Source: Caulobacter sp.
GTDB lineage: Bacteria > Pseudomonadota > Alphaproteobacteria > Caulobacterales > Caulobacteraceae
Direction of reading: 5' to 3'
DNA: 64,000 nt
NCBI RefSeq assembly: GCF_035254145.1
Contig: NZ_DATFAV010000215.1
Coordinates: 1,229 to 65,228 of the forward strand
Position numbers and translations under genes: made by a program. The notes under the pieces were generated by a model, which did not search any database, was not told the origin of the DNA, and worked only from the letters and a program-made list of their open reading frames with translations. This document shows positions 1 through 64,000 of the stretch, one piece after another (the first letter of the stretch is position 1; each line of letters starts with the position of its first letter).

Positions 1-230
1 AGCTGCTCGTCCTTGGCGCCCAGCAGGAACACGTCCAGGCCGCCCTTGAAGTCCAGGGTGCGCAGGGCGGCGTTGCTGATGCGCAGCTTGAAGCTCTGGC
101 CCAGCGACTCCGACTGGAGCGTGGCGGGCGACAGAGCCGGCAGGAAGCGGCGCTTGGTCTTGATGTTCGAGTGGCTCACATTGTGGCCGACCATCGGACC
201 GATACCGGTAAGTTCGCAACGGCGCGACAT
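1..230 (-). CDS. rpmB: 50S ribosomal protein L28 (3' end runs off window)
   Basis: Reverse strand from CAT at 228-230 reads [31 protein letters not shown]..., the classic L28 N-terminus. Confidence 0.95.
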
Positions 231-483
231 GGTGGTTACCTTGGCTTGGGCGAAGCCACCTGACCCGTAAGAGCCCGGCCCCGCTAAGATATGAATTCGG
301 ACGCACGATCCGAAGAGGTCGGCCGCGCGAGAGCGGGCGATATAGGCGAAGGCCCGCCCCCGAGTCAAGGCTGTCTGGCCATCGCCGTTCGCGGTCGCGA
401 AGGAACCAAGCGCCTCGCGGCCGCCTTCAAGCACGGTTCATCCGGCTCTCTATATATGGAGCCGCATGAAGGAGACCCGTCGT

Positions 484-939
484 ATGCGTCCACTCGCCCT
501 CGCCGCTTCCGCCCTGGCCCTTGCCGTCGCCCTCCCGCTGGCCGCCAGCCAGGCCCGTCCAACCGCGGCCGCGTCGGCGCGCACGATCCTGCCGGGTCAC
601 TGGGAGTACGACTACCGGATCGGCCCGATCCCGGCCGGCGGCGAAAGCAAGTGCCTCAAGCCCGCCGACGTCGAGCAGTTCTCGCGCGGCATCTGCACCC
701 GCAAGTACCGCTGCGACTACACCACCAACGTCGTTTCCAACGGCAAGATTCGGCTGAAGGGCACCTGGACCGACAAGAAGGACCGCGTGGCCCCGGTGAC
801 GGCCGACGGCGCCTACACGCCCGAGAGCTTCAAGCTGAACATCCACATGAAGACCATCAACGGCCTGCCCCTGGCCGGGGTGATGACCGCCAAGCGCGTG
901 TCGGCCGAATGTCCGGCCGAGCTGACCGCGTCGAAATAG
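484..939 (+). CDS. Secreted hypothetical protein, DUF3617-like
   Basis: Signal peptide MRPLALAASALALAVALPLAASQA; PGHWEY motif and paired Cys; ATG at 484 in the frame of ORF 466..939. Confidence 0.6.
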   Translation: MRPLALAASALALAVALPLAASQARPTAAASARTILPGHWEYDYRIGPIPAGGESKCLKPADVEQFSRGICTRKYRCDYTTNVVSNGKIRLKGTWTDKKDRVAPVTADGAYTPESFKLNIHMKTINGLPLAGVMTAKRVSAECPAELTASK

Positions 940-1097
940 CCGCCGCGCGTTCCGTCCATTTGTGGTTAACGCGTTTTGAGCTACAATAGCTTGTAGGGAA
1001 CAAAAACTGAATCGGCGAACGTCGCTGATTCGGTCATGATTCGTTTCGCCCCTGTTCGGATAAGCGTTAGCGCGCGTTAAGGGGTGCGGCGGAGCCC

Positions 1098-1673
1098 CTA
1101 TCCCCCGCGCGGCGGGGCGACGGAAAACTCCAGGTCGAACAGGGTCGGGACCGCGTTGGTCCGCGCTCGCTCCAAGGTCAGCAGCCGCGCCTTGGTCTCC
1201 GCGCCGCCCGGCGCGGAGAAACCGCCCATGCCGCCGGAAGACGCCAGCACCCGGTGGCAGGGAACCACGATCGGCCAGGGGTTCTCGCCCAGCGCCTTGC
1301 CCACCGCGCGCGCCGCGCCGGGCTCGCCCATGGCCCTGGCCACCTCGCCATAGGTCGAGGTCTCGCCCGGGGCGATGGCGCGGGCGATCTCATAGACCCG
1401 CAGGTTGAAGGCCGGCTGGCCGTCGAGGTCGAGGACCACGTCGGCCAGATCGTCCCGGCCGCCGGCCAGCAGATCCTGGATCCGCCCGATGACCGCCTCG
1501 ACTTCCGGCGGGGGGTCCATTTCGATCGTTCCGGGAAAGCGGCGGCGCAGTCGCGCCCAGGCCGCGCCCGGCGAGCTTTCCGGCAACTGCACGCCGATCA
1601 GGCCGCGTTCGCCCCAGGCGAGGCCGCAGCGACCGATGGATGCGTCGAAAAGGGCGAAACCCTGGGCGGTCAT
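1098..1673 (-). CDS. ogt: Methylated-DNA--protein-cysteine methyltransferase
   Basis: Active-site PCHRV plus TYGEVA..ARAVG HTH motif. Confidence 0.92.
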   Translation of the reverse strand: MTAQGFALFDASIGRCGLAWGERGLIGVQLPESSPGAAWARLRRRFPGTIEMDPPPEVEAVIGRIQDLLAGGRDDLADVVLDLDGQPAFNLRVYEIARAIAPGETSTYGEVARAMGEPGAARAVGKALGENPWPIVVPCHRVLASSGGMGGFSAPGGAETKARLLTLERARTNAVPTLFDLEFSVAPPRGG

Positions 1674-1751
1674 GTCGAAAAAATAGCAGGCCTGTTGCCG
1701 CTGACGAGGGGTCGCCCTTACGATTTCCGGAACTTGCTCTGGAGATCACCC

Positions 1752-3386
1752 TTGCGCCGCCTCGTTCTGACCGCCTTGCTGGCCGCCACGGCTCCCCTCG
1801 CGACGGCGAAGGCCGGCGACCTGCTGATCCACGGCGGCCCTATCCATACAGGGGTCGAGGCCGCGCCGACCGCCCAGGCGGTGCTGATCCGCGACGACAA
1901 GATCCTGTTCGTCGGCGATCTGGCCGCCGCCAAGGCCAAGGCGGCCAAGGGTGTCCGCGACATCGACCTGAAGGGCGCGGCGGCCTATCCGGGCTTCGTC
2001 GACGCCCACGCCCATCTGACGGGGATCGGCCTGCGCGAGCTGACCCTGAACCTCGACCAGGTGAAGTCCGTCGCCGAACTGGCCGCGGCCGTGAAAACCT
2101 ACGCCGCCGCCCATCCCGAGGGCGCGATCTACGGCCGCGGCTGGATCGAAACCCACTGGCCCGAGAAGCGCTTTCCCAACAGGGCCGACCTGGACGCCGC
2201 CGCGCCGGGGCGGATCGTGGTGCTGGGCCGCTCGGACGGCCACGCCAGCGTCGCCTCCAGCGCCGCCCTCGCCAAGGCGGGGATCACCGCCGCCACCGCC
2301 GCGCCCGCCGGCGGCCAGATCCTGAAGGGCGCGGACGGCCAGCCGGACGGCATGCTGATCGACCACGCCCAGTCGCTGGTGGAGGGCGTCATCCCGCCGC
2401 CCAGCGAAGCGCTTAAGCGGCAGGCCTTGCGCAAGGCCGGCGAACTCTACGCCTCGCGCGGCTGGACGGGCCTCGACAACATGAGCGTCATGGAGGGCGA
2501 CCTGGCCCTGCTGCGCGACGAGGCCGCCAAGGGAGCCTTCCACATCCGCGTCGACAACTACATGGATCCCAGCGGCGCGGCCGAGGTGCTGGCCAAGGGT
2601 CCGTCAACCGACCCGACCGGCCTGATCCGGGTGCGCGGCATCAAGCTCTACATGGACGGCGCCCTGGGTTCGCGCGGCGCGGCCCTGCTCGAACCCTATA
2701 GCGACGCCGAGGGGCTTGGATTGCAGTTGACCCCACGCGACCAGGGTCTGGACCTGATGAAGAAGGCCAAGGCCGTCGGCGCCCAGGTGGCCATGCACGC
2801 CATCGGCGACCGCGGCAACCGCATGACGCTCGACTGGTTCGAAGAGGCGCTCGCGGGCGACACCGCCGCCCGCTGGCGGATCGAGCACTCGCAGATCGTC
2901 GCCGACACCGACGTGCCGCGCTTCGCCAGGCTGGGCGTGATCGCTTCGATGCAGCCCAGCCACGCGATCGGCGACCTCTATTTCGCCCCCGCGCGCCTGG
3001 GCAAGGACCGCCTGCACGAGGGCTATCGCTGGAAGGATTTCCTCGACGCCGGCGTGGTCGTGGCCGCCGGCTCGGACGCCCCCGTCGAGGTGGGTGATCC
3101 GCGCATCGAGTTCTACGCCGCCGTCTATCGCCACTCGCTGGACGGTTTCGCCAACGCCGACTGGCATCTGGAGGAGGCCGTCACCCGCGCCCAGGCCCTG
3201 AAGATGCTGACCCTGGCGCCCGCCTACGCCGTGTTCCGCGAAAAGGAGCTGGGCACGCTGGAGGCCGGCAAGAAGGCCGACGTCACCGCGTTCGACAAGG
3301 ACCTGATGACCGTTGAACCCAAGGACATCCTGACGGCCCAGCCGGTGCTGACCGTGGTGAACGGAAAGGTGGCGTTCGCGCGGTGA
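1752..3386 (+). CDS. Amidohydrolase family 3 (YtcJ-like), secreted
   Basis: PGFVDAHAH, HAIGD, RIEH, GSDAP metal motifs, GTLEAGKKAD tail; TTG start at 1752 after GGAGA with a signal peptide. Confidence 0.88.
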   Translation: MRRLVLTALLAATAPLATAKAGDLLIHGGPIHTGVEAAPTAQAVLIRDDKILFVGDLAAAKAKAAKGVRDIDLKGAAAYPGFVDAHAHLTGIGLRELTLNLDQVKSVAELAAAVKTYAAAHPEGAIYGRGWIETHWPEKRFPNRADLDAAAPGRIVVLGRSDGHASVASSAALAKAGITAATAAPAGGQILKGADGQPDGMLIDHAQSLVEGVIPPPSEALKRQALRKAGELYASRGWTGLDNMSVMEGDLALLRDEAAKGAFHIRVDNYMDPSGAAEVLAKGPSTDPTGLIRVRGIKLYMDGALGSRGAALLEPYSDAEGLGLQLTPRDQGLDLMKKAKAVGAQVAMHAIGDRGNRMTLDWFEEALAGDTAARWRIEHSQIVADTDVPRFARLGVIASMQPSHAIGDLYFAPARLGKDRLHEGYRWKDFLDAGVVVAAGSDAPVEVGDPRIEFYAAVYRHSLDGFANADWHLEEAVTRAQALKMLTLAPAYAVFREKELGTLEAGKKADVTAFDKDLMTVEPKDILTAQPVLTVVNGKVAFAR

Positions 3387-3513
3387 AACGCGTCATCCAC
3401 AGGCGCCGCCCCGGACGTCCACATCTTGCTGGTCGTTAAGGATTCCCACTCACGCTTTGGAAACCAGGCTTTTCAAAAATGGGGACGGATGGGGGCCAAC
3501 CCTAGGGTTAGTC

Positions 3514-3876
3514 ATGGACTTTACTGAAGAGACACACGCGCACGCCCAGGTCTGCGATCACCTGCTCGAAGCCGTCGGCGACAAGACGACCGTCGATGCG
3601 GCCACGATCCGCTCCGACCGGCACTGCAACACCGGCCGTTGGTTGTTCGGCCCCACCCAGCAACGGTGGGCCGGCAATCACACCTACCTCAACTGCGTGG
3701 AAGCGCACCGCGAGTTCCACCAGGCCGCCGGAGAGGTCGCCGAGTTGATCAACCGCGGCGAATACGCCGAGGCCAACCGCCGCCTTCGCAACGGCAGCCG
3801 CCTGGCCATGGCCACCTCCGGCCTGAACACCGCCTTCCGCCGGATGCGGTTGGCGATGGAAGCGGTCACGGCGTAG
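3514..3876 (+). CDS. Stand-alone CZB (chemoreceptor zinc-binding) domain protein
   Basis: N-terminal His, HCNTGRWL (C-x-x-G-x-W) and HREFHQAA motifs; ATG at 3514. Confidence 0.75.
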   Translation: MDFTEETHAHAQVCDHLLEAVGDKTTVDAATIRSDRHCNTGRWLFGPTQQRWAGNHTYLNCVEAHREFHQAAGEVAELINRGEYAEANRRLRNGSRLAMATSGLNTAFRRMRLAMEAVTA

Positions 3877-3953
3877 CCGGCCGTCGGGAGCGCGAGGGGG
3901 GCGCAGGCACGCTGGCGCTTGCCCCCCTTCGATTCCCACCCCACCTTCGGGCC

Positions 3954-6512
3954 ATGAGCGACCGTTCGACGGGCCTTGCCCCCTCCAAGCTCACCGCGGT
4001 CTTGGGACCCACCAACACCGGCAAGACGCACCTGGCCGTCGAGCGGATGCTGGCGCATGCCTCGGGCATGATCGGCCTGCCGCTGCGCCTGTTGGCGCGC
4101 GAGATTTACGACCGCGTGGTCAAGCTGCGCGGCAAAGCAGCCGTCGCGTTGATCACCGGCGAGGAGAAGATCGTCCCGGCGCGGGCGGCCTATTTCGTCT
4201 GCACGGTCGAGGCCATGCCCCTGGCCCGCGAGGTCGAGTTCCTGGCCGTCGACGAGATCCAGCTCTGCGCCGATCCCGAGCGCGGTCACATCTTCACCCA
4301 CCGCCTGCTGCACGCGCGCGGCAAGTTCGAGACCATGTTCCTGGGCGCCGGGACCATGGCGCCGCTGGTGCGCCGCCTGCTGCCGGACGCCGAGATCGTC
4401 TCGCGCGAGCGGTTCTCCAACCTCTCCTACGCCGGCTCCAAGAAGCTGACCCGCCTGCCCCGGCGCACGGCGATCGTCGCCTTCTCCACCGACGCGGTCT
4501 ACGCCATCGCCGAGCTGATCCGCCGGCAGAGGGGCGGGGCGGCCGTGGTCATGGGTAGCTTGAGCCCCCGCACCCGAAACGCCCAGGTCGCGCTCTACCA
4601 GTCCGGCGAAGTCGACTTCCTGGTGGCCACCGACGCGATCGGCATGGGCCTGAACATGGACGTCGACCACGTGGCCTTCGCGGGGCTGCGCAAGTTCGAC
4701 GGCAAGCGCACGCGCTGGCTCTATCCGCAGGAGGTCGGCCAGATCGCCGGCCGCGCGGGTCGCTATACCCGCGACGGCACCTTCGGCGTGACCGGCGACT
4801 GCGAGGAGATCGACGAGGACCTGGTCGAGGCGGTCGAGAGCCACACCTTCGAACCGATCGTCGCCGCCGAATGGCGCAACGCGCGGCTGGACTTCGGCTC
4901 GCTGCCCGGCCTGCTGCGCTCGCTGGCCGAAACGCCCAAGCGCAATGGCCTGTCGCTGTCGCAGGAGGCCCTGGACGAGCGCACCCTGCGGGCCCTGGCC
5001 AAGCAGGAAGACGTGGTCGCCCGCTGCAAGGCCGACCGCTCGGCCCTGCTGCGTCTGTGGGACGTCTGCCAGACGCCGGACTTCCGCAAGACCACCGACG
5101 ACGACCATCAGCGCATGGCGCGCACCCTGTTCGACGACCTGACCACCGGCCGCAAGCGCCTGCCCGAGGATTGGGTGGGCGGCCAGTACAAGGCCCTGGA
5201 CCGCGTCGACGGCGAGATCGACAGCCTGGCCGCGAGGCTGTCGGGCGTTCGCACGCTCAGCTACATCGCCAACCGGCCCGACTGGGTGGCCAATCCCGCT
5301 CACTGGCAGGGGCTGACCCGCCAGCTGGAGGACCGGATCAGCGACACCCTGCACGAAAAGCTGATGGCTCGGTTCATCGACCGACGCACCAGCGTCCTGA
5401 TGAAGCAACTGGGCGAGCGCGAGACGCTGTATGCCGGCGTCGGTCAGGACGGCGAGGTGACGGTCGAGGGCCACGTGGTCGGCCACCTCTCGGGCGTGGC
5501 CTTCACCCCCGCCAAGGCGAGTTCGCCACTGGAAGAAAAGGCCCTGCGCAACGCCGCCCAGCGGGCGGTGGGCCCCGAGATCGCCCGGCGCCTGGGCGTC
5601 CTGGCCAGCGAGGCCGACGACGCCTTCGCCCTCACCCCCGACGGGACGATCCTGTGGCGCGGCGAGGCGGCCGGGGCCGTGCGCCGCGACCTGCCCTTGC
5701 TGTCACCCCGCGCACGTCTGTTGGGCGAGCTTGGCCCCGGCGCGGTGCGCGAGCGCGCCGAGCGGCGGCTGGACGCCTTCCTCGCCTCGGAGGTCGATCG
5801 GCACCTGGCGCCGCTGCGCAAGCTGGAGCGCGCCCTGGCCGGCGGAGAGCTTCGCGGCCTGCCGCGCGGCATCGCCCACCGCCTGCTGGAGGCGGGCGGG
5901 GTGCTGGACAAGCGCCCGGTCGATCCAGAGCTGAAGGCCCTGAGCCAGGCCGAGCGGCGCACGCTGAAGAGCCTGGGCGTCAGGATCGGGGCGTTCAGCC
6001 TCTATTGCCCCGGCGTGTTGAAGGCCGAGGCCGTCGCCTGCGCGCGAGCGCTGAATCCGACCGGCTGGCGCGGGGCGCTGACCACCCTGGAGCCTCTGCC
6101 TTCACCGCCGCCCTCGCCCCGGGAGCTCGCCGCCAGCGGCCTGCGCGCCGTCGCCGGCTTCAGCGTTCCGGTCGAGGCGCTGGAGATTCTGGACGGCCTG
6201 CTGCGCGCGGAGCAGCAGCACGGCGGCGTGGTGTTGACAGACAAGGCGCTGGAGACGCTGGGCTGGACGGCCAAGCAGGCCTCGACCGTGCTGCGGGCGC
6301 TCGACTACACCCCGGCGATCCGGGCCAAGCCCGACCAGCCGATCGTCTGGAAGCGTCGTGGCGCGGCCAAGCTTGACCAGAAGCCGGTCAAGGCGCGCCC
6401 GGATTCGCCGTTCGCGGCGCTCGCCAAACTGACTGAACCGCCGCCTCCGCCGGCGCGCCGCAAGCGTCCCCGCCGCCGCAAACTCGCCGCCCCACGGAAA
6501 GTCGCGTCGTGA
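3954..6512 (+). CDS. Suv3/MgpS-like SF2 ATP-dependent helicase
   Basis: GPTNTGKT, DEIQ and QIAGRAGR motifs; ATG at 3954. Confidence 0.92.
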   Translation: MSDRSTGLAPSKLTAVLGPTNTGKTHLAVERMLAHASGMIGLPLRLLAREIYDRVVKLRGKAAVALITGEEKIVPARAAYFVCTVEAMPLAREVEFLAVDEIQLCADPERGHIFTHRLLHARGKFETMFLGAGTMAPLVRRLLPDAEIVSRERFSNLSYAGSKKLTRLPRRTAIVAFSTDAVYAIAELIRRQRGGAAVVMGSLSPRTRNAQVALYQSGEVDFLVATDAIGMGLNMDVDHVAFAGLRKFDGKRTRWLYPQEVGQIAGRAGRYTRDGTFGVTGDCEEIDEDLVEAVESHTFEPIVAAEWRNARLDFGSLPGLLRSLAETPKRNGLSLSQEALDERTLRALAKQEDVVARCKADRSALLRLWDVCQTPDFRKTTDDDHQRMARTLFDDLTTGRKRLPEDWVGGQYKALDRVDGEIDSLAARLSGVRTLSYIANRPDWVANPAHWQGLTRQLEDRISDTLHEKLMARFIDRRTSVLMKQLGERETLYAGVGQDGEVTVEGHVVGHLSGVAFTPAKASSPLEEKALRNAAQRAVGPEIARRLGVLASEADDAFALTPDGTILWRGEAAGAVRRDLPLLSPRARLLGELGPGAVRERAERRLDAFLASEVDRHLAPLRKLERALAGGELRGLPRGIAHRLLEAGGVLDKRPVDPELKALSQAERRTLKSLGVRIGAFSLYCPGVLKAEAVACARALNPTGWRGALTTLEPLPSPPPSPRELAASGLRAVAGFSVPVEALEILDGLLRAEQQHGGVVLTDKALETLGWTAKQASTVLRALDYTPAIRAKPDQPIVWKRRGAAKLDQKPVKARPDSPFAALAKLTEPPPPPARRKRPRRRKLAAPRKVAS

Positions 6513-6883
6513 GCGAGGCGACGCCAACTCCCCTGGGCGACGCCGTGCGAGCGGATGTCTGGCTGTGGCGCGCCCGCTTCTTCAAGACCCGCTCGCTGGC
6601 CGCCAGGTTCGTCGATGAAGGCCGCATCCGCCTGACCCGCACCGGCGCCGAGAGTCGGATCGACAAGCCGTCGCGAACGGTCAAGCCGGGCGACGTGCTG
6701 GTGTTCGGCCTGGCCGGCCGGCTGATCGCGGTGCGCGTGCTGGACTGCGGCGAACGCCGTGGCCCGGCCAGCGAGGCAAGGGGGCTGTACGAGGCGGTGG
6801 AGGGTAGCGCCGAAGATCCTCCCCCGCTTGGGGGAGGTGGCCCGGAGGGCCGGAGGGGGCCAGCTGGACATGGGCCGTGTTAG
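6509..6883 (+). CDS. hslR: S4 RNA-binding protein (Hsp15/HslR-like); C-terminus supplied by a repeat element
   Basis: RADVWLWRARFFKTRSLA...KPSRTVKPGD; GTGA overlap with the helicase stop. Confidence 0.82.
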   Translation: MSEATPTPLGDAVRADVWLWRARFFKTRSLAARFVDEGRIRLTRTGAESRIDKPSRTVKPGDVLVFGLAGRLIAVRVLDCGERRGPASEARGLYEAVEGSAEDPPPLGGGGPEGRRGPAGHGPC

Positions 6884-6934
6884 CCCCCTCAGTCGCTCCG
6901 CGACAGCTCCCCCGCATCACGGGGGAGCATCTTC
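6812..6934. repeat. 123-bp palindromic MITE/REP-like intergenic element
   Basis: 15-bp terminal inverted repeats GAAGATCCTCCCCCG / CGGGGGAGCATCTTC (1 mismatch) and internal hairpins. Confidence 0.8.
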
Positions 6935-9011
6935 AGCCCTCGAACCCCTCCAGAAACCCCGCCACCTCGACCGCCGGCATCGGCCGGCCGAAGTGGAAGC
7001 CTTGGATCTGGTCGCAGCCGTGGCGGGCCAGGGCGGCCAGCTGGTCGGGGTCCTCGACGCCTTCGGCGACGACCTTCATGCCCATCGAGGAGCCCAGGGT
7101 GATCACCGCCTTGACGATCGCCTCGTCCTCGACGTTCTGGACGAACGACTTGTCGATCTTCAGCCGGTCGATCGGGAACTGGCGCAGGTTGGCCAGCGAA
7201 GCGTAGCCGGTGCCGAAGTCGTCCAGGGCGATCATCACCCCGGCCTCGTGCAGCCGCCGGACATTGTCGCTGACCAGGTCCGAGCCCCAGCCCATATAGA
7301 CGTTCTCGGTGACCTCGATGGTCAGGCGCTCGCACGGCACGCCCCAGCGCGCCAGTCGTTCCTGGATCTCCTCGGCCAGGCGGCCGCTGCGGAACTGGGC
7401 GGCCGAGATGTTGACCGCCACGCGGCCGAACTCGACGCCCTGGTCCAGCCAGGCGCGCATCTGGCGCAAGGCCTGCTCCAGGGCCAGGTCGCCCAGGCGC
7501 AGCGACAAGTCCTGGTCCTCGAAGGCGACCATGAAATGGGACGGCGCCAGCACGCCCTGCTCGGGGTGGACCCAACGCATCAGGGCCTCGAAGCCGGCGA
7601 CCCGGTTCTCTCGGATATCGACCACCGGCTGGTAGAACAGGATGAACTCGTCGCCCGCCAGGGCCGCGCGGATGTCGCGCAGCAACTCGACGCGCCGCTC
7701 GACCTCCGACCGCATCGACGGCTCGAACACGATGCTGCGATTGCGGCCCGACTCCTTGGCCCGGTAGAGGGCGATGTCGGCGTTCTTGATCATGTGCTCG
7801 GGGTCGGCGTCCGGGTCGCCGTGCAGGGCCGCGCCAATGCTGGCGCTGGCGGTGAAGCTGCGCCCGCCGTGCTCGATGGGACGGCGCAGCAGTTCCTGCA
7901 GGGTCTGGATCGGCCGCATCATGTCGGCCTCGCCGTGCAGGCCGCGCAGGATCACCGCGAACTCATCGCCGCCCAGCCGCGCGACCGTGTCGCCCGAGCG
8001 GAACGCGCGCTGCAGCATGCCCGCCAAGCGCTTGAGCAAGGCGTCACCGGCGTCGTGCCCAAGGGTGTCGTTGATGTCCTTGAAGTGATCGACGTCGATC
8101 ATGATCAGGCCGAACATCTCGCCCAGCGTCTCGGACGCCGTCACCGCCTCCTGGAAGCGATGCTGGAACAGGGCGCGGTTGGGCAGGCCCGTCAGCGGGT
8201 CCTTGAAGGCCAGGGTCTCGATAGCCTCGGTCTGGCGGCGGCGGTCGGTGATGTCCTTGAACAGGTTGACCAGCTTCTCGGGCTGCCCGTCCTTGTCGAC
8301 GAAGACCTTGCCGACGGCGCGGATCCAGGTCTCGACCCCGTCGTCGCGGTTGAGGCGGAACTCGAACACCCGCGCCTCGCCGATCCGCCGCGAGGCGATG
8401 ACGTCGGCGCATTGCTGGCGGTCGTCCGGATGGACGATCTCCAGCGGATCCTCCTTGAACACGCACCACTTCCGCAGGCCGGGCGCGGTGTCGGAGAAGA
8501 ACATCTCGCCGGTGCGCAGGTCGTATTCGCGCACAAGGAGGTCATCCAGCTCCAGCGCCATCTTCAGGCGCTGCTCGTCGCGCTCGGCGCGCAGGACGCT
8601 CTCGGCGTAGCCGGTCACGTCGCGGACAGTGACCATCACCGCATAGAGGCCCTCGTCGTCGCGACAGGCGCTGAATTCGGTGCGCCATACCCGCCGCTCG
8701 CCGTCGTCGGCCAGGGAGGGCAGGTAGCGGGAGAAATCCGCTCCCTCCTGCGCGCAGGCCAGCAGCGCCGCCCGGTCCGCGGGCGCGACCAGCCCGCTGG
8801 CGTCGGCGCCGATCAGGAGAGCGGGCGCGACGGCCTGGGCCGTCCAGGCGCGGCTGACGGCGACCAGGGTCAGGTCGCGATCCAGCAGGGCCGCGGCGAA
8901 CGGCGCCTCGCGCGCGAACGCGCCGAACGCCAGCGCGCGCGCCCTCGCGGAGGCGTGCGCCTGGCTTCCGACCTCGATGCCGTGCGTGACCGCCAAGGCG
9001 TCAATCTTCAT
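6933..9011 (-). CDS. PAS-GGDEF-EAL diguanylate cyclase/phosphodiesterase
   Basis: [14 protein letters not shown]-site, GGDEF, FEALMRW, DDFGTGY and LKIDKSF all intact; PAS/PAC segment upstream. Confidence 0.93.
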
Positions 9012-9250
9012 TAAGTCGGCTTTCCGACGTTGTTTTTATTGGACGTTTCAGGGACCGCATACTCGCGGTCGTTCAATAAGAAATGGTTCCCAACCGGCGC
9101 TGGCGGCGTCCAGGCGACTTTGGGGAGCGGGCGCCCTGGCCACGCCATCAGAATTCCTGGACCCCTACGCGATCACGCCGCATTGACAAGCCGGCCCCAG
9201 ACTTCGAAAACGCCCGCGCCTAACTCCGTCCGACCTCATTCGAGTTTTCG

Positions 9251-9592
9251 ATGACCTACATCGTCACCGACGCCTGCGTTCGCTGCAAGTTCATGGACTG
9301 CGTGGAAGTTTGCCCGGTCGATTGCTTCTATGAAGGCGAGAACTTCCTCGTCATCAATCCCGACGAATGCATCGACTGCGGCGTCTGCGAACCGGAGTGC
9401 CCGGTCGACGCCATCAAGCCCGACACCGAGGACGAGGCCGACGGCAAGTGGCTGCGCGTCAACGCCGACTACGCCAAGGTCTGGCCCAACATCACGGTCA
9501 AGGGTGTCCCGCCGGAAGACCGCGAACAGTTCGAGCGCGAGACCGGCAAGTTCGAGAAGTACTTCAGCGAGAAGCCCGGCAAGGGCTCCTGA
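9251..9592 (+). CDS. fdxA: Ferredoxin FdxA (bacterial dicluster ferredoxin)
   Basis: [27 protein letters not shown]...[12 protein letters not shown]. Confidence 0.96.
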
Positions 9593-9945
9593 CCCCACCG
9601 CGATTTCTAGAGGCCGAACGCCCGCCGACACGCGAAAGCTTGGCGGCGCGATCCCGCATGCCTGGACGCAACCCTTTCTTCCGGCTGAATTTTATGCTAT
9701 TGTCGCAGTCGACGTGACGGTTGCGGCCCATCGCGACTGTCCGTCTTGTCGAAGTAGCCGGCTCCAGAAGTCAATTTTGGCCGGCTCGCCTGATCCGAAG
9801 GCGAAGGGTGTCTTAGAGGTCTATTCCAAATCCTGACAGGCTTGGCCCCGCGACCAGTATTTCCGCGGAGCGGGAAGCTGTCGCCTTTGGCTTGGAAGTT
9901 AAGACTGTGTTCGGACCCGGCGGGTCCGCATTGATGAGGACGAAC

Positions 9946-10449
9946 ATGAGCAAGAGCGGTCTGGAATTCTCGGTCAGCGACCACGTCGTTTACCCCGCGC
10001 ACGGCGTTGGCACCATTCAGGCGGTCGAGACCCAGGAAGTGGCCGGTATGTCGCTCGAAGTCTACGTCATCACCTTCGACCACGAGAAAATGACCCTCCG
10101 GGTCCCGACCAAGAAGGCCAAGACGGCCGGCCTGCGCCCTCTGGCCGAAGGCGGCACCGTCTCCCAAGCCCTGACCACCCTGAAGGGCCGCGCCCGCGTG
10201 AAGCGCACCATGTGGTCGCGTCGCGCCCAGGAATACGAAGCCAAGATCAACTCGGGCGACCTGATCTCGATCGCCGAGGTGGTCCGCGACCTGCACCGCG
10301 CCGAGAACCAGCCGGAACAATCCTATTCGGAACGCCAGCTGTATGAATCGGCCCTGGACCGCATGGCCCGCGAAGTGGCCGCCATCGAGCGCATCGACCG
10401 CGAAGCCGCGATCGGCATCCTGACCAAGTCGCTGGTCAAGGCCGCCTGA
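9946..10449 (+). CDS. carD: CarD/CdnL family RNA polymerase-binding regulator
   Basis: VVYPAHGVG, MWSRRAQEY, AEVVRDL; ATG at 9946; fdxA-carD synteny. Confidence 0.95.
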   Translation: MSKSGLEFSVSDHVVYPAHGVGTIQAVETQEVAGMSLEVYVITFDHEKMTLRVPTKKAKTAGLRPLAEGGTVSQALTTLKGRARVKRTMWSRRAQEYEAKINSGDLISIAEVVRDLHRAENQPEQSYSERQLYESALDRMAREVAAIERIDREAAIGILTKSLVKAA

Positions 10450-10476
10450 TCCCAATCTTCCGGGTTCGCGGACACG

Positions 10477-10508
10477 AAAACGCCCCTCGCCTCACGAGGG
10501 GCGTTTTT
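10477..10508. terminator. Rho-independent terminator
   Basis: AAAACGCCCCTCG-CCTCA-CGAGGGGCGTTTTT. Confidence 0.85.
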
Positions 10509-10593
10509 ATTTGGCTGGCTGGCCTTGGCGATCCGGGGCGAGCAAGCCCATAAGGAGGCGCGCCGCGTAACCCGTATTCGAGAGTGATCGCCC

Positions 10594-11925
10594 TTGCCGA
10601 TCCAGGACCAGCCTCCCGCTCCCCAGATCCCGGCCCCTAAGCCGTCGCGTCTGAAATGGATGGCCGCCGGAGCCCTGGGCTTGACGCTGCTGGGCGTGGC
10701 GCTCGCGGTCCAGTTCAAGGCCTCTCCCCCGAAGATCGCCCTCGCCGCCACCCCCATTCCAGTCGCCTTGCCGACGGAGCCCGCCGACTGGCGCGGGCGC
10801 ATCGACTATCGCTCCCTCGACGCGCGCCTGGCGGCCATGACCGCCGACCATTCGATGGAAGGCCTGGCGGTCGCCGTGGTCGAGGATGGCCGGCTGTCGT
10901 TCGTGCGTGGCTATGGCCTGACCTCGGCCCAGGACGGCGAGCCCGTCGACGCCCACACCGTATTCCGCTGGGCCTCGCTGTCGAAGACGGTGTCGGGAAC
11001 CCTGACCGCCAGGCTGGCGGCCGACGGCCTGCTGTCGCTGTCGGATCCGCTGGAGGTCTTCCACACCAGTCTGCGCCTGCCGCGCGACGCCCAGCGCGGC
11101 CTGACCGTCGAGCAATTGCTGTCGCAACGAACGGGCCTGCCCAAGAACGCCTACGACGACCGGCTGGAGGATGGCCAGGACCCTGTCGCGATCCGCCACG
11201 CCCTCGGCGAGGTACCCGTCGCTTGCGCGCCGGGCGTCTGCCACACCTACCAGAACATCGCCTACGACACGATCACCGAGGTCATCGGCGTCCGCACCGG
11301 CGAGCGCTACGACCAGACGGTGATGCGCCGCCTGTTCGCGCCGCTGGGCATGACTGGCGCCACGATCGGCTCGGGCGGACTGATCCACGCTCGCCACTGG
11401 GCGCGCCCACATCGCGAGGGCCGGGTGCTGACCTTGTCTGAGGCCTATTACCGCCTGCCTTCCGCCGCCGGGGTCAACTCGACCATCGTCGATCTGGCGA
11501 CCTGGATGCAGGCGCAGATGGGGCTGCGGCCCGACGTGCTGCCCGCCCCGGTCCTGGACGCGGTGCAGCGCCCGCGCGTCGCCACCGCCAGTCCCTATGG
11601 CCGCCTGCCGATCGCGCGCGAGCTGAAGCATGCCGGCTATGGCCTGGGCATGCGCAGCTTCACCTATAAGGGCCACAGGCTGATCGGCCACAGCGGCGGC
11701 GTCTCGGGCTATCGCTCGACCATGATGTTCGACCCGGCGACCCGCACGGGCATCGTCATGCTGTGGAACAGCGACGCGGGCCTGCCCTTCCGCTTCCAGG
11801 CCGAGTTCTTCGACCGCGCCTATGGCCTGCCCTACACCGACTGGCTGGACCTCAAGGACACGTCCGCGTCCCGCGTGGCCGACGCCCGCCGTCTTCGATT
11901 GCCCGCGACGAACGAAGCGGGCTAG
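10594..11925 (+). CDS. Serine hydrolase, beta-lactamase class C-like family
   Basis: SLSK (SxxK), YQN (YxN) and HSG motifs; N-terminal hydrophobic anchor. Confidence 0.88.
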   Translation: MPIQDQPPAPQIPAPKPSRLKWMAAGALGLTLLGVALAVQFKASPPKIALAATPIPVALPTEPADWRGRIDYRSLDARLAAMTADHSMEGLAVAVVEDGRLSFVRGYGLTSAQDGEPVDAHTVFRWASLSKTVSGTLTARLAADGLLSLSDPLEVFHTSLRLPRDAQRGLTVEQLLSQRTGLPKNAYDDRLEDGQDPVAIRHALGEVPVACAPGVCHTYQNIAYDTITEVIGVRTGERYDQTVMRRLFAPLGMTGATIGSGGLIHARHWARPHREGRVLTLSEAYYRLPSAAGVNSTIVDLATWMQAQMGLRPDVLPAPVLDAVQRPRVATASPYGRLPIARELKHAGYGLGMRSFTYKGHRLIGHSGGVSGYRSTMMFDPATRTGIVMLWNSDAGLPFRFQAEFFDRAYGLPYTDWLDLKDTSASRVADARRLRLPATNEAG

Positions 11926-11953
11926 CTGAAGGCCGCGCAGCCGGAGATTTCGC

Positions 11954-13243
11954 ATGGACGCAACGGCCCAGGCCCCTTCGCCAGGCGGCGCGGTGACACG
12001 TTTCCTCGCCTCGGCCCCGCCCTGGGTGTTCGCGCTCTACGGTGGCCTGTCCTCGTTCGCCGTCTATTTCGCCATGTTCGGCTATCGCAAGCCGTTCACG
12101 GCCGCCGCCTACGCTCATGAGGCCGGCTGGCCCTTCGCCTTCGACTTCAAGATCGCCCTCGTCATCGCCCAGGTGGCCGGTTACGCCACGGCCAAGTTCA
12201 TCGGGGTCAAGGTGATCTCCGAGATGCGAGCCAGCCGCCGCGCGGTGGCGATCCTGGCCCTGATCGCCGGGGCGGAGCTGTCGCTGCTGCTGTTCGGCGC
12301 CGTTCCCGCCGTCGCCGGCCCCTTGGCGCTCTATCTCAACGGCCTGTGCCTGGGGATGATCTGGGGCCTGGTGTTCGGCTTCCTCGAGGGCCGACGCCTG
12401 ACCGAGGTGCTGGGCGCCATGCTGTGCGCCAGCTTCATCCTGTCCTCGGGCGTGGCCAAGTCGGTCGGCAAGACGCTGCTGCTGTCGAACGTCGACGAGC
12501 GCTGGATGCCGGCCGTCTCCGGCCTGATCTTCGCGCCGCTGATGCTGGTGGCCGTCGCCGCCCTGGCCCAGTTGCCGCCGCCCAACGCCGCCGACGAGGC
12601 CGAGCGCGTGCGCCGCGCGCCGATGGACGCCAAGGACCGGGCCGCCCTGTTCGCCGCCCACGCCCCCGCCCTGATCCTGCTGATCGCGGTCTATGTGATC
12701 CTGACGGCGTTCCGCGACTTCCGCGACAACTTCTCGGCCGAGATCTGGGCCGAGCTCGGCTTCAAGAACGCCGCCTCGATCTTCACCCTGTCGGAGCTGC
12801 CGGTGGCGGCGATCGTGCTGATCGGCCTGGCCGCGCTGATGGGGGTCAAGGACAACCGCCGGGCCGTGGCGTTCAACCTCGGCTTCGTGGCCCTGGGCTT
12901 TGCCCTGCTCGGCGCCTCGACCCTGGCCTACCAGCTGGGCGTCCTGCCGCCGGTCTGGTGGATGATCCTGGCCGGGGCCGGCCTCTACATGGGCTACACC
13001 CCATTCAACGCCATGCTGTTCGACCGCATGATCGCCGCGACCGGCAAGGTCGGCACGGCCGGCTTTCTGATCTATGTCGCCGACTCGTTCGGCTATATCG
13101 GCAGCATCTCCCTGCTGCTGGTGAAGTCGTTCACCCGGCTGGACGTCGAATGGGGCCAGTTCCTGGCGGGCGGCGCCTACGTCGCCTGCGGCCTGGGCCT
13201 GATCGGCCTGTTCTTCGCCAACCGCTTTCTGAAGAGCCTCTGA
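11954..13243 (+). CDS. MFS-like multi-pass membrane protein (DUF5690-like)
   Basis: About 12 hydrophobic helices; YRKPF, LEGRR, RDFRDNF and FDRMIA motifs. Confidence 0.7.
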
Positions 13244-13245
13244 CC

Positions 13246-14442
13246 ATGGCGCTGCGCGCGATCAGCCTTCGAGCCCGCCAGGCGCTGGTCCAGTTCCTGG
13301 AGAACGAGGCGGCCGGCGGCTACGTACTGATGGCCGCCGCGGCCCTGGCCCTGGTCGTGGCCAACTCGCCTCTGGCCCCGGGCTATTTCAAGGCGCTGGA
13401 GATCCATCTCGGCTTTGCGCTGGGGCCCGTCCATCTGGACGAGAGCGTCCTGCACTGGATCAACGACGGACTGATGGCCCTGTTCTTCTTGCTGGTGGGC
13501 CTGGAGATCAAGCGCGAGGTGCTGGACGGCCAGCTGTCGCGGCCCGCCGACGTGCTGCTGCCCGGCGCCGCGGCTCTTGGCGGGGTCGCGCTGCCGGCGC
13601 TGATCTATCTGACGTTCAACCTGCGCCACCCCGACAGCGTCGCCGGCTGGGCCATCCCCTCGGCCACGGACATCGCCTTCGCCCTGGGGGTTCTGGCCCT
13701 GATGGGCCCGCGGGTCCCGACCTCGCTCAAGATCTTCCTGACCGCCATCGCGATCATGGACGATCTGGCGGCGATCGTGATCATCGCCCTGTTCTACACC
13801 GAGCAGCTGCACCTGCTGGCCCTGGCCGGGGCCGGCGCGGTGCTGACGCTGCTGGTGGTTCTGAACCGCCTGCGGGTGCTGAGCCTGTGGCCCTATCTGC
13901 TGCTGGGCCTCGTCCTGTGGTTCCTGGTGTTGGAGTCGGGGATCCACGCCACCCTGGCCGGCGTCGCCCTGGCCCTGACCATCCCGCTACGCGCCGACGA
14001 CCGCTGCCCGCTGCATCGGCTGGAGCACGCCCTGCACAAGCCGGTCGCTTTCGGGGTGACGCCGATCTTCGGCTTCGCCAACGCCGGCCTGTCCTTCGCG
14101 GGCGTCGGCCTCGCCGCCCTGCTGGACCCCGTACCTCTGGGCGTGGCGCTCGGCCTCTTCCTCGGCAAGCAGCTGGGGGTCTTCGGCGTCGCCTTCGGCC
14201 TGATCCGCCTGGGCTGGGCGCGTCCGCCGGCCGGGGCCTCGCTGGCCCAGCTCTATGGCGTTGCGGTCCTGTGCGGCGTCGGTTTCACCATGAGTCTGTT
14301 CATCGGCGGCCTGGCGTTCGGCGAACCGAAGCTGATCGACGAGACCAAGATCGGCGTCCTGGCCGGCTCGCTGGCCTCGGCCCTTCTGGGCCTTGTGATC
14401 CTGCGCCTGGCCAAGCCCGCGTGCGCCCACAAGGACGCTTGA
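13246..14442 (+). CDS. nhaA: Na+/H+ antiporter NhaA
   Basis: [48 protein letters not shown]; ATG at 13246. Confidence 0.96.
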
Positions 14443-14502
14443 GCCGGCCGCGCTTTGGCGCGAGGATATCGATGGCGGGTGTTTTTCTGGAGTTCGACGA
14501 CC

Positions 14503-14910
14503 ATGCGTCACCTGATCGGTTTCGCCGCGCTTTGCGCGTTGTCCCTCGCCTCGCCGGCGTTCGCCCAATCACCGGACAAGGCCCCCGAAAAGACCCCCAA
14601 CAAGATCGAGGCCAAGCCCGAGCGAACCTGTTTCCGCGCCGAGGACGTGGACGGCTTTAACGCCGTCGACAAGCAGACCGTCGATGTCTCGGTCGGGGTG
14701 AAGGACGTCTATCGCCTGACCCTGTTCTCGCCCTCGCCCGACATCGACTGGACCCTGCGCATCGGGATCGAGGCGCGGGGGAGTTCGTGGATCTGCTCGG
14801 GCCTGGACGCCACCATCATCGTGCCGGGGCCGATCGGGATCCAGCGCTATCCCGTGACCGCGATCCGCAAGCTCTCGCCCGACGAGATCAAGGCCCGCAA
14901 GAAGCGCTGA
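14503..14910 (+). CDS. Small secreted hypothetical protein (DUF6491-like)
   Basis: Signal peptide MRHLIGFAALCALSLASPAFA; paired Cys; ATG at 14503. Confidence 0.55.
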   Translation: MRHLIGFAALCALSLASPAFAQSPDKAPEKTPNKIEAKPERTCFRAEDVDGFNAVDKQTVDVSVGVKDVYRLTLFSPSPDIDWTLRIGIEARGSSWICSGLDATIIVPGPIGIQRYPVTAIRKLSPDEIKARKKR

Positions 14911-14926
14911 ACCCCTTCGGCTCGGC

Positions 14927-15979
14927 TTACTGAAGCAGCAGGCCCAGCGGCTCGCCGCCGTCCGCATAGGCCACCCGGGTGCGGATGACGTAGCGCTGGC
15001 CGTCGATCAGCTTGGCGCGGATGGCCGCGTTGTCGGACGTGCCCGCATCGTCGGCCGAGGCCAGATGGCGGGGCTCGCCGTTGCGCTCCTCGAACAGCAC
15101 GATGCGCGCATCCGACGCCCCCAGGGTCTGGATCGTGTAGTCGCGCGTGGCGTCGGGCTGGAAGACGAAGTCACGCTGCGCGCCCGCCGCCGCCGGCAGG
15201 GGCGTCACCGACATGGCCGCGATCGGAGCCGCCGGCGCCAGGGCCGGATACCAGTGACCAGCCCAGGTCCGGTCGGTGGGCGACAGCACGATATTCTCGC
15301 CCACGCCGGTGACGTCATAGGGCGCCGGCGCCTTGATCAGCCCTTTGCGGAACGGATAGTGCATGACCGAAGCCGGATCCCAGGCCGAGCCGTCGACACT
15401 GTTGGACGGCAGCTTGGCGATGATGTTGTCGTAGGTCGTCTTGCGGTCCCAGCCGTCGCTGGCCAGGTGGTGGGCATAGACCGCCTCCTCGTCCCAGACG
15501 ATGCCGGCCAGCGGGTTCTGGTGCTCGTGCTCCAGGCCCAGGGCGTGGCCGATCTCGTGCAGGGCGGTGGCGCCGCCCCACGCCGTCGTCAGGTCCCAGC
15601 CGAAGTTCATGTTGCGGTCGCGATCGCGGTTCTTGAGGATCGCCGTGCCCACCCACGACCAGCTGCCGTCGCCTTGCCAGCGGCCAATCAGGATCTCGGC
15701 CTCGCTCTCCTTGGGCTCCTCGCGGAAGGTCAGGCCGGGGGCCACGGTCTTCCATTGGGCGAAGGCGGCGCGCACCACGGCCTTCTGCGCCTCGGGCCAG
15801 TTCCAGTCCTCGCGGACGACGAAGCAGTAGCGCAGCACTGTTCCGTTCATCCACTTGTTGTCGCTGCGCCGGATGGCGAAGGCGCGCCCGGGGGCCAGGT
15901 CGGCCGGCAACGGACGGGCCATCGACGGCGGCTGGGCGCACATCGGCCTATCCTCGGCCGAAGTTCTTTGCTCGGACAT
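14927..15979 (-). CDS. Zincin metallopeptidase (M12/astacin-like) with C-terminal beta-sandwich
   Basis: HEIGHALGLEHEH zinc motif, SVMHY Met-turn; GGAGG RBS; no obvious signal peptide. Confidence 0.88.
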   Translation of the reverse strand: MSEQRTSAEDRPMCAQPPSMARPLPADLAPGRAFAIRRSDNKWMNGTVLRYCFVVREDWNWPEAQKAVVRAAFAQWKTVAPGLTFREEPKESEAEILIGRWQGDGSWSWVGTAILKNRDRDRNMNFGWDLTTAWGGATALHEIGHALGLEHEHQNPLAGIVWDEEAVYAHHLASDGWDRKTTYDNIIAKLPSNSVDGSAWDPASVMHYPFRKGLIKAPAPYDVTGVGENIVLSPTDRTWAGHWYPALAPAAPIAAMSVTPLPAAAGAQRDFVFQPDATRDYTIQTLGASDARIVLFEERNGEPRHLASADDAGTSDNAAIRAKLIDGQRYVIRTRVAYADGGEPLGLLLQ

Positions 15980-15980
15980 C

Positions 15981-17360
15981 TCAATTTCCTCCGTTTACGG
16001 ATTGATCGATGGTCGCCTCGGCCGGGCAAGCCGAACCGCCGGCCGCCAGGATCTCGCGGCAGGCGCGCAGGCGGTTCAGCGTCTGTTGGGTGGTGAGCGC
16101 GTCGATCTCGGACTTCTGGCGCGCCGTCGTGGAATTGGCGGCGGCGAAGGCGGCAGCCTGCTCGGCCGCGCCCGCCAGGCCGGCGGCGATCGTCTCTGCC
16201 CGCGCTTTCGCGGTCCAGCTGGCCTCGGAGGTCCGGCCGAACTTGTCGAGGCTCAGGTTCACGTCGCGGTCCCCGCCCTTCAGGTCGAGAAACTCGACGA
16301 CGCCCCATTGCGGCATGGGCAGGGTTTTGGCGGCCGTGGCCAGAACCTTCCCGCCACCGGCGCCGGACTTGGGCGCCATGAACCCGGCCTCGACAGCGAC
16401 ATAGACCGGACGCGGCAGGCAGACGCCGAGAACGCTCTTCTCGTCCTTCCCGGCCGGCGCGAGCTTCTGCCTGCAGATCTCGGCCTGGGCCGTCTCGGTC
16501 GAAGGGGGGGTCACGCCGGCAGGCGGCGTGACGGTCCACTCGACCTCGAACACCCGGGGCGGGCTATTCTCGGCCAGCCAAGGCAGGTCTTGCTTGTCCA
16601 GGTCCAGCGTCGCCTGGGCGGTGTATGTGCGCTTGCCGCTGGACCCGACAGGTCCCTCCTTCAGGTCGGCGAGCTTCAACCTCTTCGAGATGTCGGCGTG
16701 GAGGATTCCGGCGCGCAACGTGGACCGCTCGGTCAGCAGGCGATCGATCGCCTTGTTCTGAGCGCTGGCGGCGGCAGGATCAGCGGGAATCGCCTTATCC
16801 CGCCATTCCTTGAGTCGGGCGTCGATCTTCTCGATACGCCTCAGCGCGTCCATCGCCTCCGGCGAACAGGCGGGTAGCTTCTGGGCGGCGGGCTCGTCGC
16901 CCCGGCTTGGTGTGAACGCCGGCCCAACGCCCGCCGCGGCGCCGACGACCTGAGCGGCGAATTTGATCGCATCGCCGACGATCGCGCCCAGGCGGTTCTC
17001 GTTGCTGCTGCCCAGGGTGGCGATGGCGCCGGTGTCATGCAGGGTGAGCTTCAGCTGGCGCTTGATAATGCTGCTTTTCAGCTGTCTCGTGGTCAGCGGA
17101 AACTCCGCATTCGATCCGGCCGCCTCGCCCACCACGGCCATTTCGGCGTCCACGGAGGGATCATCGGCGCAAGACTTCAGCGTCAGCGAGATCTTCGCCG
17201 ACACGGCCGTCTCCGGCAGCTTATAGCGGATCAGTTCGAAATTGGGCGCATGTACGCAGGCGGCGGTCGGGCACGCCAGCATGAGCGTCATTGGCCAGGC
17301 CGCGCCGCGCGCCAGCGCGCGAAGACGGGAGCCTGACCCGCTCTTGGATCGATTGGGCAT
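15981..17360 (-). CDS. Hypothetical exported protein, probable lipoprotein
   Basis: ATG at 17360 after GGAGA; positively charged N-terminus, hydrophobic stretch and TAAC lipobox-like motif; stop 1 bp before the peptidase start. Confidence 0.6.
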   Translation of the reverse strand: MPNRSKSGSGSRLRALARGAAWPMTLMLACPTAACVHAPNFELIRYKLPETAVSAKISLTLKSCADDPSVDAEMAVVGEAAGSNAEFPLTTRQLKSSIIKRQLKLTLHDTGAIATLGSSNENRLGAIVGDAIKFAAQVVGAAAGVGPAFTPSRGDEPAAQKLPACSPEAMDALRRIEKIDARLKEWRDKAIPADPAAASAQNKAIDRLLTERSTLRAGILHADISKRLKLADLKEGPVGSSGKRTYTAQATLDLDKQDLPWLAENSPPRVFEVEWTVTPPAGVTPPSTETAQAEICRQKLAPAGKDEKSVLGVCLPRPVYVAVEAGFMAPKSGAGGGKVLATAAKTLPMPQWGVVEFLDLKGGDRDVNLSLDKFGRTSEASWTAKARAETIAAGLAGAAEQAAAFAAANSTTARQKSEIDALTTQQTLNRLRACREILAAGGSACPAEATIDQSVNGGN

Positions 17361-17404
17361 GATGATCTCCTGTTTGAAGGAAGTTCGGACTGAGGGGCGA
17401 CGCC

Positions 17405-17923
17405 TCACGCCGGGGCGTCGAGGCCAAAGACGCGGTCGGCGAGGGCCAGCAGGCCGGAGACCACGATGGCGGCCAGACCGACCAGTTCGCCCCAGGCCGT
17501 CATCCACGCCTCGGGCAGCACGCCCTTGATCGACAGGGCCCAGACGAGAAAGGCGATGGTCGCGGCGGTCGGCGGCCAGGGATGGGGCGTGAACGGCGCG
17601 GGCGGCTGACCGGTGGCGCGCTCGGCTTCTCGCTGTTTGGCGTAGGCCAGGGCCAGATACATGACCGGAGTCAGGACGGCGAAGCCGGCATAGAGCCACA
17701 GACCCAATCGTTCCGGCGGATGCGTCATGGTCGCGACCGCGGCGATCCCGGCCAGGAACAGGGTGATGGTCTCCGCCGGCAGATAGCGGGACAGGGCTTC
17801 GAACACGTCGCCCTTCTCGCCCGCGGGGGGCGGACCGGGCGGTTGACCACCGCCTGGGGCATGAGCCGGGCCGCGGATGGAGCGATTGTCGGCGTGGCGA
17901 CGGGCGAGACTGTTGAGGCTCAT
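17405..17923 (-). CDS. Small membrane protein (about 4 TM) with SRYLPAE motif
   Basis: ATG at 17923 after AGAGGA; Pro/Gly linker followed by hydrophobic helices. Confidence 0.65.
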   Translation of the reverse strand: MSLNSLARRHADNRSIRGPAHAPGGGQPPGPPPAGEKGDVFEALSRYLPAETITLFLAGIAAVATMTHPPERLGLWLYAGFAVLTPVMYLALAYAKQREAERATGQPPAPFTPHPWPPTAATIAFLVWALSIKGVLPEAWMTAWGELVGLAAIVVSGLLALADRVFGLDAPA

Positions 17924-18002
17924 CGTTCCTCTCCATGTCAGGTCGCAAGAGCGCGACGGTGAGCGGAATACGGTCACGCTAGGCCCGCGGCGGGGCGTCG
18001 CC

Positions 18003-18020
18003 GCGTGACGGCCGTCACGC
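18003..18020. promoter_or_regulatory. CRP-type operator (CGTGA-N6-TCACG) in the divergent promoter
   Basis: Perfect 18-bp palindrome GCGTGACGGCCGTCACGC with GTGA-N6-TCAC spacing. Confidence 0.6.
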
Positions 18021-18122
18021 GCTGAGAGAGAAGAGCCCACTCCGTGCACGATGACGTTGTGCCCGCGTGCGGTGTCTGCCAGTCTCCGTTCGGGGAACCT
18101 TGGTTTTTAGGCGAGGGGCGCC

Positions 18123-19868
18123 ATGGACGCGGATCAGCCCGCGGCGGCGCGCTATTGGGCGTTCGTCAGCTATAGTCACAGGGACGCGGCGCGCGGCCGG
18201 CGGCTGCATGGGCGCCTGGAGCGCTATGTCCTCCCGCGGCGCCTCGTCGGCCGGATCACGCCGCGCGGCCGCACGCCTCGCCGCCTGGCGCCGATCTTCC
18301 GCGATCGCGAGGAGTTTCCCGCCGCGCACGACCTCAGCACCGAGGTGCGCGCGGCGCTTTCGGTCTCCAACGCCCTCATCGTGATCTGCTCGCCCAACGC
18401 GGCCGCCTCGCCCTGGGTGGCGCGCGAGATCGAGCTGTTCCGCGCCCTGCACCCGGACCGGCCGATCCTGGCGGCCCTGATCGCGGGAGAACCGGACACG
18501 GCCTTCCCCGCTCCGTTGCGCGACCACGCCGAACCCCTGGCCGCCGACTTCCGCCCGGCCGGCGACGGCGAGCGGCTGGCCCTGCTGAAGCTGGTCGCGG
18601 GCATGGCCGGCGTCGGGCTGGACGAACTGATCCAACGCGATGCGCAACGTCGTCTGAGGTCCGTGACGGCCGTCACGGCGCTGTCCCTGTCGGCGGTGCT
18701 AGCCATGGGTCTGCTTACGGCCTTCGCCCTGAGCGCCCGGGACGAGGCCCAGCGACAGCGGGGCCTGGCCCTGGCGGCTCTGGACGAGGCGCGGACCCAG
18801 AGGACGCTGGCCCTGAACGCCCGCGACGAAGCGCAACGGCAAAGGGCCTCGGCCCTGCGGGCGCGCGACGAAGCCCGGCGTCAGCGCGCCGTCGCGCTCG
18901 ACGCCCGCGCCGAGGCCGAGGACCAACGACTGGAAGCCATGGCGATGGTGGAGTTCATGCTGACCGATCTGGGCGACAAGTTGAAAGGCAGCGAACGGCT
19001 GGCGGTGCGCAGCGCCGTCAACCAGCGCGCGCTCGACTACTACGCCGGTCAGCGCCGACTGCCCCCGGCCGCGACAGCCCAGCTCGCCCGGCTGCAAACC
19101 GCCCGGGGCGCGATCTTCGAAGAGAGCGGCGATCTGGATGCGGCGATGATGAAGTTCGCTCAGTCCTTCAGGACCACCACGCGCCTCAGCGAGGCGGCGC
19201 CGAAGAACGCGGCCTACGTCTTCAACCACGCCCAGAACGAGGCCTATGCGAGCAAGGTGGCGTTCATCCGCGCGGACTGGAAGACGGCCCAGGCCGGCTA
19301 CCGGCGCTACAACGCCCTGGCCGAACGCCTGATCGCGCTCCGGCCCGACAATCTCGATTACCGCCGGGAGATCGGCTACGCGCAGGGCAACCTTTGCTCG
19401 GTGGCCTTGCGGATGCGCGACACGCCCGCGGCGCTGGACTATTGCGGCCGGGCGCTGCGGACGATGCGCGACATCGAGGACCGCACGGTCGAGTTGCGGC
19501 GCACCGCCGCGTCCGACGTCGCCAATCGTCATGCCTGGATGGCCGACGTCCGCCAACGCCAGGGCGACCTGACCGGCGCCATGGCCGAGCGGGAGGCGCA
19601 GGAGAAGATCCTCGCCGCCCTCCTGGCCGAGCGCCCCAAGGACCTGGACACCCGCGCCGACTGGATCGCCCTACAGCAGGGCTTGGCCAGCCTCGCCTAC
19701 GCCGCCGGAGATCGCGCCGGCGCCCTCAAGCGCCTGAACGACGTGCGACCGACGGCCGTCACCCTCCTGGAGGACGACACCGACCGGCAGCGCGCCAAGA
19801 AGCTGCTGGCCCAGATCGACGCCAGACTCACCTACTTCAACCAACAAGCGAAGGAAGATCGGAAATGA
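18123..19868 (+). CDS. TIR domain - TM - coiled-coil stalk - TPR protein (cassette 1)
   Basis: AFVSYSHRD, IFRDREE, LIVICSPNAAASPWVAREIELF (TIR); one TM helix; TPR-like helical repeats. Confidence 0.85.
   Translation: MDADQPAAARYWAFVSYSHRDAARGRRLHGRLERYVLPRRLVGRITPRGRTPRRLAPIFRDREEFPAAHDLSTEVRAALSVSNALIVICSPNAAASPWVAREIELFRALHPDRPILAALIAGEPDTAFPAPLRDHAEPLAADFRPAGDGERLALLKLVAGMAGVGLDELIQRDAQRRLRSVTAVTALSLSAVLAMGLLTAFALSARDEAQRQRGLALAALDEARTQRTLALNARDEAQRQRASALRARDEARRQRAVALDARAEAEDQRLEAMAMVEFMLTDLGDKLKGSERLAVRSAVNQRALDYYAGQRRLPPAATAQLARLQTARGAIFEESGDLDAAMMKFAQSFRTTTRLSEAAPKNAAYVFNHAQNEAYASKVAFIRADWKTAQAGYRRYNALAERLIALRPDNLDYRREIGYAQGNLCSVALRMRDTPAALDYCGRALRTMRDIEDRTVELRRTAASDVANRHAWMADVRQRQGDLTGAMAEREAQEKILAALLAERPKDLDTRADWIALQQGLASLAYAAGDRAGALKRLNDVRPTAVTLLEDDTDRQRAKKLLAQIDARLTYFNQQAKEDRK
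18735..18938 (+). repeat. About 5 imperfect 42-bp (14-aa) tandem repeats, ARDEAxRQRxxALx
   Basis: ARDEAQRQRGLALA/ALDEARTQRTLALN/ARDEAQRQRASALR/ARDEARRQRAVALD/ARAEAEDQRLEA. Confidence 0.85.
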
Positions 19869-20497
19869 GCAATCCAACCCGCCTTCTCAGCCAAGAGAAT
19901 AAGTTCGGCAGGATTTCGGGCAACAGGCCCGTCGATTTTAACCCCAAGAAGGTCTTCCATGTCTTTCTGACCATGGATCTATCCAAACCGGGAGACTTAC
20001 AGTTCAACGTCCTGCAGCCGCAGGGGAGCCCTTTCAAATATAAAAGCGATAAAGAACTCGAAGCTTATGCTCTCGGCGCATACGAACATGGCAAATCCTC
20101 GCCGGTTCAATTTCTTCCGAATACGCAATACGATATCGTCGTCAGCGAACAATGCTGGATTATTCTACAACTTGATCCAAGTATTGAAAATTGGCAGTTC
20201 GCACTCGGTGAATTCGGCTGCACGACAAAGAGCGACACAAACGATCGCAACTGCTACCTGCGTCATGTCTATCCTGGACAACTGGGCAAACCAGGCGATC
20301 CCGTCGACAGGAACGGATGCCAGGTTCTCTACTTCGGCGTCTTTCGGCGCGGGGCGCGCGACTCCAACGACGCCAACGACCTGCCGAGCGAACTCTTCAA
20401 CTTCCACACCGAGTTCCTCCAAGCCGCCCTTGGCGCGCGCCTGCCGGTGATCTTCGACCCGGACATCAAGAACGACGCCGACAACAACTTTCCCTAG
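19865..20497 (+). CDS. Hypothetical protein with C-terminal DPDIKN motif (DP-EP/AidA-like beta-sandwich?)
   Basis: ATGA overlap with the TIR gene; 210 aa; AT-rich 5' two-thirds. Confidence 0.7.
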   Translation: MSNPTRLLSQENKFGRISGNRPVDFNPKKVFHVFLTMDLSKPGDLQFNVLQPQGSPFKYKSDKELEAYALGAYEHGKSSPVQFLPNTQYDIVVSEQCWIILQLDPSIENWQFALGEFGCTTKSDTNDRNCYLRHVYPGQLGKPGDPVDRNGCQVLYFGVFRRGARDSNDANDLPSELFNFHTEFLQAALGARLPVIFDPDIKNDADNNFP

Positions 20498-20508
20498 CCC
20501 GCATCGCC

Positions 20509-20532
20509 CCCGGAAGCCGCGAGGCTTCCGGG
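20509..20532. terminator. GC hairpin with GCGA tetraloop between the DP protein and cyclase-like genes
   Basis: CCCGGAAGCC-GCGA-GGCTTCCGGG followed by ACGTTTTG. Confidence 0.55.
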
Positions 20533-20572
20533 ACGTTTTGCTCCATGCGTTCCAGTTCCAGCGAGTACCGGC

Positions 20573-22105
20573 TTGTCCCAATCTTCTCCGCTCGTCGACA
20601 TCATGGCCCTCGCCCGGACGGGCGCGGTCGAGGAGGCCTGGCGGCTGTTTGGCGAATCCGGCCTGGCCGCCGCCCAGGATCCCGCCGCCCTCACGCTGAA
20701 AGGGCGGCTGCTGAAGGACCGCGCGCGGACGGCGCGAGGCCAGGCGCGTCGCGACCTGTTCGTCGAGGCCGCGGCCGCCTATCGCCAGGCGGCGCAACGG
20801 GGCCAGGGCGCCTACGCCTTGATCAACGCCGCCACCCTGTCCCTGCTGGCGGGGGAGATCGAGGCGGCGCGCGCCAACGCCCTGGCCGCCCTCGATGCGC
20901 CTGACAACGACACGCCCTACTATCAGGGCGCGACGCGGGCCGAGGCCCTGCTCGTCCTTGGACGGACGGACGAGGCGAAGGCCGCGCTGACCGAGGCGGT
21001 GTCGCGCGCGCCTCGCGCCTGGGAAGACCACGCCGTCACCCTGCGGCAGTTCCGCCTGATCCTGACCGAACAGGGCCAGGGCGACGACTGGCTCTCGGTG
21101 CTGACCCCGCCCCGCGCCTTGCACTTCACTGGCCACATGGCCCTGTCGGCCGACGAAGGCCTGGCCGGCCGTATCGCCGACGTGCTTGGCCAGGAGAAGG
21201 TGGCGTTCGGCTACGGCGCGATCGCCGCCGGCGCCGACATCCTGATCGCCGAGGCCCTGGTCGAGGCCGGCGCGGCGCTGCACGTGGTGTTGCCGACCAA
21301 CGCCGAAGTGTTCCGCGAGCGGTCCGTCCGTCCGTGGGGCGAGGCCTGGGTGGCGCGCTACGACCGGCTTCTGGTCCTGGCCGACAGCGTGCAGGCGACC
21401 ACCCCCGACCTGGCGCGGGTCTCGCGAGACGCGATCGCCCTGGCCGACGAGACCGCGATGGGGATGACGGTGCTCAAGGCCGCCAGCCTGGCCGGCGAAG
21501 CCCTGCAATTGGCCATGCTGGATCCCGAGCGCCCCGACGCCAGCGGATCGGCCGCCGCGCGCTGGCGAGGCGCCGGCCGCCGCCAGCAGCTGATCGAGGT
21601 TCGTCGCCTGCCGCCCGCCCAAGGCGCGGACGAGCCGACGCCTCCAGAACGGGCGCCGACCGCCCTGCTGGGCTGCGCGCTGGACCTGCCCCTGGACGCC
21701 GATCCGACAGAAGCCCTCGCCACGCTGTCGCGTGTCCTCGCCGCCGCGCCCGCCGGCGTCGCCGCGCCCGCCTGGACCGGCCGCCAATTGCTGCTCGCCT
21801 ACGCCACGCCCGGCCAGGCGGCCCAGGCGGCGGCCGCCTTGCGCGCGGCGCTGGGCCCACGGGCTCGGCTGGCGGGCGCCCATGGTCTGGCGCGGCTGGC
21901 GGCCAGCCCCGTCGGCCACGGGACCATCGCCATCGGTCGGGGGGCCGAGATCGTGACCGCCTATCTCGCGGTGACGCCGCCCGGCGCGGTCTATCTGGAC
22001 CTGCCGTTCGCCGCCGCCCTCTGCGTCGACGCCCCGCCGGACCTAGTCGGCAAGATCATGAACCTGACCGGCGACGCCCTGGGTCCCTACGCCCTTCGCC
22101 CCTAG
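20573..22105 (+). CDS. TPR (DUF4071/TPR-S-like) - SLOG - degenerate class III cyclase-like protein
   Basis: LALARTGA, LKGRLLKD, YALINAATL, FTGH, FGYGAIAAGADILIAE; collinear with 23939..25684 but both cyclase Asp motifs are missing; TTG start. Confidence 0.75.
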   Translation: MSQSSPLVDIMALARTGAVEEAWRLFGESGLAAAQDPAALTLKGRLLKDRARTARGQARRDLFVEAAAAYRQAAQRGQGAYALINAATLSLLAGEIEAARANALAALDAPDNDTPYYQGATRAEALLVLGRTDEAKAALTEAVSRAPRAWEDHAVTLRQFRLILTEQGQGDDWLSVLTPPRALHFTGHMALSADEGLAGRIADVLGQEKVAFGYGAIAAGADILIAEALVEAGAALHVVLPTNAEVFRERSVRPWGEAWVARYDRLLVLADSVQATTPDLARVSRDAIALADETAMGMTVLKAASLAGEALQLAMLDPERPDASGSAAARWRGAGRRQQLIEVRRLPPAQGADEPTPPERAPTALLGCALDLPLDADPTEALATLSRVLAAAPAGVAAPAWTGRQLLLAYATPGQAAQAAAALRAALGPRARLAGAHGLARLAASPVGHGTIAIGRGAEIVTAYLAVTPPGAVYLDLPFAAALCVDAPPDLVGKIMNLTGDALGPYALRP

Positions 22106-22111
22106 CGCCCC

Positions 22112-22780
22112 CTATTCGATCAGGCCTTCCAATCGCTTGGGCGCGACGATGATCAAGGCCTGGGCGGTGCGCCTGATCACCCCTCGCCGCTCCAGCGCGC
22201 TGACCGCGCGCGACACGGTCTCGCGCGTCGTCTGCAGGTCCAGCGCCAGGGCCGCCAGGACGGGCGGAGGGCTGATGGTCCAGTTGTGGGGTTCGGCGCG
22301 CCGCAGCAGCTCGGCATGGATCCGGCCCACGGCGCTCAGGGTGTTGCGGTCGATGATGCGCTCGGTCGACCCCCGCAGTCGGGCCAGCAACATCCGCGAC
22401 AGGGCCAGGCCCACGCAGCTGTGACGCTCCAGCAGGCGCAGGAAGTCCAGGGCCGCGAACACCGCCGCGCGGGCCGTCTCCAGCGCGGTCACCTCGGTCT
22501 CGCTGCGCGCGCCGGGCTGCACGGTGGCGCCGAACAGGTCTCCGGGCGCGTAGTCGTAAAGCAGGATCGCGTTTCCGGTCCGCCCCACGGCGGCGGCGCG
22601 CGCCCGGCCCAGGGTCAGCAGGTAGGTCTCGGCGCAACGGTCGCCCTGGCGGATGATCACCCCGCCCGGCTGATAGGCGCGCTCGACCGCCGCCGCGGCG
22701 ATGCCGCCGGCCACGTCCTCCGGACAGTGGAAGACCTCCCGCGCGAAGGCGGCCAATGCGGACTGATGAGCAGACGACAT
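22112..22780 (-). CDS. Crp/Fnr family regulator with atypical cNMP pocket
   Basis: IIRQGD, PGDLFGA, HTH TTRETVSRAVSALERRGVI; ATG at 22780. Confidence 0.88.
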   Translation of the reverse strand: MSSAHQSALAAFAREVFHCPEDVAGGIAAAAVERAYQPGGVIIRQGDRCAETYLLTLGRARAAAVGRTGNAILLYDYAPGDLFGATVQPGARSETEVTALETARAAVFAALDFLRLLERHSCVGLALSRMLLARLRGSTERIIDRNTLSAVGRIHAELLRRAEPHNWTISPPPVLAALALDLQTTRETVSRAVSALERRGVIRRTAQALIIVAPKRLEGLIE

Positions 22781-22864
22781 CCAACGCCCCCCGCGTCGAC
22801 CCTCGCCAGCATGGCACGAGCCGCCAAGCGCGGACAACCGGCTCGCGGACCCGTCGCCCCTGGC

Positions 22865-23233
22865 TTATTGCGGCCGATCCCGCAGGGCTTCGACAATCAC
22901 CCGGTTGGCGGTTTCACAGCGGCTCTCCCCGAACTGGCGCTCGATCCTCGGCAGGGCCTTGAAGCGGACCTCCAGCTCGGCGGCGGCCGCCTGGGCCCGC
23001 CCCGCGGCCTGGCGCGACTCGGCCAGGCGCTCGCGAGTCTGGGCCAGTTCGGCCAGAATACCGTCGCGGTCGGCGGAAAGGTCGGCCATCTCGCGCCTCA
23101 CCCGCGCCAGCCGCGCCCGCAGGCGAAGCAGCCGCGTCGCCAGCCACGCCACCACCGCCGGCAAACCGATCGACAGGATCTGGGCCGCGAGGATCACGGC
23201 GGGGGTGTCGGTCAGGCTCAGCGGGACGACCAT
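22865..23233 (-). CDS. Small TM + coiled-coil hypothetical protein (122 aa)
   Basis: ATG at 23233 after GAGAAAG; hydrophobic helix followed by heptad-like LARVRREMADL... Confidence 0.5.
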   Translation of the reverse strand: MVVPLSLTDTPAVILAAQILSIGLPAVVAWLATRLLRLRARLARVRREMADLSADRDGILAELAQTRERLAESRQAAGRAQAAAAELEVRFKALPRIERQFGESRCETANRVIVEALRDRPQ

Positions 23234-23461
23234 GTCTTTCTCTACATCCGGGATTAGCGGGCGACGCTGTGAAGACCCGAGCGGCCGCGCCGCCCAGGTC
23301 CTCCACGACGGACGTCCAGTCGTCCTGAAGACGCTGGAGTCCGTCGACTTGCCGCCCCAATTTCCCCACCGGGGCGACAACCTCTTGAAACAACACTTGC
23401 TGGCGCGAGCGCGCGGCGGCGAACGGGTCCGGCGCCGGGTCGCGCGCCGAACGGCAGCGGA

Positions 23462-23662
23462 TTACGCCCTCAAGCCGCTGGGCTGTCGGCCGTCGTCGAT
23501 CGTGGCCAGGGCGAAATCCAAGACCTCGCCGATCACCCCGGACAGACTGTCTTCGGCCACGCCCTGTTCGCGAGCCCAGATCTTAAGGGCGTGGCGAAGG
23601 AAGGTCGTGCCGGCCTCCGGCGCGCGCCCGGCTTCGGCCATGGCGAAATCGTTCACGGACAT
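23462..23662 (-). CDS. Small hypothetical protein (66 aa)
   Basis: ATG at 23662 after GCAGGAG; GC3-biased codons. Confidence 0.5.
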   Translation of the reverse strand: MSVNDFAMAEAGRAPEAGTTFLRHALKIWAREQGVAEDSLSGVIGEVLDFALATIDDGRQPSGLRA

Positions 23663-23836
23663 GGCGCGGCTCCTGCTCGGTTCGGGACGCGGGGTCCCTT
23701 GGGAGATTTGAAAAGTGGACCCGGCCGGCGGTGACCGGGCCCCAGTTCGGTTCACGCGGCCGGAAGCTCTGGGTCAGGAACTGGCTCATCGCGTCCGGTC
23801 GACGCCTGAACCATGTGTGGTGAAGCTGTTTTTGGA

Positions 23837-23852
23837 TGTGCCGATTTTCACA
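23837..23852. promoter_or_regulatory. CRP box TGTGC-N6-TCACA
   Basis: TGTGCCGATTTTCACA, 9 of 10 consensus positions, in an AT-rich intergenic region. Confidence 0.7.
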
Positions 23853-23938
23853 TCAAGAGAAATAACGGTTTTTCCTCAGTCGCCCTGAAGACGCCCTGAA
23901 GGCGCCCTGAGCCCCGCGAAGACGGCGGCGCGCTTCAG

Positions 23939-25684
23939 TCAGGCGCGCGAAAGAGAGAAGATCGGGGTCGCCGCAAAGCCCTTGCGCCCTTGGGTTCGCC
24001 CGACATAGCCGCACCGCACGCGGTCGCCGTGGAAGGTGGCCAGCGCGCCGGCCAAGGCCTCGCTGACATAGGCCGAGCCGGGCGCGACGTCCGGCTCGAT
24101 ACGCGCGGCGACGACGACATGGGCGCCGATCACGGCCGGCGCCTTGGTCAGCGGGTTGGTGCGCAGATGCACGGGTCCGTAGTGGCCGCCGATCCGCAGC
24201 CCCAGCCCCCGCGGCAGCCCAAGGCTTCGCATGTCCAGCGCCCGGTGCGCCTCCAGTAGGGCCAGGGCCGCCAGCGCCGCGTCGATCGGTTGGTCGAAGA
24301 CCAGGAAGAGGCCGTCGCCCCAGGTCTCGACATGGCGTGGCGGCGCCTCCAGCCCCTCGACGACCTCGGCGATACGGCCCATCACCCCCTCGATGAAGGC
24401 CGGGATCTGGTGATCTCGCAGAGCGCCGAAACCCTGGACGTCGGCGAACAGCATGGCCTTCATCGCCCGCGCGCCGACCTCGACCGGCGAGATAAGGCGG
24501 GGCGGACGCGGGGTCGGGCGGTCGATCGGGATCACCGTCGCCGGGCGATCCCCCCGCGCCCAGTAGGCCAGGTCGGATGAGACGCCGGCGGGGCCGGGCG
24601 CGTCCTGGCCGTCCCACACCGCCAGTTGCACCGCCTGGGTCGAAAGGGTCTGGGCCCGCAGCACCGCGCAGCCCATGGCGAACTGACTGGCGTAGGCGAA
24701 CACCTGCTCGTCGCCGAGATAGGCGTCCTGCGAGGCGTAGCGGATGGAGGTCGCCCGCGCGAGGCAGCGCTCGAAGCGGTCGACCCAATCGGGTCCGAAC
24801 GGCTCCACCGACACCTCGACGAAGGAGGCTCGACTGACCGGCAGGACGACGTGCAGCTCGGCGCCGGCGTCCAGCAGCGCCTCGGCGAAGACGATGTCGG
24901 CGCCCGCGGCCAAACCGCCATAGCCGAAGCCGACCCGCTGTGTCCGCAGCGCCTCGTCGATACGCGCCCGCAACGCCGTGTCGGCCACGTCCAGGATGTG
25001 GCCGGTGAAATGGGCGCAGACCGGCGGACGAAACGGTGCGAGCCACGCGGCGTCCAGGCCGGTCTCGTGGCACAGCATCTCCAGCTGGCGCAGGGTCGAG
25101 GCGTGGGCGGCGTAGGCGCGCGGCGCCAGGGTCAGGCCCTGCGCCAGGGTTTGGCGCGCGCCGTCCAGGTCGCCGATGAGGAAACGGGCCTCGGCGAGGC
25201 TGGCGGCCACATAATAGGCCGCCTCGCCTGTCAGGCCCGGCGGGGTGTCCATCGCCAGGACCGATCGGGCCTGGTCCGCCGCGCCCGCGCGGTCTCCCGC
25301 CACCAGGGTCATGGTCGCGGCGTTGATGGCGCCATAGGTCCCGCCCGACCGCTCGGACAACGCTTCGTATCGCCGGCGCGAGGCCTTGGCGAACGCGGCG
25401 CGGCGCGCCCCCCGGCTGGAGAGGGCGACGTCCTTCAGCAGCCGGGCGCCCAGCGCGACCGTGTCGGCGTCCGCGTCCTGGGCCAGGCCCAGACGGACAT
25501 ATTCGGACCGCGCGAAATCAAGGGCGCCCGCCCGCGCCAAGCACAGCACCGCCGCATAGGCGGCGGCGCGCGGAGCCTCGCCCCCCTCCAGCGCGGCGTG
25601 GGCGATGTCGTAGGCGGCGAGGATTTCGCCGCGCCGGATCAGCGCGGCGACCGCCTCACCGTCGAACGGCGGGTCTGCGCTCAG
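23939..25684 (-). CDS. TPR (DUF4071/TPR-S-like) - SLOG - class III nucleotide cyclase
   Basis: FGYGGLAAGADIVFAE (SLOG), MLFADVQGF, ETWGDG, RIGGHYGP, AARIEP; frame open upstream of GTG 25549 to CTG 25684. Confidence 0.85.
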   Translation of the reverse strand: MSADPPFDGEAVAALIRRGEILAAYDIAHAALEGGEAPRAAAYAAVLCLARAGALDFARSEYVRLGLAQDADADTVALGARLLKDVALSSRGARRAAFAKASRRRYEALSERSGGTYGAINAATMTLVAGDRAGAADQARSVLAMDTPPGLTGEAAYYVAASLAEARFLIGDLDGARQTLAQGLTLAPRAYAAHASTLRQLEMLCHETGLDAAWLAPFRPPVCAHFTGHILDVADTALRARIDEALRTQRVGFGYGGLAAGADIVFAEALLDAGAELHVVLPVSRASFVEVSVEPFGPDWVDRFERCLARATSIRYASQDAYLGDEQVFAYASQFAMGCAVLRAQTLSTQAVQLAVWDGQDAPGPAGVSSDLAYWARGDRPATVIPIDRPTPRPPRLISPVEVGARAMKAMLFADVQGFGALRDHQIPAFIEGVMGRIAEVVEGLEAPPRHVETWGDGLFLVFDQPIDAALAALALLEAHRALDMRSLGLPRGLGLRIGGHYGPVHLRTNPLTKAPAVIGAHVVVAARIEPDVAPGSAYVSEALAGALATFHGDRVRCGYVGRTQGRKGFAATPIFSLSRA

Positions 25685-26088
25685 GGAACCCGGCCCGCGC
25701 CGTTCTCGACGTCAGGATCGAGATCGATCTTCTGTTCGTGGCCGTCCAGCATGAACAGGCTGTAGGTGTAGACGCCCATCCGCGCGCATTCGTAGATCAC
25801 CTTGAAGCAGGTGCGCTCGGCGAACGTCGCGCGGCCAGGCCACTCGGTCACCCAGACATAGCTGGAGAAGTTGACGCCATAGTCGTCGGCGACCTTGATC
25901 GGCCGGCGCTGGAAGGTCCATCCGGCCTTGATCAGTTGGTCGCTGAGCACGAAGACCAACTCGCAGCGCTCGCTGAGATCCAGCTTGAGCCGCGTCGGCT
26001 TCGTCGGATCCGCGAAGTTCATGAAATTGAAGTTGTCATCCAGGCCGATGACCAGTTCGACGACTTTACGAGGTGTGGGTTCAGTCAT
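25681..26088 (-). CDS. Hypothetical protein with C-terminal DPDVEN motif (DP-EP/AidA-like?)
   Basis: 135 aa; ATGA overlap with the TIR gene; beta-strand pattern. Confidence 0.7.
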   Translation of the reverse strand: MTEPTPRKVVELVIGLDDNFNFMNFADPTKPTRLKLDLSERCELVFVLSDQLIKAGWTFQRRPIKVADDYGVNFSSYVWVTEWPGRATFAERTCFKVIYECARMGVYTYSLFMLDGHEQKIDLDPDVENGAGRVP

Positions 26089-28148
26089 TCGTGCGCCTCC
26101 CGAGCTTGAGCTAAAGCTTCACCTACGGTGGAGTCTCGCCAGAAGGCAAGGAACCCCGGGTGGGCGTATCCATGCTTGGCAAGGTCGCTGACGATGCTCG
26201 CGGCCTGGTCGGCCCGGCCATCCGCGAGATAGGCGCGGGCCAGGATGTCCAGGCTGGCGGGCGAGAGCGAGGCCCGACGCGCGCCCAGGACCTCGACGGC
26301 GGCGCCGCCACGTCCCGCCGCCCATTCCGCGAAACCATAGAGCGCGGCGCTATCGGCCTCCTTTCGCCAGTTCGTGACCTTCATGCGCGCGGCCAGCGCC
26401 TCTGACATCCGTTGAGCCTTAGCGGACTGTCCGCCGCGCCGCGCCAGGATGATCGAAAGCTGGTCCAGCCGGCCGTCCAGATCGGCGCGCCAGGCCTCGG
26501 CCTTGGGGCCGGATCGCAGTCGGGCCAGCATCGCGGCCGCGTCGGCGCGAGCGGCCTCGGCCTCCTTGAGCCGGCCCGACCACATCGCCAGCTCCAGGGT
26601 GTCCATTCGCCCGATCATCAGAAATTCGCGCCACCGAACATTGGTCGGGTCGAGCGCGGCCAGGTCTTGGAGCCGCGCGACGTTGCGCTCGGACCTGGCC
26701 CGCGCCTCCGCCCCTCGACCAAGATCAAGGTCCAGCCGGGCCAGCGCCAGTTCGGCCCCCACGCTCCGCACCCGCAGGCGCTTGTCGGCCGGATATTTCG
26801 CGATGGCTTGCGACAGGATGCGCACCGCGGCCTCGCGTTCGGCCAGCGCCTCGCGCGGACGTCCCAGCCGCAGCAGGCAGTCGGCGGCCCAGGCCCGCGA
26901 ATTGGCCGCGCCTTCCAGCAAGGTCCGATCCTGTGGGGCGCGCGCGCGTTCCGCCTCGAACACGGCCTGGCCGGCGCGGAACGCCTCCAACGCCTCGGTC
27001 GGCCGATCCTGCTCGAACAGCAAGGTGCCGAGATTGTTCTTGGCGTACGCGACCTCGACCCGCCACTCGGGACGGTTGGGATCGATCGCCACCAAGGTCT
27101 GGGCCAGGTCGCCGTAGCGCTTGAAGCCGCGCTCGGCGCCGGCGACATCCTCGCGCCGCCATTCCACATAGGCCTGCCAGAAGACGTTCTGGGCCTCGTC
27201 GAAGATGCGCTCGCCGTTGCGCGGATCGCGCTGGACCAGGGCGTGGGTCGTCGCCGCCGCCTGGCTGAAGGCGTCCTGGGCGCCGGCCAGGTCGCCGCGC
27301 TGCTCGCGGATGGTGCCCAGCAAAGTCTGAGCCTTGGCGCGCTGGCCGAGCGCCTTGTCGTCGAGGCGCTCGGTCGGCGCCTTGGCGTAGTAGGCCAGGA
27401 CCTTGGCGCTGACGCCGTCCAGCACATCCAGCCGCCCCACCGGCTCGAGCTGCTGGCGCAGGTCGCCCAGCATGAAGGCCACCAGCGCCTCGGTCTCGTC
27501 GCGCTGTTGCCGGGCGATCTGGCGGGACTTCAGCGTGGCAACCGTCATGGCGCCCATGCCGATCGCCAGGACAACAGCCGCGGCGGTGAACGCCGCCATC
27601 ACCTGCAGGCGTCGGCGCGCGTCGCGTTGGACCAGCTGATCCAGGCGCACGCCCAGCAGTTGCGCGGCGATTTTCAGGCGCGCCAGACGAGGGCCGTCGC
27701 CGTCCCGGCGCAGGTCCACGGCCAGGGGCTCGACGCCCTGCGGCAAAATAGCGCGGAGGGCGGGCGGCAGCACCGCGTCCAGCGCCGTTCCAGCCGGCAG
27801 TCCCGGCGCGATCACGCAGATGATCCGGCCAGCGTCCCGGGTCTTCAGGAAATAGTCGACCTCCTGATCCACCCAGCGCGAGGCGGCGGAAGCGGGCGAA
27901 CACAGCACGATCAGGGCGTCAGAGCGGTCCAGAGCGCTGCGGATCACCTCGTTCAGGTCCAGCGAGGCGCTCAGTTCGTCGCGATCGCGGAAGATCGGGC
28001 GCAGCGTCCGCCAGCCCCCATCGTTCTCGCCCTTGGCCAGTCCGCGCGGCGCCCGATAGGCCTCCAAGGCGCGATGCAGCCAAACAGCGGTTTTGAGATC
28101 GCGGTGACTATAGCTGATAAAGGCTCTGTACCGCTGTCGACTATCCAT
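26085..28148 (-). CDS. TIR domain - TM - TPR protein (cassette 2)
   Basis: AFISYSHRD, IFRDRDE, LIVLCSPASAASRWVDQEVDYF; TM helix; TPRs; ATG at 28148. Confidence 0.87.
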   Translation of the reverse strand: MDSRQRYRAFISYSHRDLKTAVWLHRALEAYRAPRGLAKGENDGGWRTLRPIFRDRDELSASLDLNEVIRSALDRSDALIVLCSPASAASRWVDQEVDYFLKTRDAGRIICVIAPGLPAGTALDAVLPPALRAILPQGVEPLAVDLRRDGDGPRLARLKIAAQLLGVRLDQLVQRDARRRLQVMAAFTAAAVVLAIGMGAMTVATLKSRQIARQQRDETEALVAFMLGDLRQQLEPVGRLDVLDGVSAKVLAYYAKAPTERLDDKALGQRAKAQTLLGTIREQRGDLAGAQDAFSQAAATTHALVQRDPRNGERIFDEAQNVFWQAYVEWRREDVAGAERGFKRYGDLAQTLVAIDPNRPEWRVEVAYAKNNLGTLLFEQDRPTEALEAFRAGQAVFEAERARAPQDRTLLEGAANSRAWAADCLLRLGRPREALAEREAAVRILSQAIAKYPADKRLRVRSVGAELALARLDLDLGRGAEARARSERNVARLQDLAALDPTNVRWREFLMIGRMDTLELAMWSGRLKEAEAARADAAAMLARLRSGPKAEAWRADLDGRLDQLSIILARRGGQSAKAQRMSEALAARMKVTNWRKEADSAALYGFAEWAAGRGGAAVEVLGARRASLSPASLDILARAYLADGRADQAASIVSDLAKHGYAHPGFLAFWRDSTVGEALAQAREAHE

Positions 28149-28182
28149 GCGTCGCCCCCGACCGACAGCAGGAGCGTACTCG

Positions 28183-28929
28183 ATGAAAACGTTTTCGCCA
28201 TCATCCTCGCGCGCTTCGTCCACTGGGGCGGACGGGCTTTCGCCGAACGACCACCGGGCCAACCGGATCTTCCGGCACATGTCGCCCGAGGAGATCAGCG
28301 CGCTGGGGCCGTCGATCGAGCACCTGACCTACGGCAAAGGCGAGATGATCCTTCAGCGTCGTGACGAGGAAGGCGGGATCTATCTGTTGCTGGAGGGCGT
28401 CCTGCTGGCCAATCAATACGCCCGCTCGGGCCGCGAGGTCGGCTATCGGCGCATCGCCGCCGGCAGCTATTTCGGCGAGATCTCGGCGATCGACGGCCTG
28501 CCCCGCTCGGTCAACGTCGTGGCGCTGGAGGATGCGCGCATCGCGCGCCTGCCTCAGTCGCTGGTCCGTCGCCTGTTCGAGGAATCGCCGCGCTTCATGA
28601 AGGCGCTGCTGGAGGACATGGCGGGCCTGGCCCGGGCCCTGACCGACCGCCTGTTCGAGCTGACCGCCGTGTCGGTGGCCTGCCGGGTCGACATCGAGTT
28701 GCTGCGGATGGCTGGCGTGGCGGGCGGCGACGGCCAGCGCGCGGTGATCAGCCCCTGCCCCACCCATGCCGAACTGGCCGCCCTGCTGGGCAGCCAGCGC
28801 GAGCCGGTGACGCGGGAGCTGAACCGCCTGGCCGGCCTGGGCATCGTGCGCCAGACCGGCCGCACCCTTCACGTCCTCGACCTCCCGGCCCTGGCCGGAG
28901 AGGTCGAGCGGATCGGCGGGGAGATCTAG
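28183..28929 (+). CDS. Crp/Fnr family regulator with canonical cNMP pocket
   Basis: YFGEISAIDGLPRS phosphate-binding cassette, HTH SQREPVTRELNRL; ATG at 28183 after CAGGAG. Confidence 0.9.
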   Translation: MKTFSPSSSRASSTGADGLSPNDHRANRIFRHMSPEEISALGPSIEHLTYGKGEMILQRRDEEGGIYLLLEGVLLANQYARSGREVGYRRIAAGSYFGEISAIDGLPRSVNVVALEDARIARLPQSLVRRLFEESPRFMKALLEDMAGLARALTDRLFELTAVSVACRVDIELLRMAGVAGGDGQRAVISPCPTHAELAALLGSQREPVTRELNRLAGLGIVRQTGRTLHVLDLPALAGEVERIGGEI

Positions 28930-29981
28930 ACCTTCGCGAGCGAGGCGCTGTCGATCACGAAGCGATACTTCACGTCGCTGCGCTGCATGCGGTCATAGGC
29001 TTCGTCGATCTGGGCGATGTCGATCATCTCGATGTCGGCGACGATCCCGTGCTCGGCGCAGAAGTCCAGCATCTCCTGGGTCTCGGCGATCCCGCCGATC
29101 AGCGAACCGGCGATCGCCTTGCGGCCGAAGATCAGCGTACCGACGGTCGGCGCCGGGTGCGGATGCTCGGGCACGCCGACCAGGCACAGAGTCCCGTCGC
29201 GCTTCAGCAGGGCGGTGAAGACGTCGAGGTTGTGGCTAGCCGCCACCGTGTTCAGGATGAAGTCGAAGCTGCCCGCGTGCTTGGCCATTTCCTCGGGATT
29301 ACGCGAGACGACCACCTCGTCGGCGCCCAGGTCGAGAGCGTCCTGGCGCTTGGCTTCGGAGGTGGTGAAGGCGACGGTATGGGCGCCCATGGCGTGGGCC
29401 AGCTTGACCCCCATGTGGCCGAGGCCCCCGATGCCGACGATCCCGACCTTCTTGCCCGGCCCCGTGTTCCAGTGGCGCAGCGGCGAATAGGTGGTGATCC
29501 CGGCGCAGAGCAGGGGCGCAACGGCGGCCAGTTGTTCCTCCGGATGGCGGATCTTCAGCACGAAGTTGTCGTTGACCACGATGCGCTGCGAATAGCCGCC
29601 TAGGGTGTAGCCCGGCGCGTCCTCGATCGGGGCGTTGTAGGTGCCGGTGAAGCCGTGTTCGCAATATTGCTCCAACCCCTCGTCGCAGGCGTGGCAATGC
29701 TTGCAGCTGCCGACCATGCAGCCGACGCCGACGACCTCGCCTTCCTTGAAGCGGCTGACCTGGCCGCCGACGGCCGAGACCCGGCCGACGATCTCGTGCC
29801 CCGGCACGCAGGGGAAGATCGTGCCTTCCCATTCCGACCGCACGGTGTGGAGGTCAGAGTGGCAGACGCCGCAATAGGCGATCTCGATCTGGACGTCGTG
29901 CGGTCCGACGGCGCGGCGCGTGATGTCCATGGCTTGCAGCGGCTTGTCGGCGGCGAAAGCGCCGTAGGCTTTGATGGCCAT
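28926..29981 (-). CDS. Zn-dependent NAD(P) alcohol/aldehyde dehydrogenase (CAD/YahK-like)
   Basis: CHSD, GHE, GCMVGSCKHCHAC, GIGGLG. Confidence 0.93.
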   Translation of the reverse strand: MAIKAYGAFAADKPLQAMDITRRAVGPHDVQIEIAYCGVCHSDLHTVRSEWEGTIFPCVPGHEIVGRVSAVGGQVSRFKEGEVVGVGCMVGSCKHCHACDEGLEQYCEHGFTGTYNAPIEDAPGYTLGGYSQRIVVNDNFVLKIRHPEEQLAAVAPLLCAGITTYSPLRHWNTGPGKKVGIVGIGGLGHMGVKLAHAMGAHTVAFTTSEAKRQDALDLGADEVVVSRNPEEMAKHAGSFDFILNTVAASHNLDVFTALLKRDGTLCLVGVPEHPHPAPTVGTLIFGRKAIAGSLIGGIAETQEMLDFCAEHGIVADIEMIDIAQIDEAYDRMQRSDVKYRFVIDSASLAKV

Positions 29982-30204
29982 GGTATTCTCCTAAAAAATC
30001 CGGGGACGCCGCGAAGGGCGGCCAGTCGGTGGTCTATCGGTTCCGCTACGGAATGATTAGGGCGGCAAATCCGCATGCGCCTGTGAGCCAAGCTCAGCAA
30101 TGCGCGCCGTCCCTTCGCGTTCGTGAAGCTCCGCCAACCTATCGCCCTCCGGTCATCTCCGTTAGATGCTGGAATCGACATGTGCTTTTGAGCAGGGCTC
30201 AGGA

Positions 30205-31104
30205 ATGGCGCGCGCCAACATCAACGATCTGATCGCCTTCATCACCGTGGCGCGCGAGCGCAGCTTCACGCGCGCGGCCGCCAAGCTGGGCGTCTCGCCC
30301 TCGGCGCTCAGCCACACCTTGCGCGGCCTGGAGGAGCGCCTTGGCCTGCGGCTGCTGACCCGGACCACCCGCAGCGTCTCGCCGACCGAGGCGGGAGAGC
30401 GCCTGCTGCACGCCATCGGGCCGCGGTTCGACGAGATCGACAGCGAGCTCGAGGCCCTGAGCGAACTGCGCGACAAGCCGTCGGGCACGATCCGCATCAC
30501 CGCCACCGACCACGTCATCCAGTCGCTGCTGTGGCCCAAGCTGTCCGCCACTCTGGCCGACTATCCTGACATCAAGGTCGAGATGGTCTCCGACTACGGC
30601 CTGACCGACATCGTCGCCCAGCGCTTCGACGCCGGCGTGCGGTTCGGGGAGCAAGTGGCCAAGGACATGATCTCGGTGCGGATCGGCCCCGACGTCCGCT
30701 TCGCCGCCGTCGCGGCTCCGAGCTACTTCGCCGATCGCCCGATCCCGTCGACGCCCCAGGACCTGGTGCAGCACAACTGCCTGAACCTGCGCCTGCCGAC
30801 CTACGGCGGCTTCTACGCCTGGGAATTCGAGAAGGACGGCAAGGAGCTTCGGGTCCGGGTCGACGGCCAGCTGGCCTTCAGCAGCATCTATCACGTGCTC
30901 GATGCGGCCCTGGCGGGCTTCGGCATCGGCTATGTGGCCGAGGACATGGCCGAGCCGCATCTGCGCGAGGGCCGGCTGGTCCGGGTTCTGGAGGACTGGT
31001 CCCCCTACTGGGAGGGTTATCACCTCTACTATCCCAGCCGCCGCCAGGCCTCGCCCGCCTTCGCGGTCGTGCTGGACGCGCTGAGACATCGGGCGCCGCG
31101 CTGA
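30205..31104 (+). CDS. LysR family regulator
   Basis: SFTRAAAKLGVSPSALSH, RTTRSVSPTEAG, FDAGVR; divergent from the dehydrogenase. Confidence 0.93.
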   Translation: MARANINDLIAFITVARERSFTRAAAKLGVSPSALSHTLRGLEERLGLRLLTRTTRSVSPTEAGERLLHAIGPRFDEIDSELEALSELRDKPSGTIRITATDHVIQSLLWPKLSATLADYPDIKVEMVSDYGLTDIVAQRFDAGVRFGEQVAKDMISVRIGPDVRFAAVAAPSYFADRPIPSTPQDLVQHNCLNLRLPTYGGFYAWEFEKDGKELRVRVDGQLAFSSIYHVLDAALAGFGIGYVAEDMAEPHLREGRLVRVLEDWSPYWEGYHLYYPSRRQASPAFAVVLDALRHRAPR

Positions 31105-31105
31105 C

Positions 31106-31156
31106 CGGCCAGCGTCTTCAGGCGGCCAGCGTCTTCAGACGGCCAGTGTCTTCAAG
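31106..31156. repeat. 3 x 17-bp tandem repeat
   Basis: CGGCCAGCGTCTTCAGG / CGGCCAGCGTCTTCAGA / CGGCCAGTGTCTTCAAG. Confidence 0.9.
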
Positions 31157-31205
31157 CTGTAATAGACCGCCGGTAAGCGCGCGCCTTTATCCGCTGCCCC
31201 GGTCG

Positions 31206-32405
31206 ATGAAGATGCGCCGCTCGTCCCTGCTCCTGCTCGCCGCCGCCGCTTTGGCGATCGCTTCGCCCGCGGTGTCGGCGCCGCGTCCGCCGCTCACCCA
31301 GAATGGCGGGACCTGGGCTTCGGGGCACGTGCAGGGCGTCGCCGTCGATGTGAAGGGCGGCTACATCTATTACTCGTTCACCAACCTGCTGGCGAAATAC
31401 GACTTCGACGGCAGGCTGATCGGCACGCTGGTCGGCTGGACCGGCCACCTGGGCGACCTCGACTTCAATCCGGCCGATGGCAAGGTCTACGGCTCGCTGG
31501 AATACAAGAAAGACCAGGCGTTCTACATCGCCGTCATCGACGTCGCGCGCCTGGACCGGGTGGGCGTCGAAGCCAGCCAGAGCGAACTCTTCCGCACCGT
31601 CTATCTGCCAGAGGTGGCCAGGGACTACGTGGCCGACATGAACGGCGACGGCAAGTTCGACGGCGACGTCGGGACGACGGCGGACCACCGCTACGGCTGC
31701 TCCGGAATCGACGGGGTCTCGTTCGGACCGGCGTTCGGCCGAGGGGGTGGCCGAGTGAGCGACCAGACCGACGGCAAGCGCTACCTGACGGTGGCCTACG
31801 GAATCTACGGAAACACCGGTCGGACCGACAACGATCACCAGGTGCTGCTGCAGTACGACGTCGCCGACTGGGGCCGCTACGCCCGGCCGCTGACCGAATC
31901 CGCTCCGCACCACGAGGGGCCCGCCGCGCCCGCCGCCAAGGTCTTCGTCCGCACGGGCAACACCAGCTACGGCGTCCAGAACCTGGCCTATGACGACAGC
32001 CGCAAGCGCTGGTTCATGGGCGTCTACCAGGGCAGGAAGGAAGCCTTCCCCAACTACGCGCTATTCGCCGTGGATGCAGGAGAACGGCCCGCGCGCGGCG
32101 ATCTCGTCGGCGTGCCCGCCCAGAACGGCCGAGGCTGGGAAAAGGGCCAGGTGCTGGCCCTGGCCGACGACGGCCTGAAGGACCCGGCGACCGGCGTTCG
32201 AGGCTGGAACCAGAAGGCCGATGTCGGCTTCCAGCCCATCGGCGGCGGGCTCGCTTATCTGGCCGTCAACACCAAGGTCGACGGAAGACAGACCGCCGAC
32301 CTCACCCTGATGCGCTGGACCGGCGAGGCGGAAAAGCCATTCGTCCCCGCCACCGCCGACGACCTGCGCGCCTTGCCCAACCCGTCCGCGGTCGGAACGC
32401 GCTAA
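31206..32405 (+). CDS. Secreted hypothetical protein (possible beta-propeller)
   Basis: Signal peptide MKMRRSSLLLLAAAALAIASPAVSA; repeated beta-blade-like segments. Confidence 0.6.
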   Translation: MKMRRSSLLLLAAAALAIASPAVSAPRPPLTQNGGTWASGHVQGVAVDVKGGYIYYSFTNLLAKYDFDGRLIGTLVGWTGHLGDLDFNPADGKVYGSLEYKKDQAFYIAVIDVARLDRVGVEASQSELFRTVYLPEVARDYVADMNGDGKFDGDVGTTADHRYGCSGIDGVSFGPAFGRGGGRVSDQTDGKRYLTVAYGIYGNTGRTDNDHQVLLQYDVADWGRYARPLTESAPHHEGPAAPAAKVFVRTGNTSYGVQNLAYDDSRKRWFMGVYQGRKEAFPNYALFAVDAGERPARGDLVGVPAQNGRGWEKGQVLALADDGLKDPATGVRGWNQKADVGFQPIGGGLAYLAVNTKVDGRQTADLTLMRWTGEAEKPFVPATADDLRALPNPSAVGTR

Positions 32406-32426
32406 CGCCACGTCAACCTGTCACAA

Positions 32427-33071
32427 ATGGCGTCTAGGCAGGGCTCGGATGCAGCCAGCGGGTCGGGGATGAGCGGCGCGGACAGGGAAAGAACGCGTTG
32501 GTTCCTTCGGAACATCCTGCCGCACGAGCCGGCGCTGAGGGGCTGGCTGTCGCGCGGCGCCCTGCCGGGAATCGACGCCGACGACGTCATCCAGGAAGCC
32601 TATTCGATCCTGGCCGAGCTCGAGACGGTCGACGGCATCCGCCATCCCCGCGCCTATCTGTTCCAGGTCGCCCGCTCGGTGATCACTCGCCACGTGCGGC
32701 GCGCGCGGATCGTGGCGATCCACAGCGTCGAGGACCTGGAACGGCTGGAACCTCCCGACGAGGAGGCCTCGCCCGAGCAGCGCACGATCGACCGGGACGA
32801 GCTGCGCCACCTGGCCCGCGCCATCGCCGCCATGCCGCTGAAGACTCGCGAGGCCTTCATCCTTCGTCGCGTCAAGGGCCTGCCCCAGCGCGAGGTGGCC
32901 GCGCGAATGCGAGTTTCGGAGAACACCGTCGAGACCCACATCTCCCGAGGCGTGCTTTTCCTGATTGATTGGTTCGGGCGTGGCGGAAACAAGCGGTCCC
33001 AAACCTCTAAGACCTCGAACCGGGAGAGCGCCTCGCCAAATGGCCGAACGAGACACCAGTCGCGACATTGA
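32427..33071 (+). CDS. ECF sigma factor (FecI-like)
   Basis: DADDVIQEAY, AYLFQVAR, REAFILRRVKGLPQREVA. Confidence 0.9.
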   Translation: MASRQGSDAASGSGMSGADRERTRWFLRNILPHEPALRGWLSRGALPGIDADDVIQEAYSILAELETVDGIRHPRAYLFQVARSVITRHVRRARIVAIHSVEDLERLEPPDEEASPEQRTIDRDELRHLARAIAAMPLKTREAFILRRVKGLPQREVAARMRVSENTVETHISRGVLFLIDWFGRGGNKRSQTSKTSNRESASPNGRTRHQSRH

Positions 33072-34050
33072 CCAGGCGGCGTCCGATTGGGCGGCGCGAA
33101 TGGATCGCGGGCCGCTCTCGTCGACCGGAGAAGCCGCCCTCCAGGCCTGGCTGAGCGGCGATCCACGCCGCCGCGGCGCCCTGCTGCGCGCCCAGGCCCT
33201 GTCGATGATGAGCGAGTCGGCCAAGGCGCTGGGCCCCGACTTCGACCCCGTCGCCTTCGCCGAGCCGAGACGGGCGCGCCTGTCGCGTCGCCAGGCCTTG
33301 ACCTGGTCGGGCGCCGCCGTGGCCGCCGTCTCGCTGGCCGCCCTGGGCGTGGCCACGTCGGCCGCCGGCTCGGTGATCAGCACCGATCGGGGCGAGATCC
33401 GCCTGGTGCCGCTCAAGGATGGCTCGACCGTGCTCCTGAACACCGAAAGCCGTATCCGCGTCCGTTACGATGACGGCCAGCGGCAGGTCGTGCTGCTGAA
33501 GGGCGAGGCCTATTTCTCGGTGGCCCGCGACGAGCGGCGGCCCTTCGTCGTCGAGGTGGACGGCCGCCGGCTGCGCACGGCCCAGGCCGGCTTCCGCGTC
33601 CGCAAGCTGGAGGCCGATCCGGTCGATCTGCTGGTCAGCCAAGGCCAGGTCGAGGTCTCGGCCTCGCCGCTGTTCGGCGTCACGCGCACGATCGCGGTGA
33701 GCGCCAATACGCGCCTCTCCCTGGCCAACGCCGCCCATCGCGCGGCCGAGCAGCCACGCGCGGTCGCCCCCGAGACCGTCACGCGCGAGCTGGCCTGGCG
33801 CGACGGCAAGCTGGCCTTCGAAGGCGAGACTCTGGGCCAGGCGGCCCAGGCCTTCGCGCGCTACAGCGACACCCCCATCGAGATCCGCGACCCGGATCTG
33901 GCGCGCGAGCCGGTCACGGGCCTGTTCGCCGCCAGCGATCCCGTCGGCTTCGGCCGCGCCGTCGCCAAGGTGTTCGACGCGCGCCTTCAGAGGGACGGCG
34001 ACAAGGTTGTGCTGAGCCGCGCCGCGCAACCTCCTGCTGCAGCGCAATAA
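33040..34050 (+). CDS. FecR family anti-sigma/transmembrane sensor
   Basis: QAASDWAAR, LKDGSTVLLNT, LLKGEAYF, LAWRDGKLAF; ATG at 33040. Confidence 0.92.
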   Translation: MAERDTSRDIDQAASDWAARMDRGPLSSTGEAALQAWLSGDPRRRGALLRAQALSMMSESAKALGPDFDPVAFAEPRRARLSRRQALTWSGAAVAAVSLAALGVATSAAGSVISTDRGEIRLVPLKDGSTVLLNTESRIRVRYDDGQRQVVLLKGEAYFSVARDERRPFVVEVDGRRLRTAQAGFRVRKLEADPVDLLVSQGQVEVSASPLFGVTRTIAVSANTRLSLANAAHRAAEQPRAVAPETVTRELAWRDGKLAFEGETLGQAAQAFARYSDTPIEIRDPDLAREPVTGLFAASDPVGFGRAVAKVFDARLQRDGDKVVLSRAAQPPAAAQ

Positions 34051-34143
34051 GAAGTTTTTGCAACAGATAGCGGAAGCCTCCGCCCGGCGGCTCTCAACCC
34101 GCAACGTCGCGACCAGCGCGATGGATTGGGGGCCGTACAGCCA

Positions 34144-37100
34144 ATGATTTCTCGCTATTCCCTCCTGGCCTGCGGGGCGTCGGTCGTCGCCATGTCGATC
34201 GCCGCACCGGCTCTGGCGCAGGAGCGCGTCTTCGATATTCCGGCCCAGCCGGCCGTGCGCGCCATTCCCGAACTGGCCCGCCAAGGCCAGGTGCAGATCG
34301 TGGCCCCCGCCAGCCAGTTGGCCGGCGTCCAGACCCCGGCCGTCAAGGGCCAGATGGACGTCCGCGCCGCTCTGCGTCGCCTGATCGCCGGCACGCCGCT
34401 GCAGATCGATTCCGACGACGGACAGACCATCACCCTGCGCTCGACCGTGAGCGCCTTCCGCCCCCAGGGCGGCGTCGGTAGCGGCAGCGTTCGAGGCCGC
34501 GTCCTCAACACCGCCACCGGCGAATACGTCCGCAACGCCGAGATCCGCGTCGAGGGCGCGTCGATCGCCGCCTATTCCGAGGACGACGGCGAGTTCCGCC
34601 TGACCGGCGTGCCGGCCGGCGACGCCACCATCAAGATCAAGTACGCGGGCCTGCAGGAGGCGACGCTGGTCGTTTCGGTCGCGGCGAACCAGACGGCCAA
34701 TCTCGACGTCTCGCTGATCCCGCTGTCCAGCCTGGACCAGGTCGAGGCCGTGACCATCACCGCCAAGCGCGAAGGCCAGGCCGCCGCCATCATGGAGCGC
34801 CGCGCCTCGACCAACGCCAAAACCGTCGTGGCGGCCGACAACTTCGGCGCCCTGACCATGGGCGACGTGGGCGAGTTCATGAAGAACATGCCGGGCGTCT
34901 CGCTGGACTACACCGAGGTCGACGCCACCGCCGTCCGCATCGGGGGGCTGGACCCCAAGTACTCGACCTTCACGACCGACGGCGCCCGCATGGCGACGGC
35001 GACCTCGAACAACAACAACGGCCGCCAGAACTCGTTCGAGCAGATGTCGATCACCGGCGTCGACTCGATCGAGCTGAACAACACCCTGCAGGCCAGCATG
35101 GACGCCGACAGCCCCGGCGGCGCCATCAACCTGCGCAGCAAGTACGCGTTCCAGCGCACCAGCCGCCTGCTGCGCTTCCAGCTCGGCGGCGTCGGCACGT
35201 CCGACAGCAGTCTGTCGCGCAAGTCCCTGCCCGACGACAAGAAGCACTCTACGATCTACCCCTCGGCGCAGGTAGGCTATGCCGACGTGTTCCTGGACGG
35301 CCGCCTGGGCGTCGCCTTCAACGCCAGCTACAACGCCAACTACGTCCAGCAGGACCGCATCCAGACCGACTGGTCCTACCTCGCCAGCGGCCGGGTCATG
35401 CCCTACCAGGTGATGTGGCGCCCGGGTCCGAAGCTGACCCACCGCAAGGCGGCCAACCTCAGCGTCGATTACAAGCTGACCGACCAGTGGGCCCTGTCGC
35501 TGCGCTCGACCTATTCGTTCTACGACGTCGAGTACTTCAACCAGTACACCTACCTGATCTTCGGCACGTCCACCGCCTCGCAGACCACGGCGGACTCGAC
35601 CCCGACGCACATCGTGGTCAATCCGAACGGGACCAACACCCGCCTGCACACCCAGTACTCGCACCGCTACGCCGGCACGCCCTCGTGGCTGTTCGCGCCC
35701 AAGCTGGAGTACCGCGGCGACACCTGGGAGGCCCAGCTGCGCGGCAGCTATTCCAGCTCGGAGTTCAACTTCCGGGACAATTCCAAGGGCTTCTTTCAGC
35801 GTACGGACGATTACCTGACGCGCATCGGCTTCACGCTGGATCGGGCGTCCGAGGACTCCAACGCGTGGACGCTGCGCCAGACCGCCGGCCGCTCGTGGAG
35901 CGACCCGACCAGCTTCAATCGCGACGATGACATCGGCAACAACATCCGCACGTCGGAGTCCGACGCGGCCAACCAGATGTACGGCCTGAACCTGGACCTG
36001 AAGAAGAAGCTGAACATCGGCCCGGTGCAGCTGAAGGTGCTGGCCGGCGCGACCTACCGGACCAACGTCTGGAAGACCAACGAGGGCTCCTACCAGCAGT
36101 TCCAGTATGTCGGCCCCAACGGCGACCTGACCCAGAAGGCGCCCGAAGCGGTCATCCCCTGGACCCAGAACTATCAGTTCAAGATCCTGGGCTTCGACGC
36201 CGGCAACCTGAACGACCAGAGCTGGCGCGCCGACAGCAACTACGCCGTCTACGACATCTACAAGGCCCACCCCGAGTACTTCGTCCCCGACACTGTGGGC
36301 AACACCAAGCGCCGCCTGGACAACAACAAGAAGGTCGGCGAGGAGGTCAACGCCGCCTATTTCGAGGTCCAGCCACGCGTCGGCAAGGCCCAGTTCGACC
36401 TTGGCCTGCGCTACGAAAAGACCAAGACCGACGCCCGTGTCGCCGACATCCGTCCGGCCAAGGAAGTGACCGCCGCCGGCCTGTCGACCAGCACCGTCGC
36501 CGGCCTGCTCTACCAGTACCGCAACGGGACCTACGCCACCCGCCACGGCGAGTACGACGACTGGTTCCTGAGCGGCGGGGCCAAGTACGACTTCACCAGG
36601 AAGCTGGTCGGCCAGTTGGCCTTCAGCCAGTCGATCCTGCGCCCGGACTACGGCAACCTGGGCGGCGTGGTGTCGGTCAACGACGACACCCTGATCGTCA
36701 CCGTGCCCAATCCGCTGCTGAAGCCCGAGCACTCGACCAAGTACTTCGCCAGCCTGCAGTACTACCTCGAGCCGTCGGGCGTGATCGGGATCTCGGCCTA
36801 CCAGCTGGACGTGAAGGACATGCAGGTCACCGGCGTCACGGTCGACGCCGAGGATGTGGGCTACAACCCCGCCGACTACGCCGGCTACGCGTTCCGCAGC
36901 GCCCAGAACCTGCCGGGAACCAGCACCAACAAGGGCCTGACGCTGGAATACGACCAGCAGCTGACCTTCCTGCCCGGCGCGCTGCGAGGCCTGGGTCTGC
37001 GGGCCTCGGTCACCAAGATCGATCCGGACGGCGTGCGCGTCAGCCTGCCCAAGACCTCGGCCAACTGGGGCCTGCGCTACAGCTACGGCAAGTTCGACGT

Positions 37101-37371
37101 CCAGCTGACCGGCAACGCCCAGTCCAAGTATCGGACCAGCGCGCTCGCCAACACGCCCACCACCGCGACGAACGGCGTCCTCTATCACGCCGCTCGCGAG
37201 CTCTGGAACGTCAGCGCCAGCTACAAGATCAACAGTCAGTTCGAGGTCATGCTGGCCGGCCGCAACATCTTCAACGCGCCTGACGTCATCTACTCGAACG
37301 TCCGAAGCCGCGTGCAGCAGTACAGCATCTACGGCTCGATGTGGAACATCGGGATCAAGGGCTCCTTCTAG
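34144..37371 (+). CDS. TonB-dependent receptor with N-terminal signalling (STN) domain
   Basis: Signal peptide, FDIPAQ STN, plug PGVS, C-terminal GIKGSF; ATG at 34144. Confidence 0.92.
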   Translation: MISRYSLLACGASVVAMSIAAPALAQERVFDIPAQPAVRAIPELARQGQVQIVAPASQLAGVQTPAVKGQMDVRAALRRLIAGTPLQIDSDDGQTITLRSTVSAFRPQGGVGSGSVRGRVLNTATGEYVRNAEIRVEGASIAAYSEDDGEFRLTGVPAGDATIKIKYAGLQEATLVVSVAANQTANLDVSLIPLSSLDQVEAVTITAKREGQAAAIMERRASTNAKTVVAADNFGALTMGDVGEFMKNMPGVSLDYTEVDATAVRIGGLDPKYSTFTTDGARMATATSNNNNGRQNSFEQMSITGVDSIELNNTLQASMDADSPGGAINLRSKYAFQRTSRLLRFQLGGVGTSDSSLSRKSLPDDKKHSTIYPSAQVGYADVFLDGRLGVAFNASYNANYVQQDRIQTDWSYLASGRVMPYQVMWRPGPKLTHRKAANLSVDYKLTDQWALSLRSTYSFYDVEYFNQYTYLIFGTSTASQTTADSTPTHIVVNPNGTNTRLHTQYSHRYAGTPSWLFAPKLEYRGDTWEAQLRGSYSSSEFNFRDNSKGFFQRTDDYLTRIGFTLDRASEDSNAWTLRQTAGRSWSDPTSFNRDDDIGNNIRTSESDAANQMYGLNLDLKKKLNIGPVQLKVLAGATYRTNVWKTNEGSYQQFQYVGPNGDLTQKAPEAVIPWTQNYQFKILGFDAGNLNDQSWRADSNYAVYDIYKAHPEYFVPDTVGNTKRRLDNNKKVGEEVNAAYFEVQPRVGKAQFDLGLRYEKTKTDARVADIRPAKEVTAAGLSTSTVAGLLYQYRNGTYATRHGEYDDWFLSGGAKYDFTRKLVGQLAFSQSILRPDYGNLGGVVSVNDDTLIVTVPNPLLKPEHSTKYFASLQYYLEPSGVIGISAYQLDVKDMQVTGVTVDAEDVGYNPADYAGYAFRSAQNLPGTSTNKGLTLEYDQQLTFLPGALRGLGLRASVTKIDPDGVRVSLPKTSANWGLRYSYGKFDVQLTGNAQSKYRTSALANTPTTATNGVLYHAARELWNVSASYKINSQFEVMLAGRNIFNAPDVIYSNVRSRVQQYSIYGSMWNIGIKGSF

Positions 37372-37391
37372 ACTTCCCCGACCAACTTCAC

Positions 37392-37425
37392 CTCCCGCGG
37401 TTTTCCGGCCGCGGGAGTTTTCTTT
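37392..37425 (+). terminator. Terminator-like hairpin between the receptor and phoD
   Basis: CTCCCGCGG...CCGCGGGAG followed by TTTTCTTT. Confidence 0.7.
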
Positions 37426-37439
37426 TGCGAGGACCTTCC

Positions 37440-39062
37440 ATGCTTCCAAGGATCGATCGCCGCAGCCTGATCGCGGGCGGCCTTGGCCTGGCCGGCCTGA
37501 CCCTGCCCGCCGGCCGGGCGCTGGCCAGTCAGATGCTAGGCGCCACGGGCTTCACCCACAACGTGGCCAGCGGCGAGCCCGCGCCGGACTCTATGCTGCT
37601 GTGGACGCGTTATGTCCCTTCGGCCGAGGCGGGCGTGGTGCGCCTCGACGTCGAGGTCGCCCTGGATCCCGGATTTTCCAAAAGGGTCTCGGGCGGCGTC
37701 GTCCGCACCGGCCCCTATCGCGACTGGACCGCCAAGGTGACGGTCGACGGCCTGAAGCCGGGGACGGTCTACTGGTACCGCTTCGTCGCCCCGGATGGGA
37801 CCAAGTCGCCCGTCGGCCGCACCAAGACCTTGCCGCAAGGGCCGGTGAACCGGTTCGACCTGGCTGTCTTCTCCTGCTCCAACCTGCCCTACGGCTGGTT
37901 CAACGCCTACGCCCACGCGGCCGCGCGACCGGACCTGGATCTGTGGCTGCACACCGGCGACTACATCTACGAATACGGCGCGGCGTCGATCAAGGAAGTC
38001 GACTTGGTCCAGGGCCGTCTGCCCGAGCCGTCGACCGAGATCCTGGCCATAGCCGACTATCGCTTGCGCTACGCCAGCTATCGCGCCGATCCCGACCTGC
38101 AGCGCCTCCACCAGATGGCGCCGATGGTCGCGCTCTGGGACGATCACGAGTCGTCCAACGACAGCTGGGAAGGCGGGGCCCAGAACCACCAGCCCGACAA
38201 GGAAGGCGGCTGGAACATCCGTCGCGCCGCGGCGATGCAGGTCTATCGCGAGTGGATGCCGGTATCGGACGAGCCGTGGAAGACCTATCCGATCGGGACC
38301 CTGGCGACGCTCTACCGCACAGAGTCGCGCCTGCTGGCCCGCACCCGCCCGGCCGACATCGGCGCGGCCTTCAAGGCGGCCGATCCCGAGGCGGCCTTGA
38401 AGGCGTTCCGCGACGGCGCGTGGCGCGATCCCTCCGCGACCATGATGGGTTCGACCCAGGAGACTTGGCTGGCCCACCAGATGAAGGTGAACGCCGGCTG
38501 GCAGCTGGTCGGCATGGGCACCATCCTGGGCCGCACCGTCATGCCCAAGGACGCCGTCGACTGGCTGCGCCCGACCGTCTCCGACAAGAAGGTCGCCAGC
38601 TATCGCGACGACATCCGCGCTGCGGCCCGGGGCCTGCCGATGTGGATGGACCGCTGGGACGGCTACCCCGCCGCCCGTTCGCGCCTGCTCAGGTCGGCCC
38701 AGGCCGCCGACGCCGACCTCGTCATGCTGTCGGGCGACAGCCACAACGCCTGGGCCTACGCCCTGACCGAGGACGGCCGCCCGGCCGGCGTCGAGTTCGC
38801 CGGCCACAGCGTCACCTCCAACGGCATGGAGGGCGACATGGGCGCGGATCCGAAGATCGTCGCCCAGGGCTTCGTGGGCGCCAATCCCGAGCTGAAATGG
38901 GCCGACACCAGCCAGCGCGGCTACATGATGGTCCAGATCACTCCCCAGCGCGTCACCGGCGAGTGGCTGTTCCTGCGCACGATCAAGGCTCCCACGACCG
39001 AGCTGGCCGGAACGCACCGCATGCAGGTCGATCGCGGCCGTCGGCGTTTCTCGCAAGCGTGA
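37440..39062 (+). CDS. phoD: Alkaline phosphatase D family, Tat-exported
   Basis: RRSLIAG Tat motif, FSCSN, GDYIYE, WDDHE, WDGY, SGDSH. Confidence 0.92.
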   Translation: MLPRIDRRSLIAGGLGLAGLTLPAGRALASQMLGATGFTHNVASGEPAPDSMLLWTRYVPSAEAGVVRLDVEVALDPGFSKRVSGGVVRTGPYRDWTAKVTVDGLKPGTVYWYRFVAPDGTKSPVGRTKTLPQGPVNRFDLAVFSCSNLPYGWFNAYAHAAARPDLDLWLHTGDYIYEYGAASIKEVDLVQGRLPEPSTEILAIADYRLRYASYRADPDLQRLHQMAPMVALWDDHESSNDSWEGGAQNHQPDKEGGWNIRRAAAMQVYREWMPVSDEPWKTYPIGTLATLYRTESRLLARTRPADIGAAFKAADPEAALKAFRDGAWRDPSATMMGSTQETWLAHQMKVNAGWQLVGMGTILGRTVMPKDAVDWLRPTVSDKKVASYRDDIRAAARGLPMWMDRWDGYPAARSRLLRSAQAADADLVMLSGDSHNAWAYALTEDGRPAGVEFAGHSVTSNGMEGDMGADPKIVAQGFVGANPELKWADTSQRGYMMVQITPQRVTGEWLFLRTIKAPTTELAGTHRMQVDRGRRRFSQA

Positions 39063-39132
39063 CGGTCGATAGGCTGTCCACCACACCACGGGCCTGGCGG
39101 GTGGCGCCAGGCCCCCGCGCCGCAAGTCAGCA

Positions 39133-39400
39133 CTAAAACCGCTTCGACGCCCCATGCGCGCCGTCGCCGACGACCGCCCCTTTGGCCAGCTCTCCGCCGA
39201 GATCCAGGACCAGCGCCCAGCCGTTCTGAAGCAGCAGCCCACCGCCGACGCCCAGCGTCACCCGGTTCGTCACCCGGTTCGTCGCCCAGGCGTCGCCGGA
39301 GAGTCGATAGGACATGCCCTCCAGCCAGTCGGCATGACGGATCCGCTGGGGATCAAGAACGGCGAACTCGTGCGCGTTCAGAGCCGTCGTAATTGGCATG
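39133..39400 (-). pseudogene. Remnant of an autotransporter beta-barrel C-terminus
   Basis: ...VTLGVGGGLLLQNGWALVLDLGGEL...ASKRF* pattern with terminal Phe; no N-terminal part; internal 12-bp duplication. Confidence 0.45.
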
Positions 39401-39501
39401 GACGTGCGCGTTCCCCCACATTTCAAGACTGCCCATTGCGCGTCATCGCCGACAAGCTAGTTTCCCCATCCACGACCTACGAAACGAGCGAGGGGGAATT
39501 C

Positions 39502-41058
39502 ATGTTTTTTCGGCGGGTGAAGCCACTCGACGCGATCCTGGCCACAGCCGAGAAGAAGTCGTTGCACCGCTCCCTGGGCGCGTTCCAACTGACCATGCTC
39601 GGTATCGGCGCGGTGATTGGCACCGGTATCTTTGTCCTGACGGCTGAGGCGGCTCAGAAGGCCGGACCCGGCATGATGGTCAGCTTCGTCATCGCCGGAG
39701 TGGTCTGCGCTATCGCCGCTCTCTGCTACGCCGAAATGGCGGCCATGGTTCCGGTGTCGGGCTCGGCCTACACCTACAGCTATGCCGTGATGGGCGAACT
39801 CGTCGCCTGGATGGTCGGCTGGGCGCTCATCCTCGAATACGCCGTGGCGGCCGGCGCGGTCTCGGTCGGCTGGTCCGGATATGTTGTCGGCCTCTTCGAG
39901 CACCTGCTGGGGATCGACATCCCCAATTCCCTGGTGCGGGGCCCCTTCGATGGCGGGATTGTCAACCTCCCCGCGGCGGCGATCGCCCTGCTGATCACTT
40001 GGCTGCTCGTGATCGGCACCAAGGAGAGCGCGATGGTCAACGCCGTGCTGGTCGCCATCAAGGTCTCCGCCCTGACGATGTTCGTCGTGTTCGCCGTGCC
40101 GGTGATGAAGATGGAGAACTTCCACCCCTTCAGCCCGCTGGGTTTCGGCGGGATCTCGGCGGCCGCGGCTTCGATCTTCTTCGCCTACGTCGGCTTCGAC
40201 GCCGTCTCCACGGCGGCCGAGGAGACCAAGAATCCGCAACGGAACATGCCGATCGGCCTGATCGGCTCGCTCGCCATCTGCACGATCTTCTACGTCCTCG
40301 TCGCCGCTGGCGTCATCGGCAGCGTTGGCGCTCAACCGATGCTCGCCGCCGACGGCTCCGGCTTGCGCCCGGGCAGCGCCGAACTCAGCAGCGCCTGTAC
40401 GTCCATCCACGACGCGGCCGTGGTCTGTTCCAAGGAAGCCCTGGCTTGGACGCTGCGCAACATCGGTTGGCCGCAGCTTGGCAACCTGATCGGCCTGGCG
40501 GCCGGTCTGGCGCTGCCGTCGGTCATCTTGATGATGATGTTCGGCCAGACCCGCATTTTCTTTGTCATGAGCCGTGACGGCCTGCTGCCGGCGCTGTTCT
40601 CGAAGATCCACCCCAAGTATCGCACGCCACACGTGATCACGATCCTCACGGGCGTTTTCGTGGCCTTGTTCGCGGCCTTCTTCCCAGTGGGCGTGCTGGC
40701 CGACATCTCCAATTCCGGCACCTTGTTCGCCTTCGCGATGGTGTCACTGGCCGTTGTCGTGCTTCGGCGAACGGATCCCGGACGCAAGCGCCCCTTCCGC
40801 ACGCCAGCAGTGGCGATCATGGGCCCGCTCTCGGCGATCGGCTGCGTCTATCTGTTCTTCAGCCTCTCCCGCGAGACGATCATCCTGTTCGTCGGCTGGG
40901 CGGTCGTCGGGGTCGTGGTCTACTATCTCTACGGCTATCGCAAGAGCCACCTGGGTCGCGGGATCGTGGACGTTCCGGAAGAGGACGCCGACGCTCCCCC
41001 GATGGCGGTGGCGCCGATGCCGGGCGCCCCCGCCCCTGGCAGCCACGACGAAACCTAG
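39502..41058 (+). CDS. APC family amino acid permease
   Basis: GAVIGTGIF, PVSGSAYTY, FAYVGFD; ATG at 39502. Confidence 0.93.
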   Translation: MFFRRVKPLDAILATAEKKSLHRSLGAFQLTMLGIGAVIGTGIFVLTAEAAQKAGPGMMVSFVIAGVVCAIAALCYAEMAAMVPVSGSAYTYSYAVMGELVAWMVGWALILEYAVAAGAVSVGWSGYVVGLFEHLLGIDIPNSLVRGPFDGGIVNLPAAAIALLITWLLVIGTKESAMVNAVLVAIKVSALTMFVVFAVPVMKMENFHPFSPLGFGGISAAAASIFFAYVGFDAVSTAAEETKNPQRNMPIGLIGSLAICTIFYVLVAAGVIGSVGAQPMLAADGSGLRPGSAELSSACTSIHDAAVVCSKEALAWTLRNIGWPQLGNLIGLAAGLALPSVILMMMFGQTRIFFVMSRDGLLPALFSKIHPKYRTPHVITILTGVFVALFAAFFPVGVLADISNSGTLFAFAMVSLAVVVLRRTDPGRKRPFRTPAVAIMGPLSAIGCVYLFFSLSRETIILFVGWAVVGVVVYYLYGYRKSHLGRGIVDVPEEDADAPPMAVAPMPGAPAPGSHDET

Positions 41059-41070
41059 TCTTCGAACTTC

Positions 41071-41099
41071 GGCGACCGCCACTTTAGTCGGCGGTCGCC
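41071..41099. terminator. Hairpin between convergent genes
   Basis: GGCGACCGCC-N9-GGCGGTCGCC. Confidence 0.6.
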
Positions 41100-41217
41100 T
41101 GGAGCTCCGCCGCCCCAGTGCGCGCCGCCGCACGCTCGGCAGCGAAACTTTCTGAATTACTCTCGACCGGCGATGCCGTGCCGATGAGTTTCGCCGCCCG
41201 AGCAGCTTGGAAAAGTG

Positions 41218-42153
41218 TCATGGCAAGCTGGAAGTGGCCGCCGCCATCCGGTCGTCGAACGTGGCGCTCAGCATGGAAATGAAGGCCCGAACGGCCGGGT
41301 TGCTGCGCCGGCTTTCCGGCCAAAGGGCCGTGACGTTGTGGCGTTCCACCGCGAAAGCGGAAAGGACCGGCGTCAGCTGTCCACGATCCACATACGGCGC
41401 GGCCACGAAGGAGGCGCCGATGCCGATCCCGCCGCCCGCCACCAGCGTCGCCATCAAGGCCTCGCTGGCGTCGATCACGATGTCGGATCTGGGCAGGATC
41501 TCGATTTCACGATCGGCGATCTTGAACGGCCAACGAAACATCTGACCGGTGCTTTGATAGCGTAGATTGACCGTATCGTGGGCTTCGAGGTCGTTTGGAT
41601 GCGATGGCGCTCCACGCGCGGCCAGGTAGTCCGGAGAGGCGAAGCAGCAAAGCCGATAGGGCGCGAGCTTGCGCGACAAAAGGCGGCTGTCCGGGACTTC
41701 ACCGATGCGGATGGCGACATCGATCCCGTCGTCGATCAGGTCCGTCGTCCTGTCCTCGAGACGAAGCTCGATCGCCAGATCCGGAAAGCGCCGCCGGAAC
41801 GCGGGCAAGGCAGGCGCGATCACGTGCAGGCCGATCGGGAGGGACGCGGCCACCCGAAGCGTGCCACGCGGCTCCGACCGCGCCGTCAGCGCCATCTGCT
41901 CGATTTCCTCGGCCTGGCGGATCAGGTTCAAGGCGCGCTCGTGCAGGTCGCGGCCCTCTGGCGTGAACGCCAGTGAACGAGTCGTGCGCGTGAACAGGGA
42001 GACGCCCAGGCGCTGCTCGAGCCGCTGGATGCTCTTGCTCACGGCCGAGGGGGAGATCGACAGCGAGCGCGCGGCCGCCGTGTAGCTGCCCAGCGCGCCG
42101 ACCCGCGCGAAGGCGATCAATCCCGTAAGGCGGTCGAGGCTAATTTGTTCCAT
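41218..42153 (-). CDS. LysR family regulator
   Basis: [29 protein letters not shown]; ATG at 42153. Confidence 0.92.
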
Positions 42154-42244
42154 GGCGGCACTATTGAAGTGATTTTTGACCTGATTATCAACCGCAGCGC
42201 CACTCGCTAAATCGGCCTTCAAGCGTCGTGCGAGGAGATTGATC

Positions 42245-43258
42245 ATGCGCGAGACGATGAAAGCGGTTCGTCTGCACGCCTTCGGCGGACCTGATGTCCT
42301 GGTGTACGAAGACGCGCCCAAGCCGGAAATCCGGCCGGGCGAAGTGCTGGTCCGTGTCCGGGCCGTCGGCCTCAATCCGCCGGACTGGTACCTGCGTGAT
42401 GGCTATCGCGCCTTGCCCCCCGAGTGGCGACCGGACGCGGACTTCCCGCTCATCCTGGGAACCGACATCTCCGGCGTTGTCGAGGCCACGGCTGCCGACG
42501 TCGCCGACTTCCAGGTTGGGGACGAGGTCTTCGGCATGGTGCGTTTCCCCGATGGCGTAATGACCGGCGGCGCCTATGCCGAGTACGTCGGCACGCCGGC
42601 CACGCACCTGGCCCACAAGCCGGCCAGACTGGACCATCTGCAGGCCGCGGCCGCGCCGATGTCCCTGCTGACGGCGTGGCAGTTCCTGATCGAGCTTGGC
42701 CACGACGCGCCCAACCCCTTCCAGAACTTCCCGCATGAGCCGGCCGAGCTTGAAGGCCGGACGGTGCTGATCAACGGCGCGGGCGGGGGCGTCGGCCATC
42801 TGGCGACGCAGCTGGCCAGGGCGCGGGGCGCGCGGGTGATCGCCGTGGCCTCGGCCAAGAACGCGGCGATGCTCGGAGACTTCGGAGTCGACCAGTTCAT
42901 CGATTACGGAAAAACCGCCATCGAAACGGTCGTCCGGGATGTCGACCTGGTGCTCGATGCGGTGGGCGGTCCTGGGATGGAACGGTTTCTGGACGTGATC
43001 AGGCCCGGCGGAGCCCTGTTCCTGGTCAATCCCCTTGGCTTTGAAGGCCATGACGTCGCGGCGAGCCGGGGGATCAAGGTGTCGTCGACCCAGGTGCGGT
43101 CCAACGGCGCGCAGCTGGCGCAGGCTGCGGCGCTACTCGACCGGCAGGCCGTCCGGGTCGTCATCGACAGCGTCTTTCCGTTGTCGGAGGCCTCGCGGGC
43201 GCACCAGCGCGCCGCCGAGGGCGGCATCCAGGGCAAGATCGTTCTGAGCGCCGTCTGA
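42245..43258 (+). CDS. NADP-dependent oxidoreductase (MDR/quinone reductase)
   Basis: [28 protein letters not shown]. Confidence 0.9.
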
Positions 43259-43322
43259 CGCCGACGCGCCTGCTCGTCGCGGCGGGCTCCTTTCCTTGTT
43301 CGAGCTTCCGGAGACGCTCGCC

Positions 43323-43625
43323 ATGATCATCGTCACGGGTTACGTGCGGGTTCCGCCCTCGGACCTGGAGGCCTTCACCCGCGACCTCGCCGATCTCGCC
43401 GAAGCCACCCGGGAGCGAGACGGCGTCCTGTCCTATGACGCCGCCGTGGTTGACGCGTCGCGCGGGCGGCTGCTCGTGATGGAGCGCTGGCGAGACCAGC
43501 AGGCCCTAAGCGCCCACCTGGCGGCGGCGGACACCGTCGCCTTTGTGGCGCTATGGGGACAGCGGCTCTCGGCGGATATCAGAAAGTACGACGCGATGCG
43601 CGAGCGAGCCTTGGCGGACGCCTGA
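43323..43625 (+). CDS. ABM (antibiotic biosynthesis monooxygenase) family protein
   Basis: TRERDGVLSY, ERWRDQQALSAH. Confidence 0.8.
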   Translation: MIIVTGYVRVPPSDLEAFTRDLADLAEATRERDGVLSYDAAVVDASRGRLLVMERWRDQQALSAHLAAADTVAFVALWGQRLSADIRKYDAMRERALADA

Positions 43626-43677
43626 ACCGTCCAGGCGACCCGCGCCGCGTTTGTATTCGCGAGAACGCGGCGCTCTT

Positions 43678-44667
43678 CTATCGAGCTGATGCGGGGAAGA
43701 CCGGAATTGCGCCAAAGCTCCGCGAGTCATGCGCCGGGAGCGGATGTATTTGAGGGAATTTCTCGCGGATGGCCCTGACGAGAGCGATATCCTTGTGCAC
43801 CACGATGTTGTTTTCGCCGATCAGCCAGCGAAGCATCCAGGGCTTCTCCGCAGGGATATCAACGCCTTCCATTTGGAACACGAGGTCCCCGATCAGGGCG
43901 TATCGAACGCCCGAGGGCAGGCTTACGAAAACGACGACGGAGTCCGGCGTATGACCGGGAGCCGGGACAATGACCACCGAACCGTCTCCAAAGACATCAT
44001 GGCTTCGTGGAAAGCCGAGATAGGGCCCGCCGTCGAAGTCATACAGCCTGTAGTTGATCGCCTTCAGGCTGTTGATCACTTCCGTGCCTTCCGCCTTGGA
44101 CGCGATCCAGCGTCTTCCCGCCGCGGTTTCCATGACCGGAACGCCACGGAAGTCGCCGACGCCGCTGACATGGTCCCAATGACCATGGGTGGGTATGATC
44201 GCGGCGATGTCGCCAGGATGGACGCCGCCGGCCGCCAACTGATCCACGGCCGGAACGCCCTTGGTTTGCGGCGTCCGCTGCATTGGCGGGATCAGCTTGA
44301 TGTGTTCGTCAATATTCCGGCCGAAACCCGTGTCGATCAGCAGGTTTCCTTTGGGATGCCGGACGAGAAGGGCCGTCGCCGCGAGGTGACGCGTTTCGGA
44401 CCACGCGCCGCCGCGATAGGTCAAGGCGGCCGGACTGTCGTAGGTTCCGGTTGGCAATGCGCTGATCGACAGGCCGGCCGGCGGTGATGCGACCGGCAGT
44501 TCGCCTACGGCGACGTCCGGAAGCTCAAGCTTCGCGGGCATGAACGTCAGCGCCACGGCGGCGATCGCGACCAGGGCGGCTGTCCCGATGCTAGCGAAGA
44601 CCCACAGGACGATCTTGGCGACCCTCGTCTTCGCGACGCCTCCCAGCCTGTCTGAGATTCTGGCCAT
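43678..44667 (-). CDS. MBL-fold metallohydrolase, AHL-lactonase-like, with N-terminal TM anchor
   Basis: HGHWDH, PGHT, GD, PAHD; ATG at 44667. Confidence 0.82.
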   Translation of the reverse strand: MARISDRLGGVAKTRVAKIVLWVFASIGTAALVAIAAVALTFMPAKLELPDVAVGELPVASPPAGLSISALPTGTYDSPAALTYRGGAWSETRHLAATALLVRHPKGNLLIDTGFGRNIDEHIKLIPPMQRTPQTKGVPAVDQLAAGGVHPGDIAAIIPTHGHWDHVSGVGDFRGVPVMETAAGRRWIASKAEGTEVINSLKAINYRLYDFDGGPYLGFPRSHDVFGDGSVVIVPAPGHTPDSVVVFVSLPSGVRYALIGDLVFQMEGVDIPAEKPWMLRWLIGENNIVVHKDIALVRAIREKFPQIHPLPAHDSRSFGAIPVFPASAR

Positions 44668-44725
44668 GGCTCGTTTCACCTTTCTCTTCGTGGGGCGCCG
44701 GGCCTCGCGAAGCCTCACACGTCGT

Positions 44726-44777
44726 GATAATGGATGTTATCTTATCCTCAAGCGTAACGATAATAGCCGTTATCGTT
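44726..44777. promoter_or_regulatory. Two GATAA-N6-TTATC operators (probable TetR sites)
   Basis: GATAATGGATGTTATC (44726-44741) and AACGATAATAGCCGTTATCGTT (44756-44777) in the divergent promoter. Confidence 0.7.
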
Positions 44778-44792
44778 TGGAGTCAATGAGCG

Positions 44793-45443
44793 GTGAAGGA
44801 CTGGGCCTCAGATCATCCCAAGGCGAAGCTGATGGCGCGCAAGCGCGCCGCGATCGTCGAAGCGGCTCGCGAAGCCTTCCTTAGAGATGGCTATGATGGG
44901 GCGAGCATGGAGAGGATCGCCAAGGACGCCGGCGTCTCGATCATGACCCTCTACCGTCACGCCGAGGGAAAGGACGATCTGTTCTCGGCCGTCATCGCCC
45001 AGGCTTGCCATCCAGCCGATCAAGCCGAGCAGGCGCGCATCGATGAGTCTCTCCGGAAACCGCTGCCGGAAATCCTGGTTTTCATCGGCGTGATGTTTCA
45101 GGAGCGGATCGCCAGCCCGGCGACAACAGCCTTGTTCCGAACGGTGATGGTTGAGACCCTCCGCTTTCCACACTTGGCGGATATCGCCTATCGCGGCCTG
45201 ATCGGAGCGCACCAAGACGCTCTCGACGCCTTTCTCGGTCAGAGAGATGAAGCCGCGTCCCTCGACGCAAGACGACGCCAAGAGCTCAGCGCGGCCTTCC
45301 TCGATCGCCTGGTGGGACTCGATAGCTTCCGCGTGCTTCTGGGGCTCGAGGGCGCAACGGACGCCAAACGGCTGGATCGCGCCATGTCAGCCGCCGCCGA
45401 ACTGATCTCCGCATTGCCCGCCCCGACAGGCGACAAGCACTAA
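44793..45443 (+). CDS. TetR/AcrR family regulator
   Basis: FLRDGYDGASMERIAKDAGVSIMTLYRH. Confidence 0.9.
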   Translation: MKDWASDHPKAKLMARKRAAIVEAAREAFLRDGYDGASMERIAKDAGVSIMTLYRHAEGKDDLFSAVIAQACHPADQAEQARIDESLRKPLPEILVFIGVMFQERIASPATTALFRTVMVETLRFPHLADIAYRGLIGAHQDALDAFLGQRDEAASLDARRRQELSAAFLDRLVGLDSFRVLLGLEGATDAKRLDRAMSAAAELISALPAPTGDKH

Positions 45444-45491
45444 TCCAGCCCGGTTCTTCCGAAATCACGCCGCTCGAAGCCTGCTGGGTAG

Positions 45492-46370
45492 CTAGGCCGC
45501 CACCGTCTCCAGTTCGCTCATCACGGCATCAGACAAATCCAGTTCGGCGGCCGCCAGATTCTCGCGCAGGTGCGCCACCGACGAGGTGCCCGGGATCAGC
45601 AGGATGTTTGGCGAGCGGCGCAGCAGCCAGGCCAGGGCCACCTGCATTGGCGTCGCGCCCAGTCGTACGGCGACCGCCGACAGAGCCGAGGACTGCAGCG
45701 GCGAGAAGCCGCCCAGCGGGAAGAAGGGCACATAGGCGACACCGTCCTTCGCCAAGTCGTCGACCAGGGCGTCGTCCTCGCGGTGGACCAGGTTGTACAT
45801 ATTCTGCACACAGACGATCTCGGTGACGCCGCGCGCCTCGGCGATCTGGGCGGCCGTGACGTTGCTGACGCCGATGTGGCGAACCAGGCCCTCGCGCTTC
45901 AGGTCGGCCAGCACGCCCACCGGCTCGGCGATCGACCCCTCGGTCGGGGTGAGGGCGAACATGGCGCGGAAGTTGACCACGTCCAGCGCCTCCAGTCCCA
46001 GGCGCTTGAGGTTGTCGTGCACGGCCGAGCGCAGCTCGTCCGGCGCGAAGAATGGCAGCCATGCGCCCTCCTCGTCGCGCCGGGCGCCGACCTTGGTGAC
46101 GATGGTCAGGTCGTCGGCATAGGGGTGCAGCGCTTCGCGGATGATCTCGTTCGTCACGTGGGGGCCATAGAAGTCGCTCGTGTCGATGTGGGTGACGCCC
46201 AAGGCGACGGCCTCGCGCAGCACGGCCACGGCGGCGGCGCGGTCCCTGGGCGGGCCGAAAACGTGCGGGCCGGCCAACTGCATGGCGCCGTAGCCCAGGC
46301 GCCGGATGACGCGGTCGCCGAGCGTGAAGGTTCCGGCCCGTTCGATCTTGGGGGTGTCGATGCTGATCAT
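45492..46370 (-). CDS. Aldo/keto reductase
   Basis: LGYGAMQL, DTSDFYG, TKVG, IGVSN, IPGTSS; ATG at 46370. Confidence 0.92.
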   Translation of the reverse strand: MISIDTPKIERAGTFTLGDRVIRRLGYGAMQLAGPHVFGPPRDRAAAVAVLREAVALGVTHIDTSDFYGPHVTNEIIREALHPYADDLTIVTKVGARRDEEGAWLPFFAPDELRSAVHDNLKRLGLEALDVVNFRAMFALTPTEGSIAEPVGVLADLKREGLVRHIGVSNVTAAQIAEARGVTEIVCVQNMYNLVHREDDALVDDLAKDGVAYVPFFPLGGFSPLQSSALSAVAVRLGATPMQVALAWLLRRSPNILLIPGTSSVAHLRENLAAAELDLSDAVMSELETVAA

Positions 46371-46408
46371 GGTTTCCGTTCCTTCCATTGTGGAGCGGAC
46401 GGGAGTAT

Positions 46409-46424
46409 CTGAAGGATCCTTCAG
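46409..46424. promoter_or_regulatory. Perfect 16-bp palindrome, probable TetR operator
   Basis: CTGAAGGATCCTTCAG between the divergent AKR and TetR genes. Confidence 0.65.
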
Positions 46425-46442
46425 TTTTGGAATTCGCTTTCC

Positions 46443-47069
46443 ATGACCAGCGCCGCGCCCGTTCTCAAGCCCCGGAAACAGCCGGTCCAGGCCCGTTCGG
46501 CCGCCACGATCGAAGCGCTGCACGCCGCCGTGATTCAGGTTTTGACGCGCGAGGGTCTCAACCGCTGCACCACGACGCGGATCGCCGAGCGCGCTGGCAT
46601 GTCGGTCGGCAGCGTCTACCAGTACTACCCCAATCGCGACGCCATGCTCGCGGCGGTGCTGGCGCGGCACCTGTCCGGAATCGCCGAGGCCGTCGAAGCG
46701 GTCTGCCGCGACAACCATGGGCGACCGATCGCTTCCATGGCCAAGGCCCTGGTCGAGGGCTACCTGGCCGCCAAGCTGCGTAATCCCGAAGAGTCGAGGG
46801 CGCTGTACGCGGTGTCCGGCGAGCGCGGCGGCGCCGAGGCGGCCGCGCGGGTCTACAAGCGGATGGAGGCGGCGGTGCGGACCCTGCTCGCCACGGCGCC
46901 CGACGCGCGCTTTGAGGATCCGTCCATGACCGCGACCATCGCGCTGCACGCCCTGGTCGGGCCGGTGCGCACGATCCTGGACGGCGAAGCCTCGCCGGCG
47001 TTCGAGGCGCGGCTGCAGGACCAGCTGGTGCGGCTGCTGACGGCGTATCTGCGGTCGGGGCCCGGTTAG
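46443..47069 (+). CDS. TetR/AcrR family regulator
   Basis: RKQPVQARS, TTTRIAERAGMSVGSVYQYYPN. Confidence 0.92.
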   Translation: MTSAAPVLKPRKQPVQARSAATIEALHAAVIQVLTREGLNRCTTTRIAERAGMSVGSVYQYYPNRDAMLAAVLARHLSGIAEAVEAVCRDNHGRPIASMAKALVEGYLAAKLRNPEESRALYAVSGERGGAEAAARVYKRMEAAVRTLLATAPDARFEDPSMTATIALHALVGPVRTILDGEASPAFEARLQDQLVRLLTAYLRSGPG

Positions 47070-47193
47070 AGGTCTGTCCGGCTTGCGGTCAGGATCCGAC
47101 GCGCCTCCCTTGAACGTCGTGTTCCTGGAGGCGCGACAACGTCAGCAAATGGCGCGTACTCGCCCCTGGTGGGCTAGAAGGCTGGAAGGGACT

Positions 47194-48099
47194 CTAGGCG
47201 GCCAGCGCATCGCGGATCAGCGATTGGTGGGCGCCGACACCAGCCAGCACTCCGTCGGCCGAGGCTAGGGTGGCGTTTTGCATTGGGCGGGCGGCGTCTC
47301 CGGCCGCGTAGACACCGGGCGCGGTAGTCGCTTTCCAGGCGTCGGTTCGGATGATCGGTCCCAGCGGCCCTTCGTCGAATTCGCAACCGAGCCTTTGGGC
47401 CAAAGGGCTGGCCATGCGCTGGGCGGGCGCGACGAAGAGGCCGTTCAGCGCGACCGTGCGTCCGTCGGCCAAGGCCACGGCTTCGAGATCGGGCGCGCGG
47501 CCCAGTAGGGCGACGACCGGCGTCCGCTCGATGGTGACCCCACGTGCGTCCAGCAGCGCGCGCTGTTCGTGGTCCGGTTCGAACACGCCCTGGGTGAACA
47601 GGGTGGTCGGACCCCAGTCGGGAATCATCGCGGCCTGATGGGCCGACATCGGAAGTCCCGCCATCACGCCCAGAGGCCGATCGCGGTGCTCATAGCCGTG
47701 GCAATAGGGACAGTGCAGCACGCTGGCGCCCCAGCGTTCCTTCAAGCCCGCGACTTCCGGCAGAACATCGACGACCCCGGTGGCCAGGACGAGCCGCCGA
47801 GCCTCGACAACGCGACCGCCGGCCAAGGCCAGTTTGAAGCCAACGTGGAGCGCCTCGGCGTCCAGCACCTCTCCGTGGACAAAATCCACCGTCGGATAGG
47901 CGGTGACCTGACAGGTCGCCTCTCGCACGATCTGTCCCGGAGCCTTGCCGTCCTGGCCCAGGAAGCCGTGCGAGGCGTCGGCGAAGCGGTTGCGCGGCAG
48001 ACCCGCGTCTACAAGCAGGATTCGGCGACGCGCGCGGGCCAGCTGCATGGCGGCGGAAAGGCCGGCGAAGCTGCCGCCCACGACTACAGCGTCAAACAT
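47194..48099 (-). CDS. NAD(P)/FAD oxidoreductase, thioredoxin-reductase-like
   Basis: GGSFAG, ATGV, HCPYCHG, YAAGD. Confidence 0.9.
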   Translation of the reverse strand: MFDAVVVGGSFAGLSAAMQLARARRRILLVDAGLPRNRFADASHGFLGQDGKAPGQIVREATCQVTAYPTVDFVHGEVLDAEALHVGFKLALAGGRVVEARRLVLATGVVDVLPEVAGLKERWGASVLHCPYCHGYEHRDRPLGVMAGLPMSAHQAAMIPDWGPTTLFTQGVFEPDHEQRALLDARGVTIERTPVVALLGRAPDLEAVALADGRTVALNGLFVAPAQRMASPLAQRLGCEFDEGPLGPIIRTDAWKATTAPGVYAAGDAARPMQNATLASADGVLAGVGAHQSLIRDALAA

Positions 48100-48538
48100 G
48101 ATGATGGTCCTTGGAGAGGGGGATCTTGGTGGTGTCGACGCGGCCGAACAGGTCGGCCAGCGACACGGTCGCCAACCGCCTGGTCAACAAGGCGCGCGCT
48201 TCCACGACCGCTTCGTCCAGCGCTGCGTTGACGGCCTGTTCAATCAGGCATCCCGGCGATTCCTCGGCCTTGCCCAGAGCGATGATGGGCTCGTCCAGCG
48301 CGTCCTGAACTTCTGCGAGGCTAATCTGCGATAGCGGCCGACCCAGGCTCCAGCCGCCGCCGTGCCCCTTTGTCGAGGCGACGATCCCGGCCTCGCGCAG
48401 GCCCGCGAAGGTGCGCCGGATGACGACCGGATTGGTCCCCGCGCAGGCCGCCATCTCCTCGGAGGTCATGGATGTCGGGCGCTGAGCCATGTGCAGGAGC
48501 ACGTGGAGGGCGACGGACAGGCGGCTATCACGTTTCAT
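48092..48538 (-). CDS. Rrf2 family regulator
   Basis: TNPVVIRR, STKGHGGGWSL, GCLIE. Confidence 0.9.
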   Translation of the reverse strand: MKRDSRLSVALHVLLHMAQRPTSMTSEEMAACAGTNPVVIRRTFAGLREAGIVASTKGHGGGWSLGRPLSQISLAEVQDALDEPIIALGKAEESPGCLIEQAVNAALDEAVVEARALLTRRLATVSLADLFGRVDTTKIPLSKDHHHV

Positions 48539-48558
48539 GTAATACTAATTGTTACATG
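48536..48558. promoter_or_regulatory. Inverted repeat over the Rrf2 start codon (autoregulatory operator)
   Basis: CATGTAA-N9-TTACATG. Confidence 0.55.
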
Positions 48559-48728
48559 AGTGGCCGCGCCGCAAGGGGCGCCGACGTGACGAAGTTGAGA
48601 AAGTCGGCGTCTCGCCCTGCCGCGGCGAGCTTGAGCGTCACATGATCAGTGTACGGAGCGCCTTCAATAGTCTGGCCGACGCTCGGCGTGGCCTTTACCC
48701 TATGTGATCTGCCTACGCGCCGGCGACC

Positions 48729-51653
48729 CTAAAACCGCACGGTCACGGCTCGCCCGCCGTACGAGATCGTCCGAACGGCCGATGGCGGCGTGGGCGCGCT
48801 TTCGCTGGCGGCGCCGATCACCACGATCTTGAGCGTTCGCTGCTTGACCATGCCGGGGAAGGCGCCGCGCCGCGCGCCGACGGTCAGGGTGCGCCGCGCA
48901 TCGTTCCAGCTGAGCTCGTAGCGCGCTGACTGGCCCCTCTCGTAGGCGTAGGTTTCGTTGTCGTCCTCATAGAGAGTGAACTTGCCGTCCGCGCCCGGGT
49001 AGACGCGGATCTCATAGGGCGCGTCAGGGCGCTCGGTCGCGTACTGCAAGGCGGGCCCCATGGGGATGATCGCTCCGGCCCTGATATAGAGCGGCACGAT
49101 GTCGAGCGGCGCCTGGCGCGCGACGGTTTGGCCGCCGGCATGGCGCTGATTGCTCCAGAAATCATACCAGTCCGCGCCCTTGGGCAGATAGGTGCGCATG
49201 GTCAGGTCGCGCGGAGCGCTGACCACCGCGGCGTCCCGCCGCAACTCGCTGGGCGTTCGCCAGACGAAGCGGAACACGCGGCCGCCCTCCGGATGGGAGA
49301 ACTCCAGCCGCACCGGAAGCTTTTCACCCGCCTTCAGCGCGCGCCGCACCAGGCGGGTGCGGGTCGCCGCCCGGGTCCACTCGTCGATCACCGTCTCGCC
49401 GCCCAGGGCGAGGCGCATTCCGTCGTTGCCCGTCAGCCCGATCTCGTATTCGCCGTCCTCCGGCGCGATCAGATCGCCCTCCCAGCGCGCCGAGAAGTGG
49501 CTGAGCGAGGTCAGGCCCGGCGGAAGCTCCGCGAGCGGCGGATCGGGCCAGGTGTGGTCGATCTTCGTATCGAGCGCCGCGCCGCGCGGCGTCTCGAAGT
49601 TCTCGCCGGCGAAATACCGCACCGTCAGGCCCGCCCGGCCGTCGGCGGCGCGCAGGTGTTGCGCCGGCACGAACGTGGGATTGGAGGGGAGGATATTGTA
49701 CATCGCCCGCGTGACGGGGTGGACCAGAACCGAGGGCCCGAACAGGAAACTGTCGTTGATGCCGAACGTCGCCGGGTCGCTGGGGAAGTCCATCGGCAGC
49801 GCGCGCATCAGGGTGTAGCGATCCGCCGTGACCCGGGCGCTGACGCTGTAGATGTAAGGCAGCAGGCGGTAGCGCAGCTGCGTCGCCTCGAGCAGGGCTT
49901 TGTAGACCGGCGGGTCCAGCGCCTTGAACAGATAGGGCTCGCGCTCCACGCTGGTGCCGTGGACCCGCATGATCGGGTTGAAGGCGGCGTACTGGAACCA
50001 GCGGGCGTAGAGCTCGCGCCAGGCGGGGTTCTTCTCGCCGCCAGGAAAGTCGGTGACGAAGAAGCCGCCGGTGTCCTGGGTCCAATAGGGGTTGCCCGTG
50101 ATCGTGACGTTGACGCCGCCGGAGACCTGTTGGGCGAAGGTCTTCCAGCTCGCATAGATGTCGCCCGACCACGAGGCTGCGGCCGTGCGCTGCGCGCCGG
50201 CCCAGGCTGACCGTGTGAGGGTGAAGACGCGCTTGTCGCTGGTCGCGCGCTGGCCCTTGTAGGTCCCTTCAGTCGTCAGCAGGGAGTAGGGGTTCAGGTA
50301 CCGGGTGAAGTCGCCCATTGCGTTGCCGCCCAGCGCCTTGGTGTCGCGGACGTTGTCGGCCGGGTTCCACATCGCCGAGCTGACCTCGACCTCGGTCCCG
50401 TCCATCCAGAGGGCGTCCACGCCCTTGTCGAGCAGACCCGACTTGATGTGCTTGAAATAGATCTCCCGGCCGAGGGGGCTGTAGGCGTCGTAGACGCGCG
50501 CCTGCTTGGAGATCCAGTGCAGCGGCTTGAACCGCAGATCGTGCTGATCCAGTTCGTGGGCGAGCGCCGTGTCGTTTCCAACCGAGGGCCAGATCGAGAC
50601 CATCAGCTTCAGGTGCAGGTCGTGCAGCGAGCGAGTCATGCCCGCGGGATCGGGAAATCGTTCCGGATCCCAGGTCATGCCCGACCAGGAGCCGTCCTTG
50701 TCGCTCCCCCAGTACTGCCAATCCTGCACGATGTAATCGAGGGGGAAGCCTTCCTCGCGGAAGGTCTTGGCGACCTCGAGCAGGCGCGCCTGGGTCGGAT
50801 AGCGCTCCTTGCTCATGAACAGGCCGAACGCCTGCTTGGGGTACATCGGCGCGTCGCCCGTCAGCCACCGATAGTCGCCGATCACGCCGTCCATCGTCTC
50901 GCCGGCCATGAAGTAGTAGTCGACGCCGCCCGGCGCGCTCTCGGCCCAAAGCCGCGCGCCCTGGTCGTCGTCCTTGAAGCGCATCTGCGAATAGCTGTCC
51001 CAGAGGACGCCATAGCGCTCGGTGGAGACCATCACCGGAATGATGATGCCGACATTGGTCTGGACGAGCAGCAGATCCTTGCCCCGGCGGTTGATGTCGT
51101 CGTCGCCCGTGAAGCCGAAGCCGTAGATTCCTTCGCCCGGCTTGAGCGTGAAGCGGTTTTCCACCTCGTAGGTCGGCGCGTCGCTGATGACGCGCCTGTC
51201 GATCGATTGCGGCGCATCGGGCTTCTCGCGGGTGAGCAGCCGGCCGGCGGCGTCATAGTAGGTCAGGGCGCCGGCGTGCTTGTCGATCGCGACGTGCAGC
51301 TTCTGGCCGACCAGCTCCACCGCGTCCGGGGTCTCGCGCACTGTGAAGGCCACGGACTCGGGCTGGCGGATCACCACGAGGCTTGGCGCGGTCCAATAGG
51401 ATTGGCCCAGATTGGCGTTCACCCGCACGATCGTCGGCGAATAGAAGAGCACCGACTTGGTGACGCCGTTCAACTGGAACTGCACGCCGCCGCGCAGCCG
51501 CTGGAAGCGGAACGACGCGTCGGTCGCCGGCCTCAAGGCCTGCAAGTGGCCCAGCGGGTCGAGGCCGGTAGGCGGCGACAGCGGCGCCGCCACGGCCGGA
51601 ACAGCCGCCAACATGGCGATCGCCGCCACGGCGATCGTCCAACGCGCCTTCAT
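48729..51653 (-). CDS. GH31 alpha-xylosidase-like glycosidase with PA14 insert
   Basis: WMDGTE nucleophile, WSGD acid/base, FSARWEG PA14 motif, signal peptide; ATG at 51653. Confidence 0.9.
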   Translation of the reverse strand: MKARWTIAVAAIAMLAAVPAVAAPLSPPTGLDPLGHLQALRPATDASFRFQRLRGGVQFQLNGVTKSVLFYSPTIVRVNANLGQSYWTAPSLVVIRQPESVAFTVRETPDAVELVGQKLHVAIDKHAGALTYYDAAGRLLTREKPDAPQSIDRRVISDAPTYEVENRFTLKPGEGIYGFGFTGDDDINRRGKDLLLVQTNVGIIIPVMVSTERYGVLWDSYSQMRFKDDDQGARLWAESAPGGVDYYFMAGETMDGVIGDYRWLTGDAPMYPKQAFGLFMSKERYPTQARLLEVAKTFREEGFPLDYIVQDWQYWGSDKDGSWSGMTWDPERFPDPAGMTRSLHDLHLKLMVSIWPSVGNDTALAHELDQHDLRFKPLHWISKQARVYDAYSPLGREIYFKHIKSGLLDKGVDALWMDGTEVEVSSAMWNPADNVRDTKALGGNAMGDFTRYLNPYSLLTTEGTYKGQRATSDKRVFTLTRSAWAGAQRTAAASWSGDIYASWKTFAQQVSGGVNVTITGNPYWTQDTGGFFVTDFPGGEKNPAWRELYARWFQYAAFNPIMRVHGTSVEREPYLFKALDPPVYKALLEATQLRYRLLPYIYSVSARVTADRYTLMRALPMDFPSDPATFGINDSFLFGPSVLVHPVTRAMYNILPSNPTFVPAQHLRAADGRAGLTVRYFAGENFETPRGAALDTKIDHTWPDPPLAELPPGLTSLSHFSARWEGDLIAPEDGEYEIGLTGNDGMRLALGGETVIDEWTRAATRTRLVRRALKAGEKLPVRLEFSHPEGGRVFRFVWRTPSELRRDAAVVSAPRDLTMRTYLPKGADWYDFWSNQRHAGGQTVARQAPLDIVPLYIRAGAIIPMGPALQYATERPDAPYEIRVYPGADGKFTLYEDDNETYAYERGQSARYELSWNDARRTLTVGARRGAFPGMVKQRTLKIVVIGAASESAPTPPSAVRTISYGGRAVTVRF

Positions 51654-51778
51654 GCGGCGTCTATCTCTTGGTGGGCGCGAGTCGTTGAATCTGGCGCCCA
51701 CGGCGGTCCCGACCGCGTGGCGAGTAAGGCACCAGCCCATCATCAAATTCCCCAACGCCCTGTCTATTGTCTGACTAA

Positions 51779-51792
51779 TGGTAGCGAAACCA
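51779..51792. promoter_or_regulatory. LacI-type, XylR-like operator
   Basis: TGGTAGCGAAACCA upstream of GH31. Confidence 0.45.
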
Positions 51793-51981
51793 CGGACCGA
51801 TGTCCGATTAAATCTCAGCTTCGTCATTCGCCATGGGATGCCATGCCCGTCGCGATTGGCCGACCGCATGGGTCAAGCGCTGGGCCGAATGTCCTTATTG
51901 CGGAGGGCGGCCAAGGTCTGCTTGTGGCGCATTCGCGCCTCTGAACCGGAGGCGCTGATCGACCGTGAAGGGTAGCCCCGT

Positions 51982-52782
51982 TTAGCGGACTGTTTCTCCA
52001 GCCAGAAGGCGCCCCCAGATGCGCCGTCCACGCTCTTGGTAAAGGCGCGTCTGCTCGACGAGCTGTGAAAACTCGCCGCCTCCGGTCAATTCGGGAGGCA
52101 GCAAGGGGTCGTGCATGATCTCGGCGATCACCGCGCGGCCCACGAGCAAGCTCTCGCGAGCGGCGGCCTCGAGCTCGTGCTGGTCAAGACGCCGCTCACT
52201 CTCGAGTAGAGCTTGGAGCAAGCGGTGATAGTTGGCGCGCAACGCATCGATCGCCCACAGCCCTTGAACCTCGGCGTACTGGACCGCATCGAGCTGCTCC
52301 ACGCCAACCACCTCGGCGCCATCGGCAAGGCCCAGTTGGGGAAGCTGAAGCCGCAGACTTTCAGCTCCGCCGGCCAGATTAGCGGGACGGAGGTGAAAGC
52401 CCGGCCGCCACGTGCGGAAGCCCCGCAGGCTCAGGGCCCGGCGGTGCCGCCGCAGACGTGTGCGATCGGTGGTCGAGATCTTTGGGTCGACGACGGCGAC
52501 CCAATTGCCCGCCCACGGCGTCATCCATGACATCCGGCCAAGCCAGCCCATCACGTCCTCGGCCATCGGCTGGTAGGCGGGATGGAAGCCGTACAACCCG
52601 CGTTCGGCCTTGCAGAGCTTCCGTTGCTGCACCAGGCGGGTCAGGGCCACGCGCATTTGACCCTCGCCCACGTCAAGGACCGCTCCGGCGCGGCACAGAT
52701 CCTGGACCGACAGGCGACTTCCGTCAGCCGCGGTCAGCAAGTCGAGCACGAGATCGGTGGCGGGGGGAACGACCGGCGTCAT
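51982..52782 (-). CDS. PaaX family regulator
   Basis: MRVALTRL wHTH, LSLRGF, LMHDPLLP-type C-terminus (IMHDPLLP). Confidence 0.82.
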   Translation of the reverse strand: MTPVVPPATDLVLDLLTAADGSRLSVQDLCRAGAVLDVGEGQMRVALTRLVQQRKLCKAERGLYGFHPAYQPMAEDVMGWLGRMSWMTPWAGNWVAVVDPKISTTDRTRLRRHRRALSLRGFRTWRPGFHLRPANLAGGAESLRLQLPQLGLADGAEVVGVEQLDAVQYAEVQGLWAIDALRANYHRLLQALLESERRLDQHELEAAARESLLVGRAVIAEIMHDPLLPPELTGGGEFSQLVEQTRLYQERGRRIWGRLLAGETVR

Positions 52783-52879
52783 GTTTCAGCCCTTAGCGCG
52801 TTTGCATCTTAGGGAATGTTTCCATTGATGACATGTTTTGGTCGTGATCTGTAATATTCCAGATAGGGAGAACAAAGTG

Positions 52880-53689
52880 ATGGCGGCGGAGACCTCCGCA
52901 CACGACCGCCCGGGCGCTGGCGTCCGGATCGAGGTCGACGGCGACATAACCACCATTATCCTCTGCCGGCCCGAGCGGCGAAACGCTGTCGACGGACCCA
53001 TGGCGCAAGCTCTGCGCGCGGCGTTCCAGGCGTTCGAGGCCGATGAGAGCCAGCATGTGGCCGTGCTGTTTGGCGAAGGCGGCGCGTTCTGCGCCGGCGC
53101 CGACCTGTCGGCCCTGGAGGATCCGACCCGCGCGCATGAGTTGGACCCCAGCGGCGCCGGCGCCGGTCCTATGGGCCCCTCGCGTCTTCTCCTGTCCAAG
53201 CCGCTGATTGCCGCCGTGGCCGGTCCCGCCGTGGCCGGCGGGCTGGAACTGGCCCTGTTGGCCGACCTGCGAGTGGTCGAGGAGACCGCAGTTTTCGGAG
53301 TCTTCTGCCGCCGGTGGGGTGTGCCGCTGATCGACGGCGGCACGGTGCGTCTGCCGCGGGCAATCGGCATGTCGCGCGCCCTGGACATGATCCTGACCGG
53401 CCGCCCGGTCGACGCTCGAGAAGCCTTAGACATGGGCCTGGCCAACCGGGTCGTGGCGCCGGGCCAGGCGCGCGTCGCCGCCGAGGCGCTGGCTCGCCAG
53501 ATCGCCGCCTTCCCGCAGGCCTGCATGAAGGCCGATCGCCACTCGGCCTATGCTCAATGGGACCTGCCGCTGGACGCCGCCCTCAAGCAGGAGGGACGCT
53601 TGGGCGCGCCGATCGTGGCGGCGGAGGGACGCGCGGGGGCGCGTCGTTTCGTGGGCGGCGCGGGCCGTCACGGCCAGTTCGGAAATTGA
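52880..53689 (+). CDS. Enoyl-CoA hydratase/isomerase (crotonase)
   Basis: RNAVD, FCAGADL, AGGLELAL, DGGTVRLPR. Confidence 0.92.
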   Translation: MAAETSAHDRPGAGVRIEVDGDITTIILCRPERRNAVDGPMAQALRAAFQAFEADESQHVAVLFGEGGAFCAGADLSALEDPTRAHELDPSGAGAGPMGPSRLLLSKPLIAAVAGPAVAGGLELALLADLRVVEETAVFGVFCRRWGVPLIDGGTVRLPRAIGMSRALDMILTGRPVDAREALDMGLANRVVAPGQARVAAEALARQIAAFPQACMKADRHSAYAQWDLPLDAALKQEGRLGAPIVAAEGRAGARRFVGGAGRHGQFGN

Positions 53690-53702
53690 GGAAGATCCCG
53701 AC

Positions 53703-55232
53703 ATGAGCCAAGGCCCGAGCTGCCTGGAGTTGATCGAACGCGGCGCGCGCCAGCACGCCGACCGCATCGCCGTAATCGCCGAGGGTCACAGCCTGACCTT
53801 TGCCGAGGTGAACGTGCGAGCTAATCGCCTGGCCCACGCCATGCGCTCGGCGGGCCTTTCGCCGCACCGCCGCGTGGCGCTGCTCGCCAATAATGGTGTG
53901 CACAGCGTACCCTTGGACTTCGCCTGCGTGAAGGCGTGCCTGAACCGGGTGCCCCTGAACGCCCGCCTGGCGACCAGCGAACACGCCCGGATGCTCGCGG
54001 AGGCCCAATGCAGCGTCCTGGTGTTCGGTCCGGATCTTCTGGATCGCGCCGCCGAGCTGAAGGCTCTAAAGCCGGATCTCGTCTGCCTGGGTCTTGGAGC
54101 GCGGCTGGACGACGGCGACGACCTGCTGGCGATGGCCGAGGCGATGCCGGGCGACGCGCCGCAGACCGATGCCCGGCTCGAGGACGTGATCGTCACCCTC
54201 TATACCTCCGGCACCACCGGTGTGCTGAAGGCGGCCCAGCACACGCAAGGCTCCTACGCGGCGATCTGCCGGAACATCCTCATGAACCTGTTCCCGGCCA
54301 GTCCCGACGACGCCATGCTGCACTCGGCCTCGCTGATCCATGCGAGCGGCACGTTCGTGCTGCCGCTGTGGGTGCGTGGCGGGCGCAACATCGTGCTTCC
54401 AGGCTTTGCGCCCGCCGCTTTTTTGCAGGCGATCGCCGAGCATCGGGTCACCGCGATAAACCTGGTGCCGACGATGATGCAGATGCTGCTGGAGCATCCA
54501 GACATCGACCACTTCGACATCTCGTCGCTCGAGCGGATCATCTACGGCGCCTCGCCGATGCCGCGCGCCGTGATCGAGCGGGCCATCGCTCGCTTCGGCC
54601 GGGCTCGGTTCTGGCAGTTTTTCGGCCAGACCGAGGTCCCGCTGTGCATCGCCGTGCTGCGGCCGGAAGACCATCACGGCGAACAATTGGGGGCCTGCGG
54701 GCGACCGGCTGTGGATGTCGAGATCCGTCTGGTGGACGAGGGCGGTCGGGACGTGGCGACGGGCGAGATCGGTGAGATCCTGGTGCGCGCGCCCAGCGCT
54801 GCGGCCGGTTACTTCAACGCGCCCGATCTGAGCGCTCAGACCTTCGACGCAGAGGGATAGGTCCATACGCGCGACGTCGGCCTATTGGACGCGAACGGCC
54901 TGCTGCACCTGCGCGACCGCACCTCGGACATGATCATCTCGGGCGGCTACAATGTCTATCCGCGGGAGGTCGAGGACGCCCTGATCACCCATCCGGCGGT
55001 GCTGGAGGTCGCGGTCGTGGGCCTGCCGGACGACAAGTGGGTCGAGGCCGTCACCGCCGTCGTGGTGCTGCGCGCCGGACAGGCGGCGACTGACGTCGAA
55101 CTGATCGCCCACGTCGCCGCAGGGATCGCCTCCTACAAGAAACCGCACCGCATCGTGTTCGCCGAGGCCATTCCGAAGACGGCGGTCGGCAAGCTGGACC
55201 GCAAGCGCTTGAAGGCGCAGCTTCTCGTCTAG
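53703..55232 (+). pseudogene. Acyl-CoA synthetase interrupted by an in-frame TAG (54858-54860)
   Basis: YTSGTTG, FGQTE, ...EG*VHTRDVG...DRTSDMIISGGYNVYPREVE...GK; both halves in the same frame. Confidence 0.85.
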
Positions 55233-55293
55233 GCGATGGTTCGCAGCATGGCTGGTTAGCGGGGATCGTGAGAGCCTCGTTATTCACAAGGCG

Positions 55294-55714
55294 ATGCCAA
55301 GAAGCTCACTGGCGCATGCTGGTCAGGTCTATTTCCGCTCCAGCCTGAGCTTTCGAGATGTCGAGGAATTGCTGGCCGAACGCGGCGTCAAAGCCAGCTA
55401 TGAGACGATCCGACGAACGAAGCCACCTCCATCTTTCGGGTGGCCTGCGCGAGAACAACAGGGTGGAGGACTCGCACCCGCCGATCCGACAGTGGGAGCG
55501 AAGGATGCAGCGTTTAAAAGTCCGGCCTCCGCCCAGCGCTTTCTCGCCACCCACGCCGCCGTCTACGACACCTTCAACACTCAACGTCATCTGGTCAGCC
55601 GCGCAACGCTTCGGCGCTTCCGCGCCGAGGCTCACGCAGCGTGGGCGGCAGCCACCGCCGAACGCGGCCAAGTATTCGGCCTCCGCGACGCGGGGCGATC
55701 AACGTGACAGCCCC
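55294..55714 (+). mobile_element. IS6-family transposase remnant with right inverted repeat
   Basis: SLSFRDVEELLAERG..SYETIRR; NNRVEDSH; FKSPASAQRFL; DDE core deleted; right end AACGTGACAGCCCC. Confidence 0.82.
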
Positions 55715-55724
55715 CCGGGCGTCG

Positions 55725-57695
55725 TTAGTAGGTCAGGCCGAAATGGATCGGATACAGGGGGGCCCGGGAGTCGTGCGGCGCATCCTCGGCCTGGGCCTCG
55801 ACGGCGGCCATGGACGAAGGCAGCTCGAACGGCAGCTTGCCACGCGGCGGAGCGGCGCCGGTCAAGGCGTCGAGGAAGGCCTCGTCGCTGGATCCGAAGT
55901 CGCCGATCAAGGCGCTGACCTTGTCCCGCACGTTGGTCAGGATCGCCGGTCGGTCCAGGTAGACGGCGACGATGGTGGGGACCTTGGCCGAGGCGGCCTT
56001 GATCGCCTCGTAGTCGGCCGCGCCGTCCTTGAACGACAGGTCGCCCTCGTGCTGCATCGCGCCGAACACGAAGTTCGGGTGCAGGGTCTGGAACGGCGTC
56101 GCGGTTCGGATGATCGCCAGCTCGGCCTGGGCCAGATCCGCGACCGGAACGAAGCCGTGGGCGCGGGCGGCGGCGTCGGACACGCCCTTGAGCCAGACCT
56201 TCTTGCCGCCCGGCTTCAGCGGCAGCAGACCGTTCTTGTTCTCCAGCAGCGTCAGCGCCGCGCTCTGCGCCGCGCGGCCCTCCGCCACGAACGCCTGGGA
56301 ACCGACGATGGCGGTCGCGGCCTTGGCGTCGACATAGGGATTCTCGAACAGACCCTGCTCGAACTTGATCGCCAGTATGCGCCGCGCCGCGTCGTCGACA
56401 CGGGCCGGCGGGATCTTGCCGGCCTTCACCGCCGCCACCAGCTCGGCCGTGTCCTCGACGCCACCGAACTGGTCGAGGCCCGCGTTGACGCCCTTGGCGT
56501 AGCGATCGGTCTTGGAAAGCGCCTCGACGCCCCAGGCCGTCGAGAAGCCGGCGAAACTCGGCTTCTGGCCTTCGGGGAAGCCGTCGCGGCAGGTCTCGGG
56601 GCAGTCGTTGGTGATCGCCCAGTCGGACAGGACGATCCCCTTGAAGCCGTGCTTGGTCCTGAGTTGCTCGGTCAGCAGTTGCTTGGAGAACCCGGCCCCC
56701 ACCTGTTCGAGCGGCTGACCGTCCAGCATGAGGTCCTTGAGGATCGCGTAGGTCGGCATCACCCCGACGGCGCCGGCGGCGAAGGCCTGGTCGAACGGTT
56801 TGACGTGCAGGTCGAACTGGCCGGCCGGGAAGACGGCGTAGCGGCCATAGCTGTTGTGGCCGTCGAAGCCCTTGGCCGAGGCGCCGTAGCCGACCCAGTG
56901 CTTGACCACCGCCGAAACGCCGTTCGGCACGAGGCTGGTCTGGCCGCCCTGGAAACCCTGGATGTAGGCCTTGACCATGCGGCCGACGAGATCCGGGTCC
57001 TCGCCGAACGTGCCGCTGATCCGCGACCAGCGCGGTTCGGTGGCGAGATCGGCCATCGGGGACAGGGCCTGATGAATGCCGACGGCGCGATACTCCTGGC
57101 GGGCGATGTCGCCGAAGCGGCGGACCAGCGTGTCGTCGCCGATCGCGGCGAGACCCGGGGCCTCCGGCCATTGCGAGAAGCCGCCCGCCGCCACGCTGGC
57201 TCCGTCCACGAACTGGAAGTGGTGGCGCGGGTCGGTGCTGATGGTCACGGGCACGCCCAGGCGGCCCTGCTCGGCGATCGCCTGGACGGCGTTGTTCTGT
57301 TCGGCCAGCCAGGCCGGATCGCCGGAAAGGCGCGTGATGAAGGTCGTCACGCGCCGATCGAGGATCAGCGGCTTCAGCTTGGCGAGGTCATAGCCCTGCC
57401 CTCGCCCCGGAACCATGCCGCCCACGGCCGGCAGGGTGCCGTGCATCATCTCGCCGGCCTTTTCCTCCAGCGTCATGCGGGAAACGAGGTCGGCGGCGCG
57501 CTGGTCCGGGGCCAGACGCCAGTCCTCGAACGGCGAGAGCTTGCCGTCACGATCGAGGTCGCGGAAACGCAGCCCCTCGACCGTCAGCACCTTGCCGTCG
57601 CGGACTCCAAGGAGCGGTTGGGTGGCGGCCAGGGCCGACGAACCGGTCGCGACCAGGATCGCGGTCGAGATCAGAAGACGTTGAAGGGCGCGCAC
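55725..57695 (-). CDS. GH3 beta-glucosidase/beta-xylosidase, secreted
   Basis: STDPR, TFGED, KHW, SDW nucleophile, GLDQFGG. Confidence 0.93.
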   Translation of the reverse strand: MRALQRLLISTAILVATGSSALAATQPLLGVRDGKVLTVEGLRFRDLDRDGKLSPFEDWRLAPDQRAADLVSRMTLEEKAGEMMHGTLPAVGGMVPGRGQGYDLAKLKPLILDRRVTTFITRLSGDPAWLAEQNNAVQAIAEQGRLGVPVTISTDPRHHFQFVDGASVAAGGFSQWPEAPGLAAIGDDTLVRRFGDIARQEYRAVGIHQALSPMADLATEPRWSRISGTFGEDPDLVGRMVKAYIQGFQGGQTSLVPNGVSAVVKHWVGYGASAKGFDGHNSYGRYAVFPAGQFDLHVKPFDQAFAAGAVGVMPTYAILKDLMLDGQPLEQVGAGFSKQLLTEQLRTKHGFKGIVLSDWAITNDCPETCRDGFPEGQKPSFAGFSTAWGVEALSKTDRYAKGVNAGLDQFGGVEDTAELVAAVKAGKIPPARVDDAARRILAIKFEQGLFENPYVDAKAATAIVGSQAFVAEGRAAQSAALTLLENKNGLLPLKPGGKKVWLKGVSDAAARAHGFVPVADLAQAELAIIRTATPFQTLHPNFVFGAMQHEGDLSFKDGAADYEAIKAASAKVPTIVAVYLDRPAILTNVRDKVSALIGDFGSSDEAFLDALTGAAPPRGKLPFELPSSMAAVEAQAEDAPHDSRAPLYPIHFGLTY

Positions 57696-57770
57696 ATTGA
57701 ACTCCGGATACGAACCAAAGAAAGCGCCCTCGGCGCGCAGGAACGCCGAGGGCGGTAAGTCGCCGGGAAG

Positions 57771-59957
57771 CTAGAAATTGACCCCCAGGCGCAGGCCGTA
57801 AGTGCGCGGTGGCGCGTAAAACTCCCCATTGCCGTTGGTGGCCACGCCCGTCGTCGAGTTTGGCGACGAGGCGGTGCGCACATCGTCGTCCTCGAGGTTG
57901 CGGACATAGCCCTGCAGGTTCCAGCGATCGTCGGCGCTGGTGTAGGTCAGGCTGAGATCTGTCTTGGTGAAGCTGCCCTGCTTGTTCTGGGCGAAGCCAT
58001 GGTACTCGAGGTTCTTGCCGCTCTCGTAGTGTGTCTGGACGCGGCCGACGACCTTCGCGCCCGATGCGATCTCCCAGGTGTGCTGGTAGCCGACGTTCAG
58101 GGTCCAATCCGGCGTGCGGGCCATGCGGCAACCCGAGAAGTCGGTCGACCGCGGCGCCGCGGCGCTCCAGTTGGCCTTGAAGCAGGACGCGACCGTCGCG
58201 TTGGCGGCGTTGTTGGAGAAGGCGTCGCCTAGCGGCAGCACGAAGTCGGTGTAACGGGCGTGCAGCCAGCCCAGCGTGGCGTCGATCCGGTCGTTCTCGG
58301 TGATGACCAGATTGCTTTCGAACTCGACGCCGTAAACCCGCGCCTTCTCGGCGTTCAGGGTCACGGAAGCCTGCTGGCCGGCGATGATGCCCACGGCCGT
58401 GACCTGGAAGTCGCGGTAGTCGTAGAGGAAACCGGTGGCGTTGAACTGCAGGCGGTTGTCGAAGAAGCGGTTCTTCACCCCCGCCTCGTACGAGGTGATC
58501 TTCTCCGGCGCGTAGACGTTGTTGGCGACGCCGTCGTAGTAGCCGCCGGCCTTATAGCCCGTGGCGACGTTGGCGTAGAGCATGCTGGTGCTGGTGAGGT
58601 CGAAGTCCGCGCCGAGCTTCCAGTTGGTGGCGTCCCACTTGGCGTCGGCCAGGTTCTTGATGACCGTGCTGGTGATCGCCCCCGCCGAATTGGTCAGGAA
58701 GGTGCCGCCATCGCGCGCCTTGCGGTCCTCGGTGTAGCGCAGGCCGCCGGTGACGCGGAACCGATCCGTCACCTCGTAGGTGCCCTGGCCGAACACGGCG
58801 ATCGACTTGGCCGTGACCTCCGGCTGGATGAACGACAGGTACGAGTTCGTGGCCAGGAAGACGCGGAAGTCGACGTTGTTGTCCTCGGTGAAGCGGTAGA
58901 GCCCGACCACCCACTTCAGCTTGCCCGTGTCGCCGCCCAGGCGCAGTTCATGCGACCAGGTGTGGTCCTTGCCCTTGAAATAGTTGGGCGCGCCGGTGCT
59001 GGCGTTCTCGCCGTTCCGATCCAGGCGCGAGAAGTTGTAGCCGGTCAGATAGGTCAGGGTGGCGAAGCTCAGGTCCAGGTCGGCCTGTGCGTGAGCGCCG
59101 AAGAACTTGTTGTTGCGATAGAGGTTGGTGGCGCAGTTGCAGGTCCAGGGATCGCTGGTGGCCAACGCCGTGCCGTAGGTCTTGTCGCCGCCGCCGGCGC
59201 CGCCCTGGTGCAGATAGTCCGCGCCCGCGCGCAGCGAGAAGGTGTCGGTGGGCTTCCACAGCAACTGGACCCGCGCGGACTTGTCGTCCTGGTCGTAGCG
59301 ATCATTGCCGCCGGTCCCAGGCCCCTTGTTCAGCGCCTTTACGTAGCCGTCGTGGCGCGAGGTCTGGAAGGCCGCGCGCACGGCGATGGTGTCGCTGACC
59401 GGCAGGTTGACCATGCCCGAGGTGGTGATGGCGCCGTAATTGCCGACGTCGACCGAGCCATTACCCTCGTAGTCGAACTTGGGCTGCTTGGTGATGACGT
59501 TGATAGCGCCGGCCGTGGCGTTGCGGCCGTAGAGCGTGCCCTGAGGGCCGCGCAGAACCTCGACCCGGTCGACGTCGTAGAAGAGAGCGCCCACCGAGGT
59601 GGAACGGGCGATGTAGATGCCGTCCATGTGATAGGCGACCGCCGGATCGCCAACCTCGGTGGTGTTGGTGCTGCCGATGCCGCGCAGGAAGACCACCGCC
59701 GCGCCCGAGCCGCTGGAGCTGATCTGCAGCGCCGGCACCTGGGACGACAGATCCACGACCGTCTTGATGCCCTGGGCTTCAAGCTTGTCTCCCGTCACCG
59801 CCGATACGGTGAGCGGGGTCTTCTGAAGGTTTTCACTGCGGCGTTGAGCGGTCACGACCACTTCGTCGAGCTTCACGGCGCTGTCCTGAGCCGCCGCGCC
59901 AGGCGCGTGAAGGCCCGCGGCCGCCACGGCGGCCGATGCGAACAGAAGACTACGCAT
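57771..59957 (-). CDS. TonB-dependent receptor
   Basis: VVVTAQRR TonB box, RVEVLRGPQGTLYGRNATAGAINV, terminal F; ATG at 59957. Confidence 0.93.
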   Translation of the reverse strand: MRSLLFASAAVAAAGLHAPGAAAQDSAVKLDEVVVTAQRRSENLQKTPLTVSAVTGDKLEAQGIKTVVDLSSQVPALQISSSGSGAAVVFLRGIGSTNTTEVGDPAVAYHMDGIYIARSTSVGALFYDVDRVEVLRGPQGTLYGRNATAGAINVITKQPKFDYEGNGSVDVGNYGAITTSGMVNLPVSDTIAVRAAFQTSRHDGYVKALNKGPGTGGNDRYDQDDKSARVQLLWKPTDTFSLRAGADYLHQGGAGGGDKTYGTALATSDPWTCNCATNLYRNNKFFGAHAQADLDLSFATLTYLTGYNFSRLDRNGENASTGAPNYFKGKDHTWSHELRLGGDTGKLKWVVGLYRFTEDNNVDFRVFLATNSYLSFIQPEVTAKSIAVFGQGTYEVTDRFRVTGGLRYTEDRKARDGGTFLTNSAGAITSTVIKNLADAKWDATNWKLGADFDLTSTSMLYANVATGYKAGGYYDGVANNVYAPEKITSYEAGVKNRFFDNRLQFNATGFLYDYRDFQVTAVGIIAGQQASVTLNAEKARVYGVEFESNLVITENDRIDATLGWLHARYTDFVLPLGDAFSNNAANATVASCFKANWSAAAPRSTDFSGCRMARTPDWTLNVGYQHTWEIASGAKVVGRVQTHYESGKNLEYHGFAQNKQGSFTKTDLSLTYTSADDRWNLQGYVRNLEDDDVRTASSPNSTTGVATNGNGEFYAPPRTYGLRLGVNF

Positions 59958-60108
59958 CTCTTTCCCTTTGTCCTGGCTGGACTCGGAGCGCGCCGACGCG
60001 AACGCCGGACGCCACGGTTCCCAGGGCGCCATCCGGCGCCTGTTTGCGTTTCCTTGGGCCCCTTGTTCCGAGGCCTTTTCCCGACGCGGTCGTCGTCGCC
60101 AAGATGGC

Positions 60109-60185
60109 TACGACAACGTTGTCTCAAACTAGACAGCACGATTACGACAACGTTGTCTATGATCGATTCCATTGACACCGCTGTC
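60109..60185. promoter_or_regulatory. LacI-family operators, 2 x GACAACGTTGTC plus 1 variant
   Basis: TACGACAACGTTGTCT at 60109 and 60143; GACACCGCTGTC at 60174. Confidence 0.8.
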
Positions 60186-60307
60186 GAAAATATTGGCCAA
60201 CGGACGGAATTCGCCTCCGACGAAGGCCCATGGCGAAGCTTTGTTCGCCGGCCCCGGGCCAACGCCGAAAATCGGTCGTGTCTGGCGGGATCCTTGGCCG
60301 ATCCGGC

Positions 60308-61354
60308 CTAGGCCAGCGGCGGGGCGGCCGAGTCCCTCTGGACGAGGCGATAGTCCAGTTGGCGCGCCGCGACCCGGGCGCGGAGCCGCTCGTCGCCGAA
60401 TCCGTCGATCAGCATCTCGACGGCGGCCTCCGCCATCTCGGCGGTGGGCTGATGGACCGTGGTCAGGCGCGGCCAGGCCGCTTCGGCCGTTGGCGTGTCA
60501 TCGAAGCCGACCACCGAAAGATCGCGCGGCACGGACAGTCCGTGCTTGGCGGCGGCGGCCAGGGCGCCCACCGCCATCTCGTCATTGGCCGCGAAGATCG
60601 CGGTCGGACGCTCGGGCAAGCCCAGCAAGCGCTCCGTGGCGTCGAAGCCCGACAGGCTGAGAAACTCGCCCTTGGCGATCCATTCGGGCCGAGGCTCGAC
60701 GCCCCGGTCGCGCAACGCCTCGATATAGCCTTGGCGCCGACGCGCCGCCGAGCCGTGATCGGCGGGACCATCGATGAAGGCGATCCGCCGGTGACCCATG
60801 TTCCATAGCCGCAGGGTCTGCTCGCGCGCGGCCTTGCGATCATCCATGAAAACATAGGGCGAACGCTCGAACTCGCGATCCGGCGCGATGCGCACATAGG
60901 GCAGTCCCGCGGTCTCGACCGCCGCCAGAACCTCGGGATCGTCACAGGTTGGCGGGGTCAGCACCACGCCGTCGAACCGGGCGTCGCGCAGTTCGTCGGC
61001 GAACCCCTGGACGCCGCCCACGGCGTCGGGCGGCAGCACCTGTTCGACAACCAGGTGGTAACCGGCCCGGCGACAGGCGCGCATCGCGCCCACCTGAACC
61101 TCGCCCACATAGTGATAGGCGCCGACACGCATGAAGATCACGCCAATGAGATAGCTGCGGCGACTGGACAGCGAGCGAGCCGAGACATTTGGGCGATAGC
61201 CCATCGCCGCGACGATTTCCAAGACGCGCGCCCGGGTCTCGGCTCCAACCCCCTCTTCCTGGTTGATGACGCGCGAGACGGTCTTGATGGACACGCCGGC
61301 GGCTCGGGCGATGTCGACGATCGTGAACTTCGCGGCTGGCGGATCGCGCTGCAT
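60308..61354 (-). CDS. LacI family regulator
   Basis: TIVDIARAAGVSIKTVSRVIN, SVVGFDD, LTTVHQP; ATG at 61354. Confidence 0.94.
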   Translation of the reverse strand: MQRDPPAAKFTIVDIARAAGVSIKTVSRVINQEEGVGAETRARVLEIVAAMGYRPNVSARSLSSRRSYLIGVIFMRVGAYHYVGEVQVGAMRACRRAGYHLVVEQVLPPDAVGGVQGFADELRDARFDGVVLTPPTCDDPEVLAAVETAGLPYVRIAPDREFERSPYVFMDDRKAAREQTLRLWNMGHRRIAFIDGPADHGSAARRRQGYIEALRDRGVEPRPEWIAKGEFLSLSGFDATERLLGLPERPTAIFAANDEMAVGALAAAAKHGLSVPRDLSVVGFDDTPTAEAAWPRLTTVHQPTAEMAEAAVEMLIDGFGDERLRARVAARQLDYRLVQRDSAAPPLA

Positions 61355-61690
61355 GCGGCGACACCTAGCGAAAACGACGCGATGACGCGAGGATTTCAAG
61401 GCCAGGATCGCGCTCGGGCCAATAACGATGGACGCGCTCTAGACGGATTGCTCTGGGCCGCGATCCTCACCTCTCCGCCACGAGGCGTCGAGGCGAGCTT
61501 CGCGTTCAGTTGACTTGCCCCACCGACGCCGTGGCCGGAACGTCCACTGCTTCCCAACGCCATCAACACCTTGATGACGGAGCTTTGGGATCGGGGGTTA
61601 GCCGCGCCATGCCTAACCAGTTCCGCGGGCGGTGGAACTGTACAAGCGAAACTTGGCATTCGTCCCTTCGCGCCATCCTACTGGCGAATA

Positions 61691-63664
61691 TCAACGCCGG
61701 AGCGCGAAGCCGACATGGACGGCGCGCGGCGCCGAATAGCTGGTGACGCCGTCCGCCGTCTGACCGACCGCCAGATCGGCGTCGAGGGCGTTGTCCGCCG
61801 CCAGGTAGATCTCGCTGGTCGGCGACAGCGCCCAGCCGACCCGAAGGTCCAGGCTGGTCCCGGCCCTGAGCGTCCGCTGGTTAAGGTCATCCTCGAACCG
61901 CTTGCTCTCGTAGCGCAGGTCGGCGTCGAGGCTGAGCCGGTCGAACGGCTTCCAGCGCGCGCCGGCCGTGACGGTCAGGGCCGGCGCCTGGGCGGGGCGC
62001 TTGCCGGTCAGCTGAGCCGCCGCGCCCCCGCCGTCGACGCGGGCGTGGGTGGCCGAGAAAGCCGCGCGCACCGTCCAGGCCGGCGAAAGGTCGGCGGCGA
62101 TGTCGGCTTCCAGGCCGTAGGCGTTGATCTCGCCGGCGTTGCGCCGCCGGCGGAGCACCCCGCCGGCCGGGATGAAACCGGCCACCGGGAAGGTTGCTGG
62201 CCCGACGCCGACGGTGACGTTGGTGATCGGATCCTGGATCTGGTTGTAGAAGACGCCCAGGCTCCACTTCGCGGCGCCCTCGCCGGAAAGACCGGTCTCG
62301 ACGCCGTACAGGGTCTCGGGCTTCAGGGCGGCGTTGGCTTCGGTGACGTCGTTGCCGACGCGGAACGGGCGGTGGAGCTCGTTCAGGGTCGGGGGTCGGA
62401 AGCCGGCGTAGGCCGCCCCCCGCCACCAGGTCTGGCCCGACAGACGCTGGCGCACCCCGACGCGGCCTGTCGGCGTCGTTCCCGAGGCGTTGGCCGGTGG
62501 CGCGTCCAGCGTCAGGCCGCCGGTGGCCGTGTCCCGCTCGCGCCTGACGCCGTCGTACGAGCGCCAGCCGTCCAGCCGGGCGCCAGCCGCCAGGGAGAAG
62601 TCACGACGCGCGAAGGCCATCTCGGCGTAGAGACCGCCGACCAGGGTGCGGCCGCCGGCCGTGCGCTGGCGGGTGAAGGCGCCGCTCATGTAGCGGAAGA
62701 GCTCGTGGGTCTGGCCCTCGGTCGCGCGGACGTCGCCGCCCAGCTCCCAGGACCACTCGCCCCGCCCGCCCTGCCAGGCGGCGTTGAGGCCGTAGCCGCT
62801 GGCCGGAGTCGAATACTGGTCATTGGCCGGCGTCGTGCCGACCCGTCCCGCGGCGACGGCGGCGGAGGTGTTCTCGAGGTCGCTGGTCCGGGCCCAGGCT
62901 TGTACGCGCCAGGCCTCGCCGGCCAGGGTCACGGCCAAGGAGCCGCCGGTGGCGTTCGATCGCGCGCCGACCAGGCCGGCGTCACGCTTTTCCTGGAAGG
63001 CCCCCACCCGGATCGCCCAGCGCACGCCGCCCGCCGCGCCCTGGACGCGGGCGGCGATCGAGCCGTCCTCCAAGGTCGTGGGCGTATCGGCCGCGCCGGC
63101 CGCCGAACCCCGCACCGGTCGATACCCGTCGGTGCGCGAGCCGCTGGCGGTCAGCAGCAGGTGGTCGGTCCCGACGGTCCCGGCCGCGCGCCAACTGTCG
63201 CGCTGGCCGCCCTGGACCGTGAAGCTGGTGAGGCCGCCGCCGGCCGCCCGCTCGCGCAGGGCCACGACGCCGGTGAGGGCGCCGGCGCCGTAGGGCCCCG
63301 CCCCCGCGCCACGCACGATGGTCGCGCCCGAAAGGCCCTCGCCCGGCAGCGCCGTCCAGATCACCCAACCGCCGAACGGATCGTTCTGCGGCGCGCCGTC
63401 CAGGGTGACTAGCGCCCGGCCCGCGCCCGACGGCGCCACGCCGCGCAGCGACAGGCCCTGGATGGTCGGATTGGCCGCGTCGCTGCCCGTACGTCGAAAC
63501 AGCGAGACCCCGGGGGTGGTCTTCAGCACGTCGTCCAGCCGCGCCGCCGCGCCCAGCTGGGCGGCGTCGTAGACAGCCGTAGAGAAAGCCTCCTGCCCCG
63601 CCAGAGGCGGCAGGCGGGGCGCCTCGACAACGACGGCGGAAACCGGGGGCGGGGCGTCAATCAT
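61691..63664 (-). CDS. TonB-dependent receptor lacking an evident signal peptide
   Basis: PGVSLFRR plug, RALVTLDGAPQNDPFGGW, barrel strands. Confidence 0.85.
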   Translation of the reverse strand: MIDAPPPVSAVVVEAPRLPPLAGQEAFSTAVYDAAQLGAAARLDDVLKTTPGVSLFRRTGSDAANPTIQGLSLRGVAPSGAGRALVTLDGAPQNDPFGGWVIWTALPGEGLSGATIVRGAGAGPYGAGALTGVVALRERAAGGGLTSFTVQGGQRDSWRAAGTVGTDHLLLTASGSRTDGYRPVRGSAAGAADTPTTLEDGSIAARVQGAAGGVRWAIRVGAFQEKRDAGLVGARSNATGGSLAVTLAGEAWRVQAWARTSDLENTSAAVAAGRVGTTPANDQYSTPASGYGLNAAWQGGRGEWSWELGGDVRATEGQTHELFRYMSGAFTRQRTAGGRTLVGGLYAEMAFARRDFSLAAGARLDGWRSYDGVRRERDTATGGLTLDAPPANASGTTPTGRVGVRQRLSGQTWWRGAAYAGFRPPTLNELHRPFRVGNDVTEANAALKPETLYGVETGLSGEGAAKWSLGVFYNQIQDPITNVTVGVGPATFPVAGFIPAGGVLRRRRNAGEINAYGLEADIAADLSPAWTVRAAFSATHARVDGGGAAAQLTGKRPAQAPALTVTAGARWKPFDRLSLDADLRYESKRFEDDLNQRTLRAGTSLDLRVGWALSPTSEIYLAADNALDADLAVGQTADGVTSYSAPRAVHVGFALRR

Positions 63665-64000
63665 CTACTTCTGGGAGGACAGATAGGCGATGATCGCCGC
63701 TCGCTGATCCGCCGCGGAGACCCCGACCATCATCTTGGTTCCCGGCGCCGCCTTTCCGGGCGCGGCTAGAAAGGCGTCCAGGCGGGCCGTGCTCCAGGTC
63801 GTCTTCGACCGTTTCAGCGCGTCGCTGTAATTGTAGCCGGCCGCGGCCCCTAGCTTGCGGCCGACGACGCCCTTCAAGGGCGGTCCCATCTTTCCCGGCG
63901 CGGGCGTCAGGCCGTGGCACATGCCGCAGCGAGATTCAAACAGCGCCTGGCCGTTGGCCTGGGCCGCGGCGCTGGATCCGGCATGGAGAACCGGGACGAT
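63665..64000 (-). CDS. Cytochrome c (class I), 5' end off window
   Basis: Frame open to the window edge: ...AQANGQALFESRCGMCH...MGPPLKGVVGR...PGTKM. Confidence 0.92.
   Translation of the reverse strand: MVPVLHAGSSAAAQANGQALFESRCGMCHGLTPAPGKMGPPLKGVVGRKLGAAAGYNYSDALKRSKTTWSTARLDAFLAAPGKAAPGTKMMVGVSAADQRAAIIAYLSSQK

Follow-up and report, generated by a model that had tools for sequence, protein, structure and literature searches.

The window, a 64,000-nucleotide stretch of Caulobacter DNA, holds two paralogous cassettes, each encoding a TIR protein with a transmembrane helix and TPR region, a pNTSase1-like protein, a protein with TPR-S, SLOG-like and cyclase-fold domains, and a Crp regulator. 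On the evidence of sequence we judge it probable, at about 60%, that these are sister signalling cassettes, and that each has a Crp-family transcription factor and an operator of its own. The A-type cassette extends over 18004..22780 and the B-type cassette over 23462..28929. The individual features are as follows.

18004..18019, unstranded: box 1, upstream copy, CGTGACGGCCGTCACG, a perfect palindrome (best-conserved block in the alignment of the intergenic region)
18123..19868, plus strand: TIR-A, with an N-terminal TIR domain, one transmembrane helix and a coiled-coil/TPR region (Pfam TIR_2 and ThsB_TIR)
18662..18677, unstranded: box 1, intragenic copy, an identical 16-mer within TIR-A (fixed position, synonymous constraint)
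19883..20497, plus strand: pNTSase1-A, a 'predicted novel nucleotide synthetase' (PF20301; Pfam, 41.1 bits)
20573..22105, plus strand: A-type sensor, 510 aa, with TPR-S, DprA/LOG-like Rossmann-type and pseudo-cyclase domains (Pfam TPR-S, AlphaFold2, Foldseek)
22112..22780, minus strand: Crp1, a Crp/Fnr-family regulator of 222 aa (Pfam, 107 homologues, gene context, motif statistics)
22865..23233, minus strand: 122-aa coiled-coil protein with a hydrophobic helix at its N terminus (in 14 B-type loci)
23462..23662, minus strand: gene for a 66-aa protein, downstream of box 2 and the hairpin (in 27 B-type loci)
23709..23744, minus strand: G+C-rich hairpin followed by a T run (compensatory changes in the consensus fold, 18 loci)
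23837..23852, unstranded: box 2, TGTGCCGATTTTCACA on the plus strand (conserved in 28 B-type loci)
23939..25549, minus strand: B-type sensor, 536 aa, with TPR-S, Rossmann-type and class III cyclase domains (Pfam, residue mapping against Ma1120)
25681..26088, minus strand: 135-aa protein, a short relative of the C-terminal half of pNTSase1 (hhalign)
26085..28148, minus strand: TIR-B, the paralogue of TIR-A, 687 aa (Pfam, homologues)
28183..28929, plus strand: Crp2, a Crp/Fnr-family regulator of 248 aa (Pfam, homologues, gene context)

Both Crp genes, their motifs and the two boxes lie where the initial annotation had placed them, the boxes at 18004-18019 and 23837-23852.

Gene content and distribution of the cassettes

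Between the two cassettes the TIR proteins share 35% identity, the sensors 40% (over their first 350 residues) and the Crp regulators 29%, while the small 135-aa protein is matched to pNTSase1 with an hhalign probability of 81% (E 1.2e-5). The TIR S-x-W-x3-E motif, containing the catalytic-type Glu, is invariant in 68/68 sequences. The single hydrophobic helix of TIR-A is formed by residues 183-203, and the start of TIR-B was set at the Met giving 687 aa, following its homologues. The 135-aa protein, which is conserved in B-type loci, terminates in DPDVENGAG.

How widespread are these cassettes? The four-gene A-type context is common to Caulobacter, Phenylobacterium and ~70 further species. 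With a convergent Crp1-type gene the cassette is found at ~75 of 80 species-representative loci (Caulobacterales, Sphingomonadales, Rhizomicrobium), in unrelated flanks. These loci come from a genome scan of the best 80 of 242 relatives as ranked by an A-type query, so that B-like cassettes of other taxa may be missed. Among the loci found, B-type (Crp2-type) cassettes are confined to Caulobacter, C. vibrioides included, and their gene context is kept in C. vibrioides, RL271 and metagenome loci. Common descent could account for much of the linkage in B-type loci, and of the conservation of box 2, since these loci all belong to one genus. The A-type and B-type cassettes stand side by side here and in the closest relative of this genome. 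No A-type (Crp1-type) cassette was found in the ~20 kb C. vibrioides locus (L006).

Crp pockets and cyclase domains

The AlphaFold2 model of the A-type sensor (pLDDT 92) has a class III cyclase fold, with Foldseek matches to Ma1120, CyaC and Rv1900c; the middle domain matches DprA and LOG. The C-terminal domain aligns with the cyclase domain of the paralogue, and both metal-binding Asp residues are gone, a loss that holds in all A-type loci. The B-type sensor scores 23.7 bits with Pfam Guanylate_cyc, against a cut-off of 21.9. Mapped against Ma1120, its cyclase retains the Arg and the two metal-binding Asp residues; Glu and Ala stand in for the Lys and Asp specific to adenylate cyclases, and His for the Asn of Ma1120. 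Activity is not assured, given the narrow Pfam pass and the loss of the canonical Asn and Lys/Asp. Because its specificity residues are Glu and Ala, its product is probably not cAMP.

Crp2 has the length of its homologues (248 aa), and scores 60.6 bits with Pfam cNMP_binding and 43.3 bits with HTH_Crp_2. Its translation carries YFGEISAIDGLPRSVNV, the canonical FGE...RS pocket that had been recognized at the outset, and the helix QREPVTR. There are 186 homologues at E <= 1e-5. In the closest 119, which were aligned, the pocket G/E/R/S is invariant (119/119), and R-E-x-x-x-R is present in ~117/119. Among solved structures its closest relatives are M. tuberculosis CRP, GlxR and Clr. The gene is divergent from TIR-B, with a gap of 34 bp. 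From its pocket and context, Crp2 most likely reads the cyclic nucleotide of its own cassette.

Crp1 also agrees in length with its homologues (222 aa), and scores 41.4 bits with cNMP_binding and 35.8 bits with HTH_Crp_2. It carries LFGATVQPGARSETEV, an FGA...ARSE pocket, and the reading helix TRETVSR. In the alignment with E. coli CRP, Glu72 is replaced by Ala, the loop is shortened and the Arg comes one residue early relative to Arg82, so that Ser occupies the Arg82 position and Glu that of Ser83. The initial annotation had described the FGA, the short loop and the displaced Arg. This is correct for the protein itself, but not as a description of the family; the displaced Arg is peculiar to this lineage. 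What is absent throughout the family is the canonical Glu/Arg-Ser clamp (Ala in 66/104, Arg in just 9/104), acidic residues occupying these positions. The pocket loop is variable, while the helix T[TA]RET[VA]SR is nearly invariant and R-E-x-x-x-R is invariant in 104 homologues; the helix that had been noted in both regulators is a property of both families. The crp1 gene is the fourth of its cassette and convergent with the pseudo-cyclase gene, their stop codons being 6 bp apart. Against NCBIfam, Crp1 reaches 17-25 bits with the FixK, FnrL and FtrB models (cut-offs 211-300), and neither regulator attains the cut-off of any named orthologue group.

The state of the cyclase and the type of Crp pocket pair nearly absolutely in ~95 related loci. 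The Crp1 type, without Glu and Arg-Ser, is paired with a cyclase fold lacking both metal aspartates in 75 loci, from ~75 alphaproteobacterial species. The Crp2 type, with its Gly-Glu...Arg-Ser pocket, is paired with an active-looking cyclase having intact metal Asp residues in 18 loci. Of these, 16 were counted directly, and two (L101 and L108) were missed by the motif pattern and are intact by inspection; one further locus (L117) is truncated. Thus the proposed split between the ligand pockets is borne out at the level of residues, and so is its parallel with the split between live and dead cyclase domains.

Might Crp1 and the pseudo-cyclase simply be decaying, functionless duplicates? Catalytic and pocket residues have been lost, and in RL271 both sensor genes are disrupted. 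Yet length, fold and many motifs are kept over ~75 species at 40-60% identity, the structure is predicted with confidence, and there is an invariant reading helix together with a conserved operator. Decay is contradicted by these conservation data, and we consider it extremely improbable. Judged by its conservation, Crp1 is a widespread form under purifying selection and no decayed copy; with a near-invariant helix T-R-E-T-x-S-R, its original description as 'degenerate' is misleading.

From the gene content, paralogy, residue states, co-variation across loci, box conservation and codon-level constraint we infer all the binding events, ligands and enzyme activities of the following scheme, and any sign of regulation. 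In the B-type cassette the membrane TIR enzyme would generate an NAD-derived signal; the TPR-S/Rossmann part of the 536-aa sensor would read it and turn on the cyclase domain. In type I Thoeris, the SLOG domain of ThsA (of the DprA/LOG superfamily) reads a cADPR isomer. The cyclic nucleotide made by the cyclase would fill the canonical pocket of Crp2, which would bind TGTGC-N6-GCACA beyond the cyclase gene and control a short transcript and two small genes. In the A-type cassette the cyclase domain would be catalytically dead; given this, and the lack of the Glu and Arg-Ser phosphate clamp, Crp1 would read no cyclic nucleotide. It would occupy CGTGAC-N4-GTCACG twice, at the promoter of TIR-A and again within the coding sequence of that gene, and so set the expression of its own cassette constitutively or via another cassette-made ligand or protein partner. 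Crp1 is thus most likely an autoregulator of its cassette, responding to something other than a cyclic nucleotide or to no signal at all.

Two classes of candidate operator

The upstream copy of box 1 (CGTGAC-N4-GTCACG) lies in the divergent intergenic region, ~112 nt 5' of the TIR-A start codon, and upstream copies are found at -60 to -126 in at least 12 loci. The intragenic copy is located at +526 to +568 nt (~550) in nearly all A-type TIR genes, and encodes V-T-A-V-T where the transmembrane helix begins. At its synonymous positions GTG is used in 61/62, GTC in 51/52 and ACG in 60/62, and the codon just before has C as its third base in 53/62; with a background codon usage of 34-46% this gives P values of 1e-14 to 1e-25, which ignore phylogeny. 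The same bases also encode V-[TM]-x-[VI]-T, a peptide that is itself conserved.

An unbiased palindromic-dyad search returned CGTG-N8-CACG in 15 loci, GTGA-N6-TCAC in 14 and TGAC-N4-GTCA in 12; these are among the four commonest dyads, and they alone of the four have no matches in the background set. The density of box 1 in A-type cassettes is 0.19 sites per kb compared with 0.003 in shuffles, an enrichment of 60-fold, and is 9-fold that of the flanks. With up to one mismatch it is absent from 22/77 A-type loci, many of them truncated; Crp2-type loci contain no perfect copy. In loci that lack the TIR gene or have it displaced, the box moves 5' of whichever gene comes first, and in some loci (e.g. 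L050 and L072) it lies upstream of crp1 itself. By its conservation, box 1 is a candidate operator with CRP geometry that travels with Crp1-type cassettes only.

Alternatively, this palindrome might function in RNA, as a hairpin of the 5' leader and of the TIR mRNA, or be the site of another factor, Crp1 then having other targets or being inert. However, the arm sequence itself is conserved beyond pairing, with exactly the GTGA-N6-TCAC geometry of CAP and the conserved C6/G11 of Clr. Crp1, with its nearly invariant reading helix, is the sole DNA-binding protein travelling with the box, and the copies ahead of crp1 also fit poorly with this explanation. In its favour, the upstream copies are 60-126 nt before the start codon and could be transcribed, changes of C6 to T and G11 to A are often paired and would preserve RNA pairing, and operators inside genes are unusual. 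On balance we find it very unlikely.

Box 2 (TGTGC-N6-GCACA) reads TGTGAAAATCGGCACA on the minus strand, with the family consensus aTGTGCAAATCCGCACAt. It lies 86 nt past the stop codon of cyclase-B, ahead of the conserved hairpin and two small genes, and forms a conserved island within an otherwise diverged spacer. It is the sole TGTG-N8-CACA per locus in 28/28 B-type loci covering the region, including that of C. vibrioides. It is thus a conserved, predicted operator with CRP geometry. The hairpin, ~100 nt downstream, has no match in Rfam; it may mark where a short transcript ends, act as an attenuator or terminate the cyclase operon. The 66-aa protein has no match in Pfam, and the 122-aa protein a weak one to DUF948.

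An unlikely alternative is that Crp2 is a general, genus-wide cyclic-nucleotide regulator, standing beside the B-type cassette by inherited synteny, with box 2 one of many sites or that of another factor. It is a core-like Caulobacter gene (72-93% identity across species), every B-type locus is from one genus, and other CRP-family proteins, CgrA and Clr among them, have hundreds of sites (PMC10187061). Yet in RL271 the Crp2-TIR-B pairing is retained despite different flanks, an intact cyclase accompanies the canonical pocket in all 18 loci having both, and box 2 is the only such palindrome per locus, inside the cassette.

The boxes share a geometry of G-T-G, 8 bases and C-A-C. They differ at half-site positions 1, 5 and 6, and the differences are conserved within each type. 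There is no excess of TGTGA-N6-TCACA-like 16-mers in the window (8 vs 11.6 in shuffles); we judge the boxes real because they are conserved in related loci, and not by window counts. In CAP, Arg180 contacts G2/T3, and Glu181/Arg185 contact the G4:C pair (PMC10187061), matching the G-T-G core common to both boxes. With this common core, cross-binding is possible in a genome holding both cassettes.

It had been proposed that both regulators bind the same boxes. They would compete for or co-occupy GTGA-type sites, perhaps as heterodimers, one gated by cyclic nucleotide and the other always on. The R-E-x-x-x-R triad is indeed identical, core and spacing are common to both, and the cassettes are adjacent here and in the closest relative, where crp1 may receive read-through from the box-2 unit. 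The 84-bp spacer between the 122-aa protein gene and crp1, when read and folded, has no terminator-like structure. But the two box types segregate strictly with cassette type in ~105 loci, box 1 with the Crp1 type only and box 2 in 28/28 Crp2-type loci. No B-type cassette is seen at most A-type loci, nor in lineages such as Sphingomonadales, and the C. vibrioides locus has box 2 without an A-type cassette. The type-specific half-site differences, and the mere 29% identity of Crp1 and Crp2, dimer helix included, also argue against shared boxes, which we regard as quite unlikely. Separate operators are the better reading of these sequences.

Comparison with known systems

The cassettes resemble Thoeris in several respects. 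Type I Thoeris comprises a ThsB TIR protein and ThsA with a SLOG sensor. Here the TIR protein has a ThsB_TIR Pfam match and the invariant catalytic-type Glu, and the partner combines an Aravind-type TPR sensor domain with a DprA/LOG-fold Rossmann-type domain. Type VIII Thoeris pairs ThsB with ThsI (TPR plus CMP-hydrolase domain), with cADPR as signal; the TPR type of this effector, earlier predicted for TIR signalling, is also present in the sensor proteins here (preprint 10.64898/2025.12.03.692087). Unlike Thoeris, the TIR protein is anchored in the membrane and has a large region of extra-cytoplasmic appearance, a cyclase or pseudo-cyclase takes the place of a killing enzyme at the end of the partner, and there are in addition a pNTSase1 gene and a transcription factor. 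None of the PADLOC system models matches the cassettes.

Pycsar consists of a cCMP/cUMP cyclase and an effector with a cyclic-nucleotide-binding domain, and here a class III-type cyclase stands beside such a domain. Both Crp sensor domains match PycTIR effector models weakly, and no PycC model matches either cyclase protein. In contrast to Pycsar, the binding-domain protein is a DNA-binding regulator and not a toxic effector.

FNR, CooA, FixK, NtcA, PrfA and SdrP are ligand-divergent members of the CRP/FNR superfamily. Like Crp1, they keep the fold and DNA-binding head and have the cyclic-nucleotide clamp replaced; Crp1 differs from the FNR-type E-SR head in having the R-E-R head of CAP.

The R. 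centenum gcyB-gcyC-cgrA operon encodes a cGMP-specific CRP with its cyclases, and has a CAP-type site at its promoter (PMC10187061). This too is an alphaproteobacterial CRP beside the cyclase making its ligand, with a palindromic CAP-like site; the likeness to the B-type cassette would be one of gene context. Guanylate cyclases have Glu where adenylate cyclases have Lys, as does the B-type cyclase. In contrast, box 2 is found past the cyclase gene, and for the R. centenum operon the review mentions neither TIR nor pNTSase1 nor TPR-S partners (PMC10187061).

In architecture Crp1 and Crp2 resemble the cyclic-nucleotide-responsive CRPs E. coli CAP, M. tuberculosis Rv3676, C. glutamicum GlxR, S. 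meliloti Clr and R. centenum CgrA, with a beta-roll sensor domain and winged helix-turn-helix, an R-E-x-x-x-R helix and a palindromic G-T-G...C-A-C operator. Crp2 shares the Gly-Glu and Arg-Ser of CAP and Clr, and box 1 the conserved C6/G11 and 4-base spacer of Clr sites (PMC10187061). Unlike CAP-type CRPs, the Crp1 family has acidic residues in place of Glu and Arg-Ser, both regulators are tied to a TIR cassette and not to carbon metabolism, and one putative operator, box 1, lies within a coding sequence.

Two paralogous cassettes

A homologue search places the nearest relatives of the window (G+C 68-70%) among Caulobacter species. Gene calls and Pfam analysis reveal two paralogous gene sets, A and B, within 17.9-29.0 kb. 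Each encodes a TIR protein, a sensor protein with TPR-S, Rossmann-type and cyclase-fold parts, and a Crp protein.

Features of the two cassettes (window coordinates, strand, description)
18123..19868, forward strand: TIR-A, TIR domain at the N-terminus, a single hydrophobic helix, then a helical/TPR tail
19883..20497, forward strand: pNTSase1-A, Pfam pNTSase1 ('predicted novel nucleotide synthetase')
20573..22105, forward strand: A-type sensor, 510 aa, Pfam TPR-S
22112..22780, reverse strand: Crp1, convergent on the 510-aa gene, stop codons 6 bp apart
23939..25549, reverse strand: B-type sensor, 536 aa, Pfam TPR-S and adenylate/guanylate cyclase domain
25681..26088, reverse strand: 135-aa protein of set B
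26085..28148, reverse strand: TIR-B, the second TIR protein
28183..28929, forward strand: Crp2, divergent from TIR-B across a gap of 34 bp

The two sets are homologous at all positions, with identities of 35% for the TIR proteins, 29% for the Crp proteins and 40% over the first 350 residues of the sensors. By hhalign, the 135-aa protein is related to the C-terminal half of pNTSase1 but shorter (probability 81%, E 1.2e-5). The spacer between the start codons of TIR-B and crp2 (28149-28182; 36 bp in C. vibrioides) is conserved and has no palindrome. At such a length, and lacking a palindrome, it requires that the promoters of both genes sit within neighbouring coding sequences. A scan of 22000-24100 for sigma-70 promoters and terminators, not tuned to Caulobacter promoters, found none. 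Directly after the membrane helix of TIR-A there are four to five units of a repeat rich in Arg, Glu and Gln (RDEAQRQR...; window 18730-18930, residues about 203-270) that is missing from TIR-B, where it corresponds to a 60-residue gap in the alignment of the two proteins.

Three genes run divergently from TIR-A (14927-17923, reverse strand). They encode a 172-aa multi-pass membrane protein, a 449-aa lipoprotein-like protein whose signal peptide ends LMLAC, and a protein carrying the astacin/metzincin-type motif HEIGHALGLEHEH. We reject the membrane protein and the lipoprotein as cassette members because they recur in only 3 and 0 other loci, respectively. A strong negative AT skew (-0.28) at 12000-14400, over genes for a 429-aa transporter-like and an antiporter-like multi-pass membrane protein, looks like an ordinary effect of hydrophobic codon content. 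Public sequencing runs containing the window sequence are soil metagenome DNA only, together with one metatranscriptome in which 7% of the sampled words occur.

The Crp pockets and the cyclase folds

Both Crp proteins belong to the CRP/FNR superfamily, with PF00027 and PF13545 domains; neither has an orthologue-level match in NCBIfam. Against these two families (cut-offs 27.5 and 27 bits) Crp2 scores 60.6 and 43.3 bits, and Crp1 41.4 and 35.8 bits. Crp2 reads YFGEISAIDGLPRSVNV and QREPVTR, and Crp1 reads LFGATVQPGARSETEV and TRETVSR. The coordinates and motifs of the two genes, and both palindromic boxes, are as stated in the initial annotation, and the lengths of the homologues (222 aa for Crp1 and 248 aa for Crp2) agree with those in the window. 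A 241-aa start for Crp1 was set aside; its exact-sequence look-up is not on record, and the homologues put the true start at 222 aa. The R-E-x-x-x-R reading helix noticed earlier in both proteins is indeed present, and is invariant in both families.

Crp2 has the residues of the cyclic-nucleotide-responsive CRP subgroup, and Crp1 does not. The Gly, Glu, Arg and Ser of the phosphate-binding cassette are invariant in 119/119 Crp2-family sequences, in the FGE...RS arrangement. Among solved structures, the cAMP receptors of M. tuberculosis and C. glutamicum come closest to Crp2, together with Clr. Identity of Crp2 among Caulobacter species is 72-93%, and all the B-type loci come from this one genus. 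The order Crp2 / TIR / 135-aa / cyclase recurs in C. vibrioides, beside hemN and cco-fix genes, as well as in strain RL271 and 29 metagenome loci. The closest relative of the window has both cassettes in identical layout.

The pocket of Crp1 is different. Aligned to E. coli CRP, Glu72 becomes Ala, the loop is shortened and the Arg lies one residue ahead of the Arg82 position, so that the Gly71-Glu72 / Arg82-Ser/Thr83 phosphate-binding cassette is not reproduced. In the A-type loci the family pocket reads FG[AG]...[EQH][ED]A[DE]V, with Glu72 missing in most members and the Arg-Ser missing; the [EQH][ED]A[DE] consensus is acidic. An Arg is found in just 9/104 members, out of register, and that of Crp1 in the window is shared only with its nearest relatives. 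Since Glu72, Arg82 and Ser83 of CAP have an established role in clamping the cyclic phosphate (PMC10187061), the change of these residues to acidic ones argues against cyclic-nucleotide binding by Crp1. Yet the reading helix, T[TA]RET[VA]SR, hardly varies across these loci. Crp1 has more than 100 homologues. The initial annotation had set an intact Crp2 against a degenerate Crp1; the canonical pocket of Crp2 bears out the first part, while at the level of sequence Crp1 is not a decayed copy.

The cassette of TIR, pNTSase1, TPR-S and convergent Crp recurs in three genomes where the flanking genes are unrelated. In a scan with the sensor alignment, using one genome per species and ranked by A type (and so biased towards it), a Crp1-family gene directly follows the sensor gene in about 75 of the best 80 loci out of 242 relatives, almost always facing it and in many cases overlapping it at the 3' end. 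The loci include Caulobacter, Brevundimonas, Phenylobacterium, Asticcacaulis, Rhizomicrobium, Sphingomonas, Allosphingosinicella, Croceicoccus, Sphingorhabdus and others. The overlap is 4-48 bp in many species (L015, L017, L018, L024, L026-L029 and many other loci), compared with the 6-bp gap (22105-22112) of the window, and so persistent a tail-to-tail arrangement implies that the transcripts overlap.

The C-terminal 150 residues of the A sensor align with the cyclase domain of the B sensor, with LGCALDLP for LFADVQGF and WTGRQLL for TWGDGLF. Both metal-binding aspartates are missing from the A protein in all A-type loci examined, and the two B motifs with both aspartates are kept in all intact B-type loci. 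An AlphaFold2 model of the A protein based on 93 homologues has a pLDDT of 92, and in Foldseek it matches Ma1120 (E 5e-5, target TM-score 0.63) as well as CyaC, Rv1264 and Rv1900c (target TM-scores around 0.6). As modeled, its C-terminal domain is a class III cyclase fold without the catalytic metal site, in keeping with the pseudo-cyclase originally seen next to Crp1.

The B protein barely passes the Pfam Guanylate_cyc cut-off (23.7 bits vs 21.9). On alignment with Ma1120 its specificity Lys is replaced by Glu, the specificity Asp by Ala and the Asn by His, with the Arg retained; likeness to the guanylate cyclases is limited to the first specificity position. From these residues, 'intact' would apply to the metal site alone, and the product need not be cAMP.

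Both sensors share a middle domain with the motif HF[TA]GH...G[YF]GxLAAGADI...LH[VL]VLP, for which a Pfam search at E up to 10 gave no match. Modeled alone (pLDDT 95) it is matched by Foldseek to DprA and LOG (probability up to 0.99-1.0, query TM-scores 0.36-0.50). On this model it is a Rossmann-type fold of nucleotide-binding or -processing proteins.

In Caulobacter sp. RL271 both sensor genes look disrupted, yet the Crp, TIR and small genes are intact. The A-type sensor gene (locus L002, 10651-12196) has broken up into a 386-aa piece plus a fragment, and is intact at 514 aa in a metagenome relative (L003). The B-type cyclase region (locus L008, 5369-7495) has no called gene, and its frame breaks ahead of the last cyclase motif.

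How closely do the state of the cyclase and that of the Crp pocket correspond? A dead cyclase fold is found together with a non-canonical pocket in 75 loci, and a live-looking cyclase with a canonical pocket in 18; an adjacency artefact and a truncated contig are the exceptions. Of all the evidence, this correspondence lends most weight to the earlier proposal that only one of the two Crps is under cyclic-nucleotide control.

Box 1, box 2 and a conserved hairpin

Two palindromes are candidate operators: box 1, CGTGAC-N4-GTCACG (18004-18019, with a second copy inside TIR-A), and box 2, TGTGC-N6-GCACA (23837-23852). CAP-like 16-mers are not enriched in the window (8, against 11.6 in shuffles). 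With a count no higher than chance, the meaning of the boxes has been judged instead by their conservation across genomes.

In three Caulobacter lineages, no block of the divergent region 5' of TIR-A is better conserved than box 1, CGTGACGGCCGTCACG. In an unbiased enumeration of palindromic dyads over 63 TIR-upstream regions, CGTG-N8-CACG, GTGA-N6-TCAC and TGAC-N4-GTCA are among the four commonest (15, 14 and 12 loci), and they occur in 0 of 87 control segments, unlike all the other frequent dyads. Where the TIR gene is missing or displaced, box 1 lies just 5' of the next gene, and in some loci it is 5' of crp1 itself. With up to one mismatch allowed, its density per kb is 0.19 in A cassettes, 0.022 in the flanks and 0.003 in shuffles; perfect copies are absent from the B-type loci.

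A further copy lies inside the TIR gene in nearly all A-type loci, fixed at +526 to +568 nt (window 18662-18677). This copy specifies V-[TM]-x-[VI]-T where the membrane helix begins, and its codons are fixed: GTG for the first Val in 61/62, GTC for the second in 51/52 and ACG for the Thr in 60/62, with the preceding codon ending in C in 53/62, for a background usage of 34-46% (P 1e-14 to 1e-25, ignoring shared ancestry).

Perfect or one-mismatch copies are also seen beyond the core cassette, in L079 (Asticcacaulis; 1177, 2938, 10368), L072 (10604, 10659) and L050 (10309), some of them directly upstream of a Crp1-type gene, and the flank density is about seven times that of shuffled sequence. 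These extra copies hint at autoregulation and at further regulon members.

Each of the 28 B-type loci reaching beyond the cyclase stop codon has a single box 2, TGTG[CA]-N6-[GT]CACA (consensus aTGTGCAAATCCGCACAt), 35-100 bp past the stop. Beyond the box by 95-200 nt come a conserved stretch, CCGGCCGCGTGAACCGACT, and then a G+C-rich hairpin and a T run (window 23709-23836, reverse strand). The hairpin has compensatory base changes in 18 loci; the region is seen in the window, L006 (C. vibrioides), L008, L090 and L092-L120. An Rfam search of 17000-30000 found no family for it. Candidate roles are those of a small RNA, of a leader or attenuator, or of a terminator for the cyclase operon.

On the 3' side of the hairpin are a conserved 66-aa gene and then a 122-aa membrane/coiled-coil gene. 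The crp1 gene begins 84 bp past the stop codon of the latter on the same strand, and the spacer (22781-22864) contains no terminator-like hairpin or T run (fold z-score -0.25). The layout is identical in the closest relative of the window (L010). It is a speculation that transcription from box 2 runs on into crp1, coupling the two cassettes in the lineage of the window.

Do the two regulators read the same boxes, as the initial annotation supposed? In CAP, Arg180 reads G2/T3, and Glu181 and Arg185 read the G4:C pair (PMC10187061); the G2-T3-G4 and spacing common to both boxes (G-T-G-N8-C-A-C) fit the Arg/Glu/Arg triad that the Crps share. However, the boxes differ consistently at positions 1, 5 and 6, and each keeps to one cassette type. 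The comparative evidence thus favors one operator per regulator, against a shared set of sites. By eye, the V/A/G variation at position 5 of the reading helix shows no clean pattern against the box variants. Overall, the original observation is confirmed and its interpretation partly supported.

A possible relay and its nearest known systems

We tentatively propose, with a probability of roughly one in three, that the cassettes form a TIR-initiated second-messenger relay ending in transcription and not in cell killing. The chain would be complete in B; in A the cyclase would be disabled, the CRP re-tuned and an intragenic operator present. An S-x-W-x3-E motif is invariant in 68/68 TIR sequences, and by analogy alone its Glu may be catalytic. 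The TIR proteins have ThsB_TIR and TIR_2 Pfam matches and, by analogy with Thoeris ThsB, probably produce an NAD-derived signal, which would be read by the TPR-S/Rossmann-type part of the sensor. Burroughs and Aravind reportedly proposed the TPR as a sensor of NAD-derived signals in 2020. The effector of type VIII Thoeris has a TPR domain of the TPR-S kind and responds to cADPR (preprint 10.64898/2025.12.03.692087).

In the B type, C. crescentus included, the TIR product would act on the TPR-S/SLOG-like sensor, whose fused cyclase would produce a cyclic nucleotide, possibly cGMP or a pyrimidine cNMP, that is read by Crp2 as a dedicated CRP. From box 2, Crp2 may then control the short transcript and the small genes. 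In the A type the cyclase step would be dead and Crp1 unable to clamp a cyclic phosphate, judging from the residues of both. Crp1 might be a ligand-free repressor, or be re-tuned to another product of the cassette or a partner protein as a non-cyclic-nucleotide input. It is predicted to bind box 1 at the promoter and within the TIR gene and to govern its own cassette, the intragenic operator being embedded in synonymous positions of the TIR codons.

The authors of the Pfam families concerned had evidently seen that TIR, pNTSase1 and TPR-S go together, and a Crp-type partner may already be mentioned in their paper. The literature apart from Burroughs and Aravind 2020 yielded nothing on pNTSase1 and TPR-S, and no relevant papers on C. 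crescentus CC_1412-1415. The names pNTSase1 and TPR-S are credited to Burroughs and Aravind 2020 (J Bacteriol, PMC7685563). Four features seem to be new: the pairing of a live or dead cyclase with a matching Crp pocket, an operator specific to each of the two cassettes, the maintenance of one operator by codon choice within the TIR gene, and the live version in C. vibrioides.

A pair of plain 'Crp/Fnr family' annotations becomes a testable regulatory design, with a TIR enzyme, a live- or dead-cyclase sensor, a matched regulator and mapped predicted operators. Because the live-cyclase version occurs in Caulobacter vibrioides, a genetic model organism, each step is quickly testable, from the cyclase product and the ligand of Crp2 to control at box 2 and the short transcript. 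In about 75 species, a cyclase without catalysis is matched by a Crp without the cyclic-nucleotide clamp but with its DNA-reading head kept, which makes a clean natural experiment on the rewiring of a relay. An operator fixed by codon choice within a gene across alphaproteobacterial orders is an unusual overlap of coding and regulatory information.

How do the cassettes compare with known systems? On sequence features only, the R-E-x-x-x-R helix and the G-T-G-N8-C-A-C palindrome of each cassette are CAP-like. The nearest functional precedent for the B cassette is gcyB-gcyC-cgrA of R. centenum, where a cGMP-specific CRP is encoded with cyclases (PMC10187061). Pycsar shares the logic of cyclase plus binding domain alone. 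PADLOC gives weak ThsB-like matches to the TIR proteins (15-23 bits), none for the other cassette genes and none at system level. The nearest precedent for the upstream half, a TIR signal and its sensor, is Thoeris, although here the partner is TPR-S with a DprA/LOG fold, and the fused output domain is a cyclase or pseudo-cyclase and no known killing effector. We do not file the cassettes as Thoeris, given that no defence-system model matches and the fused output is no killing enzyme. If they are Thoeris-related immune systems, they would extend a class so far known for killing effectors to transcriptional output.
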